From the NCBI GenBank assembly GCA_965153355.1, contig OZ231126.1, positions 10,726,001 through 10,790,000 on the forward strand: a stretch of 64,000 nt of DNA. The letters are read 5' to 3'. How positions within the stretch are numbered: position 1 is the first letter of the stretch; each line of letters begins with the position of its first letter. Position numbers and translations under genes: made by a program. The notes under the pieces were generated by a model that saw nothing but the letters and a program-made list of their open reading frames with translations, did not search any database and was not told where the DNA came from. This stretch comes from Flaccisagitta enflata. Taxonomy: Eukaryota. This document shows, piece after piece, positions 1-64,000 of the stretch.

Positions 1-122
1 TGAACAAAAGAATATCATAAATAGAAAACAACTTATATTGATTCATTAGAACAAGTCTTTCTAAAACAACAAAACACATCACAGTTACAACTGAAACACA
101 TTGATGATTTAGTCAGCTTTTT

Positions 123-206
123 AACAAGGCCAAGTAGGCCAATGCGTTACCAACCAACAGACCAACGGACACAGCCAGTTATAGAGGTGCGTTGGCGCAC
201 CTAAAA
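123..206. mobile_element. Short DINE-1/Helentron-associated-like element (AGGTGCG..CGCACCT subfamily)
   Basis: AACAAGGCC start, CCAA/GACC micro-repeat and terminal hairpin AGGTGCGTTGGCGCACCT-AAAAA. Related copies lie at ~26935-27060, 56836-56953 and 60814-61043. Confidence 0.55.
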
Positions 207-509
207 AGCGGCATCCTTTCTTAATATTAACAAAAGAACAAAGAGTTCACTAAATGTAATCGTTAACAGCAAAACAGCAGCAACAGTATAGCAGTATGTA
301 TGAAGCAGAATCAGCAGCAGCAGCAGCAACACGTATGTAACACTCTGCTTGATATGCTGCTTCAATCTTTGTCTTATAAGAACAACAAAGCTGCAGCAGC
401 TTAATGACAAAAGAACAGGTTGCTCAGCTTAGCCTTACCTTGATACACTCTTTCTAGTGACAGCATTACAGCAGCAGCAACAACAGATTGAAACATGAAA
501 AAATGTCGC

Positions 510-582
510 TGCTTCAGATGAGATTCGAACTCACAATCTTTGTCTTATAAGAACAACGCGTTGCCAATTACGCCACTGAAGC
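510..582 (-). tRNA. tRNA-Ile (anticodon TAT), intron-less; gene or tRNA-derived copy
   Basis: Minus strand GCTTCAG TG GCGT AATTGGCA ACGC G TTGTT CT-TAT-AA GACAA AGATT GTGAG TTCGAAT CTCAT CTGAAGC A folds as a full cloverleaf (7-bp acceptor stem, D, anticodon and T arms). A and B boxes are present, and a T6 Pol III terminator follows at 498-503. Confidence 0.75.
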
Positions 583-804
583 TGACTAGTTGAAAATATC
601 AATCATTATCAATCCGACGAAATCTTCTTAGAAGTAAAAAGATTTTCCCGTTATCAAGAAGAGACCTCGACAATCTTTTCCATTTTCCGGCTTGACTGAA
701 AAGAAAAGGGGAAGAATAGGAAAAAAGAAAAAGAAAAAGAATTGGTTCATGTGGACGGGGAAGGATAGAAAAGAGCAAAGGAACGGCTCGTGTTCTATTT
801 ACAT

Positions 805-873
<69 letters not shown>

Positions 874-1878
874 CAACATATTATTCTAGAAAGTGAAAAC
901 ATTTATCACGCTCTTTCGGCTCTGTTTATCTATCTCTATCTACGAGGCCAAATGATACGCGAAATGTTGACAGACCGCGAGAGTGAGGCGGAATGACCCG
1001 CGAAATGTTCACAAACCGCGAGAAGGCATTGGTAGTCCTATTAGTAAATTCTTATCTACTGATGCAGATCCTGGATACTAAATACTTTATTCCCTTTTAT
1101 TCGATAAGTTCTTTTTATTTCATATAATGGTGGGACAAAAGACTTATAGGTGACAAGGACAGGTTAATTAGGTCTGTTTTATGCTTCACCAAGATCAAAG
1201 AGAGTAAAAGGAATGACCTTTTACGGGTTTCAACTAATTCATTAAAGATGGAAATGCAGATACTGGATACTGGATACTGGATACTGGATACTGGATACTT
1301 TATTCTTTCTTATGAGATAAAACTTTTTTTATATCATTTAATGGTGTGATAAAAGACTCTTAGGTGACAGGGACATGTTAATCAGGCCTGTTTTGTACTT
1401 CAGTAAGATCAAATAGAGTGAAAGGAATGACCTTTTACTGGTTTCAACAAATTTATCAAAGATGGTAATGCAGATACTGGATACTGGATACTGGATACTG
1501 GACACTTAATCCTTTCTTTTTAGATAAAACTGTTTTATATCATATAATGGTGTGATAAAAGACTTGTAGGTGACATGGACATGTTAATCAGGCCTGTTTT
1601 GTGCTTCAGTAAGATAACTTAGAGTAAAAGGACTGAGCTTTTACCGGTTTCAACTAATTCAATAAAGACGGTGATGCAGATACTGGATACTGGATACTGG
1701 ATACTGGATACTGGATACTGGATAATCTATTCTTTCTATATAGATAAGACTTTTTTTTCATAAAGTAGTGTGACAAAAGACATTTAGGTGACATAGACAT
1801 GTTAATTAGGCCTGTTTTGTGCTTCAGCAAGATTAAAGAGAGTGAAAGGTTAAAGATGACGATGCAGATCCTGGATAC

Positions 1879-2657
<779 letters not shown>

Positions 2658-2734
2658 TCCAGTGGATACTAAATCCTTTATTCCCTCTTATTTGATCAGT
2701 TCTTTTTATTTCATATAATGGTGGGACCAAGGAT

Positions 2735-2880
2735 TTTTAGTCGCAGACACGCGACTCTACACCTTGCCGTGTTGGTCCGTCCGTCCGTCCGTCCGTAACA
2801 TTTCTGAATCGCAAGCAGTTTCTGCATTTCTGCTCCTGCCCAACCGTCCGCGACTGTCCTGCCGTGTATCCGGCCTTGTT
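2735..2880. mobile_element. DINE-1/Helentron-associated-like element (AGTCGCG..CGCGACT family)
   Basis: TTTTAGTCGC-hairpin start, (GTCC)n, 3' CGCGACT plus GCCGTGTATCCGGC hairpin and CTTGTT end, an architecture like Drosophila DINE-1. Further copies at ~3121-3680, 4003-4256, 27506-27888, 36493-36756, 38223-38524, 42086-42578, 49854-50058, 53756-53907 and 54832-54979. Confidence 0.65.
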
Positions 2881-3120
2881 AGGTGACAAGGACAGGTTAA
2901 TTAGGTCTGTTTTATGCTTCACTAAGATCAAAGAGAGTAAGAGAATGACCTTTTACTGGTTTCAACAAATTCATTAAAGATGGAAATGCAGATACTGGAT
3001 ACTGGATACTGGATCACAGATAGAGTTGGGAGAACTTCTGTCGTGACTGTCGATCACTCGACATCATGGACTTCATGGTCAAAAACTGTCACAACCTACA
3101 GACAAAGTAAAAGGAAAAAA

Positions 3121-3680
3121 AACAAGGCCAACACCTATAAGTCGCGTGCGAGACAATATGTAATTAGTTTATTACATAACCACATAACTAAAATGACTTT
3201 TATTGAATTTAATTTATATAACATGATTTGAAATAATTTAAAACAACCTAAAATGACTTAAAATGCCCTTTTTGACTTGAATTGACCTAAAATGTCTTAA
3301 ATGATTTAGTGACTAAAATAACTTAAATTGATTTAAATTGATATAAAATGACTTTAAATGACTTAAATTGACATAAAATGACTTAAAATGACTTAAATTG
3401 ACCTTGATTTACTGAAATTTTATTCAACTGACCTAAATTGACTTAAACAGACTTAAAATCACTAAGATGATGAAAACTATTAAAACAACTCAAATGACTT
3501 AAATTGACTTAAACTGACTTAAAATGACTTAAAATGATCTAATTTGACTTTAAATGACCTATTTGTCTTAAAATAAGCTAGTAGGAATAAAACGAATAAA
3601 AAAAGTAAAGTGTGACTGACCGACCGACCGACCGACTGACGGACAAAGCGGGGTGTAGAGTCGCGTAGCACGCGACAAAA
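3121..3680. mobile_element. DINE/Helentron-like element with an internal AAATGACTT-type minisatellite
   Basis: AACAAGGCCAACACCTATAAGTCGCG start, ~350 bp of 9-10-bp AAATGACTT units, (GACC)n and GTCGCGTAGCACGCGAC end. An inverted sister copy lies at 27506-27888. Confidence 0.65.
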
Positions 3681-3684
3681 AACG

Positions 3685-3716
<32 letters not shown>

Positions 3717-3893
3717 GGACAGGCAGACTGATAGACACACAGAGACAGACAGACAGACAGACAAACAGATAGACAGACAGACAGACACACAGACACACAG
3801 AGACAGAACTATTTGTTTATATATAAAAAAAAAACTGGTTTGGCAAATGAGGACAAAATTTCCCCTGAAATTTCAATGGATGATCGTTTAAGT

Positions 3894-3972
<79 letters not shown>

Positions 3973-4333
3973 TTCGATCATCCATACCATCAAGAGATGG
4001 AAGAACAAGGCCGGATATACGGCCAATAAGCAGTCGATGGCAGGTAGGCAGGGGCAGTACACTGAAGGGCAGGGGCAGTCAGTCAGTGGGCAGGGGCTGT
4101 ATTTTGGGTGGGCAGGGGCTATTATGCTAAAAAATCACAAATATGGTCAATTTCGCGGCATCCGAAATTTCGCGTTACGGACACTCACACAGACAGACAG
4201 ACAGACAGACCAAGGGACCCACCCTCTTATAGGGTCGCCTAGCCAGCGACTAAAAATGAAATGTTAGAGTAATAACACAAATTATGACGACTTGTCTTAT
4301 AACCAAAAGAAGAAATAAAGGAAATCCTTCCAT

Positions 4334-4536
4334 GAGTAGTCTGAGGGCGCTGAGGGTCTATCCGCAGTTTTTTCCATGAAGATGATGATGGCACAGGCGC
4401 TGGCGCTGGAGATGGCGACAATGAAGGCAATAACAATGAAGTTTTTATTGTTTTTTGGTTTTTTTTTTAACTTTTTTTGTTTTTTTCCCTGTTTTCTTTC
4501 TCTCTTTTTCATTTTCTTTTTTTCCGTCGTCGTCGT

Positions 4537-4572
<36 letters not shown>

Positions 4573-4628
4573 TGTTGTTGTCATCGTCGTCGTCGTCGTC
4601 GTCGTCGTCGTCTTTGCCGCCGCCGCCT

Positions 4629-4677
<49 letters not shown>

Positions 4678-5376
4678 TGTCTTCGCCGCCGCCGCCGCCG
4701 CCGTCGTCGTCGTCGTTAAATTTGAGAGCAATGTCGGCCATGATGACAACATTGAGGATGATGATAGTAATGGCGACGGCGACGGCGACGGCGTAGACGA
4801 CGGGAAGTGTAAACAATTCATTGTTATTGCCATCGCCATCGCTTCTCTTTTTCCTGCTCTACATTGCCAGCGCCAGCGCTTGCGCCATCGACATCGCCAC
4901 CATGTCACCTCCTGCTCTTCATCGCCAGCGCCAGCGCCGTCGTCTCTTTTTGTCTTCTTCCTCACCCTTTTTCTCTCTTCTCAATTCCTAAAATAACTGT
5001 TTTTCATTTCTTTTCCTATTCCAGCTCCAGGTCAACAGGAGTACCAGCGCCATCGCCGTCGCCATCGCCAAGTCATCCTCAAGTCAACATCTAACTTTTT
5101 TTCATTTTATAATTTGCTCTTCTTTTTTTTCTCCAGCGCTAGTGCCAGAGCCAGCGCCAGCGCCACCTCCTCTTCCTGACACCCTTGTATCTTGATGAAT
5201 AATGCGGGTAAATCAGCAGCTAGACCTAGAATAAACCTGCGGATAAACCTGTGGGTAAACCTGCGGATAAACCTGCGGATAACACTATGGGGCACTTAAA
5301 ACTGCGGAAAAAACTGCGGATAAAGGCTCTGTCCATGTAAAAACCCTGTCCTCAGCCCTCAGACAGCGACTGTCTC
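4334..5376. mobile_element. Putative non-autonomous TIR element containing a (CGT)n tract
   Basis: Inverted blocks GTCTGAGGG..CTGAGG and TATCCGCAGTTTTTTCC at both ends, ATAAACCTGCGG 12-mers at 5231-5281, and imperfect flanking direct repeats AGGAAATC.TTC..TG. Confidence 0.45.
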
Positions 5377-5695
5377 AGGAAATCATTCATTGCAAAGAAA
5401 ATAACAAATCTACTCCCGACTTTCCAAATGAGCTTCTAAAAAGTCAAGTCAAGTCAAGTCTCAATCCTAGATTACCTTTGATTCTTTTTCTTGCTCACTG
5501 ACTCTCCTCTTGTTCGTTTTTTTTTCTATCCTTGTCTAAAACAAGCCTTAGATTTTTTTTCCACACGCAAAAGCAAGTCTTTAAGAGGTTGTGTCCCTCT
5601 TGAACAGAATATTTCAACCATCTATAACACAAAGCACATAACCTCATGTTGCCATGTTGTTGTGGTTGTTGTGGTTGTTGTGGTAGTTTTTGTCG

Positions 5696-5750
<55 letters not shown>

Positions 5751-5849
5751 GGTTTTTGTGGTTGTTGTGATTGTTGTTGTTGTTGTTGCTGATGTCGTTA
5801 CTGTTGTCTGTGTTGCTGTGGTTGTTGCTGTTGCTGTCATGGTAGTCAC

Positions 5850-6621
<772 letters not shown>

Positions 6622-7019
6622 GTAGTCACCTGACCTGATTTTGCTAAATCATAGCTTTAACATAGCGCTCTGTTAACTACTTTTGGGTGTAGGGATGGTG
6701 ACCCCATCCATATGATCCTTTTGTCACTTGCAATGATTTCCTGTTCCTCTTCTTCTTCTGTCTGTCGGTTGGTTGGCTGGTTGGTCAGTCGAAAACGCTT
6801 TCATTCTACAATATGATCAGCGCCTAGGATAGCCTACTTGGCTTTGAAAACAAGGCCGGATACACGGTCAAAGGAAAAAGGTTACAAACATAACATTTAT
6901 CCATTCATTCATTCATTCATTCATTCATTCATTCATTCATTCATTCATTCATTCTTTTATTCATTCCCTCCCTCACTCACTCACTCACTTACTCACTCAC
7001 TCATTCATTTAAACACCCT

Positions 7020-7475
7020 TTTTGGGCTGCGGCCCCAAAGAGGTCGATTACCTATGCTTTCACACATATGGAAAATTTTCTCCTTCTCCTTCTCCTTCTC
7101 CTTCTTCTTTTCCGTCCCCCCCCCTCAAATCCCAGTCACGAAGCCCAAATCCTCGCCTTGAGGCCCAAATCTTTGTCTCGAAGCCCAAGTACCAGCCTCG
7201 AGGCCCAAATCTAAGCCTCAAGGCCCAAATCCAAGCCTCAAGGCCCAGATCCCAGCCTTGAGGCCCAAATCTCAGCCTTGAGGTCCATACCTCAGCCAAG
7301 AGTCCCAGGTCCCAACCTCAAAAGGAAAAGAAGGAGGAGGAGCAAATTTCCAATATATGTGAAACTTTCACAGCGGCGTATTTGAAGGGGCTTCCGCAGC
7401 TGCCGCGGCAGCTGTTTTATGTCGGACAGGATCGATGTCGGACAGACAGACAAAAGAAAGAAGAAGAAAAAGAAG

Positions 7476-7532
<57 letters not shown>

Positions 7533-7544
7533 AGAGAAAGAGAA

Positions 7545-7575
<31 letters not shown>

Positions 7576-8148
7576 TAGACAGAGCGGTACTCAGGAATCA
7601 AAACTTGGTCATGTCATGTGATTATTCATGATATGCCATAGAGCTATGCCATCAGAGCTCTGATGGAATCCCTCTGTATCATTTTACCATTGTTTTTTTT
7701 TCTTTATTTTGATTTCCGCTAAAATATTTCTGCTAAAATATCCAACGGAAAACGATTTCAGCTTACCCTCATAAGATATATATGAACTTACCCCCATAAG
7801 ATATATATGAACTTATTTACACAATGCAATCTGCAGTACCAAGTTATGTATGGTCATATTTAGTTATATCTAGTAATATATAGTAGTAGATATTCATGTA
7901 TAGTTTTGAATAGAAATATATAATCATATATAGTAATAATTTCTAGTAATATAGGTCGGACAGGAGCTTTGTTGGACATAGATTGGAGGCGGCAGCTGCT
8001 AAAATCTTGGCTCAGATACGCCGCTGTGTGAAATCATAGGTTATCGACCACTTTGGGGCCACTGCCCTGCTTCCCCTTCATTTTCAAGCACAACCTACCT
8101 AGGCAGGGCACGGGTACCGCTGACCATCTGACGCTTTTGCGACTGTTT
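7020..8148. mobile_element. Interspersed element of the GGCCCCAAAG / GGCCCAAAT-satellite family (DINE/SINE-like), interrupted by a CACAGCG element
   Basis: TTTGGGC.GCGGCCCCAAAG start, ~20-bp GGCCCAAATC..AGCCTC repeats and CTTTGGGGCC..GGGTACCGCTGACCAT end. Related copies at ~31855-32365, 49150-49690, 51666-52185 and 55860-56395. Confidence 0.6.
7369..8028. mobile_element. Transib/RAG-like non-autonomous element, copy 1
   Basis: TIR CACAGCGGCGTAT(T/C)TGA at both ends plus a second inverted block GCAGCTGCCGC. TGAAA occurs on both flanks, with 4 extra nt on the left. Confidence 0.7.
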
Positions 8149-8314
8149 AACACGCGAGGCATACATCTGTGATTCAGACCGAGACTGAGAGGAAATCAAT
8201 TTTTAAAGAGCACGTCATACAGATTACAGTCTATACCTCAGCCAAGAGTCCCAGATCCCAACCTCAAAAGGAAAAGAAGGAGGAGGAGCAAATTTCCAAT
8301 ATATGTGAAACTTT

Positions 8315-8440
8315 CACAGCGGCGTATTTGAAGGGGCTTCCGCAGCTGCCGCGGCAGCTGTTTTATGTCGGACAGGATCGATGTCGGACAGACAGACAAA
8401 AGAAAGAAGAAGAAAAAGAAGAAAGAGGAGGAGGAGGAGG

Positions 8441-8497
<57 letters not shown>

Positions 8498-9436
8498 TAG
8501 ACAGAGCGGTACTCAGGAATCAAAACTTGGTCATGTCATGTGATTATTCATGATATGCCATAGAGCTATGCCATCAGAGCTCTGATGGAATCCCTCTGTA
8601 TCATTTTACCAATGTTTTTTTTTCTTTATTTTGATTTCCGCTAAAATATTTCTGCTAAAATATCCAACGGAAAACGATTTCAGCTTACCCTCATAAGATA
8701 TATATGAACTTACCCCCATAAGATATATATGAACTTATTTACACAATGCAATCTGCAGTACCAAGTTATGTATGGTCATATTTAGTTATATCTAGTAATA
8801 TATAGTAGTAGATATTCATGTATAGTTTTGAATAGAACACAGCGCAATCTGTAGTACAAAAAAGTGTCATTAATGCCCCGGGAAAAGCCCCAATGTTCCC
8901 GGTAAAAAAAAGTTAGAGTTTGAATATGCCCGGTTTTATGCCCCGTTAAAAGTTAGTGAAAAAAATGATTCAGGGACTAAACGGGGACTTAACAGGGCAT
9001 ATGCCCCATTTAATTTAATTTTGTTCAATCAAAAATGTTTCTTCAAAAATCAGTAAACCTTTTTTTCAGTGGCTTTCTTCAGGTCGATTTCTATAGTGAA
9101 AATCGTGAGGGACTAAATGGGGACTTAACGGGGCATATGCCCCATTTAGTTTAGAAATGAAGAAAATAAGTTAGTCTAATTGGGGGATTCCCCGGGGAAT
9201 TCCCCAGGATCAAACTCTGATATTTTTAGACTATGCCCGGTTCACTTATGAATAATTGTAACGGGGGAATTCCCAGGGAATTCCCCGGGGCATTAATGTC
9301 ACTACAGATTGCGCTGTGTAGAAATATATAATCATATATAGTAATAATTTCTAGTAATATAGGTCGGACAGGAGCTTTGTTGGACATAGATTGGAGGCGG
9401 CAGCTGCTAAAATCTTGGCTCAGATACGCCGCTGTG
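8315..9436. mobile_element. Transib/RAG-like non-autonomous element, copy 2 (with nested element)
   Basis: Duplicate of 7369-8028 with the same TIRs. Confidence 0.7.
8838..9318. mobile_element. Transib/RAG-like MITE with 5-bp TSD
   Basis: Perfect 18-bp TIR CACAGCGCAATCTGTAGT. TSD TAGAA at 8833-8837 and 9319-9323; the paralogous empty site at ~7911 has a single TAGAA. Confidence 0.9.
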
Positions 9437-9779
9437 TGAAATCATAGGTCATCGACCACTTTGGGGCCACTGCCCTGCTTCCCCTTCAACTTCAAGCACA
9501 ACCTACCTAGGCAGGGCACGGGTACCGCTGACCATCTGACGCTTTTGCGACTATTTAACACGCGAGGCATACATCTGTGATTCAGACTGAGACTGAGAGG
9601 AAATCAATTTTTAAAGAGCACGTCATACAGATTACAGTCTGCTGCATAACGGATGTAGTATGACGGCAGCAACATTTGGGAGAGACGATGGAAAGCTATT
9701 TGAGGGAAACAAAACTTGAGATAACCAATTGGTTTTTAGCTAGTGTCGATGATTCACAGACCACATCGTCAAGGATAAG

Positions 9780-11520
<1,741 letters not shown>

Positions 11521-11621
11521 GCTGTGACAAAAAAACAACTAATGACGGCCAGGCTTTCGCGACAACCACCCAACAGAAACAATAGCACAGGCAACATCAG
11601 CGACATCAGCAACAACAGTAG

Positions 11622-12115
11622 TGTTAGGGACAGAATCTTGCATGCCCCCACACTTCCAAGCGCAAGCCCATCCTCACCATGGCGAAGCGGTCTGAGGTCT
11701 AGGAGGGTTACTTGAGGCGCTTGGGCATGCCTGCCATGTCTTGACAAAAGGAAGAGTCCATTGGATATTGATAGGATTGTATTGCATCTAGGAGAGGGAA
11801 CAGGCTCGAAGTAGTTACGGTGCTGATGGCTGATAAACGGTGTTGATTATTGAAGACTACGCGGACAGCTATACTACCCTATACAGGAGCCCCAGTGATA
11901 CCTCATACAATGTAAGGAAAAGGAGAAAATATGGTTAACGATGCATCGGTGCATAAGAATGACAATAAGGTTAATGATCACTGGGTCTGATATTATGACA
12001 CAGAAAGAGCTAACAATGAATGAAGCTATGACTACTTCACGGTAATATTCATCAGATTCCTCCATGGCATTGATAGAGTCCAGCCATGCTACTTTACAGT
12101 TTTTCATCCCTTACA
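11622..12115 (-). repeat. 3' LTR
   Basis: TGTTAGGGA...TCCCTTACA; about 5 substitutions versus the other LTR, counted by eye. Confidence 0.95.
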
Positions 12116-12127
12116 TACTTCCCCTCG
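12116..12127 (-). promoter_or_regulatory. Polypurine tract
   Basis: Minus strand CGAGGGGAAGTA immediately precedes the 3' LTR. Confidence 0.65.
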
Positions 12128-12327
12128 TCGACTACATACGTCCTCGGATGTAATATAACGACGAAACAAGACCCAAAATCGATCAGACCGGATCAGAAAC
12201 AAAACTGAAAATCGGATCAGATGAAAAACGGACAAGCCGAGAGGAGAAGCAACAAAACGATTTTTTTCCCTTGTCTCATAGCATCTATCAATGGCGAAAT
12301 AATATGCAAGAGTTCGATGAGTAGATA

Positions 12328-12503
12328 CAGTGGGACCTCGCAATAACAGCCCCGCCTTTAAAGGTTCCCCATCAATAAAGGTCAACATTTTAAGGTCCCA
12401 AATGATAGTATTCAATGTTATTTTACCTCTCTTTAAAGGTAACCCTGAGATAAAGGTGAAAAATCTTCAGTCCCAATGGGACCGATGAGGCGGGGTCCTA
12501 CTG
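12328..12503. mobile_element. 176-bp Tc1/pogo-like MITE
   Basis: TA|CAGTGGGACCTCGC ... GCGGGGTCCTACTG|TA. Confidence 0.85.
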
Positions 12504-13698
12504 TACGTAAAAACTGCAATCCACATGGTCCAAAGTGAAAGGAGAGGGAGTAGCGATCTTCGTCTTGACATTGGAATGGTAACAACGTCGGGCATGATAA
12601 CGCAAAGGAAATCTCCAAAATGTCGTGGTCAACGCAAATGGAATGACGGCCAACAGATACAGTCCGTTGTAGGTGGCAGAAGGACAAATTAGTGGTTCGT
12701 CTGTCTGCTACAGAAGAACAAACAAGTGGTTCGTCTGTCTGCTACAGAAGAACTAGACGTAAAGCCAGTAATGGAGAGCGTCTGCAACGCTTAAGGAGAG
12801 ATGAGAGAATGGCGAAAACGAAGGCGCCTTTGGGAGATTGGCGATAAAGTTGAGCTAAGGGTAGCCATTACGGTATCACCGAAGGCAGCTGTAACAACAT
12901 GGAGTGGAAGAAAACCCAGCGCATGTGGGATGGGCGAATGAAGAGAATATTAAGTTGTAGAACTGATGTAATGAGGGGCAGAGGCCGAGACGCAGCGGTA
13001 GACGGACTTAGAGGTGTGTAACGCCGGAGCGGTATCACAGACGGCAGCTGTGACACTCAATGAGAAAGGAGATTTAATGACGCCTTCAGCGCCTTTGGGA
13101 TTGGCGATAACGACGATCGTGTCGGCAGAGGCGTCTGCAACGCATTTACGGTGCATACGAGGAGTCGAGAACCGAGACAGAGGTGCAGAAGTTGCGATTT
13201 CGGCCGGCAGTCGTCGTCGTCGTCGTCCTTGTATTCTTCATCGCCGTCGTCGTCGTTTTCATCGTCGTTGTCCACTTTACGCCGTCGTCCTTATATTCTT
13301 ATCGTCGTCGTCGTCGGTTTCATCGTCATGAAGAGGATTGGCGGGAAGGGAGGTAGAACTTTAAGAATGTTAATGTTCGCAGTGTACTAGTAATGTCCAG
13401 AAGAGGGGCACGAGAGACGCACGAGAGGGTATAAGGGAATCGCGCGGAACCGGCATTGCGCCTGAATACGGGACTTCTTTTGACGGATTGGGCAATCGAT
13501 CGCGGGGCGTTTTTTCTCATTTTAGGGGAGGAATCGGGGGACTAGTTTTGTCAAGGGGAATCGCGGCAAATTTTGGCGGTTGTAGAAGGTCGTGGGGTTG
13601 GAGTTGTTATGAGCGAAGGGGTCACCGTTCAATGATCGATCGACGAGTCCATCAAGATCGTAATCAAAAAGCCACGGATTTCAATCGGGATAAGCGCG

Positions 13699-13778
<80 letters not shown>

Positions 13779-13779
13779 A

Positions 13780-14368
13780 CACGCTTTTCATTTTATAAGA
13801 ACATTGTTTTTTGAAGTGAGCCTCAGCGTTCTTATTTTTAGCCCTGTTTTGAGGCTCAAACGTTCTTAACATGTTCTTATTTTTGAATAAGATACAGTGG
13901 GACCCCGCCTCATCGGTCCCATTGGGACTGAAGATTTTTCACCTTTATCTCAGGATAACCTTTAAAGAGAGGTGAAATCACATTAAAAACTACTATTTGG
14001 GACCTCAAAATATTGACCTTAATTGATGGGGAACCTTTAAAAGCGAGGCTGTTATTGCGGGGCTCCACTGTAATTTCTTAAAAATTATATGTTATTATTA
14101 TTGTAATGAAATAATTCAAGCTATTGTTAAAAAAAGATTTTATTATATAAAAAAAATGTAAGATTGATATTTAATGAAAAAAATTCTTTTTTTTTAAATC
14201 ATTATCAAAATATCAATTATTTTGGGGTTTTCATCTAATTCTACTATTTGAAAAATAATATTTTATCTTAAATCTGAGGCTCAGCATGTTCTTAAGATGT
14301 TCTTATTTTTTGGCCAAATCTGAGGCTGATGTTCTTATAAACAGTGTTCTTACAAAAAGAAAAGCGTG
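13780..14368. mobile_element. MITE with ~30-bp TIRs, host of the nested 176-bp MITE
   Basis: CACGCTTTTCATTTTATAAGAACATTGTTT versus AAACAGTGTTCTTACAAAAAGAAAAGCGTG; GTTCTTA subterminal repeats; TA on the left flank. Confidence 0.75.
13895..14070. mobile_element. 176-bp Tc1/pogo-like MITE, second copy in inverted orientation
   Basis: TA|CAGTGGGACCCCGC ... GCGGGGCTCCACTG|TA; reverse complement of 12328-12503 with scattered differences. Confidence 0.85.
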
Positions 14369-15269
14369 TTTTCGCGCTTTGCACGTCTGAAAGGCAAGAT
14401 ACTCTCAAGAACTTTTCAACATTAGTGATACTTTCAAAGAACCTTTTGATGGGAAGTGGCAGCCATTCCCGTCTCAACGTAGTGGCAATCGGAGTGGCGG
14501 TTGGAGTGAGGCGGTCGCCTTCAGCAACAACCCAAGCCAATGATTGGGACCTTTTTGCGGCGTCGCTCTTCAAACGATGCACATGCCGAGAAAATGGATC
14601 GAATACCTTCTGAAAGGGGAAGAAACTGATTTGTTGTGAAGCAGGGGAAATGATTTACAAAGCAACCGAGTTACAAGTTTTCTTTTTCTAAAACTTTTTT
14701 CTTCTTCCTTTCGTGTTTGATGGTTTTGGTTATGGCGTCATGGCAAAGTTGAAATTAAACAGATTTTTGACTTGTCCGGCCGTGACAAGGAAATGAAATT
14801 TTTTGAAGTGAAGTTTTCCGTCATTCAAGTCAGTCATCAAGTAAAGTCGGGTACCCCTCCACGCACGCACACATTTGGATTTTTCACGGATCTTATTTTC
14901 CATTGAACCAATATCAAACTTCCATTACCACAAAGAAAAAGTAGTCATTCTACATGTGATTTTTTTTTTTTGTTTCTGTTTCTTCTAGAGTTGAAAGTTT
15001 ATTGATTTTTTTTTTCAAGGGGACGCAGGAAGAGGGAGAGCGCAGGTAAAAATAAAGAAGAGAGTAAAACGTCAATTCAAGATATTAAGTGAGTAAAAAA
15101 AAGAGGGATTCAAGTCAAGAGAGATGGGGAATCGCGATGTACTAAAACGAAGGGATATTTATAAAATGTACAAGAAGTTGGAAACGCGTGAGGGAAATTT
15201 GAAGAAGTGACAACTTCCCCAGAAACAACTTCCCCAAATACCATTTTGTAGCGTCGGTGGATGATGAGT

Positions 15270-16576
15270 TTAGTTGTCATCTGACGAGTTATCTGAACTG
15301 TCGCGATCATCATGGTTGACGTTGTTACGGTGAGAACGATCGTAATCGCGACGGGACTCATATCGAGAGCAATCGTAATCGCGGGAACGGTCGTTGTAGT
15401 TGCGGGAGTGGCCATCATTATCGCGGGTATGGCTATCATGATCGCGGTGGCGGCTATCGTAATCGCGGTGACGGCTATCGTAATCGCGGTGACGGTAATC
15501 GTAATCGCGGTGACGGCTATCGTAATCGCGGTGACGGCCATCGTAATTGCGGTGGCGGTCATCGTAGTCGCGGTGGCGGTCATCTAAGTGGCGGTCATCG
15601 TCGCGGTGGCGGTCGTTGTAGTCGCGGTGGCGGCTGTCGTATTGGGAATGGCGTTTGGCATGATCTCCAGGGCGGTGATCATCAACATTGTCTCGAGGAT
15701 GGCGTCCATCGTAGCGTCCATGGCTGTTACGAGGTCGGCAAGGATGAGGTTCATCATCGTCGCTGTCAGAGGATGAATGATGATTGTCATAACGGCCAGG
15801 AGGATGGCGTTTATCGTGACATCCTTCGCGGTCATGTGATGGGCGACGAGCATGACCGTCATCATGGCCTCTATAAGAAAACGACTGGTGGTTTAGCTGC
15901 TTGAGCTCAGATTGAAGTCCATTCATCTGGAGGCGACATGCTTTAAAGGACACTTCCAAAGCGTCGAGACCATCGTGAAAAACAACTGCCGCTGATGCAC
16001 CTGCAGTGTCAGCGGATGAAGCAACTGGTCCTTGATCTGCGAGAGAAGTTTGGAGGCGAAGAGCTACTTTTTTGGCATTGTCAATTGACATCGCATCTTC
16101 GTCGCAACCGAGGTCAATTTCCTGACGGTAGATTTGGGGCAAAGCTCCTCTGAATCGAAAAAAAATTCATCCTCCCAGTTGGCCTGTTTCTCATGGATCA
16201 TGACGGCGTTTTTGACCCTAGTGGCAAGAGCATGGAAACTTTCTTTTCCATCCCATTTGATGGAATTTTTATTGATTCGCCATTTGTACTTTTCCTGTGG
16301 GTCAATAAGCAGGCTTTGGAGCTCAATCTTGAGTTCCTCCCAATCATCTTTGATGCAGTTTTTGAGAACGTCGCGAGATGTGGCGTCCAGTTTGATTGGC
16401 AGCCATTGTTTGCAGAGGAATTGTAGACGCGCCGGCGTTGTTGCACCTGTTGCAACAGTGACTCCATTTTCAAGCAATGGCAGCCATTCGCTTAAAACAT
16501 GTTTTCCAGATTGAAAATTCTCAACAGGGATGGATGTTGCAGGAGTCTCATTTGCATCTGGCGCTGGATCAGGCAT
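15270..16576 (-). CDS. gag: Retrotransposon Gag (capsid-like), ~435 aa if one frameshift at the T8 run (16158-16165) is corrected; Arg/His/Asp repeat tail
   Basis: ORFs 16064-16576 and 15270-16142 join as ...WEELKIELQSLL...KWDGKESFHALATRVKNAV...EFFF/RFRGALPQIYRQEID...SIDNAKKVALRLQ, resembling Ty3/gypsy capsid motifs. It lies just downstream of the PBS. Confidence 0.75.
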
Positions 16577-17124
16577 TTTGGAAGAAGATATACCACGTTC
16601 CCGATGTTCAAGTGTTTTAAAAACGAATGTTTTTGTAAGAACGAGTTTTGAATAAGAACAATTAAAAGATTACCTAAAACAAACCCTAAAGCACGACTGG
16701 GGCCCCAAAAAAGAAAAGTCATATATCGTGGCGCTGTTCCGTGGGAAAGGAGACGAAATCCACTGGTGTTCCACAAGCCTGCACCTGATCCCTCACGACT
16801 GCAGGGGTCGAAGTTATTGGCGGGACAAGTATACTAGACAGTTGAAGACGTCTGAAGAAGAAGTATTACCAGCTGGATTTAAAGAGAGGTGGCGAATGTA
16901 CCAGGCAGCGACTGGGACACAGGTCGGGCACACTGCCACGAGGAGGCACTAGAGTAGGAAGGGGGAGACCTACTGCATAGGCCTCCCTGTGCACTTAGCG
17001 GGAAGATTGAGCAGGCACTTTGGAACCTGACGTAAAATCGTTGATCGTCTAGCAATCCGCGAATATAGTCGCCAACTTGACAAAGACTGACTCAGAATAT
17101 GGAAAGGGTAGTACAAAGGGCTCA

Positions 17125-17141
17125 AGTCGGCCGGTGTACCA
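17125..17141 (-). promoter_or_regulatory. Primer-binding site-like sequence
   Basis: Minus strand TGGTACACCGGCCGACT begins 1 nt inside the 5' LTR. The priming tRNA is not certain (loosely Gly-like). Confidence 0.6.
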
Positions 17142-17142
17142 C

Positions 17143-17636
17143 TGTTAGGGACAGAATCTTGCATGCCCCCACACTTCCAAGCGCAAGCCCATCCTCACCA
17201 TGGCGAAGCGGTCCAAGGTCTAGGAGGGTTACTTGAGGCGCTTGGGCATGCCTGCCATGTCTTGACAAAAGGAAGAGTCCGTTGGATATTGATAGGATTG
17301 TATTGCATCTAGGAGAGGGAACAGGCTCGAAGTAGTTACGGTGCTGATGGCTGATAAACGGTGTTGATTATTGAAGACTACGCGGACAGCTATACTACCC
17401 TATACAGGGGCCCCAGTGATACCTCATACAATGTAAGGAAAAGGAGAGAATATGGTTAACGATGCATCGGTGCATAAGAATGACAATAAGGTTAATGATC
17501 ACTGGGTCTGATATTATGACACAGAAAGAGCTAACAATGAATGAAGCTATGACTACTTCACGGTAATATTCATCAGATTCCTCCATGGCATTGATAGAGT
17601 CCAGCCATGCTACTTTACAGTTTTTCATCCCTTACA
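17143..17636 (-). repeat. 5' LTR
   Basis: Direct repeat of 11622-12115, adjacent to the PBS. Confidence 0.95.
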
Positions 17637-17891
17637 GTAGCAGAGGTGCCAACTGCAGTGGCATTAGCAGTGTCAACAACAACACTAGGGACGTTTACAA
17701 CAACGAGATCAGCATCATCAGCAACAGCATTAGCGACAAAAACGCTACAAAGCAGCAACAGCAATACAATGACAACGACACAAAATAAACTCAAACCCGG
17801 TTTACAAATTCCATCGACATCATCCAAAACAACAACAAAGACAGAATCAAAAACTAATCTCGAAGAAAGCAACAACAACAACAATAAAAAA

Positions 17892-17932
<41 letters not shown>

Positions 17933-17943
17933 TCAACAAAAGT

Positions 17944-18113
<170 letters not shown>

Positions 18114-18184
18114 AAATAAAACAACAACAACAGCAACAAAAACAACAACAACGACATTAACAACAAAAATAACAACAAAAACAA

Positions 18185-18237
<53 letters not shown>

Positions 18238-18260
18238 GCAACAACAACAACAACAACACC

Positions 18261-18302
<42 letters not shown>

Positions 18303-19439
18303 ACGCTAGAGGCTAGTAACCGGCAAAATGAAATAAACGGTAGAAACTTTGCAGAAAAAACGTAAATCCAAAAAAACCAAAAACCCAAAAACCATAACAA
18401 CAATAAAAGAACACCAGCTACACTAGCGCCTAAGAGAGCTCCAGCAGTGAAACCAGGACAAACTAGAAATCCATTATAATTTGATTCCATCAACTTCTTC
18501 TTGCGGTTGCTGTAAAGAGAACAGCAACAGCCTCATCAGCAGCAACAGCCTCACCAGCAGCAACAGCGACAGCAGGAGCGGCCGCGGTATTAAAGACTAT
18601 AGCATCAGCGACAACGGCAACAGCAGCAACATCGTCCCCCACGTTCGTAACGAGAACCCATTGTCACCAGACTTCAAATCCAATCCATTTCACTCCGTAA
18701 ATACCGACCGTCGTAAACAACGAGCCGTTTAAAAATATCTTCAACTTCGTCAGCGTCATCTTGAGCCTCTCCAACACTCTGCGGCTGCGGCTTCAAAGGC
18801 AGTTTCGAAACGGTCTGCCGCATTCCAACGCCTCGATCTACGCATGTCAAAATCGTGTGTCGGCCACTCCAAGTCGATCTCCGCTCGTCCAACATCCCGA
18901 CAGTGCATCCTGAGGACCGTGCTGTGGTAAAGTATCAACGAGTTCATCCTAACAACGTCAAACATGGTGGAGAACTCCATCTCTGAAAGCGCCTTTCGCT
19001 CGATCGACCCATCAGTATATAAGCCTCAAAAACGGCGCGAGGAAGTCAAGATTTCAATCACTACATAACTTGGTCTCGTTATCATCATCAATGTGTCAAA
19101 GGTGTCATGCACATCTCTCCAGTCGCGGCAATCCCCTCGCCAACTGCATCCATGACACACACCCGCTGGAGGATCTTTGCACAGATCATGGATGGTTCAT
19201 CACATCTGCGCAACAACTTCACACATCCACGGATCATCGGCAGCTACATCTACTGATACCATGACTTTACTTCCGATGCGCCAAACGAGACATCATCTGC
19301 AGCCGTCACGGTCAAATAACGGATATTTCTTTTTATGTAAACTTGAGTGACCACATCAAACTCTTTTTGAGGCAGCCAGACAAAAAGAAGACAAATATAT
19401 TTGAATGTTTTATTTATCTTTATTTTCCTTTTTATTTTT

Positions 19440-19742
19440 TTTTAATGCTTTCATTTTTTTTTCTTTTTTTTTAATTATTCTTGGACGCTGCGCTCCTTCC
19501 GATCTCCGCGAACTCGATTTCGAGACGCTGCGCCTCCTCGGCGTTTTCGCGGTAGGCCTTTGCCTTTTGTCCGCCGGCGGTCGCCGTTCCCGTTTGATCT
19601 CGGTGGGCGAGGTTCTTCCATTTTGCTATGAATAATAAAATAAGTAACAGATTCTCTTCATTGATCTACAATGTCATGTCAAGTCAAGTTATGGCTAACA
19701 TAGGCGTCTTGTTGAAAAGAATGTAGGATTGAGTGAACTAAT

Positions 19743-19838
<96 letters not shown>

Positions 19839-20476
19839 TAAACAGACAGACAGACAGATAGACAGACAGAGAGGAAGGTTTTATTTCGCCGTACGGCCCT
19901 AAATATTTGTCATCGTTTTACCCTAATGGAATCCGCGCTGAACGGCTTCCGTCCGGGGGCCATTCTCACCTTGAGCGCATCGGCCAGGGCTGTCGCAATG
20001 GCCTCCGTCTCTCCTTGCATCAACTCGCGATGCTCCATCTCCTTCTGGGCGTCCTTGGCGGCACGTTCTTCCCACCATTTGAAATTTACTTTCGAAGACA
20101 GTCTACACGCTGTTCTGAAATGGAAGGGAGTAAATTGTAACAGTAACCAGACAACCGACGATTTCCAATGACGCGTGATATTTAGTCTGCAGCAAATGAC
20201 CTGCCATATTAAAAGAAAAAAAAGATCATACGGTTACACGGTAAAATACTCTTCTCTTTCTCACGAGATTCTACAATCCCCGCGAAAATCACCCTCGAAT
20301 CAATTGCGCTCGCATAAAAAAAAATCTCTTCATTGATTATTGAAGCTTCCTGAGAAAAAATTCCAAATACTGCCAATAAAGAAACGTTTCTTAATGCTTT
20401 AAGTGAGGATAACTTACGACTGGTCTCGGCGGGGGGAGCAAAAACTCCGACCACGTCGTCTTCGTTGCTGGCGTGG

Positions 20477-20514
<38 letters not shown>

Positions 20515-20607
20515 GCCGGTGTTTCCGGACGTCGCGCCTCGTCCTCTTCCTCTTCCTCGGCCTCGAGAGCCGCGACCGCCGCGACCGCCTCCACGTCCAC
20601 TCGCCAT
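19440..20607 (-). pseudogene. Small spliced gene of unknown function (RGG/poly-Asn N-terminus), probably decayed
   Basis: GT-AG exons 20418-20607 (MASGRGGGRGGRG..), 20232-20349 (phase-compatible but with 4 stops), 19970-20114 (KWWEERAAKDAQKEMEHRELMQ..) and an Arg-rich exon ending at 19625. Confidence 0.45.
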
Positions 20608-22079
20608 CGGCGCCGAAGTCGGCGCCTCAGCATCGGCATCGGCGCCAAATAGAAGCGAAAGGTTATAATCTAAACAACAAAATCGAAACACACTTAAAGA
20701 TTTGAAAAAAACCCCGAGGATTATGTACAATATCGTACGCGTGCGGCTGGGCAAGAAAGTATTTACGTGTTTCCACACATTTTGATTCAAGCGTTTGACG
20801 GTATGACGGTTGAAAATCATTGAAAATTTACAAAGCACGCAGCAAGCGACCGAAAAAAAGAACCACAACAAGGAAAAAAGGAAAATGATAAATTTGGTGT
20901 TATAAGTACCTACTTTCCATGTGAAAAACAACAACAACAATAAAAACCAAGAGAAAAAACGAAAACATCGATTTTATCGGTAAATGTGGAGTGAAAAAAA
21001 AAACGGAGCCCCGGCTGGTGCAAGAAGAAGGAATGAATATCTATGACGTGAGAACAGACTTCGGTGCCACTAGAAGAGGAAAAGCGTGCACTGGCCGCAG
21101 ATTTGGAAGAAGACAAAATCACGCATGAGTACTGCGAAGTGTGAACCGAGCTCAAAGGCATCTACACAGATTCTATTGCTGCTTCTTTCGTGTTATCAAA
21201 AGCTGTTCATCCGCTTTTAAACGCGGCGTCGCCTGAAATATCGCCTTCGGAGAAAAACCTCAGTCTCAGTCACCTCACCAACGCCTTCAGCAGTGTCAGC
21301 AGCGTCAGCAGCTTCAACGAGTCATTCCGACTCCCCACGTGCGTCAATTTGGTCAGTACTTCTCGTGCTACTGTGTCTCGACCTCCCCCACACGACGGCA
21401 GACCCCCACCGACCCCCAAAAAGCTCGTCGACGCGACCTCAGGCGCCTCCAGGGAAGCTGTAGAAGTGACAAAACACTTCACAACAAATTCCTCAGCTCC
21501 ACGATATCCCAGGAAGCTGAAAAGTGCTGGGTAGATGAACCTCGACGTCCTCTAACTAATTCGACCGATACAGACGACCTCGGACACCTCCCAACACCTC
21601 GTCACCGCCATTAACAGCAGCAGCAGCAGTTTCCGGACTCCACAACGCTTTAGCGACGCTCCCCAATGACTTCAAACTCGTTGAGCATCGTCCTCTTGAC
21701 TTCCTCTGTCCCCCCATGAGTCAACCGAACCTTCCCAGAGCCTCCAACCGATTGTCGATGACATACTCCAAGCATCCGCATCTGCAGCCGCAGATTGTCG
21801 TGGAACCGCTGCGACCACGAGCCTGAAATTCTCGAGAGTTGAGTAAGGTTGCCATATGTGAGATGTCACTTAACGCCAACTTTCGCCGCGAACTTCCGAC
21901 GTGGTTGTCAACTGCTTCTCGAACAGCACGTCCACTATTTTTGCCCTGTCTCCCAAAAGGTTCGAGATACGATGACGAAATTTGATACACAGACTCGACA
22001 TGACATCCTCTATCAACTCATCACGACATTCCTCCGTCAATCTACATAATTCTTCAAGAAAAAAAGAACCAAAACTAAA

Positions 22080-24480
<2,401 letters not shown>

Positions 24481-24994
24481 TGGAGAAGGAAGAAAGAAAG
24501 GTAGATAGGAAGTATGAGGGATGGGATGATTATCAGTTGCGAGAAATGAAAACTTGATTGACGGCAGGGATAAAGATCCTTTCAAGCTTCCGAGAAGCAT
24601 ATGAGAAGCATATGAGCTTTCTAAAGAGATATCCAACATTTCCGAGAAGCGCCGCTTCACCACAATTTGAATGCCTGATTGACGGACAGAGCAGACAAAG
24701 CAACAGAGACTTTTTTCCCGCTCCTCAAGATTTCCTATCCAAACCCGTCAAAAGAGCGTTGCTCTTTTGTTTGTTTAGGTTTAAAAAGAGCGACGATTGA
24801 TGTCGTTTTACGACGAAAGGGAGGGAGGAAGGGAGGGAGGAAGGGAGGAAGGAAGGAAGGAAAGAAGGAAAGCAGTAATCAAAGAGCGGAATAAAGATTC
24901 AGATAGAAGGAGGAGGATGAGGAAGGAAGAGAAAGAAAGAAAGAAAGAAAGGAAGAAAGGGAAAGAAAGATAAAAAGGAAAGAAAGAAAAAAAG

Positions 24995-25065
<71 letters not shown>

Positions 25066-26603
25066 GAAAAGAAAAAAAAGAAAGAATAAAAGAACGAGAT
25101 GATCTACAAAAAAAAAAAAAAAAAGATGATCTACGAAAAAAAAGAATAAAAAAGAAAATCGATTTGGAAGCAAATGTTTCCTCAACATTTACGCTGTCGT
25201 CTGCAAATCGAACTTAAGACGAGAATTTTCAAACACCGGAAATGAGTTGACGTGGAATCTCAGGTCAAGAAGAAATTGGCTAGTACTAAGTTCTGAGTAA
25301 CGCCCACGTCAATGAAAGCCGCGTGATATAGAGAAAAAAACCCATGGCAACGCGCATGATAGCAAAAAAGGCAAGATCTCATGAATGAGTGAATCGCGTC
25401 GCTGGAAATGAGTGCGGGAAAAAGCATGTCACGTAATGACAAAGATGAAAAACAACACGGCCAGGAGATGTCCAATAGATGCGTCCTCTTTAGATGTAAG
25501 TTATTTTAAAAGATACAAATTATACGGAAATACAAGAAAATAAGATTTAATGATATGGAGATATAAAGATTGAGAAAAAGACGAGGAGATATGAAGAGAC
25601 ATGAAGAGACATGTGAGACATATGAGGCATAAGTGAGGTAAGAGAAATAAGAGATAATGAGAAATAAGTGACATAAGAGAAAAAAGAGTCATAATAGACA
25701 TGTAGGAGACATACAGGAGAAAAAAGAGACAGAAAAGAAAATAAAAGAGACAAAGGAGACAAAAGCGACGAATGAGACATAAGAAATATAAGAGACATGA
25801 AGAGAAATAAAGAGATATAAGACGTCAAATCTGCCAGAAAAAAATGAGGTGCTTCACCCCACTTTTGCATTAATGATGGATTAATTATCCATCCACAGAT
25901 GTTTTCTTTGCTCAAGTTGTCACTTGATACACTTGATATGTATGTCTGTTGCATATTTTATGCTTCTAGTTGCCTTTTGAAAAGTAATTCTCAAGGAAAA
26001 TGGCAAGAAAATAAAGATTTTGAGGGAAATCTATTGACATTTTTTTCTATTTTCTGAGGTCGAAATTATACAAAGCCACACTTGTAGCAAGAATTTTGCA
26101 TTTTCAAACATAGGGTGTTCTCAGAAACGATTTAGGAAGAGAACCATGTTCTTTGTTTTTTCATTTTTTCATTTTCTATGCAAACTTATAATTTCGACCA
26201 ACCCCTTGTCAGTGACAAAAAAGAAATTTGTAGAAATTTTCAGTAAATCTTCTTCAGTAGTATAAGCTAAATCTGAGTCTCTAGTTAAATGGATGCAAAT
26301 TTTGCTTTCAGATATCATGCATGTCATATTTGAATCACTTTTATTCACTTGTTTTTCTACTTTCAATTGTGTATTTTTTCTATTTTTACCAATTTTGATA
26401 CCCTAAATGTTGGCTTCGTGGGCACGCTGTCATAAAGAGAAATCAAGAGATATAAAGAGAAATTAAGAGAAAACCCTTAAAATCGTGATTGGAAATTTCC
26501 GCGTTACCTAGGGACCAAGGGACCAAGGGACCAAGGGACATGCGCATCTAAAAACATAGACAAAAATTGAAAAATAACCAAAGCAAGAACAAAAAAGGGA
26601 AGT

Positions 26604-34993
<8,390 letters not shown>

Positions 34994-35050
34994 CTTTGGT
35001 GACAAATAGGGGATGATTGATTATTGCATAATGTTCCGTTCACCGAACAC

Positions 35051-35132
<82 letters not shown>

Positions 35133-35489
35133 CATTTTCGTTTTGCATGAGTAGCAAACCCAGGATACGTTAGCATTCCTCACTCCTCCTTCTCTTCCTC
35201 CTCCTTCTCTTCCTCCTCCTTCTCTCCCTCCTCCTCCTCCTCCTCCTCCCCCCTCCGACGCACAAAGTAGGGAAAAATTATGGGAATTCAAATCACAAAG
35301 CCGGATACACGCTCCATATCGGTCGCATTCGGGTGGGGCGGCGAGAGGGGGGGGGGCGTGCAGGGGACAGGGGGGGGGAATGCATTCTCATCATCACTGA
35401 AGGATCTACCGAGTCCGTTAGTCCGCGACTAAGAATAAATGTTTCTCTTAATAGCACTAAGATATATGATACTCACTCGTTTATCGCTT

Positions 35490-36406
35490 ATGACTAGTGT
35501 TATGCTAAGCCGACCGTGGACGGGATGAAATTCGTCAATTTTACATGTTTGAAAATTGAACAAAACCATATGTCATCATGTAGCTCACCTATTCTTACAT
35601 ATGAATCCATACTTGGATTTTCTTAAGTAAGCTCATTTTTCATGCAAATTAGGCTTAAATAGATATTGTTGGCAGTTTTATTACTAGAAAATTTAGCTAA
35701 ATACAATCACAAAATCAATATGACAGTGAAATTCTTATTGATAACGTTCAAGCAAACATGTGTGATCATGTTTCTGAAATTTTTTTGAATTTTTTTAGTT
35801 TTTTAAAAAAATCTCTATAAGTAGCATTTCTGGCTGGGTGGGCTGTTGGAAGAAAAAAAATTTCCCCATGCTCTTTTTTATGCCAGTGACGAGGAATCTT
35901 TAAAGGAAGCTTCATGCAAAATTTCAACCAGATCGGTCAATTATTTTAGAAGTTATGCCATTTTTTTCATTTTTTTATCTGGTAGGCTGGTTGGTCTGGT
36001 TGAACTGTTCAACATTCTCTAGGTTGCATCAGAATTTAGGCAAAGGAGTCTCTTGATCCAGATACCAATCATGCAAAATTTCATTGGGCTAACTCAAATA
36101 GTTTCTGAGATATGCAAATTTGAATTTTGTGAAATTTTACCAAAATAAAACTTAAAAGCATCACGCACTTGTGTGAGAAGCGCTGTGTGGAAACGAAGAA
36201 TTAACTACAAAGCTTGGTCGGCGAGCGTTACAATTCAATTCTTTTTTTTGTAGTGATCATCTTTGAAATTTCACTGTGACCAAACGATTTGGAGTTAAGA
36301 GTTGAAATTTTAGGTGCAAGTACAGAATTTGATTTTCTTTCCCATCATGAAGATGAATTTTTCGTCACTTATGTTACTATGCCGTGGCATAGTATGAATC
36401 ATAGTG
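35490..36406. mobile_element. Putative non-autonomous DNA transposon remnant
   Basis: Right end reads CACTATG on the minus strand, with weak inverted similarity to 35492-35550 and internal repeated CATGCAAAATTTCA. Left end and TSD are unclear. Confidence 0.35.
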
Positions 36407-37897
36407 TGACACAAGTGTGACAGCTACAACAAGGAGCACCTCTGAATTGTAACGCTCCAGGAAAATGCTTATTTCTTTTGAATAGAATGGAAACAAGGTC
36501 ATTAGACCTAAGTCGCGTGCGTCGGCACTTTCAAAAAAGTCATGCAGACAGACAGACAAACTTTTTTTTTCATAAAGACATTTGAAAAAAGCTGTTTACT
36601 ACTCCAAGCTTCTTCTCCACTACTTAGAGACGTTTAAAACGCAATAAAAAGCCTTTAAAACGACTTTGTGACGGACCGACCGACGGACGGACAGACCGAC
36701 GGACCGACGGACGGACCGAAAAGTGGCTTATAGAGTCGCGTAGCACGCGACTAAAAATCCTTGAAAATCGGAGGAAAGGTCCTCCAACTAGTCCTTAATA
36801 CAATGGAAAAAGAAAAAAATGCTTAATGTTTGAGTAAAGATAGGCCTACGAAAAAAACTTTCTACCTAACTCATTTTTAGAAAAAAAATGACAGAAAAAT
36901 AAAGGGGAAGAGTATCATAATTCAAATTCATTTTTTGTCATCTTACAGTTGAAATATTGAATTCAAACTTTCTACACATATCAATGGATTGATAGTGATT
37001 GCTTACAAGCTATTGAATGACCCCCATTGACATTTTTTGATTGGTGAAACTTGCGCTTTGCTTGCTGGGACAGAATCGGGACAGGCCCTAATAGACCCTT
37101 CTACCCCTGTTTTGGACCCCATAGGGGCAGTCGGTGTGGCAAATATTGGTTGAGTATGGCACACCAGATAGTTAGGTATGTCACCCAACCTTTGTGACCT
37201 TATGCAATTCAGCAGAAGAAGCGATGACACTTCTACAATGACGGAGAGTCAGGGTTTCTCGCGCGCATGACGAAACTCGGAATCAGCCTTATACTATCTT
37301 TCAGCCAAAGAAAATGAAATAAGAAAAAACAGGTCGCCCAAGGGCAATATGTGGTCAGCGATACAAGAAAGAGCAACAAGCTCGACACGAACACGCATCA
37401 GTTTGTCGACGCAGTAAAGTTGACCTACGGAAGAACACCAACTATCATCGGGCCAACCAGCGACACAGTTCAAATGGAAGGAAAAGTTAGGAGCCTCCTA
37501 GAAGTCGAAGCTGAACTGACTTCGACTTTCGAATTGCCGGAAGAAACACCAACACCGAACTTTCAAGCAAAGAAATAGACTGCTCCGACGACAACCAGAC
37601 AGACGAGCCTAACTTACCAACCAATTACTTCGAGGATGATATCGACCTCTTAGAATCTCACTGTCTTACTTCGTCAACACGGATTGAGCCTTGCTCATCT
37701 TCATGTGCATCAATGAACAATGATTGCGATTACGAACACGAGCACGAGGACTCTATTTCATTTGCCCCGCTTATCACAGACAAAACATTTTTAACACTTA
37801 TTCAAGAAACTCGTTCATTTGTACAGAGTGAAACAGATTCTAACTCCGATCAGCCTGTTTCATCTCCAGCAAAAAAGAAAGCAAAGTCTTAAACATA

Positions 37898-38063
37898 CAC
37901 TTTTTAATTTTATAAGAACCTAGTTTATAAGAACATCATGCCTTGAAAACAGTCAAAAATTAAGAACATCGTAGTTATTTTACTAGTAGCTATCTCTATC
38001 TCTTTTGAAAGCTTAAAAAAAAAAAAAAAAAAAAAAATGACGTTCTTATAAAAATAAAAAGTG
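37898..38063. mobile_element. TA-flanked MITE related to 13780-14368
   Basis: TA|CACTTTTTAATTTTATAAGAAC ... GTTCTTATAAAATAAAAAAGTG|TA. Confidence 0.8.
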
Positions 38064-41000
38064 TACTCGAAGTAATATAATTCAGAAAATGTCACAGACC
38101 GACAGACAATAAGATGGACAGACAAACCGACACAGCAAGGTGTAGAACAACATGCCCACAAATATTACAAGGCCGGATACACAACAACCCAATCATATAC
38201 AGTTGGATGCAAGCAGCAAGATAACAAGGCCGGATACACGGCTACCCCAGCTGCGTGTGAGTGGGCAGGAGCAGTGCTAGAAAAGGTCAACAGAGCATTT
38301 GGACCAACCAACCAACAGACCAACCGACCAACCGACCGACCGACCGACCGACCGACCGACCGATCGACTGACCGACCGACCGACCGACCGACCAACCAAC
38401 ATAGCAGGGCGGAGTCGCATAGCACACAACTAAAAATCGTTACAACTTTTCAAAATATTACAGACGAACCGACCGACCGACTGACACAGCAAAGTGTAGA
38501 GATGCGTGTCCCCACGACTAAAAACAAACCATAAATTCCAGTGACTTTGGTCTTTTTTTCTTGTGCATTAACGGGTGTTCGAATAAAAATTGGAGACAGT
38601 TTTTAATAGGTTAGCTTTTTTGTTAGGGCACCTAGGAAAAAACAATGAAATTACAAAAGATAGCGGATAACATAACTAACAGTTTGGTGAAAGAATCTTA
38701 ATTTTATCATGCACCATTGGAAAGAAAATCAAAATAAACAAATTCCTGGTGAAAAATTTCTACAGAGCCTGGGACAAAAGGCTAGTTTCCCTAGTCAGTG
38801 CTGCGCCAGTGTCTTGGAAGAAAACTAAATTGTCTTTTGTTTTCTTGCTGCAGCTTTTTTACAAAGGAGAGGAGGCTTAGAGCTTGGTAGTCAAAAGATT
38901 CATCTTACATGTCCTAAACATGTAACAAGTAATACCCTCTGAATCAAAGACACTTCCTCAATGCAATCTAACTTAGCCAAGCCAAGCCAAGCCAAACCAA
39001 GTCAAGCAAAGCCAATCCTTCCTGATCTAAGCCAAGCCCCCAGTCTATGTCAAGCTAATCAAGGTCATTTCACATTCAAAAAAAGTTAAGGCAAGCCCCT
39101 CTAAATCATCCATGTTGTCTTCAGACAAACAAAGCTAACCTTGGTTGTGATGAACATACTGCATCCCAGATTCCCAATTTTCTTACTTTTGCTAATGTAT
39201 TTTTGTGGTGAGCTAAAATTGTATAATGTAAAGATATAAGCGAAACATGTCAAAGATGAAATTTGATCGATAAGGTTTGATTGGAAACAAAGGCATCAAT
39301 TTTTGAATTAAGGATCTCTACTTTACAAACCAGATCTTACTCATAGCCTTGAAATTTTTCAGATTTTTCTTTTTGCTTTAGTATTTCATGTATTGTAATC
39401 TAATGTTTCCTGATTGACAAAATAGAAAAGATTGACTTTAATTCAGCTATACGGCGTTAAAATGGGCCAACAGCCATATGCAAATTAGGAGGTGCGCAGA
39501 TCATCCTCAACTGAAATGTTCTTAAAACATTAACTTTTAAGAATGAATATACAAACCAAATATACATGGCTGATTGAGTATATGCAACAAGACTTAATCT
39601 AACCCAGTTGCTTAAACCATGCAAGATTTTATAATTGAACCACATTTGAAACTATGCTGTTAACATGCATATTGTGCCTACCATCTTAGAGGAATGATTT
39701 GAATTATTGCCATTTAATTATTACAAACTTGGAACAAAAAACATGAAACGGCAACAAAGAGGGCTTGCAAATAAAAAAACAGCAATATGCAAATAAGAAA
39801 AAGCAAAAAAGAAAAGCACTTTACTCTGGCTGCTTGAAATAGACAAAATGGGATGATAATATTGTTGTGGATGAGAGGCGGGATTAAATCCCTTTGTTGG
39901 TGCAAATGCAACAGGCCATATTTGACTATTTTGTTTGTTGACTTCTTCCTCTCTTAGTCAGAAAATCCGATATTTGATTTTGTGCTTTTGATATAAATAT
40001 TTTAGTCACAACCATTTGGCTAAATGTATACCCTTTTACTTAAACATTTTAATGTAGCCCACATGTAAAGATAACATATTTGTCATTTCAAAAATTGACA
40101 ATTTTGGCTGCCAGCAGCATTGAGGGCAAAAACTTAGTGCCATGGATATGGAAACAGTAAGCTACCAATCTCAATGAAAGTAACTGCTTTATGCAAATAA
40201 AGTCAGAACATCACTACTCTTTTTTGTTTTCTCTTCAACAATGTACCATCTCATTTGCATATTGTAGCATCGACCTTCAGGGATGAAACCTTGGTAAAAT
40301 AAAGATTTTTTCTCCTTGTAATACAGGGCGGATATCATTTTGATAAAGGGTTAAGGTGACTGATATTTACAAAGAGATATTACAAGTGTTGTTAAACAAA
40401 TTTAAAGATGAATGTTAATCATTAAAGACAAACTCAATTGTGTTGGCCATTCATTTTTAAAAAATGCAAATACTTTTTGAATGGAAAGATCTTTTACCGG
40501 GACATCATGGATTTGAACTCACTTATATTTTTATTGCATATCCCTTTTTCAATATTTGACATGTTTAACTGCAGCTTTTATCAAGCATAAGATTTCATTG
40601 CAATGTACTGAATGAATAAAAGTAATAAGCAGTTACATAGCTCCGTTACTTTAGCATAACTGAACTCACTTTTGTACCTTGTGGATTAGGGGATTTAACC
40701 AATCTTACAGAAGTCAAATAGATGCTCTCATGATAGTCGTAAAATGATATTCTTGCTCCAAGGACATTGCATAATTGAAAAGACTGAGTTAGTTATTAGA
40801 CAAATGGGCCAATGATCACCATGGGTTGATTTAACGAACATATCAAAATGACAACAGGAGGCTATTTGACAGGTTATCATAGAGCTGCAATATGCTAATG
40901 AATTAATCGGTCCCTGGACTATGTCATTCAAAAAGCTGTTGTTGCATGAATAGACCTAAAAGAGTGATTGAACACATGACTGAGGAACAAATTGTTGATT

Positions 41001-43539
41001 CCATTCCACATATCTCAATTTATCATGCTTACTGGGTCAAAGGATCATCCAAATAGTTGACCATGTTAATTCTAAAGAGGTATCCCAAGAGAGAATTTCA
41101 CTGTTTGACCATGAAAAATTCATCTCTTTTTTGTCATGTAAAGTCTTAGAATTTTATTGTTTTTTTAACATATAATCAAACAGTAAAGAGTCAAATGGAT
41201 GCCACTACAGTTGCTGTCAACTGATCTAGTTACTTCAAGAACATTGTGCACTAATTGTTTTTACATCAATTGTTAGACTAGTGGACCAGTTCCCTCTACG
41301 AGATGAAATAACCTACCTCTAAAACTGACATTTAGATGGCTACTTATCAGGTACTAAGAGAGCTGCAATATGCTAATGAGATTAACGGTCTCTCCTCATT
41401 CAGTGTTATCAATGCGTTCAATGGTTGATAGGAGAGACTAGAGGAGAACTAGTTGGTTCATGAGTTCTGATGCACAACAGGCTGGATCTGGATGGCTCAT
41501 ATGCTACTTGCCATAAGAGCATTTTTTGATTACTGGAGCATCAAGATGGAATGTGAAAACACAATCTTTAGACAATCTTTTCTCTATTTGGCAGCCTATA
41601 AGAATCAAAATGGTAGGCCCTTTGAAGACAGTCAAATGTTGAGAAAGATGATCAAAATAGCGATCAAACTGTAAATAGTCAAGTGGATGCCACCATAATT
41701 GTTGTTAAATGATCTCATTGCTTCAAGGACATTGCACATATCAAAAAAGTGTCATGACCATTGAAATGATGGACCAATGATCTACTTGGCATGAACGAAA
41801 GTGCCTATAAAATGGACATTTAGGAGACTATCTATTAGGTTACCATAGCGTAACAATATGCTAATTATATCCTGTTCTCAGTCTTTTAAAGGACTCTAGT
41901 TGCTTGGAAAAAGCTTTATTTAAAAGGCTGTATTTACAATTCATCCATTTTTGAGGATGTAAGCAATGCTAATAAAACACTTGTCAATTGATGTAAAAGC
42001 TCCAAGGTCATGAAAGATATTCTAACGCCCGTAGGTCAGGCAAACCCTCTTCAGAAATTGTTTCAAACAGCAGTTTTGGTTCTAACAAGCCCAAGAGGGC
42101 AACAGTCGCGTGCGTCTGGATATGACAAACAAAAGATTTCCTCCTCCAAGGCTGTGCGATATGTCAATATGTCGATACAATATCGATACGATATCAATAT
42201 TGGTACAATGTCGATACAATACAATACCCAAAAATACCCAAAAATACCCAGAAGTACCCAAAAATACCCAAAAATACCTAGAAATACCCAAAAATACCCA
42301 AAAATCATCAGAATTAGTCAAAAATATCTAAAAATATCTGAAAGAACCCTAAAGTACCCTAAGTACCTAGAATAACTTAAGTACCCTGAAGTACTCTGAA
42401 GTACCCTAAAGTACCCTAAAGTACCCTGAAATACCCAAGAGTACCTTAGATTACCCTTAAAGACCCTAAAAAGTCATAATTTTAACAATGTGACGGACGG
42501 ACGGACGGACCTACCGACCGACCGACCGACCGACCGACCGACACGGTAAGGTGTAGAGTCGCGTGCACGCGACTAAAAACAAATCATTAATGAATCAAAA
42601 ACCTACTTGTGTTTTGATTTAAAGTTCCTAAGTTTTTCTTCAGGTTACCCAACATTCAAATAAAAATTTTTTATACATAGATCCTTTAGCTGATATGATT
42701 TTACTATTTACACATCAGAGGATAAAATGATTGAAATTACATAATGAGAAGTATCCCCTGACATGAAAAAAAAAAGAAAGATGTACATCATAAACCAACT
42801 TGTCAGTTCATGGATTTCAAAATACAATATTTTTGTAGTCAACAGCAAATAACATCTTACTTCAAGAAAGGATAGCTAATCCACTACAATATGCAAATGA
42901 GATTGACACTGATTCAATCTCCTTAACCTTAGGAAAGTCAAAAATTTTCCTAACAAAACAATATTGTGTATTCATAAATCCAATATCTTCAGTTGCAAAC
43001 TTGCTGTGTGGGTCCATCAGTCCAATTGTCAATTTGTACCTTTTTTAAAATGTGTATTTTGCTATATTGCCCCTGACCACCCATCCACAATTGGGTGACT
43101 GAGTCCATGGCCATGTTGGTTTATGATTAAAGGCAAAAAAATGATTGGCTGCATCTACAAAGTTTGATGAAATCATTTGCATATTGCAGAAACTGACTTG
43201 GCCTGATCAACATATTGATCCATATTTTGCATTTGACTTTTTTTCTTTTCAATAATTAATCATGACTCTTGATGATATATTAATCGCTTAAAACTTTTTT
43301 ATCTGCCTCTTAAATTGGAAGCAAGAAACTATCTGTCAATCAATCTCACTCATTGAAAACAGTTTTAAAGCTTCATCTTAAATAACATGAAACCAAGGGA
43401 AAAGTTTGCAGGGGAGGGTAGAAGAGGTAAAGATTGTTTTATGTACCATTTCTTTCTTTTCAAAGAAAACATAGTCTTAGCTTAGGAAAGAAAGTAGAGC
43501 TTAAACGCATAGCAAGGGTTTAGAATTGCAAGTAATGTT

Positions 43540-44000
43540 TAAGAATAGAAATGTGATTAGGTCTAGGGGTTGAAAATGATGGTAAAGGTGTACAGTTTAG
43601 GGCTTGTGGGAAAGGGGTTGGGATAAGGAGTAGGTTTTGGTGCAGGGTTGAGTAAGGGGTAGGGTTGGAGTTAAGGGAAGGGGTGGGGAAAGGGATAGTA
43701 GTTGAGTTGGGAGTTAGGGATAGGGGCGGAGTTAGGGGAAGGGGCAGGGTTAGGGGTGGGGTTAGGGGTGGAGTAAGGGGTAGAGGTGGAGTTAGGGGTA
43801 GGATTAGGTGAGCTAAGGGTAAGGGGTGGAGGTTGAGTATGGGGTCAAAGATCCGTGGTGGGGGTCGAGTCAAGGGTAGGAGTGGGGTAAGGGGTAGGGG
43901 TGGGGTAGAGGTAAGGGCTAGTCTAGGGTTAGGGCTGAGTCTAAAGGTAGGGGTGAGTCCAGGGGTGTGTCTGAAGGTAGGGGATAGGGCACATGACTGG
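43540..44000 (+). repeat. Degenerate telomere-like G-rich (TTAGGG-like) tract
   Basis: GTTAGGG/GTAGGG/GTTGGG hexamers. Perfect TTAGGG runs occur at 44270-44305 and 45427-45438, and CCCTAA at 51496-51507. Confidence 0.75.
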
Positions 44001-44031
44001 GGTAGCGGCATGTCCAGCCTTTTCATCCAAC

Positions 44032-44136
<105 letters not shown>

Positions 44137-44339
44137 GTCTCTCTCTGTCTCTCTCTCTCTCTATCTCTCTCTCTCTGACAAAGAATCATTGCCATCGGTT
44201 CGTCTATTCAGTGTCGCGAATCCTGAGAAGGATTTTTTGTGAACATGAGCTTGATGAAGGAGAGGATGGTTAGGGTTAGGGTTAGAGTTAGGGTTAGGGT
44301 TAGGGTCCATCGCCCAAAATTTTCTAAACATCATTTTAA

Positions 44340-47300
44340 CTTATTCTGTCTATTTTTGTTCATGTCTCTTGCCTCCTCATGCCTGCTCATGTCTCCTTAT
44401 GTCTCCTTGTGTTTCTTCATGCCTCCTTGTCTCTCTTCATGTCTCCTCATGTTTGGTCAAGTCTCCTCATGTCTCTTTGTGTCCATTCACACCTGCTTAT
44501 ATCTCCTTATTCCTCTTCATGTCTCCCATGTCTCCATGTCTCTTAAAGTTTATTCATGCCCAGGCCTGATTTTAGAGCGAGCCCGCGAGCCCGATGCCCT
44601 CTATTTTGCTCTCGGGCTCTCATGTTTTGCAAGCTCTGAGCCCGGTGGGCTCTCTCTCATTGGGATGGATTCAAAGCGCTGATTGAGAAAAATATTTGGA
44701 AAATAAGCAGGTCTTGAGTCGTTATTTGATTTTTTCATGAATTGAATCATTGTAGTTGTGACTAATATATCATTACATCATAAAACCAGTGGCTGTTGTT
44801 ACAAATTTAGGCTGATATAATGGTAAAATTTGGCACAACGTTTTTTTCCGGGCTCATGCTCTTCCTGTCGGGCTCTGTCAAATTGTGGGGAGCGAGCCCG
44901 ACTGGCTCAGTCAAAGAAATCACTAAAATCAGGCCTGTTCATGCCCCCTCATCTTTCCTCATGTATCCTCATGTCTCATGTCTTTTCATGTCTCTTCATA
45001 TTTCCTTATGTTTCCCATCTCCTCATGTCTCTTTATGTCTCCTTTTGAATCTTCATGTCTCTTCATGTCTCCTCATTTCTTTTCATGTCTTTTCATGTGT
45101 CTTCATGTCTCTTCATGTCTCTTCATGTCTCTTCATGTCTCCTCATGTCTCTTCATGTCTCTTCATATTTTCATGTCTCTTGATGGCTTTTCTTGTCTTT
45201 TTATGTTTCCCATGTCTTCTCCTTTCTATTCATGTCTCCAGATTTCCTTTTTTGTCTTTTCATGTCTCTTTTCATAAAACGACATGGAGGGTCATGAAAA
45301 AAGATGGAGAGACATGAGAAGACAAGAGAAAACATGAAAAGACATGAAGAGACATAAAACAACAGTTTTGCAAATCCTGCGAAGGATTTTTGTGAACATG
45401 AAATTGATGAAGGAGAGGATGGTAAGGTTAGGGTTAGGGTAAGGGTCCATAGCCTGAAATTTTCTAAACACCATTTCTAACATATTCTGTCTATTTCTGT
45501 TCATGTCTCTTGCCTCCTCATGCCTACTCATGTCTCCTCATGTCTCCTTGTGTTTCTTCATGTTTCCTCATGTCTCCTTGTGTCTCTTCATGTCTCCTCA
45601 TATCTGGTCATGTCTCCTCATGACTCTTTGTATCTCCTCATGCCTGCAAATATCTCCTTATTGCTCTTCATGTCTCCCATGTCTTCACGTCTCTTTAAGT
45701 CTATTCATGCCCCCTCATCTCTCCTCATGTATCCTCATGTCTCATGTCTTTTCATGTCTTATCATGTTCCTCCATATTTCCCCATGTTTTTTATTTCACT
45801 TTATGTCTCCTCAAGTCTTTTCATGTCTCCGCATGACTTTTCCTGTCTCTTCATCTCTTCACATGTCTCTCCAAGTTTCCTCATATTTATTCATATTTCA
45901 TCATGTCTTCTCATGTCTCCTCATGTCTCCTCATGTCTTTTCATGTCTCCTCATGTCTCTTTATGTTTCATCCATTCATTTCATGTGTCTTCAAGTCCCG
46001 TCATGTCTCTTGTAGTCTTCTCATGTTCTTCATGTCTCTTCATGTCGCCTTATGTCTCCTCATGTCTCCTCATGTCCTTTTATGTCTCCTCCATTCTTTT
46101 CATGTGTCTTCATGTCCCATCATGTCTCTTGTAGTCTCCTTATGTTTCCTGAAGTCTGTTCGTGTCTTCTCATATTTTTTCTAGTCTTTTCATCTCTCCT
46201 CAAGTCTCCTTATGTTTCCTGAAGTCTTTTCATGTCTCCTCATTTCTTTTCATGTCTTTTCATGTGTCCTTATGTCTCTTCATGTCTCTTCATATTTTTC
46301 ATGTCTCTTCATGTCTTTTCATTTCTTTTCATGTCTCTCATGTCTCTTCATGTCTCTTCATGTCTGTTCTTGTCTTCTCATGTCTTCTCCTGTCAATTCA
46401 TGTCTCCTAATTTTCTTTTATGTCTTTTCATTTCTCTTCATGTCTCTTCATAAAAATACATGGAGGAACATGAAAAGAGATGGAGTGACATGAGAAGACA
46501 AACGGAGACATGAAAAGACATGAAAAGACATGAAGAGACATAAGATGACATGAAAAGACATGAAGAGTCATGAAGAGATATAAACAGACAGGAGGAGATA
46601 TGAAAAGACTTGGAAAGACCTTAGGAGACATGAAGAGACATGAAAGACATAAACAGACATGAGAAGACATAAAAAGAAATAAGGAGACATGGATAGACAT
46701 AAGAAGACATGAAAGACATGAAAAAACAAGAAAAGACATGAAAAGACATGAAAGAACATGAAAAGACATGAAGAGACATGAAGAGACATGAAAAAACTTA
46801 AAGAGACATGAAAAATATGAAGAGACATGAAGAAACATGAAGAAACATGAAGAGACATGAAGAGACATGAGGAGACATGAAGACACATGAAAAGACATAA
46901 AAAGAAATAAGGAGACATGAAGAGACATCAGGAAACATGAGAAGATATGAGGAGACATGAGAAGACATGAAAAGATTTGAAAAGACATGAGGAGACATGA
47001 AGAGACATGAAGAGACATGAAGAGACATGAAGAGACATGAAGAAACATGAGCAGACTACAAGAGACATGAGAGGACATGAAGACACACGAAAAGACATGA
47101 AGAGACATGAGAAGACATGAGCAGACATGAAGAGACATGAAGAGACATAAAAAGATATGAAAAGACATTATACTTCATGGAAAGACAGGAGAGACATGAA
47201 AACACTTGAGGACACATAAGTAGACATGAAGAGACATGATGAGACACAAAGTGATATAAAAGACATGAAAAGACATGAAAAGTCATAAGAAATGAGGAGA

Positions 47301-47495
47301 CATAAAAAAACATGAGAAGACATGAAGCGACTTGAAAAGAAAGAAAGAGACATGAAAATACATGAAAAAACATGAGGAGACATGAATAATGATGAGGAGA
47401 CATGAAGAGACCTCAGAAGACATGAGAAGACATGAAGAGACATGAGAAGACATGAAGAGACATGAGAAGACATGAAGAAACATGAGAAGACATAG
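44340..47495. repeat. 10-bp CATGTCTC(C/T)T minisatellite that switches orientation at ~45280 and ~46455; resumes at 50760-51440
   Basis: CATGTCTCTT units to the left of the axis and GAGACATGAA units to the right. Confidence 0.95.
44561..44937. mobile_element. hAT-type MITE
   Basis: Perfect 15-bp TIR CAGGCCTGATTTTAG, exact 8-bp TSD TTCATGCC and GAGCCCG subterminal repeats. The paralogous site at ~45704 is empty. Confidence 0.92.
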
Positions 47496-47498
47496 AGA

Positions 47499-48331
47499 TA
47501 GTATGCACCGTTGTAGCAATAATGTGAAAGTTACCATGCCATCTCGATATGTTATGAAGCCTTTGGACCTTTGTGATGGTGTTTGAAAAAAGAAAAAGTA
47601 ATATTTCTATCGAATAGCAAATTTACTTTTCATTTAAAGATGACATGTCAAAGGCTAATTTTCGCTCGAATTTTTACCCCATTTTTGCTCGACCCTCAGA
47701 TTCATGAGAAAACCTATTAAGTCATTCTTTCATCTTAAGGGCAATAATGACATAAATTGTTACAATCAGGGAAAGAGAGAATACGATTATGTGATAAAAT
47801 GGCAAACAAGATTATAAAATACATTTTTCACACGCCACAATGTCAAAATTATCGAAAACCGCAATATGCAAATGAGCTTATCAAGCGAACCTGAGAGCGA
47901 CTCGTAACTAGTCTAATTTCATTATTCCCAAGAGGGCAACAGTCGCATGTTTGTTTTACAATGACACACACGACTGAAAAATTACATGATGATAGTTTTG
48001 AATATGATCTTATAACAGATATTATAATTACAACATATGATATGTATGTATACAATACATAGACAGTCGTCAATCAGGTGGGGAAAGTAAACCGCCACAA
48101 GTCAGTAATTCAAATCATTCTTCTCTTGTAACATTAAGTTATAACATTTTCAAATGCGTTCTCGAATCTTGGTAAGAAGCTTTGTCCGTCCGTCTGTCCG
48201 TCCGTCCGTCCGTCCGTCCGTCCGTCCGTCCGTCCGTCCGTCCGTCCGTCCGTCCGTCTATCCGTTCGTTCGTCCGTCCGTCGCATTTGTCTTGTGTTAA
48301 ATCGAGCAAATCGGGCAAAATCGCGCAAGAG

Positions 48332-48402
<71 letters not shown>

Positions 48403-50754
48403 GTGCGCGATGACAAGCCCAGTCACAGGACGAGAGCGCAAAGGACGCATCTATAGGTTGAATTTCGGCCTTGTTCCTTCCATTCCTCCCTTCCCTCCTT
48501 CCTCCTTTATTTTCTCCCTTCATTTCTTTCCTTCCTCCCTTTTGATCCAAACTTCCTTAAATTAGAATTATTCTCTTTTATTTTTCCTCCCTGCCTTCCT
48601 TCCATGACTATTCCTTCCATTACTACCCTCCTCCCTTCCTTCTATTCCTATCTTCAATTCCTTCATTCATTCTTACCTTCCATTACTCCTTTCTATTCCG
48701 ACCTTGCTTCCATTCCTTCCGTCCTTCCCTCCTTTCATTGTTTAGCTTTTGAAACAACCTCTATACCCAATGTTTATCCAAAAAAGTTCAAAATTTGGGA
48801 CGGACTGACAGGCAAAGATTGCATATAAAGGCATCATTAGATTGAATATATGTGACGATTTTATAAGACAAAATCTAAACAGGTGAAAAGGAATAAGAAT
48901 AGTGTGAATGCCTGAAAAAGCGATATTAAGGCAGTGATGTGAAGGGCAGCAAATACAATGATTTACGGAGAGTTTTAAAAACTGCCCGCATATGAAACAA
49001 GAACCATATGCGTATATTCTATCTCAAAAAAAAAAATCTTTACTCGATGAAAATAAGTTCAATTATTGACGTAGAAATAGATATAAATCGATGATTTGTC
49101 CAATTAGTGCTTACTGGACATCCAGAGCAAGAACTTTTTGTTCACATAAAAAAGTCATTCAAGAATCGCACATGGTCAATGGTACCCGATGCCTTGCTTG
49201 GAATGATCAGCAAAAGAAGTGGGGTGAGAGCAGAGCAATGGCCCCAAAGGACCGATGTCTTGTAGGACACAGGGGTTAATTTCCATACATCCTGAGGGGC
49301 AATTTATGATTTTCAAAGGGAGTTTTACATTTTTTAAAAATTTCTTATCAGTTTTCTGTTATTCAATGGGAATTTTCTTTTTTTTTTATTTTTTCTTTAT
49401 CAATTTTCCATATCATCCAATTGGATTTTCAAATTTTTTTCATTTTTTTGTCAATTTTCCAAGTTACTCAATAAGAAATGAGCATTTTTCTATTTTTTGG
49501 AATAATTTCCATGTTATTCAATGGGAAGTTAGCATTTAGTCATTTTTCCATGTTATTCAATGGGAACTTGAGAATTGAGAAGCTTTGGGGGATGTACAAA
49601 TGGACAGACGGACAAACGTAAGGATGGATGGATGTAAGGAAATTCACCCCTGTGGCCTACAGGGCATCGGCCCTTTGGGGCCGCTGCTAAAAAAAGGATT
49701 CATTCAGAGAATATCGACAACTTTATCAAAGCAATTCTTAACATGACCTCCCCATACACGGCATGATTGGGGAGACATCTCATGGTATTCTACCATGACC
49801 TGTCGCCACACCTTCCGCGGCCGAGACCGCCCAACCAACACACTGGAGAAGAAACAAGGCCGGATACACGGCTACCCCAGTCACGTGCGGGTGGGCAGGG
49901 GTCATATTCAAGGTCAGTGGAGCATTTGAGCAGGAGCGGTATAGCCAAAAAGCCCATAAAGGCCGAAAAGTAAAGTGTGACGGAAGGACCGACGGACGGA
50001 AGGACGGACGGACGGACCGACAAAGCGGGGTGTAGAGTCGCGTAGCACGCGACTAAAAAGAAGAAGAAGTAGAAGAAGAGGAAGAAGAGGAAGAAGGGAA
50101 GGTCGATGAAAGGGAATGTACGAAAGAGCATACCATGTATCATTGTCATTGCTGCGTCATATTGAAGATGTTGAAGAAGAAGAAGAATAAGAAGAAGGAA
50201 GAAGAAGAGAAGAAGAAGAAGAAGAAGAAGAAGAAGTGAAGAAGAAGAAGAAGAGATGGAGAAGAAGGGAAGGAAGAAGGGAAGAGAGAAGAAGAAAAGA
50301 TAATTAGCGTTGGGTCTCAATAGCGTCGCAGACAGGGGGGAGGCAGGGAAATTGCGTATTTTGATACTATCACTTGAGGATCACAGACAGACTGATGGAC
50401 CAAATGGGCAGATGGACAATGCCTATCATAGAGTCAAGTCTGCGACTGTAAAAAAGGAGCGTGCAATACATAGTGACTAGCTTACTAATGCCACACAAAG
50501 TACTATTCAATAACCAAAAAAATTACCAAATTTGCATGTGCATGCTCTCGTTAAGGTTCGATCTAGCGGGAAATCTGTGTCATCGGAGGCTCGAAATGAC
50601 GTCGAAAAGACAAAAAAGTAGTATTTTTAAAATCAAAAGTGAATTTGCTAAAATTCATCTAAATGAGTTGAAACTTTACAAATATCTTCTAAACACCCTC
50701 TAGTGCTGTAAACATATCGAGATGGGTCATAACATAGCTTTACGGGCCATACTA
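47499..50754. mobile_element. Non-autonomous TIR element with apparent 7-bp TSD, inserted in the GAGACATGAA satellite
   Basis: TAGTATG..CCGT / ACGG..CATACTA termini, inverted blocks CCATCTCGATATGTT and TAGCAAATT.ACTTTT, and ATAGAGA on both flanks. Confidence 0.65.
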
Positions 50755-51602
50755 ATAGAGAGACGTGAAAAGACATAAGAAGACATGAAAAACATAAAGA
50801 GACATGAGGAAACATGAGGAGACATAAGGAGACATGAAGGGACATGAAAAGAAATAAAACAACATAAAGAGACATGAAAACACATGAAGAGACATGGGGA
50901 GACAAGAGGAGACAAGAGGAGACATGGAAGTTTATGTGGAGACATAAATCATGAAAACAGATGTGGAGACATAAGGAGACGTGAAATGACATGAAGAGAC
51001 ATAAACAGTAATGAATAGACATAAAGGGATAAGAAGAGACATAAGGAGACATTAGGACACATGGAAAGACATAAAGATCCCTTCATCACTTACAATCTTT
51101 CCCTGTAGTCTTCTGAGGAAAAGGTGTATGCAATCCTACACAGCTAAATGCACCTAGGCTACACACAGACTTTGATTTTCTAAGATCAAAAAAATTCCAT
51201 TTCTTTTTCTCTCCCTTTCTCTTTCTTCAAGACAACAGCCTGGCCTCACATGCTTGACTCGATCAAGAGAGAGGGAGACATGAAGAGGAATAAGGAGATA
51301 TTAGCAGGTGTGAGGAGATACCAAGAGACATGACCAGACATAACCAGACATGAGGAGACATGAAGAGAGACAAGGAGACATGAAGAATTACAAGAAAACA
51401 TAAGGAGACATGAGTAGGCATAAGGAGACAAGAGACATGAACAGAAATTGACAAAATATGTTAGAAATGGTGTTTAGAAAATTTTGGACTATGGACCCTA
51501 ACCCTAACCCTACCGTCCTCTCCTTCATCATGTTCATGTTCACAAAAAATCTATCTCAGGATTAGTGAAACTGAAAAGACGAACCGATGGCGATGATTCT
51601 TT

Positions 51603-51668
<66 letters not shown>

Positions 51669-53309
51669 TCCTGTAGAACACAGGGGGGAATTTCCAGACG
51701 TCCGTCCGTCCGTCCGTCCATCCTTCCGTCCTTCCGTCCTTCCCTTGTTGGCTATCAAGACCTAAGATTTGCCCTCCCAGCCCTCGATTTAGCCTTTGAG
51801 GCCTTTAATCAGCCTTCCAGGCTTATAATCAGTCCATTCAGCCTCAAATCCGACCTCAAGACCTCAAATCTGACCTCCAGACCTTCAATTAGCCTCTAAA
51901 GCATCAAAACAGCCCTTCATGGTTCATATATGCCCTCAAAACCTCAAATCTGCTCTCCAAGCCTTAATTCTGCCCTCCAGCCTTCAAATATGCCCTCAGT
52001 GGCCTAAATTAGTCATCTAAGGCCTGAATTATGCCCCCTCAGGACGTCTGGAAATTGCCCCCTGTGTTCTACAGAACATCGGCCCTTTGGGGCTACTGCC
52101 CTGCTCTCACTCCACTTCATCACTGGATCACTCCCAGCAGGGCATCGGGTACCGCTGACCATGTGCGATCCTTGGATGACTAGTTCTAAACTCACCCCAC
52201 CCATGGGACTAAACCCTACCCTTGAAATCAACTCTCAAAACCTAGGCTTAATTGCATCTTTTATGCCTTTTGAATATCTGAACTGAAACTCCTCAAAAGA
52301 TTCCTTATTTGAGAATTTGTTTTCAATGTTAATCCTTTGACATTCTAATACAAGATAAGCCCCTTATTCCTGCCCCCCTAAAAAACCTACATGTTGATAA
52401 CGAAAGTTGAAGATGAAGGTCATGAATATTCCTTTTGGATGAGTGAGATTGGTTGACAGACAGTGTCCTCCCACCAGAACAAGACATGAAACAGAAAGAT
52501 ACTTGAGAGCTGGACATCTTCAAGAGTCAAGATTTATGATAGAATACAACAAATTCACATATGAAATGTGGCTGAAGATTTTGATCAGGAGAAGATAATA
52601 TCTGCAATATGCAAATGATTTCATGGGTTTTTAAAGGTGTAGCCAATCTTCCTCTTGACCTGTAGTTTTACAAAAACGTGCTCTCCAAAACCAAAAATGT
52701 TTGATTGATTGATAAACATCATCAAAAAGATTCTGCCTATACAGTTCTGCATCCATTGACTAAAATTTTTGCCAAATCCAAATCAGGGCCATTTTTGTAA
52801 GAGGAAAACAAGATTTTTCCATTAGTTAGTACTTTGACTTGCTTCCGGCCAGATTCAATATCATTTGCATATTGTAGAGTGCAATTAGACCTCTCTTTTT
52901 ATATTGTTTAATCAATTTTTCTTTTCTTATTACTTCAGAAATGCTTTTGATTGAAATCCATGAACTATAAATTTGATCCATATTTTGTTCATGTCAGAAG
53001 ATATCTTTTGTGATGTAGATTTAATAGTTTCATTCATTGGGATGTAAAAGTATTTGTAAAAATAAAATATTCCAGAGCAATATTCTCCTTAGCTGCATTG
53101 GTCATACTTCATCTCAATTATTGGGGCTCACTGCAACCTAATCTTATATCCTTAACTATATCTTTGCCCTTCCCTTTAGACATATCTGAAAACCTGTCAA
53201 TACCCTTTTGACCCATTCATGAGCAACCTTGCCATTTTAAAATGAGAACTAACAGACAGAGAACCGTCCATTTGTCTTCCACCCATTTTTCAGACATTTT
53301 ATGCAACTA

Positions 53310-56300
53310 AAACAGTAAAAAAGACTTAGAAGGGCACTGTCAATCTCATTTGCATATAGCAGCACTACAGTGACCAAGAAAAAATCTCCCTGAATGCCCT
53401 TTTTTTTCAGGCATTGATTGGTCTCTAGTAGATCATTGGTCCATCAGTCTAACAATCAAGTCCATCTCTTGATGTCTGCAACGCTTAAGAGTCATTCTGT
53501 AATTGGACCCCTATCATATTGGAATTCATTTTGCTCTTAACAGTCTCTTAACAGTCTGTCACTCCTCAAAGAGTGTTAGGCTAACTTAGATAACCTAATA
53601 ACCAATCTTTGCGTTTCTGAAAAAGTTTAATCTAGTTCCTCCATTCAGATTTTCTGACATACCAGTCTATGCCCTCTACACCCATTGACTCACGAGCCAT
53701 CTGACCAGTTGTTAGTGAGAGTTAGGAGATAGAGAACCTTCCACTTGTTCCCCCCTTTTTTAGTCACTGACACGCGACTCTACACCTTGCTGTGTCGGTC
53801 GGTAGGTCGGTCGGTTGGTAGGTCACATTTTTGAATTCCAAGCGGTTTTCGCATTACTGCTCCTGCCCAACCGTCCGCGACTGGATTGCCGTGTATCTGG
53901 CCTTGTTTTCAACCAATTTTGCAGCCAAATCAGTATGAAACACTAAGAGGGGACACTGTCAATCCTATTTGCATATTGCAGCTCTACAGTAACGAAGACC
54001 AAACTTCCTGAATGTCATTTTTCGAAGGTGCATGAATCAGCATTTTGTAGATCATTAGTCCATCAGTCTGACAGTCAAGTCCATTTCTTGATATCTGCAA
54101 AGCCTCAGAGCCATTCCATGTTCTGACCACTATCTTTTATGACTTGATTTTGTTCCTTACAGTCTTACAAAGACCTAGAAAATCCCATAAACTTGATCAT
54201 GTATAGAGATAAATAATACTATGATTAAAATCTTCCCATTAATAAAGTAAATTCCCTTCACCCTTTTTGACTCACGAGTCAAGGGCGATCTGGTTGGCTT
54301 TTAACAAAACTAACAGATGGAGACCTATTCATTTGTCTTCCTTTCTTTTTTTTTAATGATTCATGCAGTTGAAACAGTATAAATATTCAGTAGGGAAACT
54401 GTCAATCTCATTTGCATATTGCAGCTCTATAGTAATCTAATAAAAACATCCTGAATATCATTTCTTTCAGGGGCAATAAATGATATCTAGTAGATCATTG
54501 GTCTAATAATCCAATACGTAGGTCTATCTCTTGATTTCAGCAATGCCTAAGAGTCCTCACATAATTGGACCATTTTTATGTAGAAATTCATTTTGCTCCA
54601 AATAATCTTACAGAGACCAAAGAAATAACTTTCCTTGCTTAGTAATGACATGTGTGTTAACTTTTCTCCCCCTCAATGAATCATTGACTTGCAAGCAATT
54701 TGGCAAAATTTGAAAGAGAATTAATTGTCTTCTACCCTTTTTTTCAACACATCATGCAGCCAAAACCGTATAAAAGACTCAAAGGGACACTGTCAATCTT
54801 ATTTGCATATTGCAGTTCTATAGTGACCATAAAACAAGGCCGGATACATGGGTACCCTAGTCGCGTGTGGGTGGGCAGGAGCCGAAAAAGTAAAAAGGGG
54901 ACCGACCGACAATCTGACCGACCAACCGACCGACCAATTAACATAGCGGGTGTAGAGTCGCGTAGCATGCGACTAAAAACTTCCTAAATGACTTATTTTT
55001 AGGCGCTTAAATTGGCCTTCAGTCAATAATTAGTTCATCAGTCTAACAGTCAAATTCATCTCTTGATATCTGCAATACCTAAGAGCCATTGCATAATTTG
55101 AGCACTATCATTTTGGAATTCATTTTGCTCCTTAAAGTCAAACAAACACCTAAAATCAGATTTCTTAACAAACCAGTCTATGCTTTTTCACCAATTGACT
55201 AACGAGCCATCTGACCAGTTGTTAGGGATGATTAAGAGATAGACAACCTTCCTCTTGTTTTCCACACCTTTTTTAGTCGCATGCTTGCAACTCTACAACC
55301 TGCTTTGTCCATCTGTCCGTGGATGGGTTGGTCCCAATTTCACTATTTTTAATGATTTTATTTCTTTGACCTCACTGCTCCTGCCTAAATGGTCTAGTGA
55401 CCTCAGATATGGCCCCTGCCCACCCACATACAACTTCGATAGCCTTTCATGCAGCTGAAACAGTATGAAAGATTTAGTAGGGACACTGCCTATCTCATTT
55501 GCATATTGCAGCTCTATAGCGACCTAATAAAAACTTCCTGAATGTCTTCTTTTTTCAGGGGCATTGATTGGTCTTTACTAGATCATTGGTCTATTAATCC
55601 AATACATAGGTCCATATCTTGACTTCAGCAATGTCTAAGAGTTATCTCATATCTGGACCACTTTTATAATGAGATTCATTTTGCTCCTAACAGTTTTACA
55701 GAGTCCCAAAAAACAATGTCCGACTTTGCTTACCATGGTTTATTATGACGTGAATGTTATCTCAGTTCTTCCCCTAATTAACCATTGACTGGCAAGCAAT
55801 CTGGCAAAATTAGAATGAGAATCAAGAAAGGGAGATTCATTCAATTGTCTTCTATCCCTTCTTGGGCAATGGCCCAAAAGGTGATGAACTCCTGTAGAAC
55901 ACAGAGGGACTTTTGTTTGTCCATTCGTTTCGTTTGTCCCCCTCAGGCCCTCTCAGGCTTGAAATCTGCCCTCTCAGGCCTGAAATCTGCCTTCTCAGGC
56001 CTAAAATCTGCCCTCTCAGGCCTGAAATCTGCCTTCTCAGGCCTAAAATCTTCCCTCTCAGGCCTGAAGTCTGCCCTCTCAGATCTTAAATCTGCCCTGT
56101 TGAGCCTGAAATATGCTCTCTCAGGCCTGGAATCTGCCCTCTCAGAATCAAGGCTTGAAACGGCAGATTTCAGGCCTGAGAGTGTAGATTTCAGGCCTGA
56201 GTGAGCAGATTAAAGGCCTGATAGGGCCTGGGGGAAATGGATGGTCGGATGGACAAAAGAAGGAACAAAAGTCCTCCTGTGTTCGACAGGACTTTGTCCT

Positions 56301-56670
56301 CTTTGGGGCTACTGCCCTACTTCCTTTTATTCCAATTCACAACTAAGCAAAGCAGGGCAACGGGTATTGCTGACCACATATTGTCCTTGGGCGATAATGT
56401 CTTATGAAGCCAGAATAGTACAAACGGCTCAGAAGGTACACTTTCAATCTAATTTGCATTTTGCAGCTCTATAGTGACCACAAAAAAACTTCCTGAATGT
56501 CATTTTTTTCAGGTGCATAGGTCAGCCTTCAGTAGATCAATAGTATATCAGTCTAACAGTTAAGTCAATCTCTTGATATATGCAATGCCTAAGAGCTATT
56601 CCATGATTTGACCACTACTATATTGGAACTCATTCTGCTCCTTGCAGTCTTAACAAATACCTAAAAAATC
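53310..56670. repeat. Six diverged ~400-600-bp tandem units, each containing CTCATTTGCATATTGCAGCTCTA
   Basis: Cores at 53348, 53967, 54410, 54801, 55497 and 56452. Three inverted homologues lie at ~40770-40920, 41240-41395 and 41720-41870. Confidence 0.85.
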
Positions 56671-58890
56671 ACCCAAAATTGCATAAGGATAAGGCATTTC
56701 TGATTGTTTAATTTAGTACTTCTCTTGGCGGTCCTAACAAACCTGTCTACGCCTAATGTACCCAGTTTATCTTAGCCATTCTATGCAATGTGAGACAGAG
56801 AAAGATAGAGTGACCTATGACCACAGCTGCATAATTAGGTGCGACAAAGCACCTCTAGAACTGGCTGTGTCCAACAGTTGGTCATTCATTTGGTCGGTTG
56901 ATTGGTAGGTCATTCATTTGATGATCCACACGTCGCACCCTACTTGGCCTTGTGTATGTTCTTTGAATTCATCAACAAGTAGAGCGACAGAAACACACAG
57001 CAACGTCATTATGCTAATGAGATTCTCATATCATTTTGATTCCACTGTTGGAGAAATGGAACTAAATCTAATTTGCATATTGCTGCATGTGTTTCAACCT
57101 GCTATGGTTGTCTTTTTTTCTTAGTAGGGGTTATTTGGTCATGTCATATGGTCATTGAAAGTAAGCAGGAAAAAAGTTTTCTCACTGCAGTAATTATCAT
57201 TTTCATCAGTGACCTCAGGCAAAATCCTTATTCATCACAATGGTAAACATGAAGCTTGTTTGATAAGTCAGATCATATTCAATCAAGGACACGCAATAGC
57301 GAAAGAATTCATCACCATGCTGTTTCAGTCTGTCTCACTCTGACTACCTATATGTCTAACCATCCAGTCATTGATCAGTCCCTCTTCATTATTTCTAAGA
57401 TTTTCTACTCTTGTTATTTTTTCGATTTAGTGCTATAGGTCACTGTAAGGCGCGCAAGTGTGAAATACTGTTGTACTGTAGTTTTGTAATACAGCCCCTG
57501 TCTTACTGATTTGGGCTTGATCATTTTCACAGGAGCATTCACTATTTTTTTTGCCATGGTATAATATAAATAATCATCACATTTGAAGTGTAAGCCTTGA
57601 TTACTCATACTTTGATAGCCATATTTTAATAGTATTTTTAATGAGGTTTTTATCCTTTGACAATATACTTAACCAGCAGGTTGAAACAAGCGTAGATCAA
57701 GCTAATGAAAATCATAAAATTGAAATGAACCCTTTAACCAAAAAAAAAAAAAGATGCAGTTCGGGTCAAGTGTTCGTTCCACACAGCACAGAGCCCAAAC
57801 TCACATTTTGATTACTTTTTTTTGTTTTACATCACTGAAGATTCAAAAAGAAAATTTCAGCAATATGTGAATAAGGATTGATACAAGCTGCCGTAAATGT
57901 CTGATTCAAACTTTGAGAGTAAGTAAAAAAAAATCATTTGCATACTGCAGTCATGTCAATTTTTAAAGGCTTGGCATCTAGCATCATAAATGAGAGATAT
58001 TCTTATATGCTTAAACAATTTTTGCAATACAAACTTTCAGCCGTTTGATAATTGAGACATTTGCTCTTGTGCTACTTCTTTGTTACCTTCAACATTACCT
58101 TTGTCGTACAAGACATAAATGAAATCAATTTCAGAGAACAAGTCAATTTCTGGGCAATGAGAATGTTTTTATGGCTCATGTAGTTCATCACAGAATTTTT
58201 TTTGAATGATTTTGTCACTTCAAATTTAAAAGTATCAGATTCATTGATGAAATATTGAAAAATATTTCTGTCACTTAATCAAAGCAAATCACAAAAAAGG
58301 CTTCACTCATACTCATACTTTTGTTCTTTTGTTTTCATTGCCTAGTTTAGAGGGCAAACTCAAGATGGCATCAAACTACAGCAAATTTTGCTTTGCCGTT
58401 CTACTGCTGCTGTCCCTGCAGTCTTTGACCTCTCACAAGACCTTTCAAGTGCAGAACAGAGGTTTCAAATGCCTTTTGTTCTTTTTTCAGGAAAAATGAG
58501 AAGAGACTGAGAAAAAAGACAAGTGGTGGCCCTCTTTAGTCTGATTTAGACATGAAAAAAAGGAACGACGCCATTGTTTATTTTGGTTGTTTTGAAAGAA
58601 GTTAAGGCATAAAACAACTCGTTTTTTGTCTTAGATTAAAGAGGAGACTAAGACATTCCTTTTGGTCTACCAAACATGCATGTTGTGCTTTCCTAAATGT
58701 GTTTTATTCATGATTTTCTGAATCTTTCATTTCCAACTGTTTATCTGTTTGTTTACACTAGTAAACAGAGACCATGAGCCATGACATGTTTAACTTAAGC
58801 TCTATGAACCACGATCTACGTCCAGAAAAAAATTGCACGTCTCTAGCTGCTCTGGTTTAGATTTCAATTTTTATTCGAACACCCGTTAAG

Positions 58891-59043
58891 AAGCGAGAGA
58901 AGATTGTCGACATTCAGGCTGCGGTGAATGTGGCAGATTCTGACGGAGATCGAAGAGTCGATTTCGCCGAATGGAGGAAAGAATTGAAGAAAAGAGGATA
59001 CGAAGAAGAAGAAATCGCGCAAGTTTTTGACAAATATGACAAG
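58891..59043 (+). CDS. PKD2: Polycystin-2 (TRPP/PKD2 family) exon, C-terminal EF-hand region
   Basis: 153-nt AG..GT exon KREKIVDIQAAVNVADSDGDRRVDFAEWRKELKKRGYEEEEIAQVFDKYDK matches the PKD2 tail pattern (..DFDE.RQ.LK..G....EIEA.F.KYD). Orthologue versus PKD2-like paralogue is unresolved. Confidence 0.85.
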
Positions 59044-59331
59044 GTGAATTTTAGAAAAATCAACGCATATAACAGCCGACTCCCGTAATTACGGATGCCA
59101 ATGTACTGACAAGTCAAAGGAGAAAATTCCGGTTATGCCAATATTTTTCAATAAAAGCCTAATTAATAACAACTCATAGTAGTAATGTTTTATATTCATG
59201 AAATAGAATAGATAAAATGCTTTACTTTGGTCTGCCTTTGTGTGTGTGCGTATGTGTGCGTGTGTGCGCATCTTCTTCTTGTTTTTTATTGCAGGATGGT
59301 GACAAAGTGTTGAGTGTGTGTGTGTGTGTGT

Positions 59332-59409
<78 letters not shown>

Positions 59410-59463
59410 CGCTGTGTGTGCATCTTCTTCTTATTTTTAATTGCAGGATGGTTACAAAGTGTT

Positions 59464-59628
<165 letters not shown>

Positions 59629-59684
59629 CGTATGTGTGTGTGCGCAGCTTTGTGTGCATCTTCTTCTTACATTTTCCATTGCAG

Positions 59685-59829
59685 GATGGTGACAAAGTGT
59701 TGAGCGCGGAAGAGAGAAGAAATATGTTGGAAGATCTGCAGGACAAAAAAGATGACATTGACAATAAACAAAAACAATTAGAGGAGCAACAAACTCACCA
59801 AGAAGAACTCCAAAAACAAAACAGTCGAG
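59685..59829 (+). CDS. PKD2: Polycystin-2 exon completing the EF-hand loop and following helix
   Basis: TTGCAG|DGDKVLSAEERRNMLEDLQDKKDDIDNKQKQLEEQQ..SR G|GTAAAT. The phase-0 join gives the EF loop DKDGDKVLSAEE. Confidence 0.85.
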
Positions 59830-60569
59830 GTAAATGACAATGTCAATTAGCGAAAGCAATAACAAGTGCCGCAAAAGACTGAACAACAAACGCATAAACA
59901 TAACGATTGAGATAAATGACAACAATAACATTCAGAGGGGCAACTCAGCAAGAAGAACACTAATAACTCGGAACAGTCGAGGTGAATGACAACGACAATA
60001 GATTTATAAAAACAACTACAAGAGCAGCAAACTCAGCAAGAACAAATTCAGAAACAAAGGATTTGTGGTATATCTCAGTGACATGACAATCAGTTAAAAA
60101 CAATTTGAATAAAGCAACAATCTAAGCGGAAACAGATTCAGAAACAAATGATTCGTTTTATGTGTCAGTGACACGACAATCACTTAACGAGTACCTCGGG
60201 AGTACAGCGATGCGTCCACATGCGGCTTAGCTTGTAAATAATCTCTCTTACACTCTCTCTCACACTTTCTCTCACACTTTCTCTCACACTCTCTCTCACA
60301 CTCTCTCTCACACTCTCTCTCACACTCTCTCTCACTCTCTCACGCTCTCCTGCCGCCTCTCTCCACACTCTCTCTGCCTCTCTCTCACCTCTCTGCTCTC
60401 TCTCACTCTCTCTCACACTCTCTCTCCACACTCTCTCCTCTCTCCACTCCTCTCTCCTCTCTCCTCTCTCTCTCACATATAATATATAACATAAATATAT
60501 ATATAATATATAATATATATAATATATAATATTTCATATATATATATATATATAACATATATATGTGTA

Positions 60570-60602
<33 letters not shown>

Positions 60603-61173
60603 TTCCAAGCATTGCATCAGCCCAATGTTAGAATTACAAAATGATGAATGGAAAGCTTTGAGATGGTTTCAGCGCAAGCATGACGGACCAACCAACCAAC
60701 GGACGGACAAGCCTCTTATGAGATGTGGGACATCTAAAACAATTTGAATAAACAACAATCTAGCAGAGACAAATTGGAGAAATGTAATAAATCAATAAGA
60801 ATTCTTCTTTAATAACAAGTTAGGATACACGGGCCAAGACAGTGCGCCGATTGTTATCAAATCTTAGACCTATCCCTAGCTCTATCAGACTTATCCCGAG
60901 CTATATCAGGTCATCCTAGCATATTTCTGAATCATTTCCAGTGATTTCTGCTTCTTTTCGAGATTTCCAACTCGAGCGTGACCAACCGACCAACCGACCA
61001 ACAGACAGAGCTAGTTATAGAGGTGCTACGGCGCACCTAAAAAGACGAGGTAGACAACAAAATTAACACGAGGTGAATGACTAGGCCCAACAGACCGACG
61101 GACTAAAGCACAAACTACATATACTGTGGTAGAGTGGTGGACCTTCACTGCAGAAGTAAGTGTGCCAGGCTAC

Positions 61174-61873
61174 GTTCCGGATCAACAAAGGCGTGGGACC
61201 TAAGCTGAGGCTGGGGGCGCAGGGCCCCTAACCCCTCTTTGCCCTATTGTGTTACTCTTTTATATTTCTTTACGTTTTGTAATAACAAAACCAGTTGCTT
61301 AAATTTTATCTGGCAATACGTGTCCTGTCTGCTAAAAGTGATATATCTAAGGGCAAAAATAAAAAACAACCAAATATGACATTTCCATGACAGTTAAGCA
61401 TATCGTGGAAAATTCAAAGCAAACATTCCTGGCTATTTTTGCTGCAAATTTTGCGATTATGTCATCAACATTATTTTTTGTAAATTCATGCTTGATAGAC
61501 AAAAGATTAAGATTGTTCAAACAATCTTGACTGATAGATGTGCGTTATTCATTTTTTATGGGTTTTATTTTGGAGAAAGATCGTTCACAACTGCAATTGG
61601 TTACCATCATGGAAAGGTAGATGCAAAGCGCTATTTCAATGTTTGGGAAAGTGGATTGGAGTTCGTTCTGCCTCAAAAACACGTATTCACTGACATCTTG
61701 ACTTTTTTAGCTTTCTTTCTCTTTCTTTCTTTCTTTTTTTCTTTTTTTCTTTTTTTCTTTCTCTTTTTCTTTCCCCATTTCTTTCAGGGGTGGGTGCCTC
61801 TAGGGCGTGCGGGGCCCCCTGAGGTGTGGGGCCCTAAGCTGTAGCTTTTTTAGCCTATTGGTTGATCCGGCAC
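61174..61873. mobile_element. hAT-like MITE with eroded ends
   Basis: GTTCCGGATCAAC / GTTGATCCGGCAC inverted ends, GGGCCCC subterminal motifs and an AT-rich core. No TSD. Confidence 0.55.
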
Positions 61874-64000
61874 ACCGTGGCTAAAAACCACCCCCGACGC
61901 AGACCGGAGACCAACCAACCCCTCAGCCAACCGCTACTACCATCACCGTGGCTAAAAACCACCCCGACGCAGACCGGGGTCAGCCAACCCCTCAACCTTC
62001 AAAACACCATCACCAAGTAGCAAAAACCACCAGCGCAGACCGGAGACCAACCAACCCCTCAAGCAACCAAAACACCATCACGTGGCTAAGCCACCCCGAC
62101 GCGGACCAGGCCAGCCAGCCCTCAGCCAGCCGGCTTACCATCTCCGTGGCCAAAACTACCCCGTGAGACCGGAGACCAGCCAACCTCAACCAAACAAAAC
62201 ACCAATACGTGGCTAAAACCACCCCGTGGACGGAGACCAACCAGCCCCTCAACCAACCTAAAAACACCATCACCGTGGCCTAAAAACCACCCCCGACGCA
62301 GACCGGAGACCAACCAACCCCTCAACCAACCCAAAACACCATCACCGTGGCTAAAACCCACCCGGCATGAACCCAGGAGACAACCCCTCAGCAGCCCAAA
62401 CACCAAATCTGCAGTGGCTAAAAACCACCGCGCAGACCGGGGCAACCAGCCTCAGCTTGGCTTCAAAACACCATCACCGTGGCTAAAAACCACCCCCGGC
62501 CTTGCTGGACAAGGAGACCAGCCCAACCTCGCCAGCCAGAAAACACACACCATCTGTGTACAAAAACCACCCCGACGCCAGACCGGAGACAACCAACCCC
62601 TCAGCAGCCGCTTACCATCACCGTAGTAAAAACCACCGACGCGAACGGAGACCAGCAACCCCTCAACCAGCCAGCGCCTGCGTCACCGTGGCTAAAACCA
62701 CCCGGCGCAGACCGGAGACCATAACCCTCCTTGGCAAAACACCATCACCGTGGCTAAAAACCACCCGGCTATGAGACGGAGATCATCAGCCCTCAATAAA
62801 AACACCATCACCGTGGCTAAAAACCACCCGCGCGGACCGGAGACCAACAGCCCTCAGCCAGCCATTATCACCGTGTTCCGCTCGCGGCGCGGGCAGGTCG
62901 ACAACCCTCAGCACCAAAACACCATCTGCGTATTAAAAACCACCCGGCGCGGGCCGGGCCAGCCAGCGCCAAACCAGCCAAAACACCATCGTGGCTAAAC
63001 CGCGGCGCGGACGGGGGACAGCAGCCCCTCAGCCAGCCCAAGCCTGCGTCACGTGGCTAAAAGTGCCCGGCGTGGACCGGGGACCAGCCAACCTCAGCCA
63101 ACCCAAAAAACACCATCACCGTGGCTAAAACACCCCGGCAGGCCGGAGACCAACCAACCTCAACCAACTAAGCTTCCTGTCACCGTGGCTAAACCACCCC
63201 GAGCGCAGACTCGGAGCCAGCCAACCCTCAGCCAGCCAAACACCATCACGTGGCTAAAGCCACCCCGGCTGAGACAGGCCAGCAACCTCCAACCAACCCA
63301 AAAAACACCATCACCCATTAAAGCCACCGCGCAGACGGAGGACCAGCCAGCCTCAGCCAGCCAAACACCATCTGCCGTGGCTCAAAGCCACCCCGACGCA
63401 GACCGGAGACCAGCCAACCCTCAGCCAGCCTAAACTGCCATCACGGGTGACTCCATTGTGCTGGACGGAGACCAGCCAACCCCTCAACCAGCTGGCTCTC
63501 ATCACCGTGGCACAAAACCACCCCAGCGCAGACCCAGGAGACCAGCAGCCCTCAGCATTAAGCCGCCATCACCGTGGCTATAAAAACCACCGGCAGACCG
63601 GAGATGACAACCCTCAACCAGCCAAACATACCATCCGTGGCTAAAAACCACGGCGCCAGACCAGACCAGCAACCCTCAGCCAGCTTAAAACATACCATCG
63701 CCGATAATTAAAAACCACCCCGACGCAGACCGGAGACCAACCAAGCCCTCAGCAGCCCAAAACACCGTCGTGGCTAAGCCACCGGCGCAGACCAGGACCA
63801 GCCAGCCCCTCAGCCAGCCAAAACGCCGTACGATAGCTAAAAACCACCGACGCAGACCGGAGACCAGCCAACCCCTCAACCAGCCCCAAACACCATCACC
63901 GTGGCTAAAAACCACCCAGCATGGGCCGGAGACCAGCCAACCCTCAACCAGCCCAAACACCATCACACCGTGTTCAAACCACCCCAGACGCAGACAGGAG
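61873..64000. repeat. ~70-bp satellite array running off the window
   Basis: About 30 noisy copies of CACCGTGGCTAAAAACCACCCCCGACGCAGACCGGAGACCAACCAACCCCTCAACCAACCCAAAACACCAT. Confidence 0.95.

What the first reader, a model, noticed from the sequence alone, without database searches (positions are those of the whole stretch)
8838..9318. RSS-like MITE with bipartite ends differing by exactly 10 bp (12/23-rule-like asymmetry)
Seen: the left end is CACAGCG-CAATCTGTAGT-ACAAAAAAGT-GTCATTAATGCCCCGGG and the right end (reverse complement) is CACAGCG-CAATCTGTAGT-GACATTAATGCCCCGGG. The inner block is offset by 10 bp, about one helical turn. The left end reads heptamer CACAGCG (6/7 to CACAGTG), 11-nt spacer, ACAAAAAAG (7/9 to ACAAAAACC). 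The 5-bp TSD is demonstrated by the empty paralogous site in the adjacent duplication, so the insertion is recent. Known: Transib and RAG-like/ProtoRAG transposons have CAC-heptamer ends and 5-bp TSDs, and ProtoRAG ends are asymmetric. Inference: a recently active Transib/RAG-like transposase with asymmetric end recognition exists in this genome.
Basis: partly seen in the sequence, partly recalled or inferred. Interest (0 to 1): 0.8.

Follow-up and report, generated by a model that had tools for sequence, protein, structure and literature searches.

The report
RAG-clan MITE with asymmetric ends
This is a small non-coding jumping element of the Transib/RAG clan, present in hundreds of copies, whose two ends differ by one DNA turn, a known design; the same genome also holds unusual complete RAG1/RAG2-like transposons with the two genes in tandem.

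Summary
Window 8838-9318 is a 481-bp non-coding element with a TAGAA duplication and an empty site at 7911-7915. It belongs to a family of roughly 300 or more copies. The 10-bp offset is fixed: the inner block starts at nt 29/19 in 54 of 55 elements measured, across subfamilies 79-98% identical that carry seven different insert sequences. 44 of 55 have an exact 5-bp TSD.

The RSS reading needs correcting. The nonamer-like ACAAAAAAG lies on one end only and is the spacer insert; the block shared by both ends is GACATTAA, the same block at the same 10-bp offset as in a published Mnemiopsis Transib. 12/23-like non-autonomous Transibs are in print since 2005, so this is a new member of a known kind.

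No autonomous element with these ends was found. The genome does hold complete Transibs with their own 10-bp-offset ends, and two complete RAG2L-RAG1L transposons (TIRs, 5-bp TSD, 9-10-bp offset) with tandem genes, a GRPK motif, no CCHC tail and a third unknown gene. I found tandem order described only for a protist. That side finding is the more interesting lead.

The parts
8838..9318 (+). 481-bp non-autonomous element (MITE), main subfamily (consensus 483 bp)
8833..8837 (+). left copy of 5-bp target site duplication TAGAA
9319..9323 (+). right copy of TSD TAGAA
8838..8855 (+). long end: heptamer CACAGCG plus 11 shared bases (18-bp perfect terminal repeat)
8856..8865 (+). 10-bp spacer insert, long end only; begins with an A-tract kept in all subfamilies, last four bases vary
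8866..8882 (+). long end inner block (family consensus starts GACATTAA; this copy has T at 8867), nt 29 onward
9301..9318 (-). short end: same 18-bp terminal repeat
9284..9300 (-). short end inner block, nt 19 onward
8972..9153 (+). two internal 46-bp direct repeats (8972-9017, 9108-9153), 93% alike; shorter subfamilies join near them
9182..9289 (+). two internal 27-bp G/C-run palindromic repeats near the short end
7911..7915 (+). empty site (single TAGAA) in the upstream tandem duplicate
8317..9434 (+). host repeat interrupted by the element; ends CAGCGGCGTAT (hAT-like, label recalled); high-copy
7371..8026 (+). uninterrupted copy of the host repeat in the tandem duplicate (period about 946 bp)

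Best explanation
A non-autonomous cut-and-paste transposon (MITE) of the Transib/RAG clan, most likely moved in trans by a Subgroup I-type Transib transposase. Each end is bipartite: an outer 18 bp that starts with the CAC heptamer, where cleavage occurs, and an inner block (GACATTAA...) 11 bp after the heptamer on one end and 21 bp after it on the other. The extra 10 bp keep the inner block on the same helical face, so a transposase dimer with a flexibly linked NBD-like domain can hold one short and one long end, cut, and insert with a 5-bp stagger. Shown: ends, TSD, family, fixed offset, presence of clan transposases in the genome. Inferred: the identity of the enzyme, protein binding to the inner block, and any requirement for a short/long pair.
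For: CAC ends and exact 5-bp TSD in 44 of 55 elements, against 8 of 4909 random flank pairings. Offset 29/19 in 54 of 55, with seven insert sequences of equal length in subfamilies 79-98% identical; 23 substitutions and no indel in nt 8-28 of six subfamily comparisons, where the interior indel rate would give about 5 (rough, comparisons share branches). The published MleTransib_2823 has heptamer CACAGTG and the same TGACATTAA 9-mer, with GACATTAA at nt 20 and 30 (counted by me from the supplement text of PMC9435367); its protein carries the CCHC tail that paper gives for Subgroup I. G000 is rich in such Transibs: 89 matches, ten loci at 90% identity or more, eight of these without a stop in the match; best PDB hit HzTransib, E 8e-10. 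Two complete ones have 5-bp TSDs and their own blocks at 13/23 and 17/27.
Against: No autonomous element with these ends was found. None of 256 exact long-end sites lies nearer than about 60 kb to a transposase match (compared by eye); four longer copies on C1 (1087, 1200, 2213, 3458 bp) hold nested repeats and no transposase frame. TSDs are not GC-rich (0.42 against 0.39 in flanks), unlike the preference reported for Transib and RAG (PMC1131882, PMC10629977), although six TSDs of complete clan elements in G000 are alike in this (13 of 30 bases G/C). 3 of 55 TSDs are 4 bp. The match to the Mnemiopsis block is one 9-mer from one family.
Confidence: 0.7

Rival explanations
1. The family derives from a RAGL (RAG1L+RAG2L) transposon and is moved by such an enzyme, perhaps a relative of the tandem RAG2L-RAG1L lineage in this genome.
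For: Two complete RAGL transposons with 9-10-bp offset ends and 5-bp TSDs are in G000; non-autonomous RAGL elements are known (PMC7204232 passages); heptamer + conserved adjacent bases + 10-bp asymmetric spacer is the P. flava RAGL-A design (PMC10629977 passages).
Against: The RAGL ends found share only the heptamer with the MITE; no MITE end within 15-20 kb of the three RAGL loci; the inner block matches a Transib, not these RAGLs.
Confidence: 0.2
2. The 10-bp difference is a neutral indel in the founder, copied through the family without function.
For: All copies descend from one ancestor; one copy has an 11-bp insert; BbeRAGL cleavage relies mostly on the terminal 15-17 bp (PMC7204232 passage), and here the terminal 18 bp are symmetric.
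Against: Insert sequence drifted while length held; unrelated ends in this genome (13/23, 17/27, 14/24) and in ctenophore Transibs (20/30; 17/27 in two more, counted) show the same offset.
Confidence: 0.1
3. The element belongs to another superfamily with CAC ends, such as Chapaev (4-bp TSD; recalled, no call).
For: 3 of 55 elements have a 4-bp TSD and targets are not GC-rich.
Against: 49 of 55 have a 5-bp TSD with at most one mismatch; PMC1131882 gives the 5-bp TSD as distinctive for Transib; block match to a Transib TIR.
Confidence: 0.05

Closest known systems
Subgroup I Transib, especially MleTransib_2823 of Mnemiopsis leidyi (PMC9435367, whole text and parts of the supplement)
   Same: CAC heptamer, bipartite TIR, inner block GACATTAA, 10-bp offset between the ends
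   Different: block at nt 19/29 rather than 20/30; heptamer CACAGCG; first 18 bp identical on both ends; no coding sequence
Non-autonomous TransibN1-3_AG, Transib5, Transib2_AG (PMC1131882, passages)
   Same: non-autonomous or autonomous Transibs whose two ends resemble RSS12 and RSS23; 5-bp TSD
   Different: those carry an A-rich nonamer-like block on both ends and prefer GC-rich targets; here the shared block is not A-rich and targets are at background GC
Ptychodera flava RAGL-A TIRs (PMC10629977, passages)
   Same: heptamer, conserved bases next to it, spacer with 10-bp length asymmetry, 5-bp TSD
   Different: [quoted passage not shown]
Vertebrate 12RSS/23RSS
   Same: 6 of 7 heptamer bases; second block one helical turn apart between partners
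   Different: spacers 11/21 (difference 10) rather than 12/23; no nonamer on the short end; a transposon end, not a gene-segment signal
AanRAGL of Aureococcus (PMC9435367), for the side finding
   Same: RAG2L upstream of RAG1L in the same direction, asymmetric TIRs, 5-bp TSD
   Different: the G000 elements sit in an animal-type genome, are 13-14 kb, lack the CCHC tail that AanRAG1L has, and carry a third gene

Membership tests
Transib/RAG clan, non-autonomous element | termini begin with CAC in an RSS-like heptamer | tested here: met
   CACAGCG on both ends; 451 exact 18-mers in G000
Transib/RAG clan, non-autonomous element | 5-bp target site duplication | tested here: met
   44 of 55 exact, 5 with one mismatch, 3 of 4 bp, 3 none; empty site
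Transib/RAG clan, non-autonomous element | dispersed multicopy family without coding capacity | tested here: met
   445 candidates on all nine contigs; no frame of 150 aa over it
Transib/RAG clan, non-autonomous element | autonomous partner with the same ends encodes a Transib or RAG1L transposase | tested here: inconclusive
   clan transposases abundant, none found with these ends; lists cover exact matches only and 88 of 124 candidates were scored
Transib (typical, not defining) | GC-rich target preference | tested here: not met
   TSD GC 0.42 against flank 0.39; complete clan elements of G000 similar
Subgroup I Transib | asymmetric bipartite TIR pair | tested here: met
   29/19 in 54 of 55; block shared with MleTransib_2823
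Subgroup I Transib | transposase with CTT1 tail and alpha11-12 region | not testable with these tools
   cognate transposase not identified
12/23 RSS pair | nonamer on both partners | tested here: not met
   7/9 at spacer 11 on the long end; at most 2/9 at spacers 21-24 on the short end
12/23 RSS pair | spacers 12+-1 and 23+-1 | tested here: not met
   shared block at spacers 11 and 21
12/23 RSS pair | cleavage only of a short/long pair | not testable with these tools
   needs biochemistry
RAGL transposon (side finding, G000:C4:29916443-29930648 and C8:38372833-38385758) | RAG1L with DDE triad plus kelch-PHD RAG2L between CAC TIRs and 5-bp TSD | tested here: met
   RAG1L to BbeRAG1L 6b40 E 1e-28; RAG2L profile to BbeRAG2L E 1e-10, Atlas RAG2 clusters 0.95; TIR+TSD; D, D, E motifs present
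RAGL transposon (side finding) | convergent gene order and CCHC C-terminal tail of typical invertebrate RAGL | tested here: not met
   tandem order at 3 of 3 loci; in-frame stop after the core and no CCHC motif downstream in any forward frame

The most novel reading that the evidence does not exclude
This genome carries an undescribed lineage of RAG2L-RAG1L transposons with tandem gene order, a third gene with a signal-peptide-like start, a GRPK nonamer-binding motif and no CCHC tail, whose ends, like those of the MITE and of the Subgroup I Transibs beside them, differ by one helical turn. Lacking the tail that lets amphioxus RAGL ignore asymmetry, its enzyme would depend on the NBD and enforce a short/long pairing rule as vertebrate RAG does, reached independently or kept from an ancient ancestor. 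(That the MITE itself is a substrate of this enzyme I put at only about 0.1.)
Probability: 0.3. Interest if true: 0.8.

Novelty: new member of a known kind. Interest (0 to 1): 0.45.

Why it matters
For the MITE alone: modest. It adds a natural mutational series (hundreds of copies, at least seven spacer sequences of one length) showing that length, not sequence, of the spacer difference is kept, which bears on whether the one-turn asymmetry of V(D)J signals predates RAG. The larger value is the genome: several Transib families with different blocks but the same 10-bp offset, and intact-looking tandem RAG2L-RAG1L transposons without the CCHC tail, give ready enzyme/end pairs to test when asymmetric end pairing became obligatory.

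Tried and rejected
Search for the autonomous partner, all negative: PF12940 in G000 gave 2 loci without these ends within 20 kb; protein searches gave three RAGL loci and many Transibs, and the flanks examined showed other ends. Twenty Transib loci were not read with wide flanks; for them only the position lists of exact long ends apply. The 600-bp interior of the 1087-bp copy is another repeat (933 candidates, TTAA-flanked). The excess of short-type ends is explained by older subfamilies with a changed long end, not by symmetric elements. The CACAATG look-alike at 7820 and 8742 is internal to the host repeat, not a terminus. A degenerate end pattern in metagenome contigs gave 1 hit (L198) with no inner block and no transposase: uninformative. 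AlphaFold model of RAG2L had mean pLDDT 35.6 and was not used. The third RAGL gene had no Pfam, Atlas or homolog hit. A maximum-likelihood tree did not finish; the FastTree (35 rows, rows under 500 aa left out except one 350-aa own fragment) separates own Transibs from RAG1L and puts own RAG1L on a long branch outside the named echinoderm and amphioxus RAG1L, with no vertebrate RAG1 or AanRAG1L in it, so family placement is open. Single-strand folding (z -10.6) only reflects the TIRs. Earlier scan notes: nothing found. No complex prediction was run.

Full report
1. Observation. The element is at window 8838-9318 (G000:C1:10734838-10735318). Both ends share 18 identical bases starting CACAGCG; the left end then has 10 extra bases before a block that follows directly on the right end. 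TAGAA flanks both sides, and the upstream tandem duplicate has one TAGAA at 7911-7915 and lacks exactly 486 bp. The target is itself a high-copy repeat with CAGCGGCGTAT ends (1889 candidates). The source is a microsatellite-rich 794-Mb genome in nine contigs; its lineage was not established.

2. Family. A DNA search gave 445 candidates, 40 scored, 94-96% identical. The terminal 18-mer occurs 451 times exactly, the reversed control never. Exact long-type ends number 79+39+39 plus 99 of older subfamilies, so about 300 elements is a lower bound. I measured 55 distinct elements from 57 loci: the 30 best hits, 12 chosen for unusual length, and 15 regions chosen for unpaired or odd ends; one pair with identical flanks was counted once and two loci gave no paired end. 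The inner block starts at nt 29 on one end and nt 19 on the other in 54 of 55 and at 30/19 in one. Lengths run from 299 to 1087 bp, identity to the main subfamily from 79 to 98%, and seven insert sequences occur (plus two private variants), all starting with an A-tract and varying in the last four bases. Between subfamily representatives nt 8-28 took 23 substitutions and no indel, where the interior rate would give about 5 (rough). TSDs: 44 exact 5 bp, 5 with one mismatch, 3 of 4 bp, 3 none; random pairings match in 8 of 4909; GC 0.42 against 0.39 in flanks. In public runs, one contig of an RNA library (X8) spans the whole element with 13 differences and 2 gaps, no 10-base loss at the insert is listed in the four runs laid, and the empty-site joint appears in X1 and X2; X1 may be the assembly's own sample, the joint may come from other copies of the host repeat, and transcription is not shown.

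3. What the ends are. The element shared by both ends is GACATTAA..., 11 and 21 bp after the heptamer. In the supplement of PMC9435367 (parts 4 and 5 and TIR passages 1-50 of 56 read; its alignment figures are images I could not see) MleTransib_2823 has CACAGTG ends with the same TGACATTAA 9-mer, GACATTAA at nt 20 and 30 by my count; MleTransib_3931 and PbaTransib_0868 have another block at 17/27. The main text (whole text read) states that all Subgroup I Transibs have asymmetric TIRs. PMC1131882 (passages) already describes non-autonomous TransibN1-3_AG with RSS12/RSS23-like ends, the 5-bp TSD as distinctive, and a GC-rich target preference. PMC10629977 (passages) reports a 10-bp asymmetry in P. 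flava RAGL-A and that the NBD pivots to accept 12/23 ends; PMC8289069 (passages) reports 27/31-bp spacers for ProtoRAG; PMC7204232 (passages) reports non-autonomous RAGL elements; PMC4411706 (passages) notes that autonomous Transibs are usually in one or few copies. Supplements of the last five were not read and may list similar ends.

4. Search for the enzyme. G000 holds many Transibs (89 matches; ten loci at 90% or more to a 771-aa frame), nearest solved relative HzTransib. Complete elements with 5-bp TSDs: C4:63558230-63564613 (block at 13/23, A-tract after 12 and 22 bp, a closer RSS mimic than the MITE), C9:40554286-40559685 (17/27), and a symmetric one at C2:86887154-86891760. None has the MITE's ends. 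None of the 256 exact long ends lies within about 60 kb of a transposase match (lists compared by eye), and four long copies on C1 are nested insertions without transposase. The cognate may be absent from this assembly, broken by introns beyond detection, or have ends with substitutions; the test is inconclusive, not negative.

5. Mechanism. Best reading (0.7): cut-and-paste movement in trans by a Subgroup I-type Transib dimer that cuts at the CAC heptamer, binds the inner block through an NBD-like domain, and accepts or needs one short and one long end a helical turn apart, inserting with a 5-bp stagger. Ends, TSD, offset and the presence of such enzymes are shown; enzyme identity, binding and pairing rule are inferred from RAG and Transib knowledge. 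Rivals: RAGL-driven (0.2), neutral founder indel (0.1, a separate axis), another CAC superfamily (0.05). On age: copies are 1.0-3.5% from the consensus of the 30 best hits; the empty duplicate differs by under 1%, which fits a late move of an already diverged copy or unequal crossover between filled and empty alleles.

6. Side finding. Three loci carry an unknown gene, a kelch-PHD RAG2L and a RING-bearing RAG1L on one strand in that order (C3:97.71, C4:29.92, C8:38.38 Mb). RAG1L matches BbeRAG1L at E 1e-28; the RAG2L profile matches BbeRAG2L at E 1e-10 and RAG2 clusters at 0.95. Two loci are complete transposons: C8:38372833-38385758 (TSD CAAAA, block at 14/24, RAG1L frameshifted) and C4:29916443-29930648 (TSD TCTTT, offset 9-10, RAG2L and RAG1L frames open, third gene frameshifted); no TIR pair was found at C3. 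C4 and C8 have GRPK, C3 does not; all three, and three public relatives (P0017-P0019), stop right after the core without the CCHC tail. Only one cysteine aligns with the CxxC zinc pair. The third gene is homologous between C3 and C8 (E 1e-11) and has no database hit. I found tandem order described only for Aureococcus (PMC9435367); searches showed no animal case, but the library lacks most subscription journals.

7. Verdict. Interest 0.45, lifted by the natural spacer series and by the tandem RAGL lineage beside it, which deserves its own follow-up.

Noticed in passing
G000:C4:29916443-29930648 (L093-L094, L132); G000:C8:38372833-38385758 (L097-L098, L134); G000:C3:97.706-97.712 Mb (L133): Tandem ORF-X, RAG2L, RAG1L cassettes; two with TIRs, 5-bp TSD and 9-10-bp offset ends; RAG1L lacks the CCHC tail, GRPK in two of three
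   Followed up: partly
L134:7048-7542 (-) and L133:6611-7132 (-): Third gene inside the RAGL transposons, hydrophobic signal-peptide-like start, conserved cysteines, no Pfam, Atlas or homolog hit
   Followed up: partly
G000:C4:63558230-63564613 and nine loci at 90% or more: Young 771-aa Transib family; ends with A-tract 12 and 22 bp after the heptamer; long tandem arrays of TIR-like units at the 3' end
   Followed up: partly
G000:C9:40554286-40559685 (L180); G000:C2:86887154-86891760 (L170): Complete Transibs with 17/27 offset ends and with symmetric ends, both with 5-bp TSD
   Followed up: partly
L166, L167, L169, L173, L175, L178: Intron-containing Transib families; L173 has a tandem array of about 110-bp units each starting with CACAGTG upstream of the gene, L164 a similar array
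   Followed up: no
G000:C6:12746544-12747683 (L031): 380-aa RAG1-like frame with CCHC tail and acidic end, no TIR found within 20 kb, long branch in the tree; possibly domesticated or an exon of a larger gene
   Followed up: partly
L195, L196, L197: Copies of this MITE inserted into or beside other copies of itself
   Followed up: partly
window 7371-8026 and 8317-9434: Host repeat with hAT-like ends (label recalled), no TSD found, in a tandem duplication of about 946 bp; an internal stretch at 7820 and 8742 resembles the MITE terminus at 15 of 18 bases, more than in most other copies
   Followed up: partly
L100:1670-2265: TTAA-flanked 600-bp repeat family (933 candidates) nested in one MITE copy
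   Followed up: no
window 44955-47311 and 51275-51512: 10-bp-period satellite in both orientations forming long imperfect inverted repeats
   Followed up: no
window 5655-5847 and 10412-10604: 193-bp inverted pair, 94% complementary, in CAA/TTG-rich sequence 4.6 kb apart around the locus
   Followed up: no

Follow-up and report, generated by a model that had tools for sequence, protein, structure and literature searches.

The window analysed here, i.e., the whole 64-kb stretch of DNA, holds at 38571–58886 a non-coding interval with short perfect inverted repeats at its two ends and a mirrored order of repetitive modules in between, followed on the right by an exon of a polycystin-2-like channel gene. 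The features of the interval and its borders are given below in positional order (strand in brackets where assigned; X1, X3 and X5 denote runs of other samples).

38569–38570, left flanking TA, candidate target-site duplication; TA (or TTAA) is directly repeated at the right end, the alternative being TTAA at 38568–38571
38571–38592 (+), left terminal inverted repeat; 22 nt ACGGGTGTTCGAATAAAAATTG with a TA target, 21 nt from 38572 with TTAA
38593–40704, left outer domain, unrelated to the right one; octamer-type motif at 39474 (−), 39783 (−) and 40254 (+); contigs over 39706–40271 deeper than the central single-copy-like part
40705–41903 (−), three partial ~430-bp units (40705–40947, 41174–41404, 41664–41903), inverted relative to the right array; E 5e-32 to 3e-51
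41964–42650, nested pieces of a high-copy dispersed repeat and short 10-bp arrays (42223–42445; TRF); bin 41982–42648 with a summed depth of ~1e6 in X1; joint from 42081 to 42573
42702–43437 (+), block B, left copy; E 5e-33 / 1e-35 against 53052–52350; inverted motif pair at 42887 (−) and 43176 (+); exact 16-mer and 24-mer
43520–44036 (+), 18-bp repeats rich in G, their cores resembling TTAGGG; no mirrored counterpart detected
44037–44176 (+), (CT)70 microsatellite, mirrored by (AG)30 at 51606–51666
44177–44560 (+), block C, left copy, with (TTAGGG)n; second direct copy C' at 45363–45711; E 1e-69 to C' and to the inverted copy
44976–46451 (+), 10-bp satellite TCATGTCTCT with 20/30-bp higher order, left arm
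46452–46504, palindrome centre, a nearly loop-less strand switch of the satellite; X1 and X5 contigs join sat(+) to sat(−) via TAAAAA
46505–47498 (−), 10-bp satellite as the complementary AGACATGAAA, right arm, first part
47499–50754, nested element of 3,256 bp that splits the satellite; its inverted ends of ~200 bp are imperfect (TAGTATG...CATACTA); flanked by ATAGAGA at 47492–47498 and 50755–50761
50759–51077 (−), 10-bp satellite, right arm, second part
51267–51605 (−), block C, inverted copy
51606–51666 (+), (AG)30, mirror of (CT)70
51667–52406, nested dispersed repeat; further copies at 55890–56496, 31885–32366 and 49151–49303; very high summed depth
52350–53052 (−), inverted copy of block B, carrying the motif at 52605 (−) and 52864 (+); in the alignment its inner edge runs into the end of the nested repeat
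53155–56809 (+), eight full or partial ~430-bp units (53155–53284, 53301–53757, 53920–54346, 54363–54739, 54754–54834, 54881–55268, 55449–55858, 56404–56809); array broken by nested dispersed repeats at ~53757–53919 and 55860–56403; loose contig ends at 53757 and 53907
56810–58864, right outer domain, unrelated to the left one; dispersed-repeat piece at 56834–56975; motif at 57072 (+) and 57937 (+); contig depth climbs towards the end
58865–58886 (−), right terminal inverted repeat; 22 nt with a TA target
58887–58888, right flanking TA, at which X3 and X5 contigs over 58496–58888 end
58891–59043 (+), host exon, EF-hand of a polycystin-2-like channel; acceptor AG at 58889–58890, donor GT at 59044; next exon at ~59685–59834

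The sequence CGGGTGTTCGAATAAAAATTG forms a 21-nt inverted repeat at 38572–38592 (+) and 58865–58885 (−), its only two matches in the window with up to three mismatches allowed; none of 100 dinucleotide shuffles contained two matches. The perfect 21-bp terminal inverted repeats ~20.3 kb apart beside TTAA, as described in the initial annotation, are thus an exact pair, and with no further partner for the end within three mismatches elsewhere in the window they do not represent a common dispersed motif there. A search for degenerate partner ends with a 13-nt end pattern (≤3 mismatches) yielded 10 matches versus 13 expected by chance, the 21-mer had no match in the metagenome contig collection, and no mention of a 13-letter part of it was found in the literature searched by that word. 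The likeness of the two ends breaks off after exactly 21 nt. The termini read CGGGTG (ACGGGTG under the TA reading), correcting the CAGGGTG initially reported.

TTAA adjoins both ends (38568–38571 and 58886–58889), and a TA duplication with 22-nt ends fits equally well as TTAA with 21-nt ends; in the one copy with readable flanks, only TA or TTAA is common to both sides. TA is probably the target and TTAA a coincidence around a TA site, since contigs of two independent runs break off right after the TA, a preference built on the ends of two contigs (X3 and X5, one study), which can end for other causes as well. This choice agrees with the earlier suspicion of a Tc1/mariner-type element rather than with a TTAA superfamily. 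A 3-bp TWA duplication (PIF/Harbinger-like) was rejected, as the ends would have to be offset by one base. Where the target is always TA or TTAA, a flanking repeat alone is no proof of a single event.

From both ends inwards, ~430-bp units, block B, (CT)n/(AG)n, block C and the 10-bp satellite follow in mirrored order, the collinear inverted blocks matching with E values down to 4e-118. Block B (42702–43382 versus 53052–52407) is 61 % identical over 710 columns (E 5e-33) and block C (44116–44534 versus 51666–51267) 85 % over 420 columns, (CT)70 lies opposite (AG)30, and the satellite runs on the + strand at 44976–46451 and as its complement at 46505–47493 and 50759–51077. A profile of the ~430-bp unit (E 5e-32 to 3e-51 after one iteration) identified eight places on the + strand (53155–56809) and three on the − strand (40705–41903), with no significant match outside the element in the window, from the rest of which the 10-bp satellite is likewise absent. 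Mirroring of all these modules, including the TTAGGG-bearing block, had been proposed before, and the exact strings cited for it were recovered in place: a 16-mer at 42805 (+) and 52951 (−), a 24-mer at 43167 (+) and 52601 (−), GATTGGCT at 43143 (+) and 52641 (−), and TTAGGG dimers at 44270, 45428 and 51496 (−).

The symmetry proposed around ~46455 applies to the satellite, which flips strand at 46452–46504, but not to the matched blocks, the common axis of which lies near 47,893; the topological centre at ~46,455–46,505 becomes visible only after removal of the nested 47499–50754 element. The left/right asymmetry of the interior comes from nested insertions, including this 3,256-bp element, whose inverted ends score 85 versus a maximum of 64 in 200 shuffles and whose contigs are 98–99 % alike and low in depth. 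Inverted similarity begins ~2.1 kb inward: the outer domains (~2.1 kb and ~1.9–2.1 kb) have no mirror similarity (nhmmer E<0.01; word matching) beyond the 21-mer and a short motif, and the palindrome is therefore internal rather than formed by terminal arms. A head-to-head dimer of two copies was rejected, since it predicts homologous outer domains.

With ≤1 mismatch, the octamer-type motif, searched as TTTGCATATTG, has 19 matches in the window, all of them (19/19) inside the element. The mirror pattern is followed by 17 of the 19, the exceptions being 40254 (+), for which a mirror partner is lacking, and 47862 (−), which lies inside the nested element. The 20-nt motif, which contains ATTTGCAT and has the consensus ATCTCATTTGCATATTGCAG, is the most conserved 20-mer of the ~430-bp unit (0.91 versus 0.79 overall), and a perfect 24-mer is kept within block B, the copies of which are otherwise 61 % identical. 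The motif bears no likeness to the terminal inverted repeat. Probably it serves to bind a protein, either the transposase, as a secondary site, or a host octamer factor, a function that is purely inferred.

The absence of coding capacity noted initially is confirmed by a protein scan of 147 ORFs of the element (18 of at least 70 aa and 129 of 192 further ones, those with an amino-acid entropy of at least 3.6), none of which reached the Pfam cut-off or matched a transposase family. Rfam and ARAGORN found nothing inside the element; their only find was a tRNA-Ile at 510–582. Reads of a polyA RNA run (X24, ~6 % of it read) fell only on high-copy repeats (49319–50652 and a few other bins), leaving 19 of 30 bins empty; in these reads, neither the element nor the flanking exon showed signs of being transcribed.

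The copy is intronic, and 2 nt separate its right end from the acceptor AG of the EF-hand exon downstream. This exon is 87 % identical to P0001 (PKD_channel, Ion_trans and EF-hand), for which polycystin-2 leads the protein-atlas look-up, at 0.83 only; its own EF-hand_1 match (E 5e-5) is below cut-off. No exons from further upstream in the host gene were detected in the 64-kb window. A run of 12 pyrimidines (GGTCTTTTTTTCTTGTGCA-TTA) closes the left flank, and the right flank opens with TA-AG and then the exon. A pyrimidine run of at least 11 nt within 25 nt upstream accompanies 73 of the 3193 TA sites of the window (2.3 %). Since the joined flanks, judged by their sequence, would rebuild a poly-pyrimidine tract and an AG acceptor ahead of the EF-hand exon, a single insertion appears plausible. 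Metagenome contigs contain 8 loci for relatives of this protein, which at 41–54 % identity are too distant to provide an orthologous empty site.

The part at 39314–59313 was compared with runs of other samples, summed word depth not being a copy number. Right-end contigs of two marine-metagenome runs span 58496–58888 with 14 other letters in 393, and reach depths of 51.8 (X3 record 16) and 106.5 (X5 record 24) versus 11–18 for the near-identical contigs that cover the centre in these runs. Both right-end contigs break off at 58888, right after the TA, the X3 contig carrying three extra letters that do not fit the window; depth and stop are as expected for a multi-copy end with TA duplication. 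No loose contig ends at 58885–58889 are among those listed, and the flank depth calculated from the last bin is ~2 in X3 and ~11 in X5, i.e., inconsistent between the runs. Left-arm contigs are ~95–96 % alike and deeper than the centre (in X5 76.8 at 39706–40271, 55.8 at 40658–40976 and 63.3 at 41421–41641); X3 has a depth of 41.7 over 42815–43434. The arms thus look multi-copy in other samples. Contigs of the family differ from the present copy by ~4–5 %, a divergence with which the perfect 22-nt ends are compatible. The recent move of the element proposed initially is not supported by these data.

Foldback elements include FB of Drosophila, with repeats of 10, 20 and 31 bp, and TU of sea urchin. 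According to PMC4079207, foldbacks of the FB type have target-site duplications of 8–10 bp and mostly belong to the Mutator superfamily, Tetris having ~220-bp arm units and TIRs of up to 1,735 bp. Like FB and Tetris, the present element is non-coding, with modular mirrored arms of tandem repeats (~430-bp units here), a short-period satellite towards the middle, which is variable, and a connection with satellite DNA. Unlike them, it lacks long TIRs running inward from the termini, since inverted similarity stops short of these and only 21–22 nt match at the very ends, followed by ~2 kb of unrelated sequence; the arms are 60–85 % alike and not near-identical, the duplication comprises 2 (or 4) bp, TA or TTAA, instead of 8–10 bp, and the total size of 20.3 kb far exceeds the TIRs of Tetris. 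Of the giant foldback-like element originally envisaged, the non-coding, modular and mirrored unit bounded by TIRs is retained, but it is not a strict foldback: it shares the arms of tandem-repeat domains and the non-coding middle, not the long terminal repeats or the duplication length. According to PMC3573991, arms of the foldback-like Galileo (P superfamily) change length by gain or loss of internal tandem repeats, independently per arm, and are longest in non-autonomous copies, the repeats holding proposed secondary transposase-binding sites; the present arms resemble this. The TIRs of Galileo, which measure ~300 bp to 1.2 kb and reach the termini at ~95 % identity, and its 7-bp duplications have no counterpart here.

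Most likely, the locus represents a large, non-autonomous DNA transposon whose core is foldback-like; its general kind is known, whereas its size and layout are unusual. Specifically, we assign a probability of about 55 % to the view that 38571–58886 belongs, as a single copy, to a low-copy family of DNA transposons that are very large, encode no protein, move by cut and paste, target TA and carry an old internal inverted duplication. Such an element resembles non-autonomous Tc1/mariner derivatives in the TA on both sides, the perfect 22-nt ends (the sequence of which may resemble mariner ends), the absence of an own transposase and the contig ends fitting a TA duplication, but it is tens of times larger than their MITE-like forms, with no related transposase seen in the window. 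For a Tc1/mariner-type substrate, 20 kb is very large. It would be mobilised in trans by a Tc1/mariner-like transposase recognising the 22-nt ends and duplicating TA. Its interior would not be cargo genes; rather, an ancestral series of units, block B, (CT)n, block C and 10-bp satellite may have been copied back on itself at the satellite, with fold-back priming or equivalent repair as the likely cause, yielding the nearly loop-less palindrome centred at 46452–46504. The halves would then have drifted to 60–85 % identity while unit arrays and satellites grew unequally, and the right half would later have been inflated by the 3,256-bp TIR element and several high-copy dispersed repeats. The unrelated outer domains speak against this reading, in that the two ends could in principle come from different insertions.

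A single element targeting TTAA instead (piggyBac-like or of another TTAA superfamily, with 21-nt ends CGGGTG...CACCCG) would explain the perfect TTAA on both sides of the present copy, which under the TA reading leaves an extra T and A to coincidence. Classically, piggyBac ends read CCC..GGG, unlike those found here. We regard a TTAA target as doubtful, because sequence shared among copies should then reach 58889, whereas the X3 and X5 contigs end one base short of it and X3 goes on with three unfitting letters, arguing that only TA is common to copies; moreover, Kolobok, which duplicates TTAA, has 5'-RR...YY-3' termini according to PMC9587614, as opposed to 5'-CG...CG-3' here under the TTAA reading. 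Somewhat less probable again are two unrelated insertions, the ends at 38572 and 58885 deriving from different internally truncated copies of one family and enclosing a repeat-rich intron with an old inverted duplication. The outer domains sharing only the 21-mer and a short motif, the flanking repeat being uninformative with a fixed target, and a centre (47.5–50.75 kb) that looks single-copy between multi-copy-looking arms would fit such an origin. Yet neither end has a partner within three mismatches in the window, the poly-pyrimidine tract needed by the acceptor sits just outside the left end and not within the interval, and what looks single-copy in the centre is the nested TIR element, which sits in the satellite and is bordered by a 7-bp repeat of its own; mirrored modules, units, motif and satellite are, furthermore, confined to the interval and roughly centred once nested repeats are discounted.

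A non-mobile host palindrome, formed by fold-back repair at the satellite and retaining the terminal 25-nt inverted match as a leftover or by chance, would agree with the almost loop-less centre in a CATG-rich satellite and with the lack of a transposase among the 147 ORFs. It is very unlikely, since inverted similarity is missing for ~2 kb per side and then perfect right at the borders, which is not a decay pattern, other samples appear to contain multiple copies of the right end, with contigs breaking exactly at the border, and chance is excluded by the shuffles (0/100). Satellite-rich palindromes are a classic source of misassembly, but a falsely joined palindrome is still harder to credit here, in line with the earlier view: the arms are only 60–85 % alike, and contigs of three independent runs tile many parts of the element, those of X1 and X5 including the sat(+)-to-sat(−) junction.

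Beyond the preferred reading of a TA-targeting transposon, a bolder proposal, to which we give little credence, holds that the element belongs to an undescribed family of giant (~15–20 kb) TA-targeting transposons moving as a unit despite a near-loopless internal palindrome, with arms as arrays of the selectively maintained octamer-type site ATCTCATTTGCATATTGCAG; these might act as mobile batteries of sites for a host POU/octamer factor or the transposase and seed the 10-bp and ~430-bp satellites of the host genome.

The locus does not call for a new category of system. If correctly interpreted, it would raise the known size for protein-less TA-type elements and exemplify how a mobile element can carry, and possibly spread, tandem units and a 10-bp satellite. 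For the host, a 20-kb palindrome-bearing insertion 2 nt from a polycystin-2-like splice acceptor could affect splicing or local genome stability. A foldback-like, satellite-bearing layout would then be possible within an element whose ends are short and ordinary and whose target comprises 2 bp, adding to the view, expressed in PMC3573991 and PMC4079207, that different transposon superfamilies may independently give rise to foldback architectures.

The element, a unit of 20.3 kb, is bounded by two exact copies of the 21-mer CGGGTGTTCGAATAAAAATTG at 38572-38592 (+) and 58865-58885 (-), each adjoined by TTAA (38568-38571 and 58886-58889), as the initial annotation had claimed. No further match with up to three mismatches is present in the 64-kb window, and none of 100 dinucleotide-preserving shuffles yielded two matches. 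When the two ends are aligned with each other, likeness breaks off after exactly 21 nt. The terminus, previously given as CAGGGTG, actually reads CGGGTG; the end sequence may resemble mariner ends.

The right flank of the element is an exon, reading KKREKIVDIQAAVNVADSDGDRRVDFAEWRKELKKRGYEEEEIAQVFDKYDK from 58888 and then GT. This exon (58891-59043) is 87% identical over its full length to a 413-aa public-metagenome protein with PKD_channel, Ion_trans and EF-hand domains, its own EF-hand score (E 5e-5, 23 bits) lying below the 25.4 cut-off. A second exon (~59685-59834) extends this match into the coiled-coil region that follows, at 69% identity to the protein; judged by these similarities, the two are predicted to belong to a polycystin-2-like channel gene. 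Neither upstream residues of the protein nor the corresponding channel exons turned up in the 58 kb before the match. The beginning of the second exon (~30 nt), together with its acceptor (TTGCAG, then GATGGTGACAAAGTGTTGAG), is present three times (59290-59320, 59440-59470 and 59680-59710); the first two copies pass directly into (GT)n and look like local duplications of the exon start within a microsatellite.

The acceptor AG of the first exon (58889-58890) is located two bases past the element if the duplicated target is read as TA, and the pyrimidine tract required by this acceptor is found directly outside the left end (...GGTCTTTTTTTCTTGTGCATTA). A comparable pyrimidine run within 25 nt upstream accompanies 73 of the 3193 TA sites in the window. 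Since left and right flanks together form a continuous predicted intron-exon junction, they support a single insertion of the entire 20.3-kb unit and argue against two ends of independent origin separated by host DNA.

The interior modules had been described as mirrored. This order is real, because inverted blocks (B and C, collinear in BLAST and nhmmer), copies of a ~430-bp unit, satellite strands and exact strings were all found in place, every quoted string at its position.

Features of the element (window coordinates)
44976-46451, + strand: 10-bp satellite TCATGTCTCT (TRF)
46505-47493, then 50759-51077: complement of the 10-bp satellite (TRF)
44037-44176: (CT)70, mirrored by (AG)30 at 51606-51666 (TRF)
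44116-44534 vs 51666-51267: block C, inverted pair, 85% over 420 columns, E 4e-118 (BLAST/nhmmer)
45363-45711: block C, second copy, direct (BLAST/nhmmer)
42702-43382 vs 53052-52407: block B, inverted pair, 61% over 710 columns, E 5e-33 (BLAST/nhmmer)
40705-41903, - strand: three copies of the ~430-bp unit
53155-56809, + strand: eight full or partial copies of the ~430-bp unit
47499-50754: nested element, 3,256 bp, imperfect ~200-bp inverted ends TAGTATG...CATACTA
51667-52406: dispersed repeat, further copies at 55890-56496, 31885-32366 and 49151-49303
39474, 39783, 40888, 41366, 41854 and 42887, - strand: TTTGCATATTG sites left of centre
40254 and 43176, + strand: TTTGCATATTG sites left of centre
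52864 to 57937, + strand: nine TTTGCATATTG sites in the right half
52605, - strand: TTTGCATATTG site in the right half
47862, - strand: TTTGCATATTG site in the nested element

Across the other 43.7 kb of the window, a profile of the ~430-bp unit yielded nothing significant; with one iteration, its matches to the three - strand copies range from E 5e-32 to 3e-51. The paired blocks have a common axis at ~47,893, which differs from both the end midpoint (48,728) and the satellite flip and is displaced because of later insertions in the right half of the element, the nested element being the largest of them and the dispersed repeat at 51667-52406 another. With these insertions set aside, the topological centre falls at the satellite's strand switch (46452-46504), which is almost loop-less, in agreement with the centre proposed at ~46455.

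The inverted ends of the nested element reach a local score of 85 (maximum of 64 in 200 shuffles), and ATAGAGA is found on either side of it within otherwise unbroken (-) satellite; presumably, such a 7-bp duplication would fit P-like or hAT-like elements. This insertion is non-coding, single-copy-looking and, in two marine metagenome runs, conserved at 98-99%. Small high-copy pieces are interspersed among the ~430-bp units. The dispersed repeat at 51667-52406 is partly self-complementary (reverse self-match at 52077-51627), and tandem 20-21-bp arrays are located in this copy (51842-51997) and in that at 55890-56496 (55947-56221).

The two outer domains (38593-40704 and 56810-58864) display no mutual similarity (nhmmer, E<0.01), their longest common inverted words past the terminal inverted repeat being 15 and 13 nt, both with the octamer motif. 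The palindrome is therefore internal, and the element is without long terminal inverted repeats.

This octamer-type motif, TTTGCATATTG, occurs with at most one mismatch at 19 sites in the window, all 19 within the element, and bears no likeness to the terminal inverted repeat. Its inner block B sites are mirrored (43176, +; 52605, -), and a perfect 24-mer around them is kept in both block copies at an overall identity of 61%. Among the ~430-bp units, the motif forms the best-conserved 20-mer, ATCTCATTTGCATATTGCAG, with a majority frequency of 0.91 vs 0.79 overall. From sequence conservation we infer that the motif may be under constraint as a putative protein-binding site.

Sequencing runs were searched by word share (0.50 and 0.47 for two runs of one organism, up to 0.37 for marine metagenomes), and contigs of X1, X3 and X5 (the latter two marine metagenomes) as well as polyA RNA reads of X24 were aligned to 39314-59313 at 85% likeness. 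Low-depth contigs that nearly equal the window sequence (98-99%) were restricted to the nested central element; arm contigs were 87-96% alike and deeper.

Contigs aligned to the element
X3, nested element: 47493-48178, depth 12.4; 48627-49002, depth 15; 50300-50754, depth 11.8
X5, nested element: 47493-48159, depth 11.4; 48508-49177, depth 18.2
X5, arms: 39706-40271, depth 76.8; 40658-40976, depth 55.8; 41421-41641, depth 63.3
X3, arms: 42815-43434, depth 41.7; 57847-58150, depth 37.4

The junction from (+) to (-) satellite via TAAAAA was found in one contig each of X1 and X5 (sequences checked), so the strand switch is not peculiar to this assembly. Several X1 bins with a summed depth of 1e5 to 2.6e6, as well as sharp loose ends (among those listed, 49852/3, 52185, 53757 and 53907), are nested high-copy repeats. 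The X24 reads were confined to high-copy repeats, with 19 of 30 bins empty. One dispersed repeat of very high copy number, tailed by (GACC)n/(GACG)n (49852-50057, 38218-38390, 54833-54980, 42513-42579, 3616-3683 and 27508-27542) reaches a summed contig depth of up to 2.6e6 in one run and is matched by polyA RNA reads from both strands, all less than 95% alike.

As TTAA is self-palindromic, two readings of the borders lead to the identical empty site, namely 21-nt ends with TTAA (4 bp) duplicated, or 22-nt ends (ACGGGTG...CACCCGT) with TA (2 bp) duplicated. The right end is covered by one contig each of X5 (393 nt, depth 106.5) and X3 (396 nt, depth 51.8), with 14 other letters each. Both terminate at 58888, directly past TA, the X3 contig carrying three extra letters that mismatch the window. 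Since TTAA in all copies predicts a reach to 58889, these contigs favour a TA duplication and a multi-copy right end, although both runs belong to one study, contig ends can have other causes and summed word depth in contig mapping does not equal copy number. The same contig ends disfavour piggyBac, which typically has CCC termini. Kolobok is excluded, since the element does not have the RR..YY termini described for it (PMC9587614).

Coding capacity, claimed to be absent, was assessed with Pfam. Among 87 of the 333 window ORFs (at least 70 aa, amino-acid entropy at least 3.85; 18 inside the element), only a PT low-complexity repeat, in a microsatellite outside the element, passed the curated cut-off. 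A second set comprised 129 of 192 further element ORFs (40-69 aa, or longer with entropy <3.85) with entropy of at least 3.6, the 63 with entropy <3.6 being left out; nine gave sub-threshold matches to unrelated or low-complexity families and none matched a transposase family. Thus, no cut-off was reached by any of the 18 + 129 element ORFs, consistent with the claim. Elsewhere in the window, two nearly identical 78-aa ORFs (- strand, 11877-12110 and 17398-17631, 5.5 kb apart) each adjoin a long array of (AAC)n/(CAA)n, at 9782-11517 and at 17870-18301, a pattern suggestive of segmental duplication. Very long microsatellites are (AAC) x579 at 9782-11517 and (AAAG) x555 at 22231-24477; the sole Rfam match in the window is a tRNA-Ile gene (anticodon TAT, 510-582, - strand).

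The best reading of the element is a large non-autonomous cut-and-paste transposon, which is probably TA-targeting. An old internal inverted duplication would have originated at the 10-bp satellite and then diverged, and the duplicated interior would later have grown through expanding arrays and nested insertions. Perfect ends vs arms of 60-85% identity indicate that the insertion of the element long postdates the duplication. Of the proposed recent move as a unit, the unit is supported by the rejoining flanks, whereas recency is not shown: family contigs differ from the window copy by ~4-5%, a divergence at which 44 terminal bases could have stayed unmutated, and perfect ends do not imply a very recent insertion.

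The foldback-like reading of the initial annotation likewise stands in part. Foldback elements include sea-urchin TU, and FB elements have 10-, 20- and 31-bp repeats. According to the Tetris paper (PMC4079207), foldback elements possess long terminal inverted repeats of flanking, tandem-repeat and inner domains around a non-coding middle, generate 8-10 bp duplications and mostly belong to Mutator. The present element likewise has tandem repeats in its arms and a middle that is non-coding, but its inverted repeat falls short of the termini and its duplication is not 8-10 bp. Galileo may serve as a working analogy for both motif and unit arrays, its tandem repeats being described (PMC3573991) as expanding independently in the two arms, along with secondary transposase sites. 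Unusual in the element are its size, internal palindrome, motif array and splice-site position, whereas the class of mechanism is ordinary.

Follow-up and report, generated by a model that had tools for sequence, protein, structure and literature searches.

Oct-1 binds the octamer ATGCAAAT and also ATGCTAAT of the herpesvirus OCTA/TAATGARAT element (variant ATGCTAATGARAT), and POU factors tolerate either A or T at octamer position 5. Such sites occur once or twice per promoter or enhancer. The CENP-B box, a protein-binding sequence of roughly 17 bp, is conserved while the alpha-satellite monomers that carry it diverge. In DNA transposons such as Foldback, Galileo/P, Tetris, hAT, and CACTA, copies of a short motif recur, both directly and inverted, in two arms that differ in other respects and have a fold-back core. 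In C. elegans, the octamer and the POU factor CEH-6 are reported to regulate excretory-cell genes (PMC2841177), and perfect p53 response elements lie in intronic "fuzzy tandem repeats" of mouse Rbl2, Ncoa1, and Klhl26 (PMC3386156).

The locus described here is a mirror-image repeat of 16–18 kb in which decay has left little recognizable apart from about 20 copies of one octamer-containing motif, and it resembles each of these systems in part. Like the Oct/POU sites, it carries the exact octamer with A/T at position 5 as the sole variant, but about 20 copies are packed into one 18-kb palindrome and conservation runs 5–8 bp past the POU footprint on each side. With the p53 repeats it shares diverged tandem units, here probably within a gene, that each retain an intact site (9/9 units here) and a cluster built from repeats; it differs in the factor, in the longer units (about 450–480 bp), and in the palindromic layout, and those repeats are described as rapidly evolving, whereas the array appears old. 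A conserved box amid diverging tandem monomers is also the arrangement of CENP-B satellites, but no high-copy tandem array was found here: there are only nine monomers (3 + 6), the left arm is at baseline depth, and the locus is apparently single-copy, in or beside a gene, with no sign of a centromere. From the Foldback-type elements, whose reiterated motif and fold-back core it shares, the array differs in that neither termini nor a transposase nor a rise in left-arm read depth was found and in that its arms are most diverged on the outside; its motif-bearing regions span 4–5 kb per side. The CEH-6 example (PMC2841177) shows that octamers and POU factors are paired functionally in invertebrates too and that functional octamers have non-random flanks, but it concerns single promoter-proximal sites with flanks that are only AT-rich, not a fixed 20–24-bp word. 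A literature search with the motif and its flanks returned primers and probes only, and in the library searched no paper connected octamer arrays with a transposon or with an echinoderm repeat.

Octamer enrichment and the extended motif

The window, i.e., the whole 64,000-nt stretch of DNA that was analyzed, contains 28 occurrences of ATGCWAAT, compared with a mean of 5.65 in shuffled sequences (SD 2.58, maximum 14), and none of the 100 shuffles reached 28. These octamers are concentrated at 39478–57943 (18.5 kb), which holds 24 exact matches to either ATGCAAAT (19 copies) or the tolerated ATGCTAAT (5 copies); the other ∼45.5 kb holds 4, which is the chance level. An earlier note on this DNA had listed 22 octamer coordinates in this range, every one of which proved to be an exact ATGCWAAT, and had recognized ATGCTAATGAGAT, the OCTA+TAATGARAT form, at 41370 and 57011, where we also found it. 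Two further octamers in the same range, at 41966 (+) and 50530 (−), were missing from that list.

A longer motif, CTGCAATATGCWAATGAGATTGA, has the octamer as its core. When the window was scanned with the 14-mer CAATATGCWAATGA, allowing ≤ 2 mismatches, 21 matches were obtained against 1.33 expected, and all but one (at 16548) were inside the region; the 21-mer GCAATATGCWAATGAGATTGA, with ≤ 3 mismatches, gave 12 matches against 0 expected, all 12 of them inside. The 15 mismatches among the 14-mer matches were all confined to the six positions that flank the octamer, which itself had none [(6/13)^15 = 9e-6], no copy was found that had kept the flanks and lost the octamer, and internal variation of the octamer was confined to A/T at position 5. 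The observed flanks have the form CAAT-octamer-GAG, with further information in CTGCA upstream and GAGATTGA downstream, which is also present at the stand-alone sites. About 3–4 of the 24 octamers (40464, 41966, 50530, and perhaps 40191) lack these flanks and are probably background. An unbiased k-mer census of both arms ranked motif k-mers first at K = 8, 10, and 12, with 17, 13, and 11 spaced copies, respectively; the best non-motif k-mer had 8, 5, and 5 copies.

Motif conservation in a decayed palindrome

The midpoints of the matched blocks lie at 47877–47900, which places the axis of the palindrome near 47,890. Homology is provable for the left arm at 40715–44527 (+), which has inverted matches to 56680–51273, and the right arm (51273–56680, −) is its mirror. 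The identity between the arms is very uneven, ranging from 50% at its lowest, at the ends, to 92% at its highest, at the centre (60–66% in the tandem units, 60% at 42702–43382, and 85–91% at 44116–44527), which makes the structure hard to date. The inner palindrome is a 10-bp minisatellite (TCATGTCTCT, then its complement; 44373–47493, unstranded) with a fold-back centre of its own, its arrays at 44373–46451 and 46468–47493 being inverted about ∼46460. A second 10-bp minisatellite (AGAGACATGA; 50759–51447, unstranded) mirrors the left array.

Nine tandem units with a period of ∼450–480 bp were identified in the window, three in the left arm and six in the right. The left units, all on the + strand, are L1 (40697–40951, motif 40888–40901, ATGCTAAT; nhmmer E 2e-54, also seen in the alignment), L2 (41174–41421, motif 41366–41379, ATGCTAATGAGAT; E 4e-49), and L3 (41662–41908, motif 41854–41867, ATGCTAAT; E 1e-53). 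The right units, all on the − strand, are R1 (53296–53550, motif 53346–53359; E 3e-70), R2 (53917–54170, motif 53965–53978; E 2e-67), R3 (54359–54613, motif 54408–54421, an exact 21-mer consensus with 0 mismatches; E 2e-63), R4 (54751–55139, motif 54799–54812), R5 (55444–55701, motif 55495–55508; E 2e-70), and R6 (56401–56652, motif 56450–56463; E 9e-69). R4 was recovered as two nhmmer pieces (54751–54836 and 54973–55139), and the unit alignment shows that it is interrupted by a GACC-tailed repeat insert.

The remaining copies stand alone or in pairs. Two sets of mirror partners were located by 14-mer match and arm alignment: 42887–42900 (+) with 52861–52874 (−), in which 21 of 22 bases are identical against a background of roughly 55%, and 43173–43186 (−) with 52605–52618 (+), identical at 24/24 bases against roughly 70%. 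One motif lies near the midpoint of the palindrome (47862–47875, +) and was matched by the 21-mer, the 14-mer, and the unit profile. Further out, the 14-mer matched stand-alone copies on the left at 39474–39487 (+, two flank mismatches), whose surroundings have no detectable partner in the right flank, and at 39783–39796 (+, one mismatch), and on the right at 57934–57947 (−, one mismatch). Two convergent pairs mirror each other: the octamer at 40191–40198 (+) with the motif at 40251–40264 (−) (pair 40191–40264, starts 62 bp apart), and ATGCTAATGAGAT at 57011 (+) with the motif at 57069–57082 (−) (pair 57007–57082, starts 60 bp apart).

The octamers are mostly forward in the left arm (9+/2−) and reverse in the right (2+/9−), as had been described earlier, and the clusters of the two arms point towards the palindrome centre and face each other. 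The tandem copies are not independent, so the Fisher test of this arrangement (p = 0.009) mostly restates the inverted duplication, and the mirror orientation is a by-product of that old duplication and not a separate feature. Intronic RNA pairing between the arms was considered and rejected, because the position-5 variants on the left (T) and right (A) do not co-vary.

In the nine-unit alignment, the mean pairwise identity per column was 0.62 outside the motif, 0.87–0.90 in the 14-mer, and 0.94 in the octamer, and the motif window ranked first at widths of 8, 14, and 24 columns. A neutral Jukes-Cantor simulation, using a tree built from the non-motif columns and a single rate across sites with no among-site variation, reached the observed value in 2 of 20,000 replicates for 8 columns and in 0 of 20,000 for 14 columns. 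All nine units keep the octamer at a background identity of 62%. A profile of the unit (258 positions, nhmmer) found the nine units and 11 further matches in the window that were limited to the motif (model positions 189–225); outside the units it recovers the motif alone, and it found no motif-less unit in the window. The statement that the motif is the best-preserved part of diverged units thus held, and plain co-amplification, under which the motif should be no better conserved than neighbouring positions, does not fit an alignment in which it stands far above them. These results suggest that it is the motif, and not the carrier repeat, that is being kept.

We also considered that the motif might have no function: within a co-amplified repeat it might simply be the part that decays most slowly, whether by chance or owing to a local mutational cold spot or to gene conversion over short tracts. 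All copies could share one ancestor, and the mirrored arms contain other conserved islands of 16–23 bp, near what chance would give at 65–70% identity. However, the k-mer census, the unit profile, the alignment, the placement of mismatches, and the simulation each single out the motif, and the stand-alone copies have no other trace of the unit around them. To our knowledge, no process confines conversion tracts to 14–24 bp over 20 copies. We regard this explanation as very unlikely.

Comparison with DNA transposons

The arms could instead be very long, internally repetitive ends belonging to a DNA transposon of giant size and fold-back-like type, and the motif a reiterated site for a transposon-encoded protein, on the model of Foldback, Galileo/P, hAT, or the CACTA subterminal repeats. 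Several observations are in line with this. A short motif is reiterated in mirror orientation in both arms amid otherwise dissimilar sequence, and the centre is a classic fold-back minisatellite; arms of short tandem repeats, as in Foldback, are found at this centre and not in the motif-bearing arms. The minisatellite bins at 44528–45193 and 46526–47191 are at about 20–50 times the baseline depth, and the other bins at 1–10 times. Additionally, an exact 23-mer occurs at an otherwise unrelated locus in the metagenome contig L001, which has a second repeat family in common with the window; of the unit, this locus has the motif part only. It was the sole contig among the metagenomes in the 21-mer collection scans, which gave no viral contigs and no match in 596 Gb of prokaryotic genomes. 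A hAT dimerisation fragment was detected at 61548–61706, but it falls outside the palindrome.

Hallmarks of a transposon were nevertheless not found. The outer ends showed no homology above that of shuffled sequences: 38600–40700 against the reverse complement of 56700–58900 scored 17 (shuffles reached 19), the best match being the motif itself, and a sensitive blastn search of these ends returned unrelated repeat matches only. No defined terminal inverted repeats were therefore recognized, which leaves no ends at which to seek a target-site duplication. Among 152 ORFs (≥ 45 aa) at 39300–56740, none matched a Pfam transposase family, and no internal transposase gene or remnant was found. In the DNA run X1, the summed depth of the left-arm units was 2,369–3,289, compared with 3,670–3,736 for the flank of the polycystin-2 exon; none was raised in this count of reads with ≥ 92% likeness, which would leave older copies uncounted. 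Furthermore, conservation peaks at the centre and is lowest at the ends, the opposite of what functional termini would show, and each of the nine units, which were amplified in place, still has the motif at 62% identity, unlike a dead insertion. Arms that have decayed in place to 50–70% around an intact motif would be expected under host constraint and not from a dead transposon.

Taken with these results, a transposon origin of the sites seems unlikely to us. The earlier note had proposed either subterminal transposase-binding sites or a mobile cluster of host POU sites next to PKD2 exons; its POU match, motif-specific conservation, and PKD2 adjacency are borne out, whereas "mobile" and "transposase subterminal site" are not, with no termini, transposase, or raised left-arm depth found. 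Were the motif nevertheless that of a transposon protein, we would have in it the recognition site for an element of the fold-back type and of giant size.

Candidate host factors and the neighbouring polycystin-2 exons

The array adjoins PKD2, as had been noted. An EF-hand exon of polycystin-2, matching residues 134–185 of the protein P0002, lies ∼950 bp downstream at 58888–59043 (+; tblastn 87% identity, E 4e-23; Pfam EF-hand); it also matches PDB 2mhh_A, "Polycystic kidney disease protein 2" (E 2e-12). The next exon, matching residues 185–233, is at 59682–59828 (+; 69% identity, E 3e-15). A tblastn search with residues 1–133 found no match in the 58.9 kb upstream of the EF-hand exon. The absence of these upstream exons from the window is the sole basis for placing the array, as we do, in what is probably a very long polycystin-2 intron.

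Our leading explanation, which we hold tentatively, is that a POU factor of the host binds the motifs and that selection keeps them in an element built from repeats, upstream of the EF-hand exon of polycystin-2. The octamers would form the core of a 14–24-bp motif of the protein-binding type, CTGCAATATGC(A/T)AATGAGATTGA, and selection would keep it intact inside an old, locus-specific palindrome. In the history that we propose, a motif-bearing stretch was inverted and duplicated around the fold-back minisatellite; one motif-bearing segment would then have been amplified in tandem in each arm to give the three left and six right units, and drift may have brought the arms to 50–70% and the units to 62% identity, with the motif still 87–94% identical. 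The likeliest binder would be a POU factor of the Oct type, and ∼20 like sites may act as a regulatory or chromatin-organising element in the polycystin-2 intron; the facing clusters resemble paired loop anchors, and their orientation may matter. The more specific proposal is of an ancient array, confined to this locus, in which tandem and inverted duplication produced ∼20 POU-type composite sites and purifying selection has held them, while their scaffold decayed, as a large regulatory or architectural element of polycystin-2; we consider it less likely than not.

The flanks bear on the identity of the binder. The array's flanks (ATAT...GA(G)) may resemble ChIP-derived POU matrices; a literature search with consensus strings for these found no match. 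They may also resemble natural Oct-1 sites, one of which, as published, contains ATATGCAAATGA, and the Oct-1 reporter primers for the mouse Irf3 promoter contain CCATATGCAAATGA. Against a POU factor, the conserved block of 20–24 bp exceeds the POU footprint, and the exact 23-mer in L001 looks more like common descent of a dispersed repeat than like independent factor sites.

The selected sites might instead bind a different host protein that reads the full 20–24 bp, such as a multi-zinc-finger protein, an architectural protein, or a domesticated CENP-B-type transposase, with a partial or coincidental likeness to the octamer. Around the octamer, positions from about −7 to +5 are informative, at the 15 non-unit sites as well, and the 23-mer at an unrelated locus and the clusters of the two arms pointing towards each other would suit such a protein. 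However, constraint is greatest at precisely the eight octamer positions, the single variable position is the one that POU factors tolerate, and we know of no candidate. We assign this alternative a low probability. As for other factor readings of the flanks, judged by consensus sequences against the alignments, a PBX-MEIS-like GATTGACAG was present in only four of the nine units, the Sox core is oriented the wrong way round for a Sox-Oct composite, and a heptamer like that of recombination signals had no matching nonamer.

A further possibility is that the motif is the upstream element of small repeated transcription units with an octamer + CCAAT-type promoter, converging on the centre and yielding, e.g., a non-coding RNA or small-RNA precursor. 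Every arm motif is directed at the centre, and the units have, about 95 bp upstream, another conserved block, which contains CCAAT (GGACCAATGATCTAC); in some copies the octamer is also followed, at a distance of about 30 bp, by a TATA-like stretch. However, a good TATA-like sequence was found in only two of nine units, the conserved part of the unit is mostly upstream of the motif with no conserved transcribed segment after it, and the arms are too diverged for double-stranded RNA. Rfam (gathering thresholds) and ARAGORN detected only a tRNA at 510–582; in the arms, neither snRNA nor any further RNA family was found. In the polyA RNA run X14, of which about 6% was read, the depth on the arms was essentially zero, and that of the PKD2 exon bin was likewise zero, which leaves the missing reads uninformative, or at most weak evidence against transcription. 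Overall, we consider such transcription units highly improbable.

If the sites are functional, the locus would be an unusually clear natural case of selection on a binding motif rather than on its carrier repeat, with some twenty copies as internal replicates and with a neutral control built in, namely the decayed scaffold. The locus would then lend itself to testing how the amplification of repeats gives rise to clusters of like sites, what POU factors target outside vertebrates, and how the polycystin-2 gene is regulated. As a regulatory or architectural element of that gene, it would also be a case in which a repeat of a marine invertebrate became a lasting regulatory module.

In the metatranscriptome contigs X11 and X13, arm and flank alike were at a depth of 3–8, and these contigs may be DNA. 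Runs with a marine-metagenome label had small shares, from which we deduce no habitat. A protein-atlas look-up of P0002 returned polycystin-2 clusters with scores of ≤ 0.83, in which the commonest phyla were Chordata and Echinodermata, a lead to the taxon and no more.

Octamers and the inverted duplication

The window contained 28 copies of the octamer ATGCWAAT, against a mean of 5.65 (sd 2.58) in dinucleotide-preserving shuffles, none of 100 of which attained 28. The region 39478-57943 held 24 of these octamers, and the remaining ~45.5 kb held 4, which is the chance level. All 22 octamer coordinates listed in the earlier note were exact matches to ATGCWAAT, the flanks agreed with its description, and two further octamers, at 41966 (+) and 50530 (-), were found in the same range. 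Extended words were also concentrated here: CAATATGCWAATGA, with ≤2 mismatches, gave 21 matches against 1.33 expected, with 20 of the 21 in the region, and GCAATATGCWAATGAGATTGA, with ≤3 mismatches, gave 12 matches, every one in the region, where chance predicts 0. The reported copies of ATGCTAATGAGAT at 41370 and 57011 are both present. Approximately 3-4 of the 24 octamers (40464, 41966, 50530, and perhaps 40191) are without the flanks and probably represent background.

The octamer region is an inverted duplication, with matched-block midpoints at ~47,877-47,900. The inverted matches pair 42702-43382 with 53052-52407 (~60% identity), 44116-44527 with 51666-51273 (85-91%), and the left units with the right units (40715-41903 vs 53273-56680; 60-66%). 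No arm homology was demonstrable beyond 40,715 and 56,680: the best local alignment of 38600-40700 with the reverse complement of 56700-58900 scored 17 and matched the motif itself (the word of 14-24 bp around the octamer), and 20 shuffles reached scores of up to 19. Octamer orientation differed between the arms (left, 9+/2-; right, 2+/9-; Fisher p = 0.009, calculated on non-independent copies). The mirror orientation described in the earlier note is thus real, but it is not a separate feature, because the inverted duplication alone accounts for it.

The segment 44373-47493 is a 10-bp minisatellite, composed of TCATGTCTCT and the complement of this word, and forms an inner palindrome with its own fold-back centre at ~46460; its mirror array lies at 50,759-51,447. 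The fold-back minisatellite at the centre may have seeded the inverted duplication. Short telomere-like runs of TTAGGG-type hexamers (44268-44306, 45410-45445, and, in mirror position, ~51495-51530) adjoin the minisatellite in each arm, at places that mirror each other, and the left side contains a second copy of a ~1.1 kb block consisting of a unique stretch, hexamers, and minisatellite.

Nine motifs are carried by tandem units with a period of ~450-480 bp, of which ~258 bp is conserved. The left arm has three units (L1-L3), all on the + strand, and the right arm has six (R1-R6), all on the - strand; an inserted repeat interrupts one of the right-arm units. The identity between units was 0.61-0.65 within the left arm, 0.68-0.83 within the right arm, and 0.50-0.61 between arms; a neighbor-joining tree placed the two arms apart, and ATGCTAAT is present in every left unit and ATGCAAAT in every right one. 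Because the units group by arm, it appears that tandem amplification occurred, or was homogenized, in each arm independently after the inversion.

Conservation of the motif within diverged units

Five tests agreed that the motif is better conserved than neighboring positions, as the earlier note had proposed; equal conservation of the motif and its neighbors, which the note had named as evidence against its reading, was thus not observed. In a k-mer census of both arms that used no prior motif, motif k-mers ranked top at K = 8, 10, and 12, with 17, 13, and 11 spaced copies, respectively, against 8, 5, and 5 for the best unrelated k-mer. The mean pairwise identity of columns, calculated for the nine units only, was 0.94 in the octamer, 0.87-0.90 in the 14-mer, and 0.62 outside the motif, and the motif window ranked first at widths of 8, 14, and 24; an earlier alignment of 19 sites had been made without 40191, 40464, 41966, 50530, and 57011. 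When Jukes-Cantor evolution was simulated along the tree from non-motif columns, assuming no rate heterogeneity among sites, 2 of 20,000 runs attained the observed identity over 8 columns, and none of 20,000 did so over 14 columns. All 15 mismatches in the 21 14-mer matches fell in the six flanking positions, and none of the motif matches had kept the flanks and lost the octamer.

A 258-position profile of the unit recovered the nine units and gave further matches at 11 sites of the window and at one site of L001, a metagenome contig containing an exact 23-mer of the motif. These extra matches were confined to model positions ~189-225, which are the motif; only two matches touched the rest of the unit, and both were weak (E 0.02 and 0.27). 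The search of the window detected no unit without the motif. In the inner arms, the mirrored motif pairs were identical at 21/22 and 24/24 positions, against a background of 50-70%. Taken as sequence evidence, this is a strong indication of constraint on the motif, and it is very unlikely that the motif has no function. In addition, a contig from X1, a DNA run of the same organism, has 8 extra bases directly after the L3 octamer (41867-41870), so the L3 copy in the window has a small deletion in the 3′ flank of the motif relative to another haplotype.

Gene content and copy number around the motif

An ORF with a Pfam EF-hand domain was found at 58861-59085; among solved structures, it is closest to chain 2mhh_A, “Polycystic kidney disease protein 2” (E 2e-12). 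Its product is 87% identical to P0002, a 413-aa polycystin-2 protein in the database that contains PKD_channel and EF-hand domains and served as the tblastn query. Residues 134-185 of P0002 (the EF-hand exon) matched 58888-59043 (+) and residues 185-233 matched 59682-59828 (+), and residues 1-133 were absent from the 58.9 kb upstream. The EF-hand exon begins ~950 bp downstream of the last motif, and the palindrome most likely lies within a very long intron. One pore-region segment of P0002 also gave weak tblastn matches (E 0.2-0.3) at two places, 7620-7709 and 8530-8631 (+), which are ~900 bp apart and each have an in-frame stop; they are either chance matches or decayed pieces of a duplicated exon.

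No substantial Pfam domain was detected inside the palindrome, with a real match in 0 of 152 ORFs of ≥45 aa (39300-56740). The sub-threshold matches were four of low complexity (Atrophin-1, DUF3915), the coiled-coil family CC_BshC at 42839-43045, and FliD_N at 55782-56201. A C-terminal dimerization fragment of a hAT transposase (PF05699; E 1e-6) lies outside the palindrome at 61548-61706 (-), with no other transposase part nearby. No Rfam family was found in the octamer region, and the sole Rfam or ARAGORN match in the window was a tRNA-Ile (anticodon TAT) at 510-582 (-). The segment 62001-64000 has a GC content of 0.595 vs ~0.40 before it and a strong skew, and its open frames had no Pfam match.

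In X1, the summed depth of the left-arm units was 2,369-3,289, which is comparable to the 3,670-3,736 of the bins with PKD2 exon flank, and bins holding known repeats reached 10^5 to 3x10^6. The left arm is therefore not high-copy at ≥92% likeness, a threshold that older copies escape. Right-arm bins were inflated by inserted repeats. X1 contigs join right-arm units in register (53410-56510) at roughly half the baseline depth, with joints from 54828 to 56482 (skipping 1653) and from 52189 to 54751 (skipping 2561), which suggests variation in the unit number of the array. Two minisatellite bins (44528-45193 and 46526-47191) had ~20-50x the baseline depth, so the genome has similar arrays at other sites.

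In a polyA RNA run, of which ~6% was read, depth was zero on the arms and likewise on the exon bin, so this result does not speak for or against transcription of the arms. A dispersed short element, in which a conserved tail comes after a (GACC)n or (GACG)n tract, has copies in both orientations at 36670-36757, 38302-38525, 42492-42582, 49850-50060, 53757-53938, 54833-54980, and 55270-55359. It has very high depth in the DNA run, and, within the stretch covered by read mapping, polyA RNA reads were found only at its copy at 49856-50521 (depth ~33 per strand).

Candidate binders and occurrence at other loci

The nine units would have been amplified in place; by drift, their identity has fallen to 62% and that of the arms to 50-70%, with the motif surviving this drift in 9/9 units and both mirrored pairs. 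Because the motif is intact amid decayed units and arms, and because no transposon hallmark was found (in the outer-end alignment, the Pfam scan of 152 ORFs, or left-arm read depth), we favor purifying selection on putative host-protein binding sites.

The 15 non-unit sites contain information at ~-7 to +5 around the octamer (consensus C.gCAAT-ATGCAAAT-gAg.T), and the conserved block within the units is AGAGCTGCAATATGCAAATGAGAT. From this, the functional word would be 14-24 bp long, and the octamer would be its most tightly constrained core. Variation within the octamer is limited to A/T at position 5. Oct-1 binds both forms, the T form occurring in the herpesvirus OCTA/TAATGARAT element, and ChIP-derived POU matrices extend the octamer by TAT 5′ and GA(G) 3′. 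A literature search gave no match to these extension strings; CCATATGCAAATGA is present in primers used for a mouse Irf3-promoter construct that reports on Oct-1. We tentatively regard a POU factor as the most likely binder of the predicted sites. The outermost flanks (CTGCA, ATTGA) are unexplained by a POU footprint; another host protein, reading the full 20-24 bp, would be the next option, albeit an unlikely one. It is highly improbable that the motifs are repeated promoters.

The CENP-B box, which is conserved within diverging satellite monomers, is conceptually similar to this motif conserved amid diverging repeats. The closest described kind of array is an intronic “fuzzy tandem repeat,” which carries perfect factor response elements (PMC3386156). 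The array in the window stands apart from both in three respects: its long units form a palindrome, it seems to be old, and its motif is of POU type and occurs in a marine invertebrate. No octamer array of such a kind was found in a literature search that covered few subscription journals and no repeat database.

Within the metagenome collection, the sole exact copy of the 21-mer was found in L001 (1,071 bp), in which the agreement with the consensus runs to 23 bases; it was found in no viral contigs and in no prokaryotic genomes (596 Gb). L001 derives from a related genome, because it shares another repeat with the window (31386-31462, 76% identity) and contains a GTCC microsatellite of the same kind. 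Its similarity to the units is confined to the motif. The exact 23-mer at this unrelated locus is better accounted for by a dispersed sequence family than by a factor site that evolved independently, and is the main point against a simple POU reading. Together with the fold-back centre, it is consistent with a site for a transposon protein in a giant fold-back-type element, akin to the transposase sites that the earlier note had offered beside a portable enhancer. However, the sites of a dead element would be expected to decay with their scaffold, whereas the motif here is intact, and outer ends, ORFs, and depth lacked the hallmarks; we consider this origin doubtful. L001 also contains, at 441-452, a second octamer variant (AATGCTAATTGA) that is oriented like the 23-mer and lies ~70 bp downstream of it, and it has ~150 bp units in tandem whose GTCC microsatellites resemble those of the window.
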